The notes under the pieces are model-generated. The model was not told where the DNA came from. It did not search any database and was given only the letters and a program-made list of their open reading frames with translations. Below are positions 1-64,000 of a stretch of 64,000 nucleotides of DNA, in pieces. The position numbers were made by a program, and so were the translations under genes. The stretch is from Nemertoderma westbladi (Eukaryota; Animalia; Xenacoelomorpha). Where the stretch lies: contig JAUCBJ010005335.1 of the NCBI GenBank assembly GCA_032718475.1, positions 1 through 64,000 of the forward strand. The letters are read 5' to 3'. Each line of letters starts with the position of its first letter. Within the stretch, counting starts at the first letter, position 1.

Positions 1-66
1 CATGACTGACTATCTTTGAATTCAAATTTTTTTTTATGAAATTTACTTTTATTTAATTTCATTTAG

Positions 67-710
67 ATAAATGTGAAGGACTGCGTACCATTAAAAATGA
101 GGACATCGTGGCCACAGAAATGAACAGCCTTAATGGTTTCCAACACCATGACACAACAACACCGAGAGGTCCGTGGACCGTCATCCAAAGGAGGTTTGAT
201 GGATCAGTTGATTTCGATAGAAACTGGGATGAGTATGCTGCAGGATTTGGAAATGTCACCTCTGAATTTTTCTTAGGTTTAGAAAACATCCATACACTTA
301 CTTATGGAAAAGGAGCGTTTCTTAGGATAGATATGTGTCGCAGCGATGGAGTTTACAGATACGCAGAGTATGATTCATTCTATGTTGGACCAGCGCCTTT
401 GTATAAGTTGAACATCTCTGGATACAGCGGTGATGCTCGCGATAATATACTAGTTGAGGACCCACCCTTTAATCTACGTTACTTAAATGACATGGCGTTT
501 TCAACAAAGGGTCAGGATAATGATGGAACATTCCAAAATTGTGCAGAAATTAATGAAGCGGGATGGTGGTATAATTGGTGTAGCGATTCTACACTCAACA
601 GTGTATTCGGAAAGATTTCGAGTTCGGTTTGGGGTACATTCACATCTACAACGCCTCTAGCGATTACGGAAATGAAAATAAGGAATCGTGGAAGCGGTAA
701 GCAAATATAG
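67..710 (+). CDS. Fibrinogen C-terminal (FReD) domain exon of a host gene (ficolin/tenascin/angiopoietin-like)
   Basis: ORF 108-710 has WTVIQRRFDGSVDFDRNW, GFG..EFFLGLENIH, FSTKGQDND and GWWYNWC motifs. Acceptor-like ...ttcatttag ends at 66; a donor-like G|GTAAGC follows 696, so the exon may be 67-696. Confidence 0.85.
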
Positions 711-2110
711 AATTATTAGATATTAAGGGGGTGGGGGGGGGGGGGGGGGGGTATTGTAGTTCTGCTACACCTAATACTCGGGATTCGCTAAACGTCAATA
801 GGGCTATGAGAAGGTTTGGGTCCTGGGGTATTTACGGGTCTATAGGGGTTACAGTAAGTGTAAATTGCTCTTGGTGAAAAGCAAGGGATATAAAATCGGT
901 CTCTGTTAATAGGCGGTACTGTGAATATATAAAATATCGGTTAATAGGCGGTACTGTGAAAATATAAAATATCGAACTATGCTGTACTTCGATTTACTTC
1001 AAGGAATGTAAAAAGATATAGAAACCGGGTAAAATGTTCTGTGGTCGCTGTAAAGTTACAGACGTACCTTTTAGTATCGTTCACAAAAATAGTGAGAACT
1101 TGTACATTTGAAAATATTGCACCAAGAAAATAATACCGTAAATAATAAACCATAAAGGGTTTTGTGAAAAGTCCTCTGTCTGCAAAGACTTTGGTGTGAG
1201 AAGACTGTAAAATACTGACTTATCCTTTCTCGCTTTACAGCACTGAGAACACACGGAAATTCAATTCTTGTTTATTAGAAATTCTTCAAATCATAAAACT
1301 AAAAACCCTGCAGAAACACTATACAATTTAAGTTTAAGTAAGGTGTCTAGCTGATAGCCATAGGGCTAGTAATTGCTAGACCACCTATAAGTAAGACATA
1401 GAAAGCAATATTATAGTTTAAATAGGTACTGGTTTTAAAAAATATATACACAATGGAATAGGAATTGAATTATAAAGTGTTACAGGTAATGTGATAATAA
1501 GAGCACGATAATTAATTACATAGCTAAATAAAGTAAATTTATTCGATGTCATAGAATCGAAATGTAGCATTGAACCACTTAAGAGATGTTACAACTATAA
1601 ATATATGTTTTAATCGATGATTATTAATATTGCAAATAGGAAAAAAAGAAAGAAAATATTTTGAAAAAGTTTTTCAAATGACACGATATATCCTGGATTT
1701 AGGTAGAGACTAGCTGATAAAGTCCCGAAAGAAATATTAACAAGTTACACGTGAAGGAAAATAATGCGATAAGTTAAATTTATGTTGACTTTGGTAAAAA
1801 ATATATAACTTAACTTTCAAGGAACTACTTAATAATGGAGACTTATTTAACAGGGATACGTATATAGCCAAATATATAATGTTATTAGGTGGGAGGAGAA
1901 AAAGAAAAGGAAAAACTATGGTGAGCTTAGATCGAATTAAGTAAAAGAGATTTTAATTTTTTAATGAAAGTACCTTTAAGCCTAATATTACTCAATTCAA
2001 CCTGTATGGATACCCAAACTAACTGTCCTTGATATTCTAATGACCTTTGGCCTACTATGATACTTTTTGAGGGTATAAAAAAAGCACCAGCGGCAGCACG
2101 TCTTGTGTTA

Positions 2111-2419
2111 TGTGATTGAATGGTGTCAGCCCTAATAAATAATGATTTAAATGCCTCTTGATTGATGTATTCCCATTGAGAATATGCCCCCCTCCCCCGT
2201 TATCTGGTGGTGGTTATTAATATATGACATGCAGACATGCTACCGGTATGTGTATATATAATACTGTGTTGTGAGTCAGTAACACTGTAACGGTATACTA
2301 TGTCAGGCACAGGAAGTGCCGGCACCAATAGTTGTAGACCCATATCTATATATGTTTAATAATATATGTGACAATGGTGTTATGGTTCAGACCTTAATGT
2401 TATTACAAAGATAATCACA
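2111..2419 (+). repeat. Putative 5' LTR of the Mag-like gypsy element
   Basis: TGTGATT...AATCACA 7-bp terminal inverted repeat just upstream of the PBS; no second copy available to confirm. Confidence 0.6.
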
Positions 2420-2422
2420 TGA

Positions 2423-2440
2423 TGGCGCAGTGTGTAGGAT
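2423..2440 (+). promoter_or_regulatory. Primer-binding site, tRNA-Ser-like
   Basis: TGGCGCAGTGTGTAGGAT resembles the complement of an animal tRNA-Ser 3' end (TGGCGCAGTCGGTAGGAT type). Confidence 0.7.
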
Positions 2441-2689
2441 CTGAACTGACTGAACCTGCAACTACTGAACTGCTCTAATTACCGAATTAGGCCTACCGCG
2501 ATATCTGATGCTGATATGCGTTTTTGTTTAGCCCTGCCCCGGTATGTCAGAACTGACTGACGTTGCAGACCTTACTGTCGGGCAGTCGGGTGAATGTTGG
2601 AATGTGTGAATAGTAAAAAGTAAAAACCTATTCACAATTTAAATTACCGGTAACTGCCGTAAATCTATCTAAAGACAGATTTGATTGCA

Positions 2690-3212
2690 ATGGCGGACCA
2701 GGAGTTGTTGAGGCGGCTAAAAAAGAGCCACTCCGGCTTCAAGGCAAACTACACCCGTTTAGTAAATCAACTGGAAGCAATGTTCAATGATATCCATGCT
2801 GTCAGTCCAAATGATAGGCCTGCAGCCGTAATTCAAAATTTGCAACTATTGCTAGGTAAAGTTGAGGTTGCCTTCGATAAAATAGGTGATTCCATTTTGG
2901 TTTTACAGGAACACGATATCGACTGTGATACGGAGGAAGACAATTTTGATTTATGTTCCTCCAATATGATTAAATATAGGTCTGTTGTTGTAACTTTATC
3001 TAGTCAGGTACCGACACCCCCTAGCGTACCAGTAGGTAACGTCGGGCCTATTGCTACTGATCCCATACCGGGGGCAGTAGGTACCGGTAGCCAACCGACC
3101 GCCAATGCTCCACGAGCTCCAGTAAATAAACCCCCGATTCTTGATGATGACGTCACAATTAAAAGTTTTAATCGGTGGAGGAAATCGTGGAGAAATTATG
3201 CTAAGGTGGTCC
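2690..3212 (+). pseudogene. gag: Gypsy gag, 5' part (split by BEL/Pao insertion)
   Basis: Removing 3213-21787 restores the frame: ...NYAKVV-QLNKQPRDEQ...SKMEH. Confidence 0.8.
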
Positions 3213-4368
3213 TGTAAAAGCTTTTGCGTCATTAACCGGTTATTTTCCCTTAAAGTACTCTGTAGTTGGTTTACCAGGCATAAAAAGGCCGTGTCCTTGC
3301 TGTACTGGTGTTTTAGAGGACATAAAAGTCATTTCCTCTGTATTTGTACTTTAGAGGACATAATCCGCAATCTCGTGACGCGATAAGCTAGATACTCTTG
3401 AAAACAGTGTCGCTACCATGACGACGGCTAACAGCTGATATTGCCACGTCGACATTTCTTTGTTTCTTTGTTCTCTCGTTGTTCGGTTGACCAATCAGAG
3501 CGTTTTTTGTCTCTGTGTTGGAGGTGGATACAGAACTCAGTAGTTCAGTGTTATGTTTTTGCCCAGAGCCTAAGAACACCGGCTTTTGGCACCTCCGTGT
3601 TTCAGTCTTTAGTCTTACATTAGTAGGCTTAATTATAGAACGTATATCTGTTATCTAACCAAACGAGCTACTTACTTACTCACTCACTATCCATAAATTA
3701 CTAATATTACTGCTTTTGCTGTCGGTTATTCATTATATTTGTTGATGAAATATTATATCGGAATACTGATCAATAGTCAGATACCCCACCTTCTTGATAT
3801 ACTAAAGGTTAGAGAGACCGGTTACAGATAAACGATTGCGACCTATGTTAAGTGGTTTGAAGTGAATCTAATGCTATTTCATATGCCCGACATAAATTAT
3901 ATGTTGCTCTCTTTATACGTGACCAAATTTAGTGAAGGTCGGCAGATTAGTGTGCAGTATTGTGCAGCATTGTGTATGAGTGTAACTGATAACAAAGCAT
4001 CTCCTAAAGAATGCGCCATATACGTGAATCTATAGCCTTTTCGTTGTGTCTAGTTTAAGCCATAACTCTGTTTACATATTTAGAGCGCCACGTCCTAAAA
4101 GGAACTGTTAATATTTCCCGAAAGTGAATAATATTTGTCAGAGATTATATATTACGATCAGTCGAATAATACAGTAGGCTTACACCATCAATCATTAAGC
4201 TCCGAACTCAGTCTCCCGGGTATATCCAACGGGTGAATGATTGCGCATAGACTGGCTTCGGCTAATGTAGTGTATCAAATACTCGTCATAGGCTAAAGAC
4301 TATCTATCATCCAAAAGACATTCTAATTTTGGCAGGTTAAACTGTCAAAGGTCTTAAAAGCACAAACA
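3213..4368 (+). repeat. 5' LTR of E1
   Basis: Direct repeat of 20627-21782; two substitutions seen by eye. Confidence 0.95.
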
Positions 4369-4379
4369 ATAACAGATAT
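4369..4379 (+). promoter_or_regulatory. Non-tRNA primer-binding site candidate of E1 (ATAACAGATAT)
   Basis: Abuts the LTR CA end, lacks TGG, and is the exact reverse complement of 3644-3654 in the LTR. Confidence 0.7.
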
Positions 4380-4714
4380 TTGGTTCTGATTGTGGTGTAG
4401 GCAATAAATATAGTTTAATATTGTTTTTGGTAAAAACAATAACAGATATTGCTTCTGGATTGCGGTGTAAGCAATCTAGTCGAAAGTACCGGTCGACCGG
4501 AAACCTGTAGGCCTGACTGCCTGATCATCCGAACCGGTACTTCCAGCAGGTACAGCAGTATTATTCGATTTGATTATTATATGCCGGTAGGTCTTAATAA
4601 TTAATCGGGGATGCCTGGTTTTTATTGGGATTTTACTTAGGCCTATTTCTGTCAGTTTTATTTATTTGTAGGCCAGTATTGAGCAGAAGGCGTGTAAGCC
4701 TGCTCAGATTGTAC

Positions 4715-5280
4715 AGATAATTTGTAGGCTTGACTGTTGGCTAACTGTTGATTAGGTCTGAATGGATTGCAGTGCATGTAGAGTGTATGTCCGATAAAGA
4801 ACGGTTAGGAAGTAGGGGCAGCCATAGCTGTAAGGTAAACCCCCATCTAAAGAATAAGTCGTACTACTGGGTTAGAACGCATACTACTTAACCATTTCGG
4901 AGTCTGCATGTCCTGTGGTTTATTTAGGCTTGATAGTAGTCTGCCATCGTTTGGTCTGTACTTTGTTTGTGTAGTCTGTACGGGTAGCGTATAATTTTAT
5001 TTAGATAATTTGTAGGCTGGATAGTTGTCTGGCTGCTGTTGGGTTTGAGGAAATTTCGGTGTGTTTAAAGCATCTGTCCGATAAAGAACGGTTAGGAAGT
5101 AGGGGCAGCCATAGCTGTAAGGTAAACCCCCATCTAAAGAATAAGTCTTACTACTGGGTTAGAACGCATACTACTTAACCATTTCGGAGTCTGCATATAC
5201 CGTAGTTTGTTTAGGCTTCATAGTAGTCTGTCAGTATTTGGTCTGCATTTTGTTTGAGTAGTTTGTACGCGTAGCGTAAT
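4715..5280 (+). repeat. ~290-bp tandem duplication in the E1 leader
   Basis: Block GTCCGATAAAGAACGGTTAGG...CATTTCGGAGTCTGCA occurs twice; an equivalent duplication is present in E2 (~59870-60420). Confidence 0.8.
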
Positions 5281-6627
5281 ATTTATTATTCAGAGTTTAT
5301 GCTATTATTCGCAACATTCATATCCCCAAGTTTATTCCTACAGTAATTGTGTTTGTTATACATACCGTTATAGTTAAACTAACCCCGGTACTACATCAGG
5401 GCTGCTCGGCGTAGGTAAAGACTGGTGATTTTGTGCACCGGTCACTCCAGCAGATGCCGTGGTTCTTTTAGCTGTTCAAGTATTTTTAACTACTAATTAT
5501 TTGTTGTACAAGTACTTGTACCTAATTTAGGGTTTAGTGTACAGTACTTTCCGAAGGTGATTAGTGTGTAGGCAGTATATTTGTGTTGTAAAGTGGTTAA
5601 TAGGCACGTTGGTTCTGGTAGACCGCGGTAATTAATCTCTAGGTAGGGACACTCCGTGATACATAACGTAGTACCTATAGCGATATGGTTATAGGTCGTC
5701 AGGCGGTGGTATTTTCCTATCTGGACAGCGCAGTATATTTACTACTACTTATTATTTTCAAATACCGTAGTAACCTGTCCGTTGTAATAACCAGATATTC
5801 TAACCCTTTGTTAGGCTGGTTAGTAGACTTCTTGTAAAATTACCCTAAAATTCGTATTTGTGTATTTGTAATTAAATTTTTGTGTTTATTTAGAGATTGT
5901 AATCTCAACCCGAATTGTACGTAATTTGTAGTATTAAGTAACTTAGGTAAATTAGAATTATTTGTTTTAGTGTCTAACAAGTAGCACTCCACTGAGAGCG
6001 CACAGCTTATGTGTAGTGACTCCCCCAGAAATAATAACATTTATTTCAAACATTAACAAAACCCATTAAACGGGTATATATATATTATAAATCAACTCAA
6101 ACGATTTATAAATAGTAGGCCTGCCATACAACAATTAGGTCTCAATATCAGTTGGACTACTGCTTAAATAACGGCAATAAAGTAAGTTAAAGTAACCAAG
6201 TAACCCTTAAAATTCAGAAATTCAATTATTCTAAAATAATTGACATACCGGTATTTACAATAGGCTTATTATATTTATTTCTATAAATTTTAGGTTGAAA
6301 TCATACTGGTATTCTGTAATTAATTCTAGTCTGTAATTATACTTATATATATACATTATAAGTGTAAACTGCATACCGGTATCCACGATAGGCCTATTAT
6401 ATATTTATATATATTTGTGCTAAAATTACCTACCGGTATTCTGTGATAAACTAGTCTGTAATAATACTTATATATACTATAAGCATACCGGTATACTAAT
6501 ATATTATATATCACGCTACACTGAGTAGCAGTATCGGTAATTAATTACTAGGCTAGCAGTTAACACTGAATTACTAGACTTGCTTAGACTGTAATATAGC
6601 AGTAGACATTCAACTGTGTAAACAAAC

Positions 6628-9600
6628 ATGTCTGATACTAAGCGGAACCTGTCAGACAGTTTATTAGATGTAACTATCTGCGACTCAGATAGAGGTGTAG
6701 AACCGTCTAGTTCTAAGTTCAGTTCACCTCCCACTGTGAGGAAGGTCATCCCTCCATTAGTATTAACAGAACCTAGGCTGGTCCAACATCGTAGGTCTAT
6801 CATAGGCACTCGAGCTCAGGTTAAGCGGGACCAAGAAGCAGCGGAACAGCAACAACCCGCAAGCCAAGAACTTATTTCTGAGCGGCCCGACAGCTCCAGT
6901 AGTGAAGATACTGTAGAGCTGACACCCGAGCGCGGAGCAAGGATGACGGATGCGGTTTATTCGGATCCCCTTCTCATCCTTCCTGCAGCCGTACTCACTA
7001 GGTTATTGATCGCGGTGGAAGAACACCAGATCGATTGGGCGAGAAGTAAGCGATCAACTAAAGATAGTTATGAGGGATACACAAGGGAATAACTGAATTC
7101 TATGGTCGAGTCGCAATGGAACTTCCCCGGACCCAGACTCCCGTTTGATTTATCAGAAGCTGCCTGGGAAGACATACACCGGATGGGAGTAGCCAAGGAA
7201 ACCATCGATCCAGCTGTGTGGAAGAGGTCCGCAGCCGGATACGCACAGGGATTCTTCAGCTCTATGGAGCGAGTAAAAGAACAACTGTTTCAACAACCTC
7301 AAGGACCTCAAGAGCAGGGACAACTGCTTTATCAAGTTAGAGAAAGAATTCTGCGAATCAGGCTAATATTATCAGCCTTTGAAGAGGCTTCTAAAAGAAG
7401 ACAAGACACGTCGTTGCAAGTTGCCGTAAAGACTTGGTTTCAACGGGTGAGTCGCCAGGTTCAAGGAACAGCTCAGTGGAAAGCTCAGCTGGAGGAGCGC
7501 TCAACCCATGGAGAATCAACAGACGCTACTTTTTCCCAAGTGGAAAGTGAAGCGACGGCAGAGAAACCGCATAAGAGGGATGCCATTGACATCTATCTGT
7601 CAGACTATCAGCGTTTTTTGGGAGATGAAGAGTTGAGGAGAAGGCTAGATGGACTTAGCCCTAATAGTGAAGGAGCACAGCGTGTGCTTGACGCCATCGA
7701 CGTGGATAGGTTAGCAGCGAACCAAGCTAAATTCGATGAACAACTCCGCATCGCTAGAGACCAAGAAGAAAGGGTGAAGAAAAAACGCATAGAAGACAGA
7801 AAGAAAGCAGCAGTAGCAGCTGCAGAAGCCGAAAGAGAAGCGGCAGCGGCAGAGGCAGAAGCGGAAAGAAAAGCGGCAGCGGCAGAGGCAGAAGCGGAAA
7901 GGAAAGCAGCCGAAATGGAAAGAAAAGCGGCAAGAGCAGCGGCAGAAGCGGAGCGGATAGCAGCTGAAGAGATTGCCCAATTAGAATTGGAAAATATTCA
8001 GGAGAATCAAGACTGCATAAATAAACAGTTAACAGCTAGTAATATGCAGATGATGAATCGATCTACTCCCAAAAGACAGGGATATACATCATCTGAGGAA
8101 GGCGATACCACCGATACTGAAGGCAAAGGAAATAGATCTCACCTAAGCAGACGCAAAAGAACATTCCACCGTCAGAAATTGCCTGATTTGCCTCCAGCTG
8201 TTAGAAGGCAACTAAATAACACCAACTTAGGTAGTACAGAACCCACAGACCAAATAATTACAATAGAGAGACTCCCTACTATAGTAGATGAGCCTGAAAT
8301 AATTAGGCCTGTTCCCGAAGCCACCCTTTCGGTCGTAGAGACACCTGTACTCCCTGAACCTACCTCTCAATTCCCTTTGCACAGCACTAAGCTACCTGTG
8401 CCCAGCAGAACAGCCCATGAGACAGTTCATGCCCTGGACTCCGAGCGAAATATTCATGATTTGTCGCCCGTTGTCCCTCGTCCGCCCGCTACAACGTTGG
8501 CGAATCCCGCTTCGGTGGTCGAATGGGTGGATGAGAGACGACGGGGGATGGATCTCCTGCTCGGACAGATGCAGGAGACCGTTCAGCAATTCAAGGGCAC
8601 AGTAAGGGAAAGTAGATTAGAGTTGCAAGAAGTGCAGCAAAGTATCGCGCTAGAACGCGATAAATTAGTAAATACACAAAAGGGTATACCAACACCCCCC
8701 GTAACAATGTGTCAACCTGTTAGGTCTGAAGTATCTCATGGCAAGGTGTGGAGCCTACACGCATCTATACTGCTAGCGAAGTAGAAACTCCTATAGTGAA
8801 CCCTATTAAGGGTAATTATAGACCTGTTGATAATGATATTCCCTATAGACCGGATCATAATCCGATAAATTTATATACCGATAACTCGATATTAAATAAC
8901 ACGATGGCCCAAGAAAGTTTTACGCGTCAAATGGCTAGAACCGAAGCCCGGCAAGCGGTAAAGGTGGGAGAGATCGTCAAGTTCAATGGAGATGAGATGA
9001 AATGGTTACCTTTTAATGAATATTACAAAGATAACATACAGAACTCTGTGCTATCTAATGGAGAGAAACTTAGATTCCTCATCGAGTGCTTGGAAGGATC
9101 TCCCAAGTTAATGGCGTTAAAGTTTATTGGACATCCAGACGGATTAAGACAAGTTTGGGATACACTAAACATCAGGTATGGTAATAGGAATAACATAGCT
9201 GGGTATTTGTATGCAAAGTTGGTAGCGCCCCGAAAGTTTATTAGCAGCGGAATTATAGAGTTTTCCGATGAGATTCAGGAGATCTGCAGACAATTAGATT
9301 GGCTAGGTAAGTCTCATGAGTATCAGAATGCTATGGTTATTAGAGCAGTGGCTTCTACTTTACCGAAGGGTGGAGTAGGTACACGCTGGGATAAGAAAGT
9401 GTTATATATGATGGAACAACAACGACGAGACCCTACCATGGCTGATCTCATGTCATTCCTAGATGGAGAAGTGAAATTACAGCTCCTGAAACTGTCCAGA
9501 GAGAAGACACCGGAAAACAAGGTAAGTGAAAAACCCGTCGCTAGGAGAAAGGTAACACCAGTGTGTTATACAGATGATGGCGAAAGCCAGACTTCTCAAG

Positions 9601-12600
9601 GAGAAGATAGCGGGAAAGACACTGACAGATCTTATTACGTAAATAAAATGCCTAAAGATCAGGTAAGTAAATTCAAGTCTCGAACAAATGACAGGAGAGA
9701 ACAGGTAAGAAAAACTCCTCCTACGTCTCCCAAGAGAATTCAGGTGAGAAAGCCCGAAGAAAAGACAAGTGTACACAATGTTACTCAGAGTAAGGTAAGT
9801 AACATCAAACCGAAATGTGCACTATGTGATGGGACCCATCGCTTAAATATGTGTGATGAATTTCTAAAGAAATCATTAACTGAGAGACGTGAAGTCATGT
9901 GGGACAAGCGGTTGTGTTATAATTGCCTCAGACAAGGACACCAACGGCGAACCTGTTACTCTGACACAAGATGTGCCAAGTGCGGTGCGAAACATCATAT
10001 CTTGTTGCACACTGAATTCGAGCGAAATAGTCCGAGTCAGGTAAGTGATTCCGAACTACATGTCCAATTCAGTGATGTGAACGACACTGATCAATCTGAG
10101 ATGGAAGGATTCTATACAGACGAGTTCTCCGACGAAAACGAATCCTGTTACACGATAAACACCACAGTGTATCGAGCACTCATTTATGAAAAAGATACAG
10201 ACATTGACCTCGCTCTAACTACTTCTGATCGACAACCATCTTGGAAAGCGCCAACTTCCAATGTAGGGATTAGAGAATTTCCTGTGGTACAGGTAAGGGT
10301 CCACGGACCAAAAAGGAGTTATGTAGTGAACGCCCTCCTTGACTCCGGTAGTACAGGAACATTCATCGACAAAGAGCTAGCCGAGGACATATTCGCTGGA
10401 CAACCCAAGTTCCGAACTAAGCTAAACATGTCAGGAATTATGCAAGTTTGGAAATCCACAGTAACAGCGGATTATATGTAGGTGCGTTGTCCACCCCCCA
10501 GGACGAACTAGGAGAACATAGCATAAGGTCAGTGAAAATGGTGGCTATAAAGAACTTCGCTACTACTCAAGCAGACCTTTATAATTGGGACGAGGATGAG
10601 AGCATCCAACATCTTAAGATACCTCGATTCCAGACAGATTATCCTGGAGTGCAAATACTCATCGGTCAAAATGCGCATGAAGCGCTCGAGACATTGGAGA
10701 AACGACCTGCTCAACCGCAACCTCTACAAGTTTATGCGGGAAGAACTAGAGTAGGTTGGTACTTTACTGGCCCTTCCCGTAGAACTCTCATGGAAAGATT
10801 ACCGAAAGATCAGGTATATCAAGCGCGAGAATGGGAAGTTGAGAACAGTGAGTTCGACGATCCAACTGAGGGAACTCCATACTCCTCAGACAACGACGAT
10901 ATACATCAACTCTTTGATGAGGAGAATGCCATCGATCTCCTTAAGGAAAGCGAGACTTGGCAAAATCAAGTGAACTTATGTCAACTCCTTCTTCCATCCG
11001 AGCGAGACGACTATAACGACGAGCTTAATGACGTTATTGAACGTTATAATGCCAAGACTCGGGATGAACACGCCGTGAGATTCTTTACTCAAGAGGTCGT
11101 AGAGCCCAACTCCTACGATAAGGCCCTATCGGTGGAGGAAGAAAGAGCCAAGCAGATCCAAGCGACAACTACTCGTTTTCTTAAAGATCAAGGTAGATAT
11201 GAGATCGGTCTTCCTTTCCGAAAGCGAGAACCAAAGTTCATTAACAACAGACCTTTGGCAGAGAAAAGAATTGCTCAACTACATCGACGCCTTACGGCAA
11301 ATTCTTCAGCTAAAGAAATGTATAAAACACAGTTGAAGAAGTTTATTAGCAAGGGATATGCGGAGCTAGTACCGGAAGAAACCCCTATAACTGAGAGAAC
11401 GTATTACTTAACTCACCATTACGTTCCCAAACCCGGTAAACCCCATGAAGTACGAGTGGTGTTTGACGGTTCCGCCCTTTATATGGGCCAATCTCTTAAT
11501 TCTGAATTGTTACCCGGACCCAACTTACTCTAATCCTTGTTGGGAATACTATTAAGATTAAGACAATACTCCATTGCTTTCGCCTCAGATATAGAAGGCA
11601 TGTTCTTACAAGTCAAAGCGCTGGATAGGGATCGAGATAGCCTACGATTTTTGTGGTGGCCTGAAGGAGACCTCAATAAGAAACCGGTGGAGTACTGGAT
11701 GACCATCCAAGCTTTTGGGATAATCTCGAGCCCTTCAAACGCCTGTTCCGTGGTACGCACCACTGCGGATGACAACCGAGACGCCTTCTCTAAAGAAGTG
11801 ATCGACAATATCAAACGAGACATCTACATGGACGATAATCTAAAGTCCCTTCCATCAGTCGAAGAAGCCATTGAGGTCGCTAAAGGAACGGTAGAGTGCT
11901 TAAAAAGAGGTGGATTTCGATTAACTAAATTCACTAGCAACTCCCGTGAGTTTCTGGAGTCGATCCCGGTAGAAGATCGAGGAGCAAAAGACCTAGATCT
12001 AATAAAGGATGATCTCCCAGAAACTAAGACCCTTGGTTTGAAATGGGACACAGAAAGAGATATCCTGTTTTTCCAACTAAAACAGCGAGATAATCCAGTT
12101 CGGACTAAACGGATATGTTTGAGTATCCTGAGCACTTATTTCGATCCATTGGGATTTATTAGCCCAGTTATATTGATTGCTCGGAGTTTAGTACAACAAA
12201 TGTGGCTTGAAAACCACTCATGGGACGATCCACTTAAGGGAGAATTATTAAAGAAGTGGATGAAATGGGAAGATTCTCTACCAGCCATCGAAAACTTCAT
12301 AATTTCCTGTTCATATTTTGGTCATGTTCTCCCTACGTATTCATATCAACTCCATGTGTTTGGAGACGCCAGCGATATGGGAATAGGTATAGTAGCTTAC
12401 CTAAGGGTGGAAACTCCGGACGGAATCAAAGTTGCCTTGGTTACCTCTAAGGCATTGATAAACAACAAGTTGAAAGTTCCTCGAGCGAAGTTAAAAGCGG
12501 CTCTATACGCTACAGCCATCGGCCGGAATGTAACAGAACAGATCGACTATCCCCTGGAGAAAACTGTCTATTGGACCGACGCTTTACTCGTGTTGGAGTA

Positions 12601-14664
12601 TATAACCAATGAAGTCTGTCAGTTCAGCGTCTTCGTTACCAACAGAGTAGCTATTATACTCAGTCGCACGACGATGGATCAATGGAGACATTGCCCCGGA
12701 ACGATTAATCCAGCGGACATCGCTTCCAGGGGAGCAACTCCACAAGAACTGGTAGATACTCCAGACTGGTTAGGTGGACCCGACTTCCTCTACAAAGAAG
12801 AAGAAGAATGGCCTCCTCATCTTACTACAGCAGAAATTAGACAGGCCAAGGGAGCGGAGAAAGTCAAACCTAAAACTCAGGCGAGTAAATCGAAGTTATT
12901 CAAACCCACAGTGGATCTGTCTGTACTACATACTTCCGGAGACGACGCTTTGGATCAGAAACCCACAGCCACAAATAAACCCATTGTGGAAATCCGTGAT
13001 AAGGATTGGAAATCTGGCATACCAGACGTCTCGCAAGGACTCTCACCCCTTCTGCAGAGAGCGATACATCACTACAGTTCCTGGAATCGGCTCTGTAAGG
13101 CCGTTACATATTTAAAGAGATGTTTTCACCATCACTACTCTGGGATGAAAACAAAGGGTGATACCGCTCCAATCACATCAGTGCAGGTCCATGTTATTAA
13201 AGACCTTCCTAAGTATAAGGTACCCGACAAGTTTCTGAAGGAGAAGATCAGTTATCAGGAGCATGAAGAAACCAACAAACAGATGCTGAGACTCTTACAA
13301 TGCTATGAAGATTCCGATAAGTATTTCCTGTTGTTGAAAAATCCACAGATGCGCTTAAGGGATCGTTTCTCTAGCACAATGATAGATGGGTTGATACGTG
13401 TTGGAGGAAGGTTAACGAATGCCCCATTATCCTTTGATACTAAGTTCCCCATACTCATTAGAAATCTTGAAATACAAGTCAAGATGATTGTAGATGTTCA
13501 CAGCAAACTTTATCATGCTGGTAGAGAACGAGTTCTTAGCGAAATTCGAACTCGCTATTATTTTTATAAACCCCGTAGAGCTCTGAACCAAGTTCTTAGG
13601 AACTGTATACCCTGTAGGAAAGCATTCAGTAGTATTATGAACCACCCTTTACTAATACCGGTATGGATTTATTTGGCCCTATTGAAGTATATCGTGCTAG
13701 GACTATAGTCAAGAGATGGTGTGTAATCTTTGTTTGTATGACTTGTAGAGCCATCCATCTCGATATGGTGAACGATTTATCTACCAACAGCTTTCTATTA
13801 AGCTTACGACGACAGATCGCTCGCTTTGGCACTAGTAACACGATGAGATCTGATAAGGGAACCAACTTCATTGGTGCCAACAATGAAATCAAAGCTTACG
13901 TCAAAGATTGGAACCAAAGACAGGTGGACGACCAACTACGAGTAACAGCGTCTAGTTGGACCTTCAACGCCGCCGACGCCCCTTGGTGGGGAGGAAGTTG
14001 GGAGAGATTAATAAGAAGCGTGAAGACAGCATTTCATTTTATAGTGCCTTGCCGCGCTTATCTCACCGACGAACTTTTGCGGACGTTAATGGAAGAAATC
14101 GCCGCCTATCTCAACGAGAGACCGCTTATGCCAGTCTCATCGAGTCCCGATTCCCTGGAAGCGCTAACACCCGCGCACTTCCTACTGAAGAAACCTGTAG
14201 CCATGCTCCCACAATCGGAAATCACAGACGGAGACGAATACTGCCGACAAACTTGGCAACTCATGCAGTTGTTATCCCGTCGTTTCGCTGACCATTTCGA
14301 AAAACATTATCTGCCCACGCTACAACTTCGAACTAAGTGGTTTGCGCAGCAAGAAAACGTCAGCGCTGGAGACATGGTGCTTATTGTCGATGTGGATCTT
14401 CCACGTAAGCGGTGGCAGACAGGTCGTATAATCGAGACGCACATCTCAGATGACGGTTTGGTGCGATCGGTAGAACTCGTCGTCATGCGACGTAACTTCA
14501 AGAAACCGGGAATTGTCTTCGAGACGCAGCAGCTCAATCGCCCGGTGGGACGTTTATGTTTACTGGAAAGAGACAGAGAACTCTCCGGAAACTATGGGAG
14601 ACAAGATACTCTTCCCACGACCACCTCCCTAATCCAACAAACATCTAGGGACTCCCCAACTTAA
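6628..14664 (+). pseudogene. pol: BEL/Pao gag-pol polyprotein of E1, disrupted
   Basis: Fragments 6628-7092, 7102-8784, 8748-10481, 10448-11533, 11537-13708 and 13663-14664 are colinear with E2. Stops at 7090 and 11531; frameshifts at ~8740, ~10478 and ~13640. Confidence 0.93.
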
Positions 14665-16294
14665 CAACGGCTGGAGTGGGTGTGTGACCATATTACTTTA
14701 TATTTGTATTTGTTTTATTTTTATATTTATGTATGTAGTATTATGTAATTTTATTTTAATCGTTTTATTTAATTTTATTTAGTAACATGTTATTTTAGTG
14801 ATCATTTAGTAGATTAGTGCAATATATTAGTGTTTATTACGTACGTAATTACTTAAAATATATATTTAGTGCGACGGCGAGAAATAATTATTTTTCTCTT
14901 TCCTTACTGTCCGTATCATATTATAAATACGTGACTACAGTAAGATGAAATATCCGTACTTATTAAAGTACAATAAAGCCACTACTATATTCAAGTATTA
15001 TTGGTAGGCAGAGTATTAGGAATGCAAAGTTCAGATCCTCGTGTCTCGGCTAAACCAAGCTCTGGGTAGACCTTGGAAACGACTTGCCTCTTCACACTGA
15101 CATTGCTTCGTGCGATATTGCTCTCATACCGTATATTAAATAATACATATAGTAGCGTGATGTCCCTTTAACAGTAGCGTATAACGCAAAATAAATCTGT
15201 TGAACCCTTTGACCATCTGCAATTCTAGTCGATTAAGATATCGCGGCACCCACCGATATACTTGAAAGACAAAATTCTAGAATCAGTGGTTAACGTTCTG
15301 GAATAAACTGGTGCCCATCCTAAATATTAATTATTAATATTTACAAAATCTGTCAAATTTTAGATCCTTTAACATTCTAGTCGATTAAGATATCGTAGCA
15401 TTTACCGATACTCTTAAAAAGACAAATTCATAGAATCAAGGATCCCAGTCCCCAGATATGCTCTGGAATCAAATTGTGTCTATTTAACATTAAATAATAA
15501 AATTTACGGGAATAAATTTAAATTCAGATATTTCAATGAATTTAATAAATTGTCATTTTGTACAATTTATAACATTCCCAAAATTCCATTAATTAATAGA
15601 TCATGGGAGCGGAGATTCACTCTATTAAGTGTATTTGTGTGCGAGAATCTCCAATGTATAGTCAATAGCCGATAAAATTCATAGAATCATGTATAAAGGG
15701 GATATTGACCATTAAAGAATTACTATTAAATAGCATCCCAGATCTGTATGCATGAGAATTACCCTAATTCTACCGCTAGCTTTCCATAATGTCACCATGG
15801 CAACAACCACGCTAGAATTAGAAGTGAGTTAAAAGAACAATAGAAGGCATGCCCCATTGAATAGCATAGGGAATAAATAGCGCACTGCTAGTATCCAAGG
15901 ATACATAATAAATACAGTGACATTCTGGAAGGTACTGACTAACGGACAAATGGCCCGAATGTGTGCAGTTTGTTGCAGTTGTGTTGAATTTGTGCGTTTG
16001 TAGGTGAATGTTACTACTAAGGTGTGTTTACAGTAGCGAGTCGCAATTGTGAAAGTAACCCTAACTCTCCAAGAAGAACCTGCAGTACATCTAAGCCTTT
16101 GGGACGGACAGTTAAGTGACTTGTGCCGGTTATCGTTGTCGTTGTGTAGCTACATCGTTGGCGAAAGCACAGCGACGACGGTACATCAGCGCTGAGGATC
16201 TTACACTGTCCGGGGGCAAAAGAGGGGTAGGCAGCGACGCCCGCTAGCCTAATATATATAAACTCATTATAATATTGATAAACTCATAGCAGAT

Positions 16295-19200
16295 ATGACT
16301 GAGTTGATAGAAGATGATCTTGGCATCAGGGAGCGATATACTCTACCTTTACAAGCGTTTGTCGATAGCTTGATACGCGGCGATGCTGGTCCAACTACTA
16401 CGGAGGATGATGGTCGTTATATCGAACCGCTAATGTCCCCGGAGCAACTTACGCGTGAATTGGACTATAGAAAGTTCACCGCTCGCTATACGCATCGTAA
16501 TGGTACGTATATGGACTTCTTAACCACTGGCCATCCTATCGATTTACACGACACGGACGATGTGGATACCGAAAGGGAAATGGTTTTATTTAAATATCAT
16601 ACCCAGCGGAATCGGAACGATAAGCCAAGAATAGAACACGAGAACTCTATTCGAAACAGACTCGAAAGAGAAGACGTTGAAGAGCCGGATAAACGTAACG
16701 ACTTCAACGATTATCTGGAATTCTTGAGAGAAACATACCTCAATATTGCCAGTCAACAGAATCTCGAAACTCGATATCCTCAAGGTATATATCATAATCC
16801 TATGATAGAACTCAAACGACTCTATTTCACTATGATGTATCTTACCGCCGATCGACCGCTACCCGTTGTCCCGGATAGCTTCGAACAGATGGAGGAATAT
16901 TGTAAAACTGGAGAACGATCACCCGCGTTTCCTCTGCAAGACATGCGTCTTTGGTATTACTGCGACGAATGCCCTAGACCCAATCAGCAAACGGAAAGAC
17001 ATAAACATCCGCGGAGACGTTGCGCTAAACACAGTTTTACACGATATACTTACGGGAGTTTCGAGCGAAACCTGTTCGACGTGTCCCCTGCGGTCGCTCG
17101 ACTCAAGCGATCCTTGAACAAACCGATGATCAGAGTTCCGGAATACTCGGTCAGACCTCCGCATTCCTCAGTTAGACCTCAAACTCTTGACCCTAATAGT
17201 ATCACGGATCCTCCCGAACTGTACTCACTGTTCAAAGATCTAGTGTTACCCGAACAGTTGATCGGTGGCACTCCGGTAGTAGGCTCACGAGACATTCGCC
17301 AACCCTACCTAGCTGGATTGGGACGTGGTCATCTAATATCACCATTTAACCCATACAACCGTCCCGGCTTCACCTCTATCCAACCCGTTACGGAAGTCGA
17401 AGAGAGCGTCGTACGAAATGCATTAGACGCTATTTGGCAGAAAATCGGAAAGGGAACGTACGATTGTTTGGAGAAGCGTAAATTGCAGCAACAAGTCCAA
17501 GCGGTGAAGGAATTAGCTTTACCCCAGTTCGATAGAGAAATACAAAATCTCGAGGAGGACATCGAACGTGGAAGAACCTACTCTTTACAAGAGTTTCTAG
17601 ATGAGCGTCTACAACAACAAGCGGAGGAGAATCAGCTCGAGGAGAGACATATAGAACTGGATGAGAGAGAAGAAGCGGCTTTAGCTCAACCCGAAGTGCA
17701 AATCCTTATGACGGATCTCTACTCTAAAACCATTCTTCATCCCTCGATGGCTCCCCATTTCGGAGACAAACTTTTTGCGACGGCACAACCCCAACCGGTT
17801 GATATCAACCTAAGATCTCGCGATCTTATCGCCGACGCTCCTCTGTTGCAGCGTCCGCCCATCGAACCCGCTCGTGTCGATGGTATACTCGTTGAACCTC
17901 CGGACAATAGAGCAGATCTTGTCCGTCGCATGGTACACGATGTAAACATACGCGCTAGACCTTTACCGGACTCGTTTTATGGGATCAAAGATCACCCTTA
18001 TTACGTCAATCTAAAACAATATTACATGGTAAAACCGGAAGATCCTACACATAGTCTGAAGTTTCTACCGTTAATAAATCCTCTCGATATTGTCGAACTC
18101 GAACAACTGCAGAAACATCTGGATCAGTTAGTTAAAGTAAACTCGTTTTGAAAACCATATAATGTTTCCAGGATAGAGAAAGAAACAATACCTCCGTATA
18201 ATCTTGATGGATTCATCAAAACTCGTTTAGTGCACTGGAATCTTGATGTGTTATTCGAGGAGGAAAGAATACAACAATATGGAGATGTGGAAACATATAC
18301 CACACAATATTTAAAGTATAAAGACCTGCCTAATGCTAGCGAATGTGCTACCTTGTGGCATCCTGTGGGAATGACACTCGAAAACGCCACTAAAGAATAG
18401 AACGAAACTCTTAACGTTATCGAGATGTATGGAGTTGTCACTTATGATAACAAAGGTAGCGTTCCGGTTGGAGAACTTGGAACTACGCGGATGATACATA
18501 TACGAGGACTCGCTGGTTCTACCCACGTATTTACTCGAGCGTGTTCCGACGTTATTGATTATTCTTTTGAAACTCTTACTGAGATACAAAAGAAACTCCG
18601 ACATGGACAATTTGAACTCGCGCAGCGTTACGTCACCGACACCGAGCGCAAGCCGGCCATGGGTATCGATGGATCGATGTTACCCCAACCCGTGCTCGAG
18701 ATGCTGTTTAACGAAGGAATCCTTAAAATCGGCTCAGCTGTTTATGGAGACCTACAGAACGACTTTCGGAATATGGAGAACATTCCATACCCCTTCGTTG
18801 ATACTCAGCTGATTGCTCCTTGGGCAGAAGGCCGAGGTTTCTTCCGCACTACGTATGCCAATACACCCAACGGAATTACCAAAGTACAACGAACCTCCAT
18901 TGGACATCTTGCCTTTCAAGAATACGGATGGAATTTCAAGGTTGGAAATCCTATAAATTACCAACAAGTATACGGAGATCATTATTCTCGTTTATACTTT
19001 GATGGACCATTGACCGCACCTGGCGCCGTGTATAGCTTTATGAGTGTTCCACTTCGTCCCTCCTTAGCCATATACACGATCTTTGAAAACGCAGCACTTG
19101 CCGGTTGGCTAGCCGATGTGTGCAGTCGTACCATACGCGCCCATCCCTTAATACTTGGAACCAAACTCACCAAGTTAGATGAACACAATAAATTCATACG

Positions 19201-20548
19201 CTTTGAATGTTTCAGGCGCTTTCTGACTCCGTTCCGTAACGTTGATAGTCAGTTCAAGGACTGCGCTCTGACCAAACTCAGCCTGAGAGACTCGGCGGCG
19301 GAGAAGCTAAACAGCGCGGGATTTGCCCTTTTTCAGGACGTTTGTATACAGAACTTGCACTCATCTGTTATACAAAGACCCCGAATACCCACGGGTTATT
19401 CTGTCGTCGAAGTTCAGACAGTGGGTCCGCTTGCGGAGACAGCCGCACCTACCTCAGCTATGCAATTGGAAGACGAACCAATATGCTTAGAAGCTGAAGC
19501 GATTCAGCCTACAGCGCCCCGGAGCAGCGATAACGACTACGTCTTAGAGTGGTATCAAGGTCCATAATGTCTCACCGCATACGATTATCGACACGCTAAC
19601 TATGTTTCTCGAAAACGTTGTCGATTATGCGCATCGAGAGACCATTTCACTCCTATGGACTCAGACGTACCCTGTTCCTATTTCCACGAACAACCAATGA
19701 TGGAGATATATTGTGCGTATTGCAGACTTAATAACTCTCATATTTTTGCAGTCTGCCCCCAATTTATGACTCAATGCCACCACTGTCAACTTAAAGGACA
19801 TGCCAGTTATAATTGCCCCTTTAATCACGATTTAGAGAGCGTAGATGAAATGATTACCCTTCGCTACATCCGAGCTTGGGAAGCTAACGCGGATTTACAC
19901 TGTGAGTCCCGTCATCGATACTACCCTGGACGCTCTTACGAGGGAGTTTACGCGTTCCATCCTTATTTATTAGCGTCTGTGGAACAAAAAACACGCATAC
20001 CGAGTTACGAGCTAATGAAGCGTGTTGGTGAGTGTATTTCCACTAAATTTGTTAGAAGATACCTTAGAAACGTCAATCCTAACGATATTACTTCATACCA
20101 TTTGATCAATTATATCCGTCAAGACCCTGAGTATGGCGATTTATTTATCAACTCGCACCCTGAGTTACAGGAAGTATCTCGACGGCCCTACGAATATCGA
20201 GCCCGAGAACGCGAGCTGGAAAGAACTATTAAACCAAGGAAGTTTCTCACCACTCACGGTCCGCCTACCGCCATTGCCCAGACAACCCGTCAAGGACCCG
20301 TAGGAGCTGCTGTCCTGAGGCGCGCCCTAAAGGCTGTTAGACCTTGCTCCACGGAAGTTGATATCGATCAACCAGGTACCTCGACCGGCGGATACACCGA
20401 TCGCAATCCGAAACCTTCTGATGCAATTGTATTGCACCCTTCACCCAGGAGTTACAGCCCTCCTAGTAAAGTGGCTCGCCCCAAAGAGAAAAGGACTCTT
20501 ACTAGCCTCAAAAAACTGCGTAAACGCCGTCCACGTAAGAAAGACTAA
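16295..20548 (+). pseudogene. Accessory ORF of E1 (~1417 codons; DEDDy exonuclease-like domain, CCHC zinc knuckles, basic C-terminus), three in-frame stops
   Basis: ORFs 16295-18151, 18425-19567 and 19655-20548 share one frame, broken only by TGA 18149, TAG 18398 and TAA 19565 (E2 has CAG at the last). Confidence 0.8.
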
Positions 20549-20618
20549 CTGTTTAGAGTATTTTTATATTTTAGAAACTGTGATTTGTTGTATTTTATAG
20601 ACTTAAATCCCATTTTCT

Positions 20619-20626
20619 GGGAGCGG
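20619..20626 (+). promoter_or_regulatory. Polypurine tract of E1
   Basis: GGGAGCGG directly before the 3' LTR TGT; identical in E2 (47352-47359, minus). Confidence 0.75.
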
Positions 20627-21782
20627 TGTAAAAGCTTTTGCGTAATTAACCGGTTATTTTCCCTTAAAGTACTCTGTAGTTGGTTTACCAGGCATAAAAA
20701 GGCCGTGTCCTTGCTGTACTGGTGTTTTAGAGGACATAAAAGTCATTTCCTCTGTATTTGTACTTTAGAGGACATAATCCGCAATCTCGTGACGCGATAA
20801 GCTAGATACTCTTGAAAACAGTGTCGCTACCATGACGACGGCTAACAGCTGATATTGCCACGTCGACATTTCTTTGTTTCTTTGTTCTCTCGTTGTTCGG
20901 TTGACCAATCAGAGCGTTTTTTGTCTCTGTGTTGGAGGTGGATACAGAACTCAGTAGTTCAGTGTTATGTTTTTGCCCAGAGCCTAAGAACACCGGCTTT
21001 TGGCACCTCCGTGTTTCAGTCTTTAGTCTTACATTAGTAGGCTTAATTATAGAACGTATATCTGTTATCTAACCAAACGAGCTACTTACTTACTCACTCA
21101 CTATCCATAAATTACTAATATTACTGCTTTTGCTGTCGGTTATTCATTATATTTGTTGATGAAATATTATATCGGAATACTGATCAATAGTCAGATACCC
21201 CACCTTCTTGATATACTAAAGGTTAGAGAGACCGGTTACAGATAAACGATTGCGACCTATGTTAAGTGGTTTGAAGTGAATCTAATGCTATTTCATATGC
21301 CCGACATAAATTATATGTTGCTCTCTTTATACGTGACCAAATTTAGTGAAGGTCGGCAGATTAGTGTGCAGTATTGTGCAGCATTGTGTATGAGTGTAAC
21401 TGATAACAAAGCATCTCCTAAAGAATGCGCCATATACGTGAATCTATAGCCTTTTCGTTGTGTCTAGTTTAAGCCATAACTCTGTTTACATATTTAGAGC
21501 GCCACGTCCTAAAAGGAACTGTTAATATTTCCCGAAAGTGAATAATATTTGTCAGAGATTATATATTACGATCAGTCGAATAATACAGTAGGCTTACACC
21601 ATCAATCATTAAGCTCCGAACTCAGTCTCCCGGGTATATCCAACGGGTGAATGATTGCGCATAGACTGGCTTCGGCTAATGTAGTGTATCAAATACTCGT
21701 CATAGGCTAAAGACTATCTATCATCCAAAAGACATTCTAATTTTGGCAGGTTAAACTGTCAAAGGTCTTAAAAGCGCAAACA
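20627..21782 (+). repeat. 3' LTR of E1
   Basis: Direct repeat of 3213-4368, followed by TSD GGTCC. Confidence 0.95.
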
Positions 21783-21787
21783 GGTCC

Positions 21788-23004
21788 AGCTTAACAAGCA
21801 ACCACGTGACGAACAAGTCTCGGCATTTTTTGGCTACTGCACACCTCTGCTTTTGTCTAAGATGGAACACGTGGTACACGTTCCACAAGACACTGACCTC
21901 TGTTTAGAAGAATTTTTGGACATGTTCGAAACATATCTACGAGGTAAACAGAATGTCTCCTTGGATCGGTTGGAGCTTACCTTATGCCGACAACAAGACG
22001 GCGAGAGTTTCGATGACTTCTATACCCATCTATGCGAATCTGCTGCTACAGCGGGGTTACGTTCCATGGGGCACGATGAGTGGATGTCAACCTTAATAAC
22101 TGTCGGCATACAAAATGAAGAAATTCGACAAGATTTATTGGGTAAATTTCCGGCATTGAACCACGATGAAACCGTAAAATTTTGCCGCTGTGAAGAAGCT
22201 GCAAGAATACATCGAGTCAAGGTGAAAAATGTACTGGCTGGGTCGAGTAATAAATCTTCAATGTTGACAGCTGCTTCATCCACAAACCAAACTACTGGTA
22301 AGAAAAAATATAAGGGCCGATATCGATCGAAGAGCAGGAATAGGAACCCGTCAAGTTCACGAGGCCCTCAAGCGGATTCCTGCACTAAATGTGGTTACGA
22401 TAAACACTATGGTGGCAAGGAGTGCCCGGCAAAGGGAAAAACGTGCTCATACTGTCACAAATCCCATCACTTTGCACAAGTGTGTCGAAATAAATCGAAT
22501 TTCGGCAGTAATAACCGGAACCGTAGCAGTTCTCCAAAACCCTCATCCGCCATCCACATCGCCATGGTTAGGCATTCCGCTACTCCATACGTCTCAGTAA
22601 CGTTATTCGACCATGTAACAAAGAAGTCAGTTGGAGACCAATCTGCAATTCCTGATACCGGTTCCCAGTGTACCATCGCCGGTATAGAGCTGCTCCATAA
22701 CCAGGGAATTGACATCGCCAACATTAATCCACCCAGCGAGGAGAAACTGGTGAGTGTAAATGGGAAAGTATTAAAACAGTTGGGTTGTATTACATTTTGT
22801 ATAGTTCTAGAAGGTAGACAGGTTATTGAGGAAGTAAAAATATGTCAAGATGTTGAATTTATGTATCTGTCCCTCAATACATGCAAAAAACTAGGTATTG
22901 TTCCTTGGAGTTTTCCAAAACCCCCTCCATTATGCAGTGAAATGAGAACTGCGACTCACCTATGCTCTGGTTGTCAATCTAACTGTGTACACCCAAATTT
23001 ATAA
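21788..23004 (+). pseudogene. gag: Gypsy gag 3' part plus protease
   Basis: RQQDGESFDDF, CTKCGYDKH..CPAKGKTCSYCHKSHHFAQVC knuckles, PDTGSQCT protease motif. Confidence 0.85.
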
Positions 23005-23156
23005 AGGGATCTCAACCTATTTTTGTACAAACCTCCCACACAAAGTGGATAAATAACTTACCTAAAAATCCTTCCGACAATGAAATAACAAATATTCGCG
23101 AGGAGTTAATTAAACATTATACAACGGTTTTTGATTCAAATATTGAACTGTGGAGC

Positions 23157-25483
23157 ATGGTAGGCTCTACTATTGGTGATCCCATGAGGATCGAGTTAAA
23201 AGCGGATTTTAAACCCTTTGCAGTTCATGCAGCTCGATCTATTCCCTTTGCAAGGAGGGAGCAAGTGAAGAAGGAGCTGGATGACATGGTTGCTGGTGGT
23301 ATAATTGAACCAGTCGGTGACCGCCCCACCGAGTGGTGCCATCCACTCGTTGTGGCAAATAAACCTAACGGAGGGATTCGAATGTGTGTGGATCTCACAA
23401 ACCTTAATAGACAGGTAAAGAGGGTAATCCACCCAACAAATCCACCTCTTAATGTTGTAGCTGACATTTCCCCAACATCCAAATATTTTACCGTCTTAGA
23501 TGCCAAAAAAGGATATTGGCAAGTCGATCTACACCCAGAAGCTAGAGACCTGACCTGTTTTATAACGCCCTGGGGACGGTTTATTTTTCTCCGTGCACCT
23601 ATGGGTTATATTAATACCGGAGATTCTTATAATTTAAGAAATGATTTGGTATTGTCAGATATAGAAAATATTCACAGACTGGTGGATGACATTTTGGTTG
23701 AGGATAATGATTTTAAGATACATACTGACAGAATATGTACTGTTCTAGAACGTTGTGCCAAACACAACATAACATTAAATGTGCAGAAATTCAAATTTGC
23801 TAAAAGTGAAGTCAAATTTGCTGGATACATAGTCACTGATTGTGGAATTAAGGCTGACCCCAATAAAGTGGATGCAATATCACAGTTTCCAACACCCACT
23901 AATCGATCTGAATTGAGATCATTTATGGGACTGGTCCAGCAATTGGCCCCCTTTTCGAATGAAATCAGTAGTGCTGCTAGTCCTCTCCGTGATATAATGA
24001 AGATGAGGAATGATTTTATTTGGACTGAAAATCATAAAACTGCATTTAATGAGGTTAAAAAAGCCCTTGCAGCCCCCCCCTATTTTAACAACATTCAACC
24101 CAAAATCAGAGATAGTATTAGAAACTGATGCGTCACGTACCAAAGGTCTAGGATTTGCAAAAACTAAACTATTCAGACAGTTTTAGATTACTTCAATGCG
24201 GATCTAGATTCCTCACCGAAGCGGAAACTCGATATGCTACTATTGAGTTAGAAGCCCTCGCAATCTTGTGGGCGACTCGTAAATGCAGAATGTATTTGTC
24301 TGGTTTACCCAATTACATAGTAGTCACGGATCACCGCCCCCTCTTGCCGATTTTTAATACTCATACTCTTGATATGGTGGAAAATGTCCGAATTCAGAAT
24401 TTTAAAATGAAACTTAGCGAATATAATTTCAATTTAATATGGCGAAAAGGGAAGGACCACTGTATCGCCGATGCTCTTTCCCGTGCCCCCGTTTCAGATC
24501 CTGACATGGAGGACGAAAATGAGGGGATAATAATGAAGAATATTTCTGCCATTGCTATACAAGCTGCAGTTACAGCCTTAGATGACTCAGAATTTAATCG
24601 ATCGCCGCCATATGTTGATCCTATTCTAGAGAAAATTAACAACGTTGCCACAACTGATGAGGATTATCAGGCTCTAATTAATGCTGTAAAATCTAACTTC
24701 ACACTCCCATTTACTAATAACTCGTTTGTACAACAGCTGAAGGGTACATGGAATGAATTGTCTATAGACGATAACCTTGTCATATTTGGCCGACGATTAA
24801 TTATTCCTAAAACACTCCGTAAAGAGGTCATTGACCGTTTACATGACTCCCATCAAGGTATTGAGCGGATGAAGCGACGATCACGTGAATCAGTTTACTG
24901 GCCTGGAATCAACAGTGACCTCACTAATAGAGTCAGACAATGTTCTAAATGTCAAGAACGGTTGCCTAGCAACCATAAAGAAACATACTTTGCTGATCCC
25001 CCACCATCTAGAATTTTTGAATCGGTTTCTTCAGACCTCTTCTACTATGGTGGAAAATGTTATCTTACATACGTGGATAGACTCTCAGGGTTCCCATTCA
25101 TAGCCAGATGGGCATCCGACCCATCGGCCTCCCAGGTTATTGCACAGGTCCGTCAATATTTTGTGCAAACCGGAGTACCCGTTCGCATGCGTTCGGACGG
25201 GGGGCCCCAATACCAGTCCAAAGAATTTCGCCATTTTCTTTGTCGCTGGGGCGTTCGTTGGGAGCCATCCACACCATACTACCCCCAATCGAATGGACAT
25301 GCTGAGGTTAATGTGCGGATTTTGAAAAACCTCGTGGCCAAAGCCGATGACGGGCGTATAGACACTGAACCGTTTTTACGTGGCCTTCTAGAACTTCGGA
25401 ATTCTCCAAGAATAGATGGCTGTTCACCTTCCCAAATAGTTTACGGCCACCCGCTCCGTTCACAGGTTCCAGCACACTACAGA
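23157..25483 (+). pseudogene. pol: Gypsy RT-RNase H-integrase, frameshifted and truncated
   Basis: IRMCVDLTNLN, LDAKKGYWQ, LVDD, YATIELEALAI, TDHRPL and integrase core; frameshifts near 24080 and 24155. Confidence 0.9.
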
Positions 25484-25920
25484 TTAAATATTCTGTTGTT
25501 GTGATAGACATCGTGCATGATTTTTGATACCTCCAATTTATATATACTATCAATTGGGAGAATGTTTAAAGTCTTATACAGTGTTTTGGAGGATGCTTGC
25601 CGGTGGCTATATGTAATTGCCCTTAAAATTTTATTTAACTCTTATCCGTAGTGGTTTTATCACATTATTGGATGAATAGATCCAAACTGCTAAACTGTAT
25701 AGGATATATGGGTGAATAAGAGCAAAGTACAACATGTGCATAATATGTTCTGAAAAAACATAACGAAGCTTATAGAACAACCCAACAAATTTTGATATCT
25801 TCTTATTAATGTATTCGAATGCGGTTTCCAAAATAATTTACTGTCAATAATCAATCCAAGATATTTTGTTTCTGAAGTTTCTTTAACTACTGTATTATTC
25901 ACTATACTGTATACTGTGGG
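25484..25920 (-). mobile_element. Degenerate LINE (CR1/L2-group-like) ORF2 C-terminal fragment
   Basis: TKYLGLIIDSKLFWKPH / KISKFVGLFYKLR..LYFALIHPYILY..VW / KILRAITYS..LYKTLNILP. Confidence 0.7.
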
Positions 25921-27909
25921 ATCCACATTGCACATTGCACAAAGTATTATGACAAATACTACAACTATATATATTTTCAGATAGAAGTATGGCAAAATAA
26001 AATTAGTTGAATTAGTAAATAAATTAATAAATAGAATATAAATATAATATTATATAATAAAAATTAAAATAAACTGAAATTAGTTAAAATTTTAGTTAAA
26101 ATATTTCTAGGTAACGCAGTAACTGTAATGCTTAAATCAAAATAATTTAACAAGTTTTCAAAGAAGCCTTTCTTTACCGAGGTACTTTCTTTACACTTCG
26201 ACATTATTACTGCCGAAAATATCGGGGGAAACAATATGGGCAGTAAATACGTGAACTGAGAGAACCTTCCGATTGGTCAATCATTAAATAGATAAACTAA
26301 TCTTATAGAGTTGATTGTCACCTCCCGTCATGTGACGTTTGTTCAGATATTTGTAAAGAATCTGATTCCAGTAGACCTTGTGTAACTGAAATAACTCCCT
26401 TTGTTACGGGTTCATAAGGTCACGGTGGAACTCGTTTCGACATTTCTCCTTTGAAGAGAAGCTTTGATTACTTGCCGTTTTGATTGGCTTTTGAGTTTAG
26501 CCGAGGGAACAAGGCTTACCTTCTCAGATTCTGTCAGCACCAGTTAAATTGATTAACCAATAGAAATCAGAGTTTATTGGCATTCACTCCAATTGAATAA
26601 ATATTACTTTACTTTAAATACTATAGATCAGTGTATAGTGGTATGAATAATTGTGGTTCTTTAACAGATAATGAATGCAGCAATAATTACACTGTAAACT
26701 CTTTGTATTAAACGAATCCCGAGGGAGTGAGTAATGATATAAATAAATAGCCAAAAATGCTTCAAAACTCGCTTTGTCATTCCTGCAACTAAATGATAAG
26801 CTGCCTTAATTTAAGCGGATAAATTCGGTTTAGAATTAATTGTGAATGAGACACTTACAGGGTAGGGTACAACCAACATACGAGTATACCGAGATGAACT
26901 GATGAAGAGAACCCAGAAAAATGGTGAACAGTTTTGGGACTTCCTTCGGGAACTGCAAAATAAACTCTAACACTGCAGGTATAAAAATGAACCAGTAGAC
27001 CCTGAGGGCAACTGTCTGCTCGATACTAGTATATTCACAGGAAAGTCACATATTGTTGGATACAGTATAAACGATATAAATAAACTCGACAGTATAAACA
27101 AGTCAAAGACTCCACAAGAATGTCATCTACTAATACATATACCCATACTAGAAATAGTTTTCAACCATTCCGTTCCCAAGGCTATGGCCACGGAGTAGGC
27201 AGTGTGTGTGTACAATGTCCACACAATCCCAGAAAAATCTGCCCTGCAAATAATCTCCGATGCGATAATTGTGGATCGTTTGGGCATTTTTGAGTACCAT
27301 GGTGGTGGTGGTCCGCCCTGCCAAGCTGAAGTGTTCCAAGGTAGTCAAGGTAATCCTCGCTATAACTATGTACACAATTGCAATGCAGACTATGAACAGG
27401 AGTACAATAATGAAAGTTATCAAACACAGGAAATATAGATATTGATGATACTGACTGTTTACACAACAGTAGCAATACATAATTCATTCTCATTACGTGG
27501 ACTAAGGGATGGGAATGTTTTAGATTCGGCCCGATTTGGTTGGCTAAAGGACATTGGGGGTATGTCCCTATGAAAACATTTCATAATGGGGGGAACTTAT
27601 ATCACCTCTGTGCAGGGGACAACCCACATGGTCCAGATGGTACACCAGCATCATTAACCAATGTAGGTTTATTTCAGTGGGAGTTATATCTAGACACTAA
27701 AAATTATCATACAAGTATCATGGTGATTGAAGGCCTTACAACTGACAAGGATGCATTAAACTAGGTTTATTACCAGAAAGTTTCCCTTGACACCTATTCA
27801 AAATTCACTCTCAAGTACCGATAGTAACCACATATTAATATAGATGCTGATGTTTAACCAAAATGTTCCCTATCAATTCTATGGTAAAATCCATAAGATG
27901 GCAGGTGAT

Positions 27910-28290
27910 AGTAGTAGGAGTTTGGCTTATTCGGTGACATACCCAACTCATGACTAACCACTTAGGAATGTGTCATCTAGGGTGTCATTGGCGCCAGACT
28001 GTCTGGGTGAAATATCCCAATTATGTTAATTAGACCCTAATTGATAGGTGTCATTAATTAATTAGTACATTTAATTCCCTAATAGGTGTCTTATGACTCC
28101 TAATTAGGGTTTAATTGATTATTCTAATTAATCAGACTGATTAGCACCCTTACATTGGTCATCAGTGTTGTCTAATTGTCACCTAGAGGGCCAAATGGGT
28201 ATCATATGTGACACCTCTGCTCTTTTATTTATTGATAATTATTTATTTGTATTTCATTTTAATTTATTTAATTGTATTACTTTTACTTTA
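27910..28290 (+). repeat. Unclassified interspersed repeat, copy A, left part (split by CRE insertion)
   Basis: Inverted homology to 41792-42191. Confidence 0.75.
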
Positions 28291-28424
28291 CTCTTACCGC
28301 GTAAATATAAGTAAAAGATAGTTCCATCACCTCACCATAACCTGAGCCTACCTACTGAATCTGCTATACTGCTATACTACTGAGTTATACTGATTATCAT
28401 AAGACTGTTATTTGTTTATATTGG

Positions 28425-31400
28425 GTGGTGATGTCACAGATGCTGCATTGGTGCTGCCAGTGCGCAGCTGGTGGCTGCGGTCCCACTAGTCGATGTGGGT
28501 GTGTTCGCGCAAATCGCCAGTGTACCCGGTGTGTCCCAATGGAAACTAGCCGGTATAATAACCCGGTCGTACCTCCCTCATTGCCCACCACCATGGCAAA
28601 CATTGTATTTGACGATTCACTGTCTTGGTCCGCCACTTCAACGCCTTCGTTGAGTGAGAGCAGTGACTCGGAGTTGGACACCACTGTAGTTGAGCGGTCG
28701 TCTGCCCCACTGGCGGTGGCGTGTGGCACGGACTTCATCCCTCCGCCTCCTTCCAATTCCGACCATTTGGAAGCCACTTTCGGCGGGTCCTTGCTGAATA
28801 CTCAGGGTTCTTCACCCGACCCTACATGGGAGAGTCATCATCATCGCCTATGTCGTCTACCAAACCGCCGCTATATTGTCCCTGGAGGCAATGTTGGACG
28901 CAAGATGGTTGATGACATAACAAAGGAGCTGGCAAAACTGTGTGAAGGAGGTTATCCTTCAGAACAACCTCTTTGCTTCGTCGCTATGATTTTTCAATGT
29001 GACCCGGATGTCGTGAAGACCCCAGATGTGCGGTGTACCCTCCTAAGGCGATTAGATACGTGAGAATGGGGTGACTTTGGGCCCCTACTTGTTGAGGCCG
29101 AGTGGTGCAGTAGCAAATTCGTGACTGGAAGGGGTGCAACTTCTGGGAACACATACCGGGTCTACAATCGAAAGGTCCTCGCCAACATGAACCGGTCAGC
29201 TGTGCGGAAAGTCACAGATCGTGACTGTGGAGGTGTTCTCAACCCCGAGGACCAAGCTGAGGGTCAGCCGCTAGGCGTGACCGTACGAGATGGTCTGGAA
29301 CAGAAACACCCTCCACAGATGGATGTCTCCCCTGACAGTTTTGAACCTTGCAGCGATTTACCCCCACTCGAGGGCGTTGATGTGACTGGACAGCTCATCC
29401 TCAAGGCGGCGCGAGCTCTGTGCGGTTGTGCTGGCCCTGTCAGAGGGGACGGTGAGTTCTGGCACACACTGCTGACTCGATACCAGGCCCATAGTGCGCG
29501 GTTGCGTGAAGTTGTGGCTGGGTTGGCACGACGTCTGTGTAACACCATTGTACCCTGGGGGGAGATTCGTGCGCTTCGAGCATGCCGATTGGTTGGATTG
29601 GACAAACAGCCCAGGGTCCGTCCGATTGGCGTAGGGGAGGTTCTCTATAGACTCCTCACAGTCAGCATGGCGATGGCAACAAAGACTGTTGTTGTAACTC
29701 AGTGCGGTGCAGACAAATTGTGTGCCGGGGTGAAGGCCGGAATAGAGGGCGCTATCCATGCAATGGTCTCGATATTCGATGATGAATCCACCGAGGCCAT
29801 GATTCTAGTAGACGCCCGCAACGCATTTAACAGCCTCAGCCGTCCCGTGATACTGTGGAATTGCTGAGTACTCTGGCCGAGATGTTTGAGGTTTCTCTGC
29901 AATGCATATAATGGTCACGCCGCACTGTACCTCGCTGGCAACAACCCACCACTGTGGAGCAGAGAGGGTATGATGCAGGGAGATACACTCACTATGCTGG
30001 TGTATGGATGTGGGTCCCTGCCTATGGTACACTCCCTACACTGTGAACCAGTATTGGCTTCCTCAGATTCGTCTCTCAATTCGCGCACCATCACCCATAG
30101 TCCATCTGACAGTGTATCTCTCAGTGGTGCCCAGGAGGGTTGCATTGCCCAGGAGGGTCACTCCGCATTTTCCCAGTCCATCCCCTTGCTGTCCCAGTTT
30201 ACTCCCACAGTATTCAGTCCCTTTCCCGCATTGTCCCAGTCCAGCCCCATGCTGTCCCAGGTTACTCCCACAGTATCCAGTCCCTTCCCTGCATTGTCCC
30301 AGTCCACCCCCATGCTGTCCCAGGTTACTCCCATAGTAGCCAGTCCCTTCCCCGCATTGTCCCAGTCCATCTTCATGCTCTCCCATGTTACTCCCACAGT
30401 ATACAATCCCTTCCCCGCATTGTCCCAGTCCATCCCCATGCTGTCCCAGATTACTCCCACATTGTCCAGTCCCTTCCCCTCATTGTCCCAGTCCATCCCC
30501 ATGCTGCCCAAGGGTACTCCCACAGTATCCATTCCCTTCCCCGCATTGTCCCAGTCCATCCCCATGCTGTCCCAGGTTACTCCCACAGTATCCATTCCCT
30601 TCCCAGCATTGTCCCAGTCCATCCCCATGCTGTCCCAGGTTACTCCCACAGTATCCAGTCCCTTCACCTCATTGCCCCAGTCCATCCCAATGCTGCCCCA
30701 GGTTACTCCCACAGTATCCAGTTCCTTCCTTGCATTGTCCCAGTCCTTCCCCATGCTGTCCCAGGTTACCACCACAGTGTCCAGTTCCTTCTCCTCAATG
30801 ACCCAGTCCATCCCCATGCTGTCCTATGTTACTTCCACAATGTCCAGTCCCTTCCCCGAATTGTCTCAGTCACTCCCCATGCTGTCCCAGGGTACTCTAA
30901 CAGTGCTCCCGCTCACTCTCATGGTGTCCCTGTCCAGTCCCTTCCCCGCATTGTCCCAGTCCAGTCCACAGGGGTCGCGAGTTGGTTCCACAGTGCCCCA
31001 CACCCAGGGATCATCATCAACTCAGTGCTGGTAAGCGGATGACGCCTCGGCGGCAGGGAGTCTGCGTGGAGTTGCACAGTGGCAGCTAAAGGGCCCCAAA
31101 ATTGGCTACTTCCCCGAACCGATCAAAACTTACCTGGTAATAAAGCCAGGACTGGAGGCGGAAGCCAGGGAAAGGTTCGATGGGAGTGGCGTCCAGATAG
31201 TCACCGGACACCGGTTCCTGGGGGGATATATCGGCGATGCTGATGCTGAGGGACGGAACCAGGTTGTGTCGGACAAGGTTGCGGGGTGGGTGGAACATAT
31301 CGAAAAACTCTTGGAGGTTGCCATGGAGTATCCCCAGACTGCTCACACAGGGATGTCCAAGTGTGTGCAGGCTGAATGGGACTTCCTAATGTGGGTAGTC

Positions 31401-32460
31401 CCAATGGATGTTGAGGATTTTGCCCCTATCCAGACTGCGCTGCTTCGACAGTATATCCCCTCCCTGTTCGGTATCCCATTGGGCCCCTCGGTTGAGGACT
31501 TGGTCCTCCTGCCTGTTCGCCATGGTGGGATCGGGTTGTGGGACCCCCTAATGCGGTTTGGCCATGCCCATGCTGCGTCCACCGAGGGGACTTCCCTTGT
31601 GGTTGAAACTATCCAGTCTGGTCTGCTGCTTCACGTGACCGACCACACTGTGCGGCTGCGTAAAGTCCTCACTGAGTCGCGGGCCGCCCAGGATACCGTG
31701 TAGAAGATGAAAATGGAGTCGGCGCTCGGGGCGCTACCAGCCGAGCGTCAGCGAACCACGGAGCGGACGAGGCGGAACAAGACCGGGGGATGGTTATCGG
31801 CCCAGCCGTCCGATCTGGACAACACAGACTTGGGGCCTGACAAGTTCCGGGACAATCTCGCCCTTTTCTACCAGTTAAGTGCGAGGGGTGCGGTCGCCCA
31901 TTCAGCACCTCCCACGCACTGAGCTGCAAATCCGGGGGTCTTGCCATCAAACGTTATGACGAGGTTGGCCAGGTGTTTGGCGACCTCTTGGCCTCGGCTT
32001 TCGGCCAATCAAGTATCGAGCGTGAGGTGACCCTCGCCCAAGGATACAATGACAGACAGGGGAGTGGCATCGTTTGACATTGCGATAATCAACGCTGATG
32101 CCAGCTCGTACGTCCAGGCCAACCGGTCGACCAAGTCCCTCTTGGAGCAGTGGGCCCGGCTGAAACGCGCGCATTACCGGACCGTCTGCGAAGACCGGAG
32201 GATGTCCTTTACCCCACTGGTCGGTACAACCGACGGTGTATGATGCAATGAGGCAGAGATTCTCGTTCGCCATCTGGCTGAGACCCTTGTCTCGAGACAA
32301 GCTGGGATGGCTGAGAGGAGCCTTGCCTGTGTGAGGGTGGAGTTCGCCGGAGGCTTCAATTTGCTCTCCTCCGATCGAATTCCCTCTGCCTCAGGGGTGG
32401 TCGATGGTTTTGGCGCGGGTCGGGCTTCGGGGATGGGGCAGGTCTGCAGGGGGTTGATCT
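28425..32460 (+). pseudogene. CRE-like RT/RLE ORF with several stops
   Basis: ORF fragments 28425-29063, 29121-29867, 29886-31034, 31266-31703, 31707-31922, 32049-32243. Confidence 0.8.
30163..30965 (+). repeat. 63-bp minisatellite (~12 units) inside the CRE RT
   Basis: Unit translates as PMLSQVTPTVSSPFPALSQSI (21 aa). Confidence 0.9.
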
Positions 32461-32635
32461 GGCAACCCAATACTGAGTATTATTGTCCTCGTCCTGCCAA
32501 TGTACAACATTGTGTATAACATTGTATGTATAGTTATACAGTAGGTTTGTTTATTGATACTAGCCATTGTTTATTGTGCTATAAATTGATTAAAATATAT
32601 TATATTTCATTATTATATATATTTCTTTAACTCTC

Positions 32636-32948
32636 ATTACTTTTACTTTATTTAATTGATTTCTATTTTTAGAATTACCAATAAATAGTTTTATAAATTA
32701 CTTACCAAATGACGTCATAGACTTTCAGCTTACTATACTTGGCCCTAGGGTATAGCTTCCTTACTGGTAAATAATTACTCTTAACTATATCCAGACAGCT
32801 TTATCGTTGACCTTTGACCCCCAATTAGCTTTAACCAAGCAACAGGATTTTAATAGTAGTTGTATCCAAGCGCCCCGCCCCCTCTCGTGACACCTCTGAT
32901 TACTAATTACTCTTACCTATATCCAGCCATGTGCTGTTCTATAGTCTG
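32636..32948 (+). repeat. Unclassified interspersed repeat, copy A, right part
   Basis: Inverted homology to 41494-41806. Confidence 0.75.
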
Positions 32949-33545
32949 CCGCTAGAGGGCTTATTATCTGAAAATTAACATCTTCTCTAACTTTGTCATT
33001 TTCATTCCTATTAGGTTTAAACTCCTTAGGCATCTACTATGACATAGGCTATATCTTTTACGGAGTTGCAGAGTTGTCTGAAGTTCCCCAAGCTGCCCCT
33101 AGAGGGTGTATTATCTGAAAATTAACATCTTCTCTAACTTTCATATTTACAATCCACTTAGGTTTAAACTCGGTAGGCATCTACCATATCATAGGCTATA
33201 TCTTTTGCGGAGTCGCAGAGTAGTCTGAAGTTCGTCAGTCTGCCGCTAGAGGGCGAATTTTCTTAAAGTAAAAACCTGATCTCATTTGATTGTTTTTAAT
33301 CCACTTAAGCTGAGACTTGGTAGGCATCTACTATGGCATAGGCTATACTTTACCGAGGAGTTTGACTAGCCCGCAGTTCTCCAGTCCACCACTAGAGGGT
33401 GAAATGTTTGATAGTGAACTCCTGATTTCATTTGATTGTTTTTTTAACCATTTAGGCTGAAACTTGGAAGACATCTACTATATCATAGGCTATACTTTAC
33501 TGAGGAGGTTGATCGACCCGCAGTTCTCCAGTCTGCTGCTAAAGA
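32940..33545 (+). repeat. ~147-bp tandem repeat (4 units plus a partial fifth)
   Basis: Unit anchors at 32946, 33093, 33240, 33386 and 33533. Confidence 0.85.
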
Positions 33546-33592
33546 CTCGCATTTAAGATTTGAGGCACTCCTAAAGTCTCGAGTTTTAGGTT

Positions 33593-34249
33593 TGAGCCAC
33601 AGACTATGCCTCACTGAGGCTTAGAATATGCCTCACACTGAGGTACTGATGCACAGACTAAACCTCACTGAGGCTCAGACTATGCCTCACTGAGGCACTG
33701 AGGCACAGACTATGCCTCACTGAGGCACAGACTATGCCTCACTGAGGCACAGGCTATGCCTCACTGAGGCACAGACAATGCCTCACTGAGGCACAGACTA
33801 TGCCTCACTGAGGCACTGAGGCGCAGTCTATGCCTCACTTAGGCATTGAGGCACAGACTATGCCTCACTGAGGCGCAGACTATGCCTCACTGAGGCACTG
33901 AGGCGCAGACTATGCCTCACTGAGGCACTGAGGCACAGAATATGCCTCACTGAGGCACTGAGGCATAGACTATGCCTCACTGAGGCACTGATGCACAGAC
34001 TAGGCCTCACTGAGGCACAGGCTAGGCCTCACTGAGGCACAGGCTATGCCTCACTGAGGCACAGACTATGCCTCACTGAGGCACAGACTATGCCTCACTG
34101 AGGCACAGACTATACCTCACTGAGGCACTGAGGCGCAGTCTATGCCTCACTGAGGCACTGAGGCATAGACTATGCCTCACTGAGGCACTGATGCACAGAC
34201 TATACCTCACTGAGGCTCAGACTATGCCTCACTGAGGCACTGAGGCATA
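33593..34249. repeat. 22/30-bp satellite (GCACAGACTATGCCTCACTGAG +/- GCACTGAG), left arm
   Basis: Tandem array read directly. Confidence 0.95.
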
Positions 34250-34378
34250 TATTGCAAACGTACTGCAGTACTGCAATGCAAAATATCACTATGCTATTCG
34301 CTTCCGACTGACTGTAATGTAATATATATATAATAATATAACAATTCAAATTTCCCGCTTATAGTAATATTTCCAACA
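34250..34378 (-). repeat. 3' LTR of satellite-embedded gypsy element
   Basis: Copy of 38831-38959. Confidence 0.93.
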
Positions 34379-34443
34379 TCCCTCCACCACTTATAAAGGA
34401 AAAAACCCTAACAATGTTTATATTAAATTGTTCTATTCCTTGT

Positions 34444-37400
34444 TCATGGACCCCCTAAGTTCGAGTATATGAGACGTTCAGGAGGCTTCCCAGCTGTTAA
34501 TCGTGTTGGTCGCTTGGTGTTATCCTCTTCCACAATATCTACATTGGTCATTGGTATAGAAATATCTAGACTCATCCCACCGTATGGATTGCGATACTTT
34601 TTTACATGAGAGGCATCACGAAATATCGTTTTACCATCAATTACACGTCTTGCTTGAATGCTTGAACCTCGTATCTCCTCTATCACAAATATATCTGGGA
34701 AGTATTCACCATGCTGCTTACTTTGGACAAGAACTTTATCTCCAACAGTGAACGAGTGATGTTTGGCTCTATGTTTCTTGTCGAAGTATATCTTTGACTT
34801 CAATTTATTTTCGGATACAGTTTCTCTCAACTGTTCGTCATTGGTCAGCTTACCGGTCATGGCCTGATGGTGCAGTAATGGTTCTATGTTCCCAATCCTC
34901 ATTCGTCTACCAAATACAATCTCATATGGGGATTTTCCAGTTGTTGGGTGGGGAGTTGCCCTATCTGCTAATAGCCTATTCATGATTTCGAGTTTGTAGT
35001 CATTCCCTGTTACGTTAGCTATTGCAACAGCTTTTTTTATTTTCTTCATGAAGTTTTCAGCTTCACTGTTCGATTGTGGATGCCCAGGTGTGATTAGGCG
35101 GACATGAAATCCTTGCATCTCCCCGAATCGTTGCCACTCGTCCCCATTAAAGGGTGGTCCATTATCGGATTTGATTTGTTGTGGACATCCATAAGTTGCA
35201 AAATAACGCAAAAATTGTTTCTTTACGACTTCAAACCTCTCTGATGTGACGAAATATATCTCTGCCCACCTTGAGTACAAATCTACTATGACCAGTGCAT
35301 AGTAACCATCACGAAATGGACCTTTAAAATCCACTCCTATACTGTGAAATGGGCTGGGAGGCATTGGTTCCGATTTCAATGGTTCTGTGTGGTGTTGTTT
35401 GGTTACCACTTGACATTCATGACATCGTTTGGTGGCTTCCTTTGCGAATACTGTACAACCTGGGAACCAGAACCATGACTTCAATAACTCAATTGTCCTA
35501 GTTTCACCCTGATGTCCAGTTGCATGTATTGCTTGTGACACTAGTGACTTACAACTATCTGGTGGAATGCATAACTCATTCATATAAACGAGATTATCAA
35601 TGACTGAAAGATTATCCCTAATTGAATAATATGGCACCAATCTGTCATCTTTTTTAAACCTCTCCCAATCTCCTTGGCTAATTCTTTCCATTAGAAACTG
35701 TAGTAGCTTATCGTTCTTTGTTTCCTTCTTCAACATGTTTAACAATTCCTTTCCATGTGTGATATGTAGTGCTCGAATAATATTTTCCTCTTCAAGTTCA
35801 TCACATACATTATCTAATTCAGATGTTTCATCTCCCACTGGATTCCGTGATAGGAAATCTGCTGGGTTTGTTTTGCCTGCACGATATTCCAATGTATAAT
35901 CAAGATGTTGCATGCCTAACACCTGACGTTCAATTCTGAGATTCAATACATCTTGAATGTAGATATTGTGAAATGTGGTGCCCCAACTAGCATATCAGCA
36001 AACTTTTCTGCTGCTCCCCACTTGATTGCTCTAGCTTCTAACTCTGTTTGACCCCAACGTGATTCAACATCAGTCATTCGTCTGCTTGCGTAATGGATAG
36101 GTACCCAACTCCCTTGATGTCTTTGTGCTAAAATGGCACTCATTCCTCCACGATGTCCCAACTGATGTGCCTTCTTTCCAGCATCTACAAATAGTGCAGT
36201 TTCTTTTCCCTTCTTGAAGTAATGATCCATGGTAACATCAGATAACGACACTTTAAGAGATTCAAAGGCCTCTTGGTGGCATTGTTCCCATACAAATGGC
36301 CCCGTCACATGTACCAGATCAAACAGAATGGCAGTTCTTTCTGCAAACCGCGGGATGAATCTCTGATTAAATCCAATCATCCCCAGAAACGAACGCAATG
36401 CTTCCTTTGATTCGGGTCTCATGGCTTTCTGTAATGCTTTAACTTTCTCAACAGTTGGTTTGAGTCCCAACTCTGTGAATGTATAACCTAGAAAGTTGAT
36501 TTGTTTGAAGCCAAACTGACACTTTGCCAATTTCAGTGTCAATCCTTTTCTCTGGAATGCATCTAATACCTCTCCAAGTATCTCTGCTAGCTCAGTTATA
36601 CTACTTGCTCCACCAATAATATCATCTCTATAATTCCCCACTTGTTTAATAGTGTGTAAAATCTCATACATTTGCTGATCATAGAAGTCTTGAGCATTCA
36701 GAAGCCCCATTGACAGTCTACTATATCGAATATTACCCCACATGGTTGACATTGTGGTTAATTCTTTACTTTCATTATCGAGCTCTAATTGGTGATAAGC
36801 ATGAGGCAGGTCGAGTTTGAAAAAATAACTACAACCAGACAATAGATCGATAAAATCATCAATTTTTGGGCTCTGCACTATGCGTGTTCTAGACAAATGG
36901 GAATTTAATATTCTAAAGTCACCCACAATGCGGATTTCGCCCGGTGTATTTGGTTTTGCTGTGACATGAAGAGGTGACACATAACGCATTGTTTGGTCAG
37001 GGGGACACCACTCTAATACTCCGCTATGCACAAATTCGTCTAGTCTCTTTTTTGTTTTATCTTGATAGTATATTGGTATAGTCCTTGGCTTTTGAATTAC
37101 TGGTACAGCGTCCTGAGTTACCTTCAAATGAACTTTGTAATCCTTTAAACATCCAATACCTTGGAATATCTCAGAATGACGCTGTATAACTTTTACAACC
37201 TGTTCCAAATCATCATTTTCACGGCTATTCAGAGACTTTCGGTTCGGCATATGTTTTAATATTTCACTTTCTGACAGATATTCATTGGATACATTTTTCT
37301 TAGATGATGCGATTAATTTAATAGTTTTGTTTGCTGGTTGGAATTTACCCTCCGGACTGTATTTTAAACAACCCAGTTGTAGTAAAGTCTCCTCTGATAT

Positions 37401-38753
37401 CAATGGAGGGCCTCCCAAACTACCCTCCATAACATAGCACTCTCTCACGGTTTGTCTAGTTTTGTTCATAAATAGGGCCATAAACTTACCCTTCATTGGT
37501 ACTGTGGTTGAATTTGCCGCCTTTACTTTCTGTTTTACTTTATTTAGTTTCAAATTTGGGTTTGCTCTCTTGATATCTTTCCAGTGGCTCTCATCTACAA
37601 CATCAACATCTGCCCCAGTGTCTGGGTCTGTATTGAACCTTACATTTTCGATTACAATGGGTAGTAAAATTTCAGATTGTAACTGCTTATCTAGGCTTAC
37701 CTTTGACAACTTCAAATGATGCATTTTATGTGGACTTTCCCCATCAGATTCATCATCAGTTTCATGAATTGAACCTTGCGAGTCTGAATCAGTTGGAATG
37801 TCCTCAATAACTCGCCTGGATCGATACCCACTACTGGCATGTCGTCTGCCTTCACTAGAACCAGAATATTGCTTGCTATCGCTTGATCGTCCATATCTGG
37901 ACCCCCCATAGTCAATCCATCTTCTCTCTCTCTCACTGCGCCGACCTCTGGCCCCTTGGCCATGCCTACTGTGGCACCTTCGTTCAAAATGTCCAATTTC
38001 ACCACAACCATTACAACGAGCGTTTTCAGCAGTACACCTATTCCTATCATGTGTTCTCCCACAACTCTGACAATACTGATACTGCTGAACTCTATTACGG
38101 TTCCATGCTGCATTAACTCCCAACACTTCATCTATCGGTTCCTCCTTCACACGCGCACTACTGTTACCGACTGCCGGATTTCCCAATTTAATATCATCTG
38201 CCTGAACCTTGGATGCCATTTTACTACTGGCTTTCTCCAAAAATTTTGACAGATCCCATTCTTCCTCCAATGCTTTTTCTCGTAACCGATCATCCTTGAC
38301 ATGGAGGATTAAGTGATCAATTAACATTTCATTCTCATGATTGCCATACTCACAATCTTTAATTAGGATTCTACATCTTACATGAAACTGTGCTATCGTT
38401 TCCCCTGCATTTTGTTTACAATTTAGAAAACGGAAACGCGCATGCCGCTTGTTCTTCTTGGGGATTAAATGTTTATTCAACTTCCTCTCCAGTTTGTCGT
38501 ACTCAGTACCATCGCCTTCATCCGGTAATGCATCCTCGCATTCTGTTATTTGGTTTCCGCCAAACACTAGCAACGCCTGTTTCTTTTCCTGAGGGGTTGT
38601 TATCCCGAAGTAATCACATTCTCGGTTAAAATCCCGTAAATATCGTTCCCAAGCTTTGCCTGACGCAATTATATCATCCAATGGCTGGAACGGTTTAATG
38701 TTCAGTTGACGATGCGATACCACTATTCTCGTTGCCGGACCTCCTTGAGCCAT
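34444..38753 (-). pseudogene. pol: Gypsy gag-pol, frameshifted in RNase H
   Basis: ORFs 35943-38783 (gag knuckles, PDTGAD, RT with YRDD, RNase H start) and 34444-35946 (integrase H..H..CHEC, DFKGP, SDNGPPF). The DHKPL-type motif is missing at the junction. Confidence 0.9.
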
Positions 38754-38816
38754 CTGTATACAATAGGCCTTTTTGCTATTCACTGTACCCTAGATTAGCT
38801 CGCGGCTTCGAAGTTT

Positions 38817-38829
38817 ATCCTCGTCGCCA
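38817..38829 (-). promoter_or_regulatory. Primer-binding site, tRNA-Ser(GCT)-like
   Basis: TGGCGACGAGGAT one base after the 5' LTR. Confidence 0.85.
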
Positions 38830-38830
38830 A

Positions 38831-38959
38831 TATTGCAAACGTACTGCAGTACTGCAATGCAAAATATCACTATGCTATTCGCTTCCGACTGACTGTAATG
38901 TAATATATATATAATAATATAACAATTCAAATTTCCCGCTTATAGTAATATTTCCAACA
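38831..38959 (-). repeat. 5' LTR of satellite-embedded gypsy element
   Basis: TGTTGGAAA...TTTGCAATA; copy of 34250-34378. Confidence 0.93.
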
Positions 38960-39400
38960 GCATACACTATGCCTCACTGAGGCACAGACTATGCCTCACT
39001 GAGGCACAGACTATGCCTCACTGAGGCACTGAGGCATAGACTATGCCTCACTGAGGCACTGATGCACAGACTATACCTCACTGAGGCTCAGACTATGCCT
39101 CACTTAGGCATTGAGGCACAGACTATGCCTCACTGAGGCACAGACTATGGCTCACTGAGGCACTGAGGCGCTGTCTATGCCTCACTGAGTCACTGAGGCA
39201 TAGACTATGCCTCACTGAGGCACTGAGGCACAGACGACTATGCCTCACTGAGACACATACTACGCCTCACTGAGGCACTGAGGCACAGACTATGCCTCAC
39301 TGAGGCACTGAGGCATACACTATGCCTCACTGAGGCATTGAGGCACAGAATATGCCTCACTGAGGCATAGACAATGCCTCAGTAAGGCACTGAGGCTCAG
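38960..39400. repeat. 22/30-bp satellite, right arm
   Basis: Same units as 33593-34249. Confidence 0.95.
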
Positions 39401-40663
39401 ATTAAGGGTCTAAGGCATTCAAGCGGATCATTTGCTTAGTTTTCTAATTAGAAGGTCGTGAGTTCGAACCCTAGAAGAGCATTATTATTTTTTCCTAGCT
39501 CCTGGCTGACTCTAGTGTAAACTAGCTTTGACTCTCACAGCTATAGTGATAGTATGCAACCTTGGGAGTTAATGCACTGTCTTATGAGTAAATGCCAAGA
39601 GATTAGATTTCAGGTTGCCTCCGTTGGTTCACTCTTCTTAACTTTACAAAATAACTCAACCTTTATTTAAAGTTTTAAAAATTATGTCTTAGTTGACTAA
39701 TTTTCCAAAGTATTTTATAAAAAACATATAATTTCTTGAATAAATAGACCTAATAGTAATAAATATTGTGGGTAAATACTTTTATAATACTAATATAATT
39801 GTTATGGATAAATAGTTCTAATACTAATATAATTATTATGGATAAATAGCCCTAATACTATTATGAAAGGATCTCAAACAAACAAATGTCAATAGCGTCA
39901 TCCTGAGTGGGCAGTGAGTGTTAGCGATTTTAGTAAATTATGTTCTTTCACTCTCTATTTTTATATATTTTGACTCTTTTCTGTTACTTAATAAACCATG
40001 CAAAAATGAAGGCAAGATGTCCGGTCTGATACAATAAGCGGGATTGCGCTAGTGTACCTGTCAACAAGGGCCGCTCACTGTATCTGTTTATTTACCCTTT
40101 TTCCCTTCGATGCATTGATTTGCTCTATATTTCACTTAGTTCAATACGGTATTTGATTATCTATTGTATTTAACTGAGATACGATACCGGGAGGGTGTGA
40201 CAACAAAGTATAACAAGTAAATGACTGACTAATTAATTCTGTAAGGACTCAAGTCTGGTGATTGTGTTTCCCTTTAGAGGAAACGTATTGTGACAAGTCT
40301 TTGGGTCTAATTATATTGATATCACTACAGTATTCAATTTGTGACAACTCTCAATCGTGATGTAATTAATAATGAGAGCTTTGCTTATATTAATGGTTTG
40401 TAATATCGCCATATATTAATTATTTAGTAAGTCAGAGATATGACAATACACAAATCTGATACAATTGTCCAGATTATCACTGATACTTAGTTACAGCAAC
40501 CCACCTGTTGTGGCGCGTGTAAAACCTCCTTGATTACGTAATATCAGCGATGTATTAAGCAAATAATAAAAATAAATTGAATAAACCAGTAGAATATACA
40601 ATGTAGCGATGAATAATTATAATTCAATTATTAACTCTTTAATTAAAAATAATTATAAACTCT

Positions 40664-40895
40664 TCATTTGGTGCGAGACGATCTGAAGCAGGCGCACGTA
40701 GCCCTTAGGACGCCAAATGACAGACGTGCCCTCACCCAACCCATGACACAGCTGTAGGGCTTCATCCATTTCGTTGACAGCCTGTCAGCCAGTCTCTTCA
40801 GTGTCATGGAGTACTCTGGGCCGAGAACACCATCCACCGACACCACGAGCGGGGTAAAATCTGCTTGGCGAAGGGTGCAGGCGTCATGATATTTT
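40664..40895 (-). mobile_element. CRE-like non-LTR 3' fragment (RLE domain end)
   Basis: DFTPLVVSVDG..LKRLADRLSTKW.KPYS.VMGWVRARLSF. Confidence 0.75.
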
Positions 40896-41493
40896 GATCT
40901 TATTATATGATATTTCGATATTTTGATGCGGTGGAGAAACGAAAATTAACTGGAAAAAAAAACACTACGTTTTTACTTACATGTAGTGCGGAAATTTTAA
41001 TTTAGTACGCAATATGACGTATGTAACAAAGGAAAAACAAAATGTAAAGACAAAATGTCAATACAGTAGTAAAAGTTGTTACTGTATGTAACAACACCGT
41101 AATGTTAAACCTGTCCGAACCATTGTTTAGAGGGTCGGGTGATAAACGTTAAGCGGGGGGGTTATGTTTGTGGATTAGTAATGCTTCCGCAGCTAAAAGT
41201 TGTATGGTTTTATTAAACTGGCGGTAAACGCAGACACGGAAATTGGATATTCCACAGCAGTATCAATGTTTGGCGAATAGGATATCCTCCTGGATCATGA
41301 TGGATATTTCCTAATGGTGGCGCGGTGCCCGTTAACTCGTTCATGTAATCGCTGGACAGTTTTTCCGATATAGTAGCTTTTCTTGTGTAGGTAGCACCAG
41401 GCTATATAGATTACGTTATAATCTATTTTCAGCCAGTCAGACCCCATACTGCCTGATTGTCACTGACAACTTGCATATACAGTATACATCTAC

Positions 41494-42191
41494 CAGACTA
41501 TAGAACTGCAGACGGCTGGATATAGGTAAGAGTAATTAGTAATCAGAGGTGTCACGAGAGGGGGCGGGGCGCTTGGATACAACTATTATTAAAAACCTGT
41601 TGCTTGGTTAAATCTAATTGGGGGTCAAAGGTCAATGATAAAGCTGTCTGGATATAGATAAGAGTAATTAGTTACCAGTAAGGGAGCTATACCCTAGGGC
41701 TAAGTATAGTAAGCTGAAAGTCTATGACGTCATTTGGTAAGTAATTTATAAAACTATTTATTGGTAATTCTAAAAATATAATTCAATTAAATAAAGTAAA
41801 AGTAATACAATTAAATAAATTAAAACTAAATACAAATAAATAAGTATCAACAAATAAAAGAGCAGAGGTGTCACTTATGACACCCGTTTGGCCCTCTAGG
41901 TGATAATTAGACAACACTGATGACCCATTGTGTGTCAGGGCGCTAATCGGTCTGATTAATTAGAATAATAAATTAAACCCTAATTAGGAGTCATAAGACA
42001 ACTATTAGGGAATTAAATGTACTAATTAATTGATGACACATATCAATTAGTGTTTAATTAGCCTAATTAGGAGGTGTCACCCAGACAGTCTGGCACCAAT
42101 GACACCCAATGACACCCTAGGTGTCACATTCCTAAGCGATGAGTCATGAGTTGGGTCTAAGTGTCACCGAGCCTGCCAAACTCCTACTACT
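41494..42191 (-). repeat. Unclassified interspersed repeat, copy B (carries the empty CRE site)
   Basis: Reverse complement of 27910-28290 joined to 32651-32948, with a single copy of the 15-mer at 41792-41806. Confidence 0.8.
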
Positions 42192-42289
42192 GGTGATCCA
42201 CTGCAATTACGTGTTCGTAATGACATCCCCCAGTAAAAGTATATACCCCACAATAAATACCCTTACTGTTACGAGATATTTTAAAATCT

Positions 42290-42470
42290 GACTTAGTAAA
42301 GATGGTGTTATCGAACCCATAATTGACATCCCTGAGTGGATATCTCACATGGTTGTGGTCCCCATAAATTAACAGCCACAAGAGAAAACTAAAATCTGGT
42401 TAACTGTTGACTTTCGAACTCTCGTTAGAGCTATAGTTAGACCCATATTTTAAGTTCACCCACCAGACAT
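42290..42470 (+). mobile_element. Degenerate gypsy RT fragment
   Basis: VKDGVIEP..EWISHMVVVP..IWLTVDFRTL. Confidence 0.55.
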
Positions 42471-42479
42471 CGTGAGGTC

Positions 42480-45240
42480 ACACGACTACCAGATCCACTA
42501 CCAGACTGACCCATTCATGGTATTTCTCAGTCATTTTGCTGGTTTTAGTTGGTATACACAGTCGTTGGTCTATGGTGTTTTCAGTTAACATAAAGGATGC
42601 TCTGTTATTTATTAGCATCAATGTTGTGAGTGATTTTCCACTGTATTGCAGATCCTCACTGGCACAACTCCTAATAGTACGGTTTGGTGTTTGTTACCCG
42701 CATCTGTGACTGTTCTATGTGTTTCTGGGTTATGTTTCTGATGTTCTACTTCTAGACATATATTGCGTATGTGTCCATGTTTCCCGTAACGGTGACAAAG
42801 TTGGTGTGATATGGTGTAGTCTCTTTTGTCCGAAGGTGGCAGTTCTTGCCAGTCTTGGCAATTAAGCGTGTCGTGTCGTGTGTTGACACTGTTGTCTTGG
42901 ACTGTAAGGTTTAGAGTATAAAAAATCTAAAGTTATTTGTATTTTTTGCAATGCTGCATTGTTGTCAGTATTGTTTGTTCGCCATGGTCGTGGTGGTGAA
43001 GTTTGGTATGTTTGTTTTTTGTGTCCGATTGTTTGACTCCCTGAATGAGATTCTTTTTGGAATGGTAGTCCCCTGCTCATTAACATACGGGCATCCCTGT
43101 GTACTTGTACTCGTAATCCCCTCCTCGTCGCATGCTGCATATGCTGATGCTGCAAATGACTGTGTTCTTCTTGGCATTGGATCTGCTGGGTTGTGAGGTG
43201 GTTTTGGTTTATATTCAGTCTTGGTTTACTTCAGTCTCCTCCATACATGGGATCTGTAAGGATTTCCGATTGGAATGTTAGGAATTTTGAAAGTTCATGC
43301 ATCCCTGGTTCGTTGTTTTTATTTTCCCTTGTTTTAAACATGTTTGCTCACCATTTATTGCGTAGCCATTTTGGTAAAAGCTCCACTCTAGTAGTCATGT
43401 TTGATGAGGAGTTTAGTTCCTGTGTTTGTAAGATGATGAGGGCTTTTATTACTTTATTAGCATATTTCTTTATGCTTGTTGGTGTATCTGAGATTGTTGT
43501 TACTGTTAGATTTTTAAGTGTAAGCTTGATGATTTTGGCTTGGTGTTCGTATTCTCGATCGAGAGCTTCACAAGCAATTTCGAATCCGTTGCTCATCCCC
43601 AAATGTTCGCTCCCAATGTCGTTTGTTTCTCCTGATGTGAAACACTGTAGATATTTTAAGCAGTTCGGTGCTGCATCTCTTTGCTGGTACATATTTCGGA
43701 ATTGGATGTATTCTTGCAGTTTTGTTCCATTGAATTTAAATGGCTCGACGGCAGGCGGTTCAAGTTTAATCTTTAGGGTGTCAACTAATGTGTGCATCGA
43801 GTTTGCTTGATTCTGTATATGTTGATGTTTTGTTCCTTTGTGGTGTTGTTTGAACTTCTGTCCTTGTTTGTTGTTCTGGTATCTACCCGGATACGATATG
43901 AATGATAATTCTTGTTAATAGCTGTTGCTATGCAACTGGTTTGGTACTGCATTTGTTACCGGTATGGTTCCTCCACAGTCTGTATGTGCATGTTGTCCAT
44001 CACGTAGGCCGTTGACATTCTTCGGTTTATCCACTCGCTGTGACAGTCCTACATGTGTGGCTCTCTCCCGACCCTGTACCTGATGATTATATATATAATG
44101 GTCACGCTGTTGTTGTTGTACACCCATTGTTATACAGTATGTGGGTGGGGGGGGGGGGGGGGGGGGGGGGGAGTATTTTGACTATGTGTGTGTAACATAG
44201 TCCCTGTATTATTATATTCGTAGGAATAATTGGATTTTCTTCTTAATGTTGCAAATTATTATATTATTATCCTACCATCCGGTTGTTATGTTGCTTTGCA
44301 TAGGCTCCAGTTGGGGGTTAGGCCTATCTGTGTAATAAGTTCTATCTAAATAAATTGGCCTAACCTCATTATCGGCAGCATATTGCTGTGGATCCGGTAA
44401 GTCTAGAAGATGGTTGCCTAGCTACAGGCTGTATATTACTGTCATAGGCAGTACTGTGGTACTGTTGCCAAGAAGATGGTTGCCTAGCTACCGGCCTATA
44501 TGGGTTTTCATCAGGGTTCAATGGTTTAGATTGTGTTTGTCTATGTTCTACATCATCCTTATTATTTTCAAAACGCACATTGTCTTATGTGCGATTTTCT
44601 ACTGTATTATGGCCCTGTGAGCCTCTTTCTGCTACAGTATCGGGGTTTTCGAAAATTTCTGCCATCCTTCCATCACAGCACGCCTTCCATCGTATGGCCC
44701 TCCTGGTTTCTATCGGTGCCTAGGGCAAAATACCAGTGCTCTGTTTTCCCGACGTTCTCTGGAGAATCCTGGTTGGTTTCTCTGTGGCCCTGTAATGTTT
44801 TACTGACATTCTGCTTACCTCCAGGTGCCGTTTTATTAGGTTTATTATTTTTCTTTGTTGTACTAGATTTGTTATTAATTGAATTACGTTCTCTATACAG
44901 TACCAATCATTTTTCCATTGTTCTGTCGTATTTATTTTTGCGTTTAAATTAATTGTTATGCCAGGTTCTCCTTTACTCGAGGTTTCACGTCCGCTAGTTA
45001 CTATCAAGTTCACCCGACTTGGTGACACGCTGATACTACATGGGTTTATAACATACTCTTGTTCTGTTTGGGTATTTTTTAATGCTTTTAACCTTTCATG
45101 ACGTTATCTACTTTTTTTACCCTCATGGCTTCTCCATTGCTCTCTCTCTCTCAACTCTTGCTCTAATTCTTTCTGGTTTCTTTCCCGCTCTCACTCTACT
45201 TCTCTCTGCTCTCACTCTGTTTCTATCCGCTCCTCAACCT
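42480..45240 (-). mobile_element. Old BEL/Pao gag relic
   Basis: PFKFNG..EYIQF..KYLQCFTSGE..LDREY (43348-43797) and degenerate knuckle LCHRYGKHGHIRNIC (~42780-42860); boundaries approximate. Confidence 0.5.
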
Positions 45241-45613
45241 CATACCGAACCATTTTAATTATCCATTCCCCGGATACATATCGTCGGCAATTCGACAAAA
45301 CCCCCTAAGTCGATTTTTGTAGTTTTGAGAAAAACGAAAAAAAAACTGCATATTTTAAGAAATCTTGAGTAATGCGATCCAATTTTTGACTAAATATTTA
45401 TAGCGTATAATTAGTTTGGGCACATATTTTTAGAAGTAGATCACATTTTAGACCATTTAATTTGATATCTGTTGTTTTGCCAGATTGTGATACAAAATAG
45501 TTAGGTTAGAACATACAATTAAGGGGGGTTATCTTTAGCATGTGGGGTTTTATCAGATACAGCCTGGCCCATTAAATGACTTATTAGTGGGTCTAAGGGT
45601 CCAATAAAGCAAA

Positions 45614-46131
45614 GCTTTTATATTAGAAACACTGTAATATAACAATTATTTTTATAATTACTACTTCTACTATCAGCATGCTGCATTGCAACTGCATTAT
45701 CATGTACTACATATATATTAATAATGCTGTGCCGGCTTGTAAACAAAATTGCGCTGTCACATCTCCCTAACACCCATGACATTTGCTAGATCATCCGCAT
45801 CTTCAAGGCCAGTGTTTAGATACGCCTCTAAGAGGCGTCCCAAGAAAGGCATGAGTTGTCCACCATGTTTATTTATTCGCCAAAGCACAATATTATGCAC
45901 TGGCTGGTACTCACGGCGAAACCATCGTCCTGCAAAGCGGAGGCGGTTCAGGTCAAGTGTCAAGCTAAGGAAGACTAATGGATGTTTCCTCCAATGTTGT
46001 ATAGAGTCTGATTGGAGATGTGTTCATTATACTTGACACAATGAACGCGGCACATTATTCTTTTGAAAGTGCCATCAAGAGATTTGGAATCCTCTGCAGT
46101 TAGAAGCCAGCACAGACTCCCATATACGAGT
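45614..46131 (+). repeat. 518-bp direct duplication flanking E2, left copy (contains RTE 3' end)
   Basis: Matches 62025-62542; two substitutions seen by eye. Confidence 0.92.
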
Positions 46132-47351
46132 TGTACGTTTGAAGTGCCTTTTGAAGACCTTTAGCAGTTTAACCTGCCAAAATTTATATGTCTTTTGGTT
46201 TATAAATAGACTTTAGAAGTTGACAAATATTTAATACCAATAAACACAACATTAGCAGAAGCCAGCCTAGTGCGCGTCCATTCACCCGCTGGATATACCC
46301 GGGAGACTGGATTCTGAGGGCTTAGATTATTATTGCAGTGTAAGCTTACTGTATTATTCGATTGATCGTTAATAAATAATTTCTGACTAATATTATTCAC
46401 TTTCGGGAAATATTAACAGTTCCTTTAGGACGTGGCGCTCTATCTAGGTAAACAGAGATATGACTTATACTAATCACAATGGCAAGTCGGTAAGGCTTAT
46501 GATTCACGTATGAGGCGCATTCTTTAGGAAATGCTTAGTTATCAATCACAATCAGGCACACTACCGGTAACACACAATACTGCTCACTAATTTGCCGACC
46601 GTCAATGAATTTTGTTATATATAAAGAGAACAGCAACGGACTCATGTAGTGCTTATCAAATAGCATTAAATTCACTACAAACCACAACAATATAAGTCGC
46701 AATCGCTATATATAACCCGTCTCTCTAACCTGTAGTGTATCAAGAAAATTGGAAAATTTGGGTTCTTTATAAATGTTCTCCAAATAATAATATTCAACCA
46801 AAACACAACAGTAAATAGCATTAAGACGGTAGGTTAAGATGGTAACACTGTTTGACTGGACCGATAACAGTTATACGCTTTATAATCTTAAGCCTACTAA
46901 TGTTTCTTCTAAAGTCTGAAACGAATTGACTCTAGAGCCGGTGTTCCTGGCCTAGATAGAAGGAACACAACAGTATCACCAAAACAGTAAGACTGAACAC
47001 TCCTAGTATGATCGGCCGAATATCTCCACATCGACAGAAAAAATCGCTCTGATTGGCTTAAGCTAAACAAAGAACCATGCGTCCAATGGCTGTTTCCATG
47101 CCAGCAACCAGCTGCTAGATGTCGTAATCTGAATCATCAAGGCCAAGCCGTGTAAAGGTATTTGGTGCATTGCGGGTTTTTTGCCTTACCATGTCCGCCA
47201 AAACACGTATATAGAAGAATGACTTTTATGTCCGTTAAAACACCTACAACGGTACCTTGCGGGCGAGGGGAATATATATACAGTTAGAGAGCCTTTTAGG
47301 CCTTTTATTGCGAGGCAAAAGGGCCAGTTATATCCCACAGAAGCTTTTACA
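46132..47351 (-). repeat. 3' LTR of E2 (1220 bp)
   Basis: Copy of 60792-62024 with two indel scars and about four substitutions. Confidence 0.93.
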
Positions 47352-47429
47352 CCGCTCCCAGAAAATGGGATTTGAGTCTATAAAATATACAAAATCACAG
47401 TTTCTAATATACGTAAATACTCTAAACAG

Positions 47430-48872
47430 TTAGTCTTTCTTGCGCGGACGGCGTTTATGCAGTTTTTTAAAGCTAGCCAGAGTCCTTTTCTCTTTGGGGC
47501 GAGCCACTTTACAAGGAGGGCTATAACTCCTGGGTGAAGGGTGCAATATGATTGCATCAGAGGGTGTAGGATTATGGTCGGTGTATCCGCCAGTCGAAGT
47601 ACCGGGTTGATTGACGTCAGGGGAGAGGGGTCTAACGGCTTTGAGAGCTCGTTTCAAGACAGCCGCTCTTACGGGTCCTTTACGAGTGGTCTGAACAAGG
47701 GCCGTGGGTGGACCATAGGCAGTTAGAAACCTCCGGGGTTTAATGGTTCTTTCCAACTCGCGTTCGCGGGCTCGGTATTCGTAAGGCCGTCGATATACTT
47801 CCTGTAACTCGGGGTGTGAGTTAACAAACAAGTCTCCATAGTCCGGATCCTGACGGATATAATTGATTAAGTTATAGGAATGAAGGTCGCTAGGATTAAC
47901 ACTCCTGAGAAATTTGCGTACGAATTTGGTTGAAATACATTCTCCGACGCGCTTCAGTAGCTCGTAACTCGATATGCGTGATTTCTGTTCGACCGAAGCG
48001 AAGAGATAAGGATGGAACGCATAAACTCCTTCGTAAGCGCGTCCGGGATAATAGCGATGGCGCGAATCACAATGCAAATCGGCGTTCGCTTCCCAAGCTC
48101 TGATGTAACCTAGTGTGATCATTTCATCTACGCTTTCCAAATCGTGATTAAAAGGGCAATCGAAACTGGCATGTCCCTTTAGTTGACAATGGTGACATTG
48201 AGTCATAAATTGAGGGCAAACCGCAAAAATGTGCAAGTTATTGAGTCTGCAATACGCACAATAAATTTCCATCACCGGTTGTTCGTGGAAATAGGAACAG
48301 CGGACGTTTGTGTCCATGGGCGTAACATGGTCTCTCGATGCGCATAACCGACAACGTTGCCGAGAAACATAGTTGGCATGGCGATAATTGTACGCAGTGA
48401 GACACTGTGGACCTTGATACCATTCTAGGATGTAATCGTTGTCGCTGTTCCGGGCGCGATAGGCTGAATCTCCTCAGATTCTAGGCATATTGGTTCGTCT
48501 TCCCAGTCTGTTACGAATAGAATTTTCGTGATCTATTCTCGGTTTATCGTTACGACTCCGCTGGGTATGATATTTAAATAGAACCATTTCCCTTTCGGTG
48601 TCTACATCGTCCGTATCATGTAAATCGATAGGATGGCCGGTAGTTAGGAAGTCCATATACGTACTATTACGATGCGTATAGCGAGCGGTGAATTTTCGAT
48701 AGTCCAATTCACGCATAAGTTGCTCTTGGGACATCGGCGGTTCGATATAACGACCATCGTCCTCCGTAATGGTTGGATCGGTTTCACCGCGTATCAAGCT
48801 ATCCACAAATGCTTGTAAAGGTAGAGTATATCGCTCCCTGATACCAAGATCATCTTCTATCAACTCCGTCAT
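47430..48872 (-). pseudogene. Accessory ORF of E2 with ~2.8-kb internal deletion
   Basis: 48474-48872 matches the E1 N-terminus and 47430-48317 the E1 C-terminus; junction near 48503. Confidence 0.85.
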
Positions 48873-50499
48873 ATCTGCTATCTGAGTTTGTTAATATCGA
48901 AATGAGTTTATGTTTAGGCGAGCGGACGTCGCTGCCTACCTCTCTTTGCCCCCGGACAGTGGGATTCTCAGCGCCGATGTACCGTCGTCGCGGTGTTTTA
49001 CGCCAACATGTAGCAACAGCACGACAACGATAACCGGCACAAGTCACTCCACTGTCCGTCCCAAAGGCTTGAATCCACTTTAGGTTCTTTCTATAGGAGA
49101 GTTGGGCTACTTTCACAATTGCGACTAGCTACTGTAAACATACTTTAGCAGTAACATTCACCTATAAACGCACAAATTCCACACAACTGTCACCAATTGT
49201 ACACATACAGGCCATTTGTCCGTTAGTCAGTGCCTTCCAGAATGTCACGTTATTACTGTGTATCTTTGGATACTAACAGTGTGCTATGTATTCTCTATGC
49301 TATGCAATGGGACAAGCTTTCTATTGTTCTTTTAACTTGCTTCTAATTCTAGCGTGGGTGTTGCTATGGTGACATTATGGAATGCTAGCGGTAGAATTAG
49401 GGTAATTCTCATGCATACAGATCTGGGATGCTATTTAATAATAATTCTTTAATTGTCAATATCCTCTCTATGCATGATTTTATTAATTTTATCGGCTATT
49501 GACTATATGTTGGAGATTCTCGCGCTCTAATACACTCAATAGGATGAATCTCCGCTCCCATGATCTATTAATTAATGGAATTTTGGGAATGTTATAAATT
49601 GCACAAAATGACAATTTATGAAATTCATTTAAAATATGAATTTAAATCTATTCCTGTGAATTTTATTATTTGATGTTAAAATTGACACAATTTTTATTCC
49701 AGAGCAGGTCTGGGGACATAGGATCCTTAATTCTATGAAATTGTCTTTTAAGATTATCGGTAAGTGCTGCGATATCTTAATTGACTAGAAATTTTAAAGG
49801 ATCTGAATTTTACAGATTTTAACAAATATTAAATTAATATTTAAGATAGGCACCGATTTATTCCAGAACTTGTCTGGGGACGTTAACCACTGATTCTAGA
49901 ATTTGTCTTTCAAGTATATCGGTGGGTGCCGCGATATCTTAATCGACTAGAATTACAGATGGTCAAAGGTTTAACAGATTTATTTGCGTTTTACGCTACT
50001 GTTAGAGGGACATCACGCTACTATATGTATTATTTAATATAAGGTAGAAGAGCAATATCGCACGAAGCAATGTCAGTGTGAAGAGGCAAGTCGTTTCCAA
50101 GGTCTACCCAGAGCTTGGTTTAGCTGAGACACGAGGATCTGAACTTTGCATTCCTAATACTCTGCCTACCAATAATACTTGAATATAGTAGTGGCTTTAT
50201 TGTACTTTAAGAAGTACGGGCATTTCATCTTACTGTAGTCACGTATTTATACTATGATACGGACAGTAAGGAAAGAGAAAAAATTATTTCTCGCCGTCGC
50301 ACTAAATATATATTATAAGTAATTACGTACGTAATAAACACTAATATATTGCACTAATCTACTAAATAATCACTAAAATAACATTCTACTAAATAAAATT
50401 GAATAAAAAACGATTATAATAAAGTACATAATAAAGTTCGCATATAAAAATATAATAAAATAGATAAAACAATGTAGTCATACACCCACTCCAGACGTA

Positions 50500-53400
50500 T
50501 CACGTTGGGGAGTCCCTAGATGTTTGAGGAATTAGGGAGGTGGTCGTGGGAAGAGTGTCTTGCCTTCCATAGTTTCCGGAGAGTTCTCTGTCTCTTTCCA
50601 GTAAACATAAACGACCAACTGGGCGATTGAGTTGTTGCGTCTCAAAGATTATGCCTGGCTTTTTGAAGTTACGCCGCATGACGATGAGTTCTACCGAGCG
50701 TACTAAACCATCATCCGAGATGTGGGTCTCGATGATACGACCTGTCTGCCACCGTTTACGTGGGAGGTCTGGATCTACAATAAGCACCATATCTCCGGCG
50801 CTGACGTTTTCTTGCTGCGCAAACCACTTAGTTCGAAGTTGTAGCGTGGGCAGATAATGTTTCTCGAAATGGTCAGCGAAACGACGGGATAGCAACTGCA
50901 TAAGTTGCCAAGTTCGACGGCAGTATTCGTCTCCGTCGGCAATCTCCGATCGTGGGAGCATGGCTACAGGTTTCTTCAGTAGGAAATGCACGGGTGTTAG
51001 AGCTTCCAGGGAATCGGGACTCGATGAGACTGGCATAAGTGGTCTCTCGTTGAGATAGGCAGCTATTTCCTCCATTAACGTCCGCAAAAGTTCGTCGGTG
51101 AGATACGCGCGGCATGGCACTATAAAGTGAAATGCGGTCTTAACACTTCTAATTAATCTCTCCCAACTTCCTCCCCACCAAGGGGCGTCGGCGGCGTTGA
51201 AGGTCCAGCTAGACGCTGTTATCCTTAGCTGGTCGTCCACCTGTCTTTGGTTCCAGTCCTTCACGTAAGCCTGTATTTCGTTGTTGGCACCAATGAAGTT
51301 CGTTCCCTTATCCGATCTCATGGTATTACTCGTCCCGAAGCGAGCGATCTGTCGTCGTAAACTTAAGACAAAGCTGTTGGTAGATAGATCGTTCACCATA
51401 TCGAGATGGATGGCTCTACAAGTCATGCACACGAAGATGACACACCATCTCTTGACTATAGTCCTACTGAATGCTTTTCTACAGGGTATGCAGTTCCTAA
51501 GAACTTGGTTCAGAGCTCTACGGGGTTTATCAAAATAATAGCAAGTTCGAATTTCGCTAAGAACTCGTTCTCTACCAGCATGATAAAGTTTACTGTGAAC
51601 ATCTACAATCATCTTGATTTGTACTTCAAGATTTCTAATGAGTATGGGGAATTTAGTGTCAAAGGATAAGGGTGCATTGGTGAGCCTTCCTCCAACACGT
51701 ATTAACCCATCTATCATTGTGCTAGAGAATCGATCCCTTTTGCGCATCTGCGGATTTCTCAACAACAGGAAATACTTTTCGGAATCCTCATAGCATTGCA
51801 GGAGTCTCAGTATCTGCTTATTGGTTTCTTCATGCTCCTGGTGACTAATTTTCTCCTTTAGAAAACGATCAGATGTCTTATATTTGGGTACATTTTTAAT
51901 AACATGAACTTGTGCAGATGTCAATGGAGCGGTATCACTAGTGGTCTTCGTCCTGGAGTAGTGATGATGAAAACATCGTCTTAAATATGTGACGGCTTTA
52001 CAGAGCCGATTCCAGGAACTGTAGTGATGCATTGCTCTCTGCAGCATGGGTGAGATTCCTTGCGAGACGTCTGGTATTCCAGATTTCCAATTTCTATCTC
52101 TAATTTCCATAACAGACTTATTTGTGGCGAGGGATTGTGGATCCGAAGCATCGTTTCCGGAAGCATGTAATACAGATAGATCGATAGTCGGTTTGAATAA
52201 CTTCGATTTACTCGCCCGGGTTTTAGGTTTGACTGTCTCCGCTCCCTTGGCTTGTCTAATCTCCGCCGTAGTAAGGTGAGGAGGCCATTCATCCTCTTCC
52301 TTGCTCAGGAAGTCGGGTCCACCCAACCAGTCTGGAGTATCTATCAGTTCCTGTGGAGTTGCTCCCCTGGAGGCGATATCGGCTGGATTAATCGTACCAG
52401 GGCAATGTCTCCATTGATCTATCTTTGTGCGACTAAGAATAATAGCTACCCTGTTAGTAACAAAAACGCTGAACTGACAGACTTCATTGGTTAGATACTC
52501 CAACACGAGTAAAGCGTCAGTCCAATAAACCGTTTTCTCCAGTGGATAGTCGATTTGTTCCGTTACGTTCCGGCCGATGGCTGTAGCGTATAAAGCCGCC
52601 TTTAACTCCGCTCGAGGAACCTTTAACTTGTTGTTAATCAATGCCTTAGAGGTAACCAAGGCGACTTTGATTCCATCCGGGGTTTCGACTCGCAGATATG
52701 CTACTATACCTATTCCCATGTCGCTGGCGTCTCCAAACACATGGAGTTGATAGGAATACGTAGGAAGAACATGGCCAAAATATGCACGGGAAATTATAAA
52801 GTTCTCGATGGCAGGTAGAGAATCTTCCCATTTCATCCATTTCTTTAACAATTCTCCCTTAAGCGGATCGTCCCATGAGTGGTTTTCAAGCCACATTTAT
52901 TGTACTAAACTCCGAGCAATCAATATAACTGGGCTTATAAATCCCAATGGGTCGAAATAAGTGCTCAGGATACTTAAACAAATCCGTTTGGTCCGAACTG
53001 GATTATCTCGCTGTTTTAACTGAAAAAACAGGATGTCTCTTTCAGTGTCCCACTTCAACCCAAGCGTCTTGGTTTCAGGAAGATCGTCTTTTATTAAGTC
53101 TAGGTCTTTCGTTCCTCTGTCTTCTACCGGTATGGCTTCCAGAAACTCACGGGAGTTGCTAGTGAATTTCGTCAGTCGAAATCCACCTCTTTTTAAACAC
53201 TCTACCGTTCCTTTCGCGACATCTATGGCTTCTTCTACTGATGGAAGGGACCTTAAATTGTCGTCCATGTATATATTACATTTTATGTTGTCTATCACTT
53301 CTTTTGAGAAGGAGTCTCGGTTGTCATTCGCAGTGGTTCGCACCACGGAGCAGGCGTTGGAAGGGCTTGATATGATTCCAAAAGCCTGGATGGTCATCCA

Positions 53401-56400
53401 GTACTCTACCGGTTTCTGATAGAGGTCTTCTTCAGGCCACCACAGAAATCTCACGCTGTCTCTATCTCTATCCAGCGCCTTGACTTGTAAGAACATTCCT
53501 TCTATATCAGAGGCGGACGCGATGGAATATTGTCTTAATCTCAAAAGTATTCCCAACAAAGATTGGAGTAAGTTGGGTCCTGGTAACAACTCGGAATTGA
53601 GGGATTGGCCCATGTATAGGGCGGAGCCATCGAATACGACTCGTACTTCGTGGGGTTTACCGGGTTTGGGAACGTAATGATGTGTTAAGTAATACGTTCT
53701 CTCAGTCACTGGTGTTCCTTCCGGTACTCGCTCCGCGTATCCCTTTCTTATAAATTTCTTCAGCTGAGTTTGGTACATTTCTTTAGCTGAAGCATTAGCC
53801 GTAAGGCGTCGATGTAATTGAGCGATTCTTTTCTCTGCCAAGGGTCTGTTATTTATAAATCTAGGTTCTCGTTTTCGAAATGGTAGGCCGATTTCATATC
53901 TACCTTGGTCCTTTAAAAAACGTGTAGTCGTTTCCTGGATTTGCTTGGCTCTTTCTTCTTCTATCGATAGGGCCTTATCATATGAATTGGGCTCTACCAG
54001 TTCTTGAGTAAAGAATCGTGCGGCTAGTTCGTCCCGAGTTCTAGCGTTGTAGCGCTCTATCTCATCGTTTAGTTCGTCATTGTAAGCGATGGGTTCCGAT
54101 GGGCGAATCAGTTGACATAGGTTCACCTGATTTTTCCAAGTTTGGTTTTCTGTAAGTAGGTCGATTGTGTTCTCTTCATCAAAGAGTTGGTAGATGTCGT
54201 CATTATCTGAGGAGTATAGTGTTTCCTCAGTTAGTTCGTCCACCTCACTGCTCTCCGCTTCCCAATCGTTTACTTGGTATACTCGTTCTTGTGGCATTCT
54301 CTCTTCGAGAGTCCTGCGGGAAGGGCCAGTAAAGTACCAACCTACTCTAGTTCTTACCGCATAGGTTTGCAGTGGCTGCGGTTGAGCAGGCCGTTTCTCC
54401 AATGTCTCGAGCGCCTCAGGCGCGTTCTGGCCGATAAGTATTTGCACTCCAGGATAATCTGTCTGGAATCGAGGTATCTTAAGATGTTGGATGCTCTCAT
54501 CCTCATCCCAATTATAAAGGTCTGCTTGAGTAGTAGCGAAGTTCTTTATAGCCACCATTTTTACCGACCTTATACCTTGTGCTCCTAATTTATCCTGGGG
54601 GGTGGACAACACACCTACATAGTAATCTGCCGTTAGGGTAGATTTCCAAACCTGCATAATTCCTGACATATTCAATTTAGTCCGGAATTTGGGTTGTCCA
54701 GCAAAGATATCTTCGGCTAGTTCTTGATCGATGAATGTTCCTGTGCTGCCAGAGTCAAGGAGGGCATTCACTATGTAACTGTTGTTAGGACCGTGAACTC
54801 TTACCTGCACTACAGGAAATTCTCTGATTCCTACATTGGAAGTTGGAGCTTTCCAAGATGGTTGTCTGTCAAAGGTAGTTGGGGGGAACTCATTTTCGGT
54901 GTCCTTTTCATAAGTAAGTGCTCGATACACCACGGTATTGATTAGGTAACAGGATTCGTTGGCGTTGGAGAATTCGTCAGTATAGAATCCTTCCATCTCA
55001 GATTCTTGATCAGTGTCGTTTACATCACTGAATTGGACATGTAGTTCGGGCTCACTTACCTGACTCGGGTTGTCTCTGTCGAACTCACTGTGTAACAAGA
55101 TGTGATGTTTCGCGCTACACTTTGCACACTTTATGTCGGAGTAACAGGTTCGCCGTTGGTGTCCTGGTCTGAGGCAATTATAGCATAGCCGCTTATCCCA
55201 CACGACTGCACGTCTGTCTACAAGGGATTTCTTTAGAAATTCAGCACACACACTCAAACGGTGGGTCCCGTCGCACAGCGCACAGTTAGGTTTTATGTTA
55301 CTCACTTTACCTTGGGTAACTTGATGCACTCTCGTTCTTTCTTCGGGTTTTCTTCGGTGCATTCTGTTAGGGGACTGAGGAGGGGTCTTGGCAACCTGTT
55401 CTCTCCTATCGTTGGTTCGAGACTTGTATTTACTTACGTCCTTTAGGGTTTTGCTAACGTAGTAAGATCGGTCAGTGTCTTTCCCACTGTCTTCTTCTTG
55501 AGAAGCTTGGCTTTCGCCGTCGTCAGTGTAACACACCGGTGTTACTCTTCTCCTAGAAGCGGGTTTCTCACTTACCTTATTTTCCGATGTTTTCTCTCTG
55601 GACTGCTTGATGAGTTGTAGTTTTACCTCACCATCTAAGAAGGACATGAGATCAGCCATGGTAGGGCTTCGTCGTTGTTGTTCATTCATATACAACACTT
55701 TCTTGTCCCAACGCGTACATACTCCACCCTTTGGTAAAGTAGAGACTACTGCTCCAATAACCATGGAACTCTGATATTCATGAGACTTACCTAACCAGTC
55801 CAATTGTCTACAGATCTCCTGAATCTCATCGGAAAACTCTATAATCCCGCTACTAAGGAAGTGTCGGGGGGCTACTAATTTTGCATACAAATACTTAGCT
55901 ATGTTATCCTTGTTACCATACCTGATGTTTAATGAATCCCATACTTGTCTTAATCCTTCTGGATGTCCAATGAACTTTAACGCCATTAACTTGGGAGGTC
56001 CTTCCAAGCACTTGATGAGGAACCTAAGTTTCTCTCCGTTAGATAGTACAGAGTTCTGTATGCTATCTTTGTAATATTCATTGAAAGGTAACCATTTCAT
56101 CTCATCTCCATTGAATTTAACGATCTCTCCCACTTTGACCGCTTGGCGGGCTTCTGTTCTAGCCATCTGACGCGTAAAGCTTTCTTGGGCCATCGTGTTA
56201 TTTAATATCGAATTATCGGTATATAAATTTCTCGGATCATTATCAGGTCTATAGGGAATATCATTAACAACAGGTTTATAATCACCCTTAATAGGGTTTG
56301 CTATAGGAGTTTCTACTTCACTAGCAGTATAGATGCGTGTAGGCTCCACACCTTGCGCATGTAATACTTCAGACCTAACAGGTTGACACAATGTTACAGG

Positions 56401-58554
56401 GGGTATTGGTATACCATTTTGTATATTGACTAATTTGTCGCGTTCTAGCGCGATACTTTGCTGCACTTCTTGCAATTCTGCCCTACCTACCCTTACTGTT
56501 TCCTTAAGTTGGTGGACAGTCTCCTGCATCTGTCCGAGCAGGAGATTCATCCCCCGCCGTCCCTCCTCTACCCACTCGACCGCCGAAGCGGGAGTCGCCA
56601 ACATTGTAGCGGGCTGACGCGGGACGACGGGAGACAAATCTTTGATTTCTCTCTCAGCTTCCAGGACAGGGATATTTTCATGGACTGTTCTACCGGGTAC
56701 ATGCAGTGTAGTACTGTGTAAATGGAATTTAGAGTTTGTTTCAGGGAGTACAGGTGTCTCTAGCACCAAAGGGGTGGCTTCGAGAAAAGGCCTAATTATT
56801 TCAGGCTCATCTGTTATAGTAGGGAGTCTGTTGACGGTAATAATTCGGTCTGTGGGTTCTGTACTACCTACTGTTGTGCTAGCTAATTGTCTTCTAACGG
56901 CTGGGGGCAAATCAGGCAATTTATGACGGTGAGATGTTCTTCTACGTCTACTGAGACGAGATTGATTTCCTCCACCTTCAGGATCGGTGGTATCCCCTTC
57001 CTCCGATGATGTATAGCCTTGGCGTTTGGAAGTAGATCGACTCATCATCTGCATTCGACTGTCTGTTAACTGCCTACCGATGCTGTCTTGCGTCTCCTGC
57101 AGATCTTCTAACTCCAGCTGGGCGGTCTCCTCAGACGCTCTCCGTTCTGCTTCTGCCACTGCCTCCGCCGCCTTTCTTTCCGCCTTTCTGTCTGCTTCTG
57201 CTTTTGCCTCCGCCGCCTTTATTTCCGCTTCGGCCGCTGCTTCTGCCGCCTTTCTGTCTGCTTCTGCTTTTGCCTCTGCCGCTTTTATTTCCGCTTCGGC
57301 CGCTGCTTCTGCCGCCTTTCTTTCCACCTTTCTGTCTGCTTCTGCTGTTGCCATTGCCGCTGCTATTGCTGCTGTCTTTTTGTCTTCAATCCGCCTTTTC
57401 TTTACTTGTTCTTCTTGAGCTCTAGCTATGCGGAGACATTCATCAAATTTAGCTTGGTCCGCAGCTATCATCTCAGTATCGATTGCGTCCAACACAAGTT
57501 GGGTTCCTTCACTATTAGGGGAAAGTCCAGACAGCCGTCTCCTCAACTCTTCGTCTCCTAGGAATCGCTGATAGTCGGACAGATAAATGTCGATAGCGTC
57601 TCTAGTTCGCGGTCTCTCTGCTGTCACTTCGCTTTCCGCTTGAGAAAGGGTGGCATCGGTTGGTTCTTCATAGGTTGGTCTCTCAGCCAGCTGGGATTTC
57701 CACTGGGCAGTTTCTTGTACTTTGAGACTTACCCGCTGGAACCAAGTCTTGACAGCAACCTGCAGCGACGTGTCCTGTCTTCTTTTGGAAGTTTCCTCAA
57801 AGGCTGACAAGATTAGTCTAATGCGTAGGGTTCTTTCGCGTACTTGATATAGCAGCTCTTCCTGCTCTTGAGGTCCTTGGGGTTGTCGAAACAGTTGTTC
57901 TTCTAATCGCTCTAAGGAGCCGAAGAATCCCTGCACATATCCTGCTGCCGACCTCTTCCAAACAGCTGGATCCATTGTATCTTTAGTCACTCCCATCCTG
58001 TGTATGTCTTCCCAAGTAGTTTCGGACAAATCTAACGGGAGTCCGGGTCCGGGAAAGTTCCATTGTGACTCGACAATAGACATCAATTCTTCCCTGGCGT
58101 ATCCCGCATAACTATCTTGGGTCGCTCGCTTACTTCTCGCCCAATCTGCTTGATGTTCCTCCACCGCAATCAATATAGTAGTTAGCACTGCGGCAGGAAG
58201 GGTGAGAAGGGGATCCGAGTAGGCTGTAGCCGTCATCTGCACTCCGCGTTCGGGGGTCAGCTCTACAGCATCCGAACTACTGGAGCTATCGGATCGCTGG
58301 GAACAAGTTTCTTGACTAGGATGTTGCTGCTGTTGGACAGCTGCTTCCTGGTTCCGTTTGACTTGGGCCCGAGTGCCGATGATAGACCTACGGTGTTGGA
58401 TTAGCTTAGGGTCTGATACTACTACTGGAGGGATGACCTTTCTTTCAGTAGGAGGTGAGCTGAACTCCTTTCTTAATCGCTCCACACTCCTATCTGTGTC
58501 ACAGATGGTTGTATCGATTAGACTGTCTGACAGGTTTTGCTGGGTGTCAGACAT
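50500..58554 (-). pseudogene. pol: BEL/Pao gag-pol of E2 (single frame, one stop, integrase deletion)
   Basis: 1885-aa and 798-aa ORFs in one frame split by TAA at 52897-52899 (CAA in E1); the DLFGP integrase segment is absent. Confidence 0.93.
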
Positions 58555-60780
58555 ATTTAGCTATACAGTTGAATGCTTACTGCTATAGTTACAGTTAAAG
58601 CAAGTCTGGTAGTTCAGTATGACCGTTGGCCTAGTACTGGTAATTTATTACAGTATATTAGAATACCGGTATACACTTATAGTATATATAAGTATCGTAA
58701 ACTAGGTTTGTCACAGAGTACCGGTATATAATTTTAGCACAAATATATATAAATATATAATAGGCCTATCGTGAATACCGGTATACAGCTTACACTTATA
58801 GTATATATAAGTATAATTATGAACTAGAATTAATCACAGAATACCGGTATGAGTTCAGCACAAATTTATAGAAATAAATATAATAAGCCTATGGTAAATA
58901 CCGGTATGTCAATTATTTTTAGAATAATTGAATTTCTGAATATTTTAGGGTTACTTGGTTACTTTAACTTACTTTGTTACCGTTATTTAAGCAGTAGTCC
59001 AACTGATATTGAGACCTAGTTGTTGTATGGCAGGCCTACTATTTATAAATCATTTGAGTTGATTTATAATAGATATATACCCGTTTAAAATGGGTTTTGT
59101 CAATATTTGAAATAAATGTTATTATTTCTGGGGGAAGTCACTACACAGAAGCTGTGCGCTCTCAGTGAAGTGCTACCTATGGGACACTAAAACAGATAAT
59201 TCTAATTTACCTAAGTTACTTAATACTACAAATTACTTACGATACGGGTGAGATTAAATCTCTAATTAAACACAACAAAAATATTACGTACGAAATTTTA
59301 GGGTAATTTTACAGGAAGTCTACAAACCAGCCTAACAAAGGGTTAGAATTCCGGTTATTACAACGGACAGGGTACTACGGTATTTGAAAATAATAAGTAG
59401 TAGTAAATACACTGCGTTGTCCAGATAGGAAGATACCACCGCCTGACGACCTATAACCGTATCGCTATAGGTACTACGTTATGTATCACGGAGTGTTCCT
59501 ACCTAGAAGTTAATTACCGTGGACTACCAGATCCAGCGTGCCTATTAACCACTTTACAACACAAATATACTGCCTACACACTAATTACCTCGGAAAGCAC
59601 TATACACTAAACCCTAAATTAGGTACAAGTACTGGTACAACAAATAATCAGTAGTTAAATATACTTGAACAGTTAAAAGAACCACGGCACCTGCTGGAGT
59701 GACCGAAGCACAAAGTCACCAGTCTTTTCCTACGCCAAGCAGCCCGTGTAGTACCGGGGTTAATTTAACTATAACGGTATGTGTAACAAACACAATTACT
59801 GTAGGAATAAACTTGGGGACATGAATGTTGCGAATAATCGCATAAACTCTGAATAATAAATATTACGCTACCCGTACAGAATACTCAAACAAAATACAAA
59901 CCAAATGCTGGCAGACTACCACCAAGCCTAAATAAACTACAGTATGTGTAGATTCCAAAATGGTTAGTTAGTATGCGTTCTAACACGGTAGTACGACTTA
60001 TTCTTTAAGAGGGGATTGACCTTACAGCTATGGCTGCCCCAACTTACTAACTGGCACTCTATCGGACAAACTCTACACACGCAGCAATCTCTTCAGACCT
60101 AATAATAGCTAGACAACAATCCAGCCTACAAAATATCTGAGTAATAACTATTACGGTACCTGAACAGACCACACAAACAAACACAGGCCAAAACGTTGGC
60201 AGAATACTGTCAAGCCTAAATAAACTACAGTATGTGCAGATTCCAAAATGGTTAGTTAGTATGCGTTCTAACACGGTAGTACGACTTATTCTTTAAGAGG
60301 GGATTGACCTTACAGCTATGGCTGCCCCAACTTACTAACTGGCACTCTATCGGACAAACTCTACACACGCAGTAATCTCTCCAAACCCAACAACAATCCG
60401 ACAACAGTCCGGCCTACAATTATCTGAACAATCTGAGCAGACTTACACGTCTTCAGCTCAATATTAACTTACATGTAAATAAAACTGACAGAAATAAGTA
60501 AGCTCCAAAAGAAACAAGGGGTGTACAGTCCCTAATCTCTGAAACAGCCTACCGGTATGCAATAATCAAAATCGAATAATACTAATGTACTTATACTGGA
60601 AGTACCGGTTAGGACAGTTGGGCCTACGGACTTACAGAAGTACCGGTTCTGGCAGTTGGACCTACGGACCTACAGCAGTACCGGTTCTGGCAGTTGGGCC
60701 TACTGACCTACAGAAGTACCGGTTCAGGTTTTACCGGTCGCCCGGTACTTTCAACTTTATTGCTTACTGCAATAAAGACA

Positions 60781-60791
60781 ATAACTGTTAT
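60781..60791 (-). promoter_or_regulatory. Non-tRNA primer-binding site candidate of E2 (ATAACAGTTAT)
   Basis: Abuts the 5' LTR end; complementary to the LTR motif at 61516-61526. Confidence 0.7.
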
Positions 60792-62024
60792 TGTACGCGC
60801 TTTTGAAGACCTTTAGCAGTTTAACCTGCCAAAATTTATATGTCTTTTGGTTTATAAATAGACTTTAGAAGTTGACAAATATTTAATACCAATAAACACA
60901 ACATTAGCAGAAGCCAGCCTAGTGCGCGTCCATTCACCCGCTGGATACCCCCGGGAGACTGGATTCTGAGGGCTTAGATTATTATTGCAGTGTAAGCTTA
61001 CTGTATTATTCGATTGATCGTTAATAAATAATTTCTGACTAATATTATTCACTTTCGGGAAATATTAACAGTTCCTTTAGGACGTGGCGCTCTATCTAGG
61101 TAAACAGAGATATGACTTATACTAATCACAACGGCAAGTCGGTAAGGCTTATGATTCACGTATGAGGCGCATTCTTTAGGAAATGCTTAGTTATCAATCA
61201 CAATCAGGCACACTACCGGTAACACACAATACTGCTCACTAATTTGCCGACCGTCAATGAATTTTGTTATATATAAAGAGAACAGCAACGGACTCATGTA
61301 GTGCTTATCAAATAGCATTAAATTCACTACAAACCACAACAATATAAGTCGCAATCGCTATATATAACCCGTCTCTCTAACCTGTAGTGTATCAAGAAAA
61401 TTGGAAAATTTGGGTTCTTTATAAATGTTCTCCAAATAATAATATTCAACCAAAACACAACAGTAAATAGCATTAAGACGGTAGGTTAAGATGGTAACAC
61501 TGTTTGACTGGACCGATAACAGTTATACGCTCTATAATCTTAAGCCTACTAATGTTTCTTCTAAAGTCTGAAACGAATTGACTCTAGAGCCGGTGTTCCT
61601 GGCCTAGATAGAAGGAACACAACAGTATCACCAAAACAGTAAGACTGAACACTCCTAGTATGATCGGCCGAATATCTCCACATCGACAGAAAAAATCGCT
61701 CTGATTGGCTTAAGCTAAACAAAGAACCATGCGTCCAATGGCTGTTTCCATGCCAGCAACCAGCTGCTAGATGTCGTAATCTGAATCATCAAGGCCAAGC
61801 CGTGTAAAGGTATTTGGTGCATTGCGGGTTTTTTGCCTTACCATGTCCGCCAAAACACGTATATAGAAGAATGACTTTTATGTCCGTTAAAACACCTACA
61901 ACGGTACCTTGCGGGCGAGGAGAATATATATACAGTTAGAGAGCCTTTTAGAGTATTCCAGCGCCTGGGGGGAAACCGGATTGCGAGGCAAAAGGGCCAG
62001 TTATATCCCACAGAAGCTTTTACA
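60792..62024 (-). repeat. 5' LTR of E2 (1233 bp)
   Basis: TGTAAAAGC...GCGTACA on the minus strand. Confidence 0.93.
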
Positions 62025-62542
62025 GCTTTTATATTAGAAACACTGTAATATAACAATTATTTTTATAATTACTACTTCTACTATCAGCATGCTGCATTGC
62101 AACTGCATTATCATGTACTACATATATATTAATAATGCTGTGCCGGCTTGTAAACAAAATTGCGCTGTCACATCTCCCTACCACCCATGACATTTGCTAG
62201 ATCATCCGCATCTTCAAGGCCAGTGTTTAGATACGCCTCTAAGAGGCGTCCCAAGAAAGGCATGAGTTGTCCACCATGTTTATTTATTCGCCAAAGCACA
62301 ATATTATGCACTGGCTGGTACTCACGGCGATACCATCGTCCTGCAAAGCGGAGGCGGTTCAGGTCAAGTGTCAAGCTAAGGAAGACTAATGGATGTTTCC
62401 TCCAATGTTGTATAGAGTCTGATTGGAGATGTGTTCATTATACTTGACACAATGAACGCGGCACATTATTCTTTTGAAAGTGCCATCAAGAGATTTGGAA
62501 TCCTCTGCAGTTAGAAGCCAGCACAGACTCCCATATACGAGT
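62025..62542 (+). repeat. 518-bp direct duplication flanking E2, right copy
   Basis: Matches 45614-46131 and continues uninterrupted into the RTE fragment. Confidence 0.92.
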
Positions 62543-62700
62543 ACTGTTTCTACTGCTGCTCTAAAGAGATTCGAACCTTTAGATTCCGTTTTATTCCACG
62601 GAACAGCCCAGACTCCATATTTTTATAACTGTTTGCGCTGTCTGGATTGTGTTCATCTTGCCACACCTGCTGTTGGAATCTAATTCATGTTCACCGTCTT
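62168..62700 (-). mobile_element. RTE-like LINE ORF 3' fragment
   Basis: LFRAAVETVLVYGS.CW.LT..SLDG.F..EHISNQTLY..RLRFAG. Confidence 0.7.
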
Positions 62701-63169
62701 CCGTTAGCATTGATTGCTCGTCATTTACCCCGCTATTGATTGCCATAGAATCCGGTAGAGTGTCATACTCAAGATTGATGCTATGAGAATCCGTAGGCCT
62801 AAGAGATAAAACAATCCCTTATTCTCAATTATTATTGTCTCAACACTTTCTACAATTAGCGGCTGAAGTCCTGTGCCATCATCATCTCTGATATTGTTGT
62901 TGTATGCTTCTAAAACAGATAAATCTCGAAAAAAATCTCGAAAATTGCTTCACCGTGAACATCTTCAGCTACGCTCACTAACTGATTGAACATCTCCAGC
63001 TAAACTCCATAATCGGCCTGCTGCATTGAAACTGGTCATTGAGATGCTGGCCTAAGAAAAATATTTTGCTACCACCATGCAATCCACAATTGACAAGCCC
63101 AATGCAGGGGATTAAGCATTAGCATAATTAATTTGAGAATTAAGAATGCTATGCCGGCTTATCTACGAA

Positions 63170-64000
63170 GATTCACCGCCACAACTCCCTATCCCCCATG
63201 ACTTTCGCGAGACTATTCGCATCTACCAAACCAGAGTCCTTTAAGAGGCGTCTCACAAAAGTCATGTGCTGTCCACCATGCTTATTTTCTCCATGGGGCT
63301 TCCAAAGTACAAGATTATGCACAGGCTGGTCCTCACTGCGAAAACAATCTCCTGCAAACCGGAGTGTTCAAGTGTCAAGCTTGGGGGAACCAATGAGACA
63401 CCTCCAATGTTATATAGTGTCTGGTTAAAGATGTGTGCATTGTACTTGACACAATGAACCCGGCGTAGCATTCTTGTGAATGTGCCATCCAGAGATTTGG
63501 TGTCCTCAGCAGTTAGAGCCCAGCATGGACTCCCATAGAGGGGTACTGGAACTACTGCTGCTCTAAATAATCGGACCTTAAGTTTCCGATTAATTCTTGG
63601 TGACTTTCAAATCCTGGAAAGCCTATTCAAGGCTGCCCATGTCTTTCCCTTACGTATTCGAAGGTCCTCACCTGACTTCCGGATCCATGATCCCAGGTAA
63701 CAGAAGTCTTCCACTTGCTCAAACATACCATCCTTTGAGCTTATGCTCATCCGGTCAGAGACTTGCTGAGGCTTTCAAAGTTAACTGTCAAAATTTTCTA
63801 ATGAGCTGAGGAGCCGTTGGGTTCCCTCTAGTGATTCTGAGAGTACTCCTAAGTCATAAGCAAAGTCTAGATCAGTTAGGTACTTGGCAGGATTTCCTCG
63901 ACTTCTGGAGCCAGTAGGTGGAGTTACCATCATCCCCATGACCATTATGATGATCTAAGGACATTAGTAGAACATAGTCAACCACAATTATGAACAAGAA
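63170..64000 (-). mobile_element. Second RTE-like LINE fragment, including degenerate RT motif
   Basis: Diverged paralog of 62168-62700, plus YLTDLDFAYDLGVLS (FADD-like) near 63850-63885. Confidence 0.7.

Follow-up and report, generated by a model that had tools for sequence, protein, structure and literature searches.

Two related LTR elements in the window

The window, that is, the whole stretch of DNA that was analyzed (64,000 nt), consists of animal DNA with many LTR elements, two of which, E1 and E2, are the subject of this study. E1 spans 18.6 kb on the plus strand (3213-21782) and has a 5' LTR of 1156 nt (3213-4368; TG...CA) and a 3' LTR (20627-21782), which differ at 2 of 1156 positions, with a polypurine tract at 20619-20626 and a 5-nt target duplication flanking the element. 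Its gag-pol region (6622-14664, plus strand), which encodes DUF1759, reverse transcriptase (RT), Peptidase_A17, integrase and DUF5641, is split into several open reading frames (ORFs) by stops and frame changes. E2 spans 15.9 kb on the minus strand (62024-46132), with a 5' LTR of 1233 nt (60792-62024) and a 3' LTR (46132-47351) that are 97.6% alike, and its gag-pol region (50500-58560) has an in-frame stop near 52897. The two elements are 94% alike in RT and 79% alike in the conserved half of the LTR.

DUF1759, Peptidase_A17 and DUF5641 were above the Pfam cut-off in both E1 and E2, and, among the homologs listed, 120 of 120 carried the Pao peptidase domain (PF05380), at 27-42% identity; the closest named homologs among the matches listed were those of corals and echinoderms. 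The domains and homologs thus uphold the assignment of both elements to BEL/Pao made in the initial annotation, and E1 and E2 are sister elements of a divergent BEL/Pao family, not gypsy elements. No Pfam match to a chromodomain was found in E1/E2, and their Pol is not that of the Ty3/gypsy chromoviruses by which the Tf1/sushi group is defined. They resemble canonical BEL/Pao elements (Belpaoviridae, Semotivirus) in the DUF1759 gag, Peptidase_A17, DUF5641 and the domain order, as well as in the TG...CA LTRs, the polypurine tract and, for E1, the 5-nt target duplication. According to the ICTV, however, BEL/Pao elements are 4.2-10 kb long and are primed by host tRNA through an 18-nt complementary site (PMC8742986), whereas E1/E2 are 15.9-18.6 kb long, are without a tRNA site, and have a long gag N-terminus and extra ORFs.

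The region ahead of the DUF1759 gag domain is unusually long (~800 aa) and contains an Ala/Glu-rich repeat (6622-8784 in E1 and 56100-58560 in E2). The extra ORFs of E1, which lie 3' of the integrase (16262-20548, plus strand; ~4.3 kb) and belong to no known family, end in a Cys/His-rich part; there was no Pfam match to them at 0.001, and a search with the middle one of the three found no homolog. E2 retains remnants of them (47430-48890, minus strand) and is without the middle 2.8 kb of this region. With respect to the surroundings, E1 is inserted within a gypsy gag ORF (gypsy parts at 2663-3212 and 21783-25504), another gypsy-type element occupies 34444-38789 of the minus strand, and an ORF with a fibrinogen C-terminal domain, identified by Pfam, is present at 57-710 (plus strand). 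Where a 5-nt target duplication would be expected, the two sides of E2 carry a direct repeat of 518 nt (45614-46131 and 62025-62542; 99.6% alike); a 74% copy of this repeat is found at 63139-63596, and there is a small insertion at the end of the 3' LTR of E2. Such flanks may have resulted from an aberrant integration event or from two insertions in a tandem unit that recombined with each other.

Complementarity between the LTR and the post-LTR site

Flush with the end of the 5' LTR of E1 lies an 11-nt putative primer-binding site (4369-4379, plus strand), which is complementary to an 11-nt putative self-primer within the LTR (3644-3654, plus strand), a copy of which is also present in the 3' LTR (21058-21068). 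E2 has the corresponding putative site (60781-60791, minus strand) and putative self-primer (61516-61526, minus strand), with the 3' LTR copy at 46864-46874. These six 11-mers, which were placed by the initial annotation, were all found at the positions it gave, and its descriptions of the duplex as being exactly 11 bp long and flush (offset 0) with the terminal CA and of the LTR ends as being without a TGG-type site held for both elements. With no TGG at the LTR end, the 18-nt tRNA-complementary site that the ICTV gives as a trait of the family appears to be absent; a TGG does occur 13 nt beyond the LTR of E1, but neither E2 nor a second copy of the E1 site (4439-4449, plus strand) retains it. 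This second copy results from a duplication of the leader (~70 nt, window 4362-4500) that takes in the LTR end, the site and the leader. Because the 3' LTR of E1 ends at the first copy, it was presumably the first site that was used for the insertion of E1.

Matches of this kind were expected by chance 0.0013 times (E1) and 0.0011 times (E2) in an LTR of the same composition, and pseudo-sites taken from the interiors of the elements matched equally well in 0 of 600 cases for E1 and 1 of 600 for E2; since E1 and E2 share a common ancestry, their two matches amount to roughly one event (p ~0.001). When the pairs were swapped, the match was reduced to 8 nt for the E1 primer with the E2 site and to 7 nt for the E2 primer with the E1 site. 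Only 2 of the 11 pairs in the duplex are G-C pairs, and the E2 site is near-palindromic and able to fold on itself. The joint change of the two partners between E1 and E2, which had been described as compensatory, is confirmed in that one paired position differs, but the description itself needs revision: the paired change is likely to be one primer mutation that plus-strand synthesis carried over to the site and not two selected changes. Even as a templated single mutation in the primer, it still points to priming.

The host sequence runs available were seven, all of them contigs and none recorded as RNA, and the E1/E2 family was abundant in them, with 8561 matching records in run X1. Across the family copies, a block at 3617-3655 (plus strand) is conserved, which ends one base past the putative primer and is followed by a variable A/C-rich stretch. 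In X1, the depth was ~130,000 at 3653-3655, ~32,000 at 3656-3658 and ~2,000 at 3662-3664, representing a drop of about fourfold and then, cumulatively, about 60-fold past 3655. A drop of the same shape was observed in X3 and X4, X5 having no coverage, so that it was seen in 3 of the 4 runs for the region 3605-3680; E1's own unusual downstream sequence may be part of its cause. No substitution row fell inside either 11-mer among the 40 listed of 226, and the host contigs varied in leader length and included one further site variant.

The primer-site duplex was calculated to have a free energy of -10.5 kcal/mol in E1 and -10.1 kcal/mol in E2 at 37°C. For the RNA from the motif to the leader, the E2 primer helix was present in the minimum-energy fold, with a pair probability of 0.51 at 37°C and 0.60 at 20°C, and it was abolished in RNA begun 30 nt further upstream; the self-priming model, hence, needs a start near the motif. 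For E1, plain folding held the first site in a local hairpin with a primer-helix probability of 0, and with a long leader the second site copy won, with a probability of 0.84-0.92. A second helix, pseudoknotted to the primer helix, was predicted between the E1 LTR (4178-4194, plus strand) and the leader (4387-4402, plus strand), the latter being the strand that also forms the first-site hairpin. Its core amounts to -21.7 kcal/mol, and the 24-mer, at -26.1 kcal/mol, beat 150 of 150 control 24-mers. When its two strands were held out as a mimic of the pseudoknot, the E1 primer helix increased from 0 to 0.95 with the short leader, and the second site copy still had 0.84 with the long leader. E2 has an LTR-leader helix at the homologous place (60982-60997 with 60762-60775, minus strand), which carries one paired change and is weaker (p 0.47), and the E1 leader pairs equally well with the E2 LTR. 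The helix upstream of the primer duplex reached only 6-8 bp, and the z-scores of whole-region folding were 0.84 and -1.74.

Neither AATAAA nor ATTAAA was found in the E1 LTR, and no convincing intron was found in the LTRs of E1/E2. A candidate intron at 3808-4335 has a fair donor, but its acceptor fails the pyrimidine filter, and a junction through the middle of the motif gave a match of 10 nt only with a poor donor. One host run guessed to be RNA, consisting of contigs only and leaving the primer stretch uncovered, had no GT-AG joint in the LTR.

Own-LTR matches in related elements

Relatives were collected by an RT alignment search, using the best 80 of 533 confirmed metagenome loci and 24 loci from genome bins, and elements were kept where the LTR end was set by a second LTR copy and not by the site, resulting in 20 rows in addition to E1 and E2. 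Left out as extra copies of kept families were L007, L008, L044, L070, L094, L097, L099, L101 and L103; L033 served as the 3' copy for L034 only, L080 was a circular overlap, and the remaining loci were without an LTR end. Contiguous and splice-junction matches were both scored at offsets of 0-4 from the LTR end. The splice filter was loosened after the data had been seen, by which L023, L034 and L090 were resolved, with the same filter being used in the control, and the LTR end of L034 was likewise corrected afterward from its 3' copy. Loci L081-L104, the 24 that came from bacterial genome bins, hold animal BEL/Pao and are apparently host DNA that was mis-binned; a search of viral contigs for relatives found none. 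Two identical tandem BEL/Pao units, L050 and L051, lie on one contig 6138 nt apart, as expected of LTR-sharing elements or of the assembly of a circle, and the LTRs of L056, L068, L034 and L094-L103 end in TA, not CA.

As a result, a match of 10-15 nt to the element's own LTR was found in 19 of the 22 elements, compared with 2 of 454 cross-family pairings, and the self-priming signature noted in E1 and E2 thus extends to many related families. The matches begin 0-4 nt from the LTR end, and 12 of the 19 are exactly 11 nt long, as in Tf1 (PMC7175516). Two of the three misses, L074 and L095, have TGG sites, with an own-LTR score of 4-5 nt, and these sites resemble the ends of tRNA-Met and tRNA-Tyr; for the third, L089, inspection by eye gave a junction match broken by a single mismatch. 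After four sister pairs were merged, there were 18 families, consisting of 2 of the tRNA type, 5 with contiguous matches (E1/E2, L065, L068, L069 and L086), 10 with junction matches and 1 near miss. Thus, a self-match is present in 14 of the 15 non-tRNA families other than E1/E2, in ten of them only across a predicted splice junction. The junction families have GTRAG-like donors, pyrimidine-rich acceptors and introns of 71-451 nt. The letters of the site differ in nearly every family, with the LTR partner tracking them; between L081 and L084, for example, two exon-end letters differ, as do the two paired site letters. The site of L023 starts with TGG yet matches its own LTR, and could also be tRNA-like. 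A blind scan of 30 loci with unknown LTR ends, which agreed with this pattern but was not counted, gave matches of at least 10 in 10 of 12 loci compared with 32 of 96 shuffles for full LTR regions, and in 5 of 18 compared with 45 of 144 for partial LTR regions.

The primer-to-site distance is 714-724 nt in E1/E2 compared with 44-193 nt in the relatives, and the LTR-leader helix was found in 0 of 14 related families. A TATA-like box upstream of the match was found in 1 of 15 families only. Of 15 families, 14 have a pyrimidine-purine step at the 5' end of the match (background 0.51), a comparison made post hoc, and this bias may be a hint of a start site. In a quick tree, made without named references for the clades Sinbad, Suzu, Sailor, Pao, BEL and Tas, the contiguous families were scattered among the junction families, L069 being grouped with L047 with a support of 98. 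The branch of E1/E2 was long and came from an open fork that also holds the tRNA-type L074, so that a shared origin with the main group is at most a possibility.

A self-priming model and its alternatives

From these matches and by analogy with Tf1, we consider it probable that E1 and E2 use the 11-mer of their own LTR as the primer of reverse transcription. The RNA would start at or near the motif, as inferred from Tf1, and its 5' end would fold back onto the site, with the second LTR-leader helix freeing the site from the local hairpin. Once RNase H had cut behind base 11, RT would extend the primer over ~715 nt before transferring to the 3' LTR, and the site would be rewritten as plus-strand synthesis proceeds through the attached primer. 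Such copying of the primer would account both for paired changes after a single mutation and for the fixed length of ~11 nt. In the ten junction families, the primer would be assembled by the splicing of an LTR intron at the RNA 5' end. Because the sequence through the primer would be inherited from the 3' LTR copy after the cut, an intron could persist even though it is removed from the RNA 5' end, and splicing of the 3' LTR copy would delete it, generating contiguous forms, possibly those of E1/E2 among them. For the broader proposition that in a large, mostly marine BEL/Pao branch a splicing-assembled self-primer, made by joining a very small first exon to the following LTR exon, replaced the tRNA, with the intron persisting via the unspliced 3' LTR and being repeatedly lost to give contiguous Tf1-like forms such as E1/E2 and with reverse transcription licensed by the spliceosome, we put the chances at even.

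The model follows what has been described for Tf1, in which, according to two reports, the first 11 bases pair with the primer-binding site (PBS), with RNase H cutting between bases 11 and 12 (PMC7175516, PMC5341516). In another, about half of Tf1 cDNA is stated to have the reverse-transcribed PBS at its 3' end, and the Tf1 PBS given there shares its first five bases, ATAAC, with the sites of E1/E2 (PMC11042837). An 11-nt LTR match to a post-LTR site, as in E1/E2, occurs in the Ty3/gypsy chromoviruses Tf1/Tf2 of S. pombe, Tj1, Tosmo and the Tf1/sushi and Tcn1 groups, all of which likewise have no tRNA site. The Tf1 "pretzel", as outlined in a preprint, consists of a central duplex and two flanking duplexes (bioRxiv 2022.12.06.519325); a possible flanking duplex, the predicted LTR-leader helix, is partly seen in our elements, being clear in E1 and weak in E2. 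Unlike Tf1/sushi, E1/E2 are BEL/Pao elements with an LTR of 1.2 kb, a loop of ~715 nt, and a start and cleavage that are putative, and primer formation by splicing, as predicted in their BEL/Pao relatives, is not described for Tf1/sushi in the texts available. E1/E2 are not members of Tf1/sushi but are likely to work like them.

Of the alternatives, it is unlikely, although conceivable, that the primer is made by the element and acts in trans, either as a short LTR-derived RNA or as the 5' terminus of another packaged RNA, which would be spliced in the intron-bearing families. The intron could then be kept with no need for the two LTR copies to be spliced differently, and the 714-nt loop would become irrelevant, and a free 11-mer does beat the local hairpin of E2 (cofold -21.3 compared with -15.6). 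The hairpin of E1, however, is not displaced by the free 11-mer, the predicted LTR-leader helix points to folding in cis, and Tf1 is described as self-folding in PMC7175516 and bioRxiv 2022.12.06.519325. We regard as rather improbable a structural or regulatory role of the pairing, in packaging, in translation or as a splicing sensor, combined with priming at or near the site by a host tRNA fragment or small RNA. Such priming would agree with the tRNA-primed status that the ICTV gives to the family (PMC8742986) and with the TGG at the start of the self-matching L023 site; against it, the match lies 0-4 nt from the LTR end and is absent in the tRNA-type families, no tRNA gene was found in the 64-kb window, and no Rfam match came near the gathering score in 3200-6700. 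Furthermore, the site varies in almost every family and its LTR partner tracks it, a pace that no one host RNA could keep. A chance match in AT-rich DNA beside a degenerate tRNA site, favored by the 2 of 11 G-C pairs, the shared ancestry of E1 and E2 and the broken coding regions of both elements, is scarcely credible, being largely refuted by the own-LTR survey (19 of 22 compared with 2 of 454) and opposed by the paired change and the conservation boundary, and the 2 LTR differences of E1 mark a very recent insertion, meaning that its site worked recently.

Self-priming in E1/E2 thus remains the preferred reading, with the weak duplex, the 714-nt loop, the rarity of TATA-like boxes, the lack of AATAAA/ATTAAA in the E1 LTR and the hairpin over the first E1 site speaking against it. 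The interpretation in the initial annotation is supported with amendments: the signature holds, but the lineage of E1/E2 shares it with most of the other non-tRNA families surveyed. No report of self-priming in BEL/Pao was found in the literature searched, most subscription papers, Repbase Reports and supplements being outside the search, and no discussion of their priming was found by term look-ups in four BEL/Pao papers (PMC554778, PMC3118150, PMC8220671 and PMC6238403). Descriptions of self-priming exist for Tf1/sushi and Tcn1, as does a prediction of it for copia TAR (PMC6317226, PMC4600332, PMC2864245). The initial annotation had associated this mode with the Tf1/sushi group, where it is indeed described, but PMC6317226 also predicts it from sequence outside that group, in the TAR lineage of plant Ty1/copia (Houba, Osr-1), which differs from E1/E2 in both superfamily and kingdom. 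An independent origin of self-priming in BEL/Pao is likely, although not proven, because PMC3601003 speculates that hairpin priming is ancestral.

If the model is true, self-priming would be present in a third LTR superfamily, and one that the ICTV lists as tRNA-primed. Self-priming would also explain BEL/Pao elements without a detectable PBS, which LTR finders based on tRNA would mis-score. The junction form in the relatives would represent a new route of primer making as well as a means by which a retroelement can keep an intron. Taken together with the other systems, it would mean a repeated escape from dependence on tRNA and possibly from silencing by tRNA 3' fragments.

Follow-up and report, generated by a model that had tools for sequence, protein, structure and literature searches.

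Retrotransposons of the BEL/Pao group (Belpaoviridae) are described as elements of 4.2–10 kb that are primed by tRNA at an 18-nt site and whose optional third gene is env-like (PMC8742986). Third genes of a different kind, encoding DEDDy-type proteins with intact residues, are reported for the gypsy-like elements Juno and Vesta of bdelloid rotifers (PMC5408684). One element survey applied a 15-kb limit (PMC3118150).

The element considered here, E1, lies at positions 3213–21782 of a 64,000-nt stretch of Nemertoderma westbladi DNA (contig JAUCBJ010005335.1; the whole stretch is referred to below as the window). With a length of 18,570 bp, it is a BEL/Pao retrotransposon of nearly twice the described size, and because it exceeds the 15-kb limit of that survey, BEL/Pao elements this large may be overlooked. 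Between its pol gene and its 3′ LTR lies a third gene, ORF3, whose coding frame, conservation and possible function are the subject of this report.

An atypical BEL/Pao element and its copies

E1 is bounded by a 5′ LTR at 3213–4368 (1156 bp, TG...CA) and a 3′ LTR at 20627–21782, both on the plus strand, with two differences between them and a short purine-rich tract just upstream of the latter. A 5-bp target duplication, GGTCC, is present on both flanks, so that the LTR pair and target duplication expected of a BEL/Pao LTR retrotransposon are found. The gag-pol gene (6628–14664, plus strand) encodes DUF1759, knuckles, protease, RT, Peptidase_A17, integrase and DUF5641, and it is the matches to DUF1759, Peptidase_A17, integrase and DUF5641, with integrase following RT/RH, that identify the element as BEL/Pao. 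The 18-nt tRNA primer site and 4–10 kb length given in the ICTV BEL/Pao profile are absent, with an 11-nt self-complementary site and 18,570 bp found instead. As judged from its pol domains, E1 is an atypical member of this group. The gag-pol gene is disrupted at five points, of which two are stops and three are frame changes; the LTRs are near-identical and yet the element is broken, which suggests that E1 was inserted recently with proteins supplied by another copy.

A second copy, E2, lies on the minus strand of the window at approximately 46132–62024 and is 83–89% identical to E1; the two belong to a multi-copy BEL/Pao retrotransposon family. Comparison of the copies bears directly on the primer site. 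In E1, the 11 nt directly following the 5′ LTR (4369–4379, plus strand) are the exact complement of an LTR segment at 3644–3654 (plus strand), which is a candidate self-primer. In E2, one base pair of this pairing is changed on both sides relative to E1, and neither copy's primer site pairs with the LTR of the other. Shuffled LTRs did as well in 6 of 3000 and 2 of 3000 trials for the two copies. The self-complementary site mentioned in the first-pass annotation is real, and complementarity between primer site and LTR segment of the Tf1 type is present in both copies.

The gag-pol gene and ORF3 are separated by a 1.6-kb non-coding spacer (14665–16294, plus strand) that begins like a relict 3′ LTR, with a purine tract followed by TGT and an AATAAA approximately 300 nt further on. 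The motif that follows the AATAAA resembles what we take to be an initiator-tRNA primer site. It does not, however, resemble the terminal LTRs in sequence. Because it is 87–97% identical between E1 and E2 in 400-nt bins while the dS of the flanking coding sequence is 0.41–0.45, the spacer is likely constrained, and it likely carries signals for ORF3 expression.

ORF3 is probably a single gene, with purifying selection at both ends

ORF3 extends from 16295 to 20548 on the plus strand, a frame of 1417 codons interrupted by in-frame stops at codons 619 (18149–18151), 702 (18398–18400) and 1091 (19565–19567). The other five frames of the same segment contain 57–98 stops each. The earlier proposal that three open reading frames here are one frame cut by point stops is thus confirmed, and ORF3 is one real gene frame. 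As had also been noted, the third stop is a sense codon in E2. The second stop is replaced by another letter in all of the contig depth of four of four runs of public contigs (41, 34, 31 and 5 contigs, from three studies); a further run, X5, which comes from another organism and shares 5% of words, was left out. These two stops are not common to other copies, which removes the possibility that they are fixed throughout the family. The frame is also maintained in diverged copies, where none of the 12 indels listed falls within ORF3, which accounts for 4254 of the 7401 nt (57%) compared, and 28 of 29 contig pieces within ORF3, among the pieces listed, are gap-free.

The ORF3 of E2 (47430–48872, minus strand) consists of an N-terminal segment (48509–48872) joined to a C-terminal segment (47430–48502). 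The missing 2804 nt correspond to E1 positions 16664–19467 (joint 16663–19468) and include the nuclease-like part described below; E2 is therefore uninformative on that part, a correction to the first-pass annotation. The same joint is present in run X4 and a different one, 17656–20414, is present in runs X1–X3 of the public contigs. Since these deletion joints recur, the shortened copies must themselves have been amplified.

Between E1 and E2, dN/dS is 0.089 for the N-terminal end of ORF3 (122 codons, 95% bootstrap interval 0.036–0.170) and 0.091 for the C-terminal end (355 codons, 0.061–0.129), values that describe the two ends common to both copies, outside the nuclease-like domain. Elsewhere in the element, RT/RNase H has a similar ratio (0.093), integrase a lower one (0.039) and three parts of gag higher ones (0.14–0.23); a PR/RT row with a ratio of 2.5 is out of frame and was left out. 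ORF3 has been under purifying selection at both ends, with ratios far from 1, and we reject the idea that it is neutral cargo.

Nor does ORF3 have the properties of an env gene. The highest 19-residue Kyte–Doolittle mean is 1.19, with 0.46 near the N-terminus, and the signal peptide and transmembrane anchor of an env protein are not seen. The absence of a hydrophobic segment rejects an env identity, in agreement with the first-pass annotation. With its position between pol and the 3′ LTR and a dN/dS of about 0.09 at its ends, ORF3 emerges as a BEL/Pao third gene that is under selection and is not env.

Several features of the predicted protein had been recognized by eye and are present in the translation. 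A Cys/His cluster at residues 223–246 (16961–17032, plus strand) is a possible zinc site for which Pfam returned no family match. A Glu/Gln-rich stretch at residues 394–466 (17474–17692, plus strand), again read by eye, appears helical and coiled-coil-like. Three zinc knuckles beginning at residues 1109, 1140 and 1161 (19619–19816, plus strand, comprising 19619–19675, 19712–19756 and 19775–19816) match zf-CCHC_3 with an E-value of 0.0011, and all of their Cys and His residues are kept in E2. The protein ends in a basic tail (20510–20545, plus strand) that is also kept in E2.

A probable DEDDy-type domain in the ORF3 protein

The central part of ORF3 had been likened to DEDDy exonucleases of the WRN/EXD/Mut-7 type, and an assignment to the DEDDy proteins of the RNase D/WRN type is supported by the RNase D models of NCBIfam, by a WRN-like profile and by the homolog P0002. 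The putative domain spans residues 713–942 (18431–19120, plus strand), with ExoI at 713–721, the ExoII core at 795–840 and ExoIII at 919–942. The motifs quoted earlier are all in place, with VVTYDNKG at residue 714 and the LPQPVLEML..ILKIGSAVYGD..FVDTQ block at 796–838.

In a blind NCBIfam scan of 18401–19150 (250 aa), two RNase D models were the sole matches (E 0.013 and 0.034, residues 798–843). A profile built from 51 bacterial WRN-like exonucleases, which had been selected with a motif of the family, matches residues 796–838 in the ExoII core with P 3.4e-4, a value reached by 0 of 2000 shuffles but one that comes from a hypothesis-led test of a single profile and is not significant at library scale. 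Six of seven other proteins from the window do not match this profile and one matches at 0.024; bit scores are 47 for E. coli RNase D, 21 for Pol I and 6 for ORF3. When aligned to the WRN-like set with hhalign, ORF3 alone gives a probability of 78 (0 of 52 shuffles) and a two-sequence profile of ORF3 and P0002 gives 95 (0 of 212 shuffles). These profile matches to ORF3 reach the ExoII core only.

Broader searches returned little. Pfam identified no exonuclease family for ORF3, no match reached a curated cut-off, and PDB sequence searches gave no significant nuclease, RNase D ranking fifth of six with an E-value of 1.5. Word-index searches for homologs passed 0 of 1519, 0 of 7992 and 0 of 68 candidates, locus scans found no relatives in metagenome or viral contigs, and PHROGs and phage tblastn searches gave nothing significant. 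An Atlas search produced no usable match for the nuclease-like domain and one cluster at 0.77 for residues 1–618. For the putative DnaQ-like fold, two AlphaFold models are of low confidence (pLDDT 31.9 and 29.9), and Foldseek found no match at E≤0.001 with them; five EXD2/Egalitarian rows (E 3.6–8.3) are not counted as evidence given models at pLDDT 30–32. A fold made with 40–54 bacterial WRN-like rows was discarded because it would be circular and because, beyond the core, the alignment was wrong. The sequence similarity to the DEDDy family is thus weak but convergent and lies below curated cut-offs, and we consider it very probable that ORF3 contains a DEDDy-type nuclease domain.

The homolog P0002 and the catalytic positions

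Among 1.84 billion representatives, HMMER found a single match, P0002, a 648-aa singleton with 30% identity to ORF3 (E 6.9e-5). Its motifs are D62-x-E64, D130 and Y229-x3-E233. PF01612 is the sole family returned for its domain, weakly (E 0.036 for the domain and 0.2 for the whole protein), and NCBIfam gives no nuclease match. P0002 has the same order of domains as ORF3, a nuclease-like part followed by three knuckles, and the knuckles of the two proteins match at E 9e-5 even though they were absent from the search query. P0002 begins approximately 55 residues before ExoI and has no counterpart to ORF3 residues 1–618; approximately 35 more residues separate the third strand from the ExoII helix in ORF3 than in P0002.

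The ExoII aspartate can be placed most readily. D819 aligns with the Asp of both the WRN-like profile and P0002, and on these alignments we regard its assignment as firm. For ExoIII, the P0002 segment fits ORF3 best at 919–942 (score 26, the next being 13), yielding Y927-x3-E931. The earlier statement that the ExoIII acid appears replaced probably reflects a wrong register: in this placement, made by pairwise alignment beyond the reach of the WRN-like profile, the Y-x3-E arrangement is kept in ORF3 and likewise in P0002, with Glu rather than Asp as the acid in both. The ExoI motif is less certain. The strand and hairpin of P0002 jointly fit best at residues 713 and 730, a result equaled in 113 of 2000 shuffles, and MAFFT prefers another register (753–760). 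In the register at 713–721, D718 is kept and K720 occupies the Glu position, so that E1 would lack the D-x-E that P0002 has as D62 and E64. The proposed replacement of the ExoI Glu by lysine thus stands in what is still the best placement, but that placement is not significant and MAFFT argues for a different one.

Even the decayed E1 copy therefore appears to keep three of the four acidic positions and the tyrosine (D718, D819, Y927 and E931), and P0002 has all of them. With the ExoIII Y-x3-E apparently kept, the case for a pseudo-nuclease depends on one residue, K720, of a decayed copy. The first-pass annotation had left the choice between a pseudo-nuclease and a decayed copy; these alignments slightly favor the decayed copy, of a nuclease that is probably active, over the pseudo-nuclease. 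For the same reason, the balance tips just in favor of nuclease activity in intact copies.

Proposed role and alternative explanations

We propose that ORF3 is a selected, non-env accessory gene whose product combines a DEDDy 3′–5′ exonuclease with three knuckles and trims RNA 3′ ends, likely in trans and against small silencing RNAs, a composite reading to which we would give an even chance. ORF3 would be expressed from its own transcript by way of the conserved spacer, the knuckles and basic tail of the protein would bind RNA and the DEDDy-type domain would trim RNA 3′ ends. The protein may act in trans, possibly on host small silencing RNAs; action in trans is suggested because copies without the nuclease-like domain were amplified. 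Host DEDD proteins operate in small-RNA pathways, and it is by analogy with them that counter-silencing may be the likeliest target, albeit at low odds. Small RNAs as such are a plausible but doubtful substrate. A bolder scenario, which we think rather unlikely, is that a giant self-priming BEL/Pao lineage captured a member of an undescribed exonuclease family of mobile elements (Y-x3-E, three knuckles) behind a relict internal LTR that is now a promoter, and that the protein is an active counter-silencer in trans that trims small RNAs.

The main rival to an active enzyme is a pseudo-nuclease of DEDD descent that, like EXD1, would bind RNA and do nothing more, in which case ORF3 would be an RNA adaptor or sponge. 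The lysine (K720) that stands where ExoI should have Glu, the Glu that takes the place of the ExoIII Asp and the approximately 35 extra residues ahead of the ExoII helix would all fit such a protein, and there is precedent in inactive EXD1 and in Egalitarian, which works without catalytic residues (10.1101/2025.08.03.668247). However, D718, D819, Y927 and E931 appear to be kept and P0002 has all four acids, and E1 is decayed at many sites (three ORF3 stops and five gag-pol breaks), so the lost acid may be peculiar to E1; we regard the binding-only protein as possible, though it is not the reading we favor. It is improbable that the exonuclease likeness arose by chance and that ORF3 joins its zinc knuckles to a middle domain of some other kind. 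All of the family E-values exceed 0.001, the structure models are at pLDDT 30–32 and the exonuclease hypothesis was picked by eye ahead of the targeted profile tests, but the blind library scan gave RNase D only, and the independent homolog P0002 returns PF01612 alone for the domain, with its motifs in order.

Two further explanations retain the exonuclease and change its setting. If the first stop were fixed in the family, ORF3 would encode two proteins, one of 618 aa that resembles no known family and another that holds the exonuclease-like part and the knuckles. The position of that stop (18149–18151) lies outside the sites listed for the public contigs, and the 648-aa P0002 starts close to ExoI without a match to residues 1–618, as a separate protein might. 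Against this, the same frame runs on both sides of the first stop, the other two stops are not common to copies and the contig pieces that span it, three of which are listed, are gap-free; a split gene is accordingly a fairly unlikely arrangement. Alternatively, the nuclease could act in reverse transcription by trimming the 11-nt self-primer at its 3′ end or protecting it there, an idea that the Tf1-like self-complementary site, with its two-sided change between the copies, would fit. Yet the Tf1 primer is made by RNase H alone (PMC7175516), and DEDDy ORF3s are known from element groups unrelated to each other (PMC5408684). Primer processing is thus a weaker rival than the binding-only pseudo-nuclease, and we give it little credence. 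The exonuclease acting on RNA 3′ ends in trans remains our preferred reading of ORF3.

Comparison with known systems

To our knowledge, few transposon-encoded defences against small-RNA silencing exist. A selected nuclease–knuckle cargo in a third, unrelated group of retroelements would point to repeated capture of RNA 3′-end enzymes, and would provide a concrete protein to assay. Neither an exonuclease ORF in BEL/Pao nor a self-priming BEL/Pao element was found in the literature searched, a body of work with Repbase entries and subscription papers outside its scope.

E1 shares with Belpaoviridae its 1.2-kb LTRs, the PR-RT-RH-IN order, Pao-specific Pfam domains and an optional third gene, but it is 18.6 kb rather than 4.2–10 kb long, has an 11-nt self-complementary site in place of a tRNA site and has a third gene that is not env. 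The primer site resembles that of the self-priming Tf1/sushi elements (PMC7175516 and PMC6317226), where an LTR segment likewise pairs with the 11 bases that follow the 5′ LTR. Those elements belong to Ty3/gypsy, and some to copia, whereas E1 is BEL/Pao and its self-priming is predicted from sequence.

Among host proteins, the ExoII core of ORF3 matches the RNase D and WRN-like profiles, and the motif order of RNase D, WRN/EXD2, Nibbler/Mut-7, EXD1 and Egalitarian is kept. ORF3 differs from these proteins in having no detected HRDC and in its additional knuckles and retrotransposon context, and its probable kinship is a general one, to DEDDy proteins. The pairing of nuclease and knuckle does exist in a host enzyme, an RNase D relative named as a CCHC-type domain protein (PDB 7c42/7c45), which we take to be the trypanosome RNase D.

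The closest parallels are the ORF3s of Juno/Vesta and Athena/Terminons (PMC5408684; PMC6431247), which are likewise non-env genes that follow pol, encode a DEDDy domain of the RNase D-like type, lack a transmembrane segment and have a function that is putative there as it is here. The searches returned no rotifer ORF3 sequence and gave no sequence link to these proteins. Compared by description, Juno and Vesta differ in being gypsy-like rather than BEL/Pao and in a motif reported as DEED, as against the Glu in ExoIII of E1. The E1 gene is further set apart from the rotifer ORF3s by its 1417 codons, three knuckles, Cys/His cluster and helical stretch. It is likely that a DEDDy-like cargo gene, of a kind already known from bdelloid elements, is now found in a new element group, BEL/Pao.

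Genomic setting of the two copies

The 3′ LTR of E1, the 18 570-bp BEL/Pao element, adjoins a broken gypsy-type gag-pol (21772–25504), and E1 is therefore likely nested inside another element. E2, the second copy of the family, sits between the two units of a 519-nt direct repeat (45613–46131 and 62024–62542; 99.6% identity) that far exceeds a normal target duplication in length, and a diverged third copy of this repeat lies at 63139–63596. Another gypsy-type element, identified by domain matches to gag, RT, RNase H and integrase, occupies 33593–39404 on the minus strand and is bordered by 22/30-nt tandem repeat arrays. A decayed frame at 28359–31703, split by a 63-nt tandem array (30037–31029), appears non-LTR element-like by eye and has no Pfam match.

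ORF3 and its upstream spacer

The non-coding spacer between gag-pol and ORF3, the putative exonuclease gene, is 97% identical between E1 and E2 at 14800–15200. Its start (14665–15030) resembles a relict 3′ LTR, with a purine tract, TGT and AATAAA, the last followed by a tRNA-primer-like motif; comparison of this segment with the terminal LTRs revealed no relationship. Judged from sequence, pyrimidine-rich AG sites close to 16000–16035 and an AG immediately 5′ of the ORF3 start region (16270–16297) are possible splice acceptors. Among the public sequencing runs, X1–X3 contain a second ORF3 deletion joint (17656–20414) with ~29 filler letters, and X5, from another organism, contains 5% of ORF3 words, which does not in itself point to a wider range.

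Primer site and 5′ leader

A ~288-nt tandem duplication (4714–5294) within the long 5′ leader is common to E1 and E2, and strong hairpins occur downstream of the primer site (z −3.6). The primer site itself is an 11-nt self-complementary sequence, located at 4369–4379 in E1 (plus strand; LTR partner at 3644–3654) and at 60781–60791 in E2 (minus strand; partner at 61516–61526). The primer site–LTR pairing differs between the two copies by a two-sided change, and in both its self-complementarity resembles that of Tf1.
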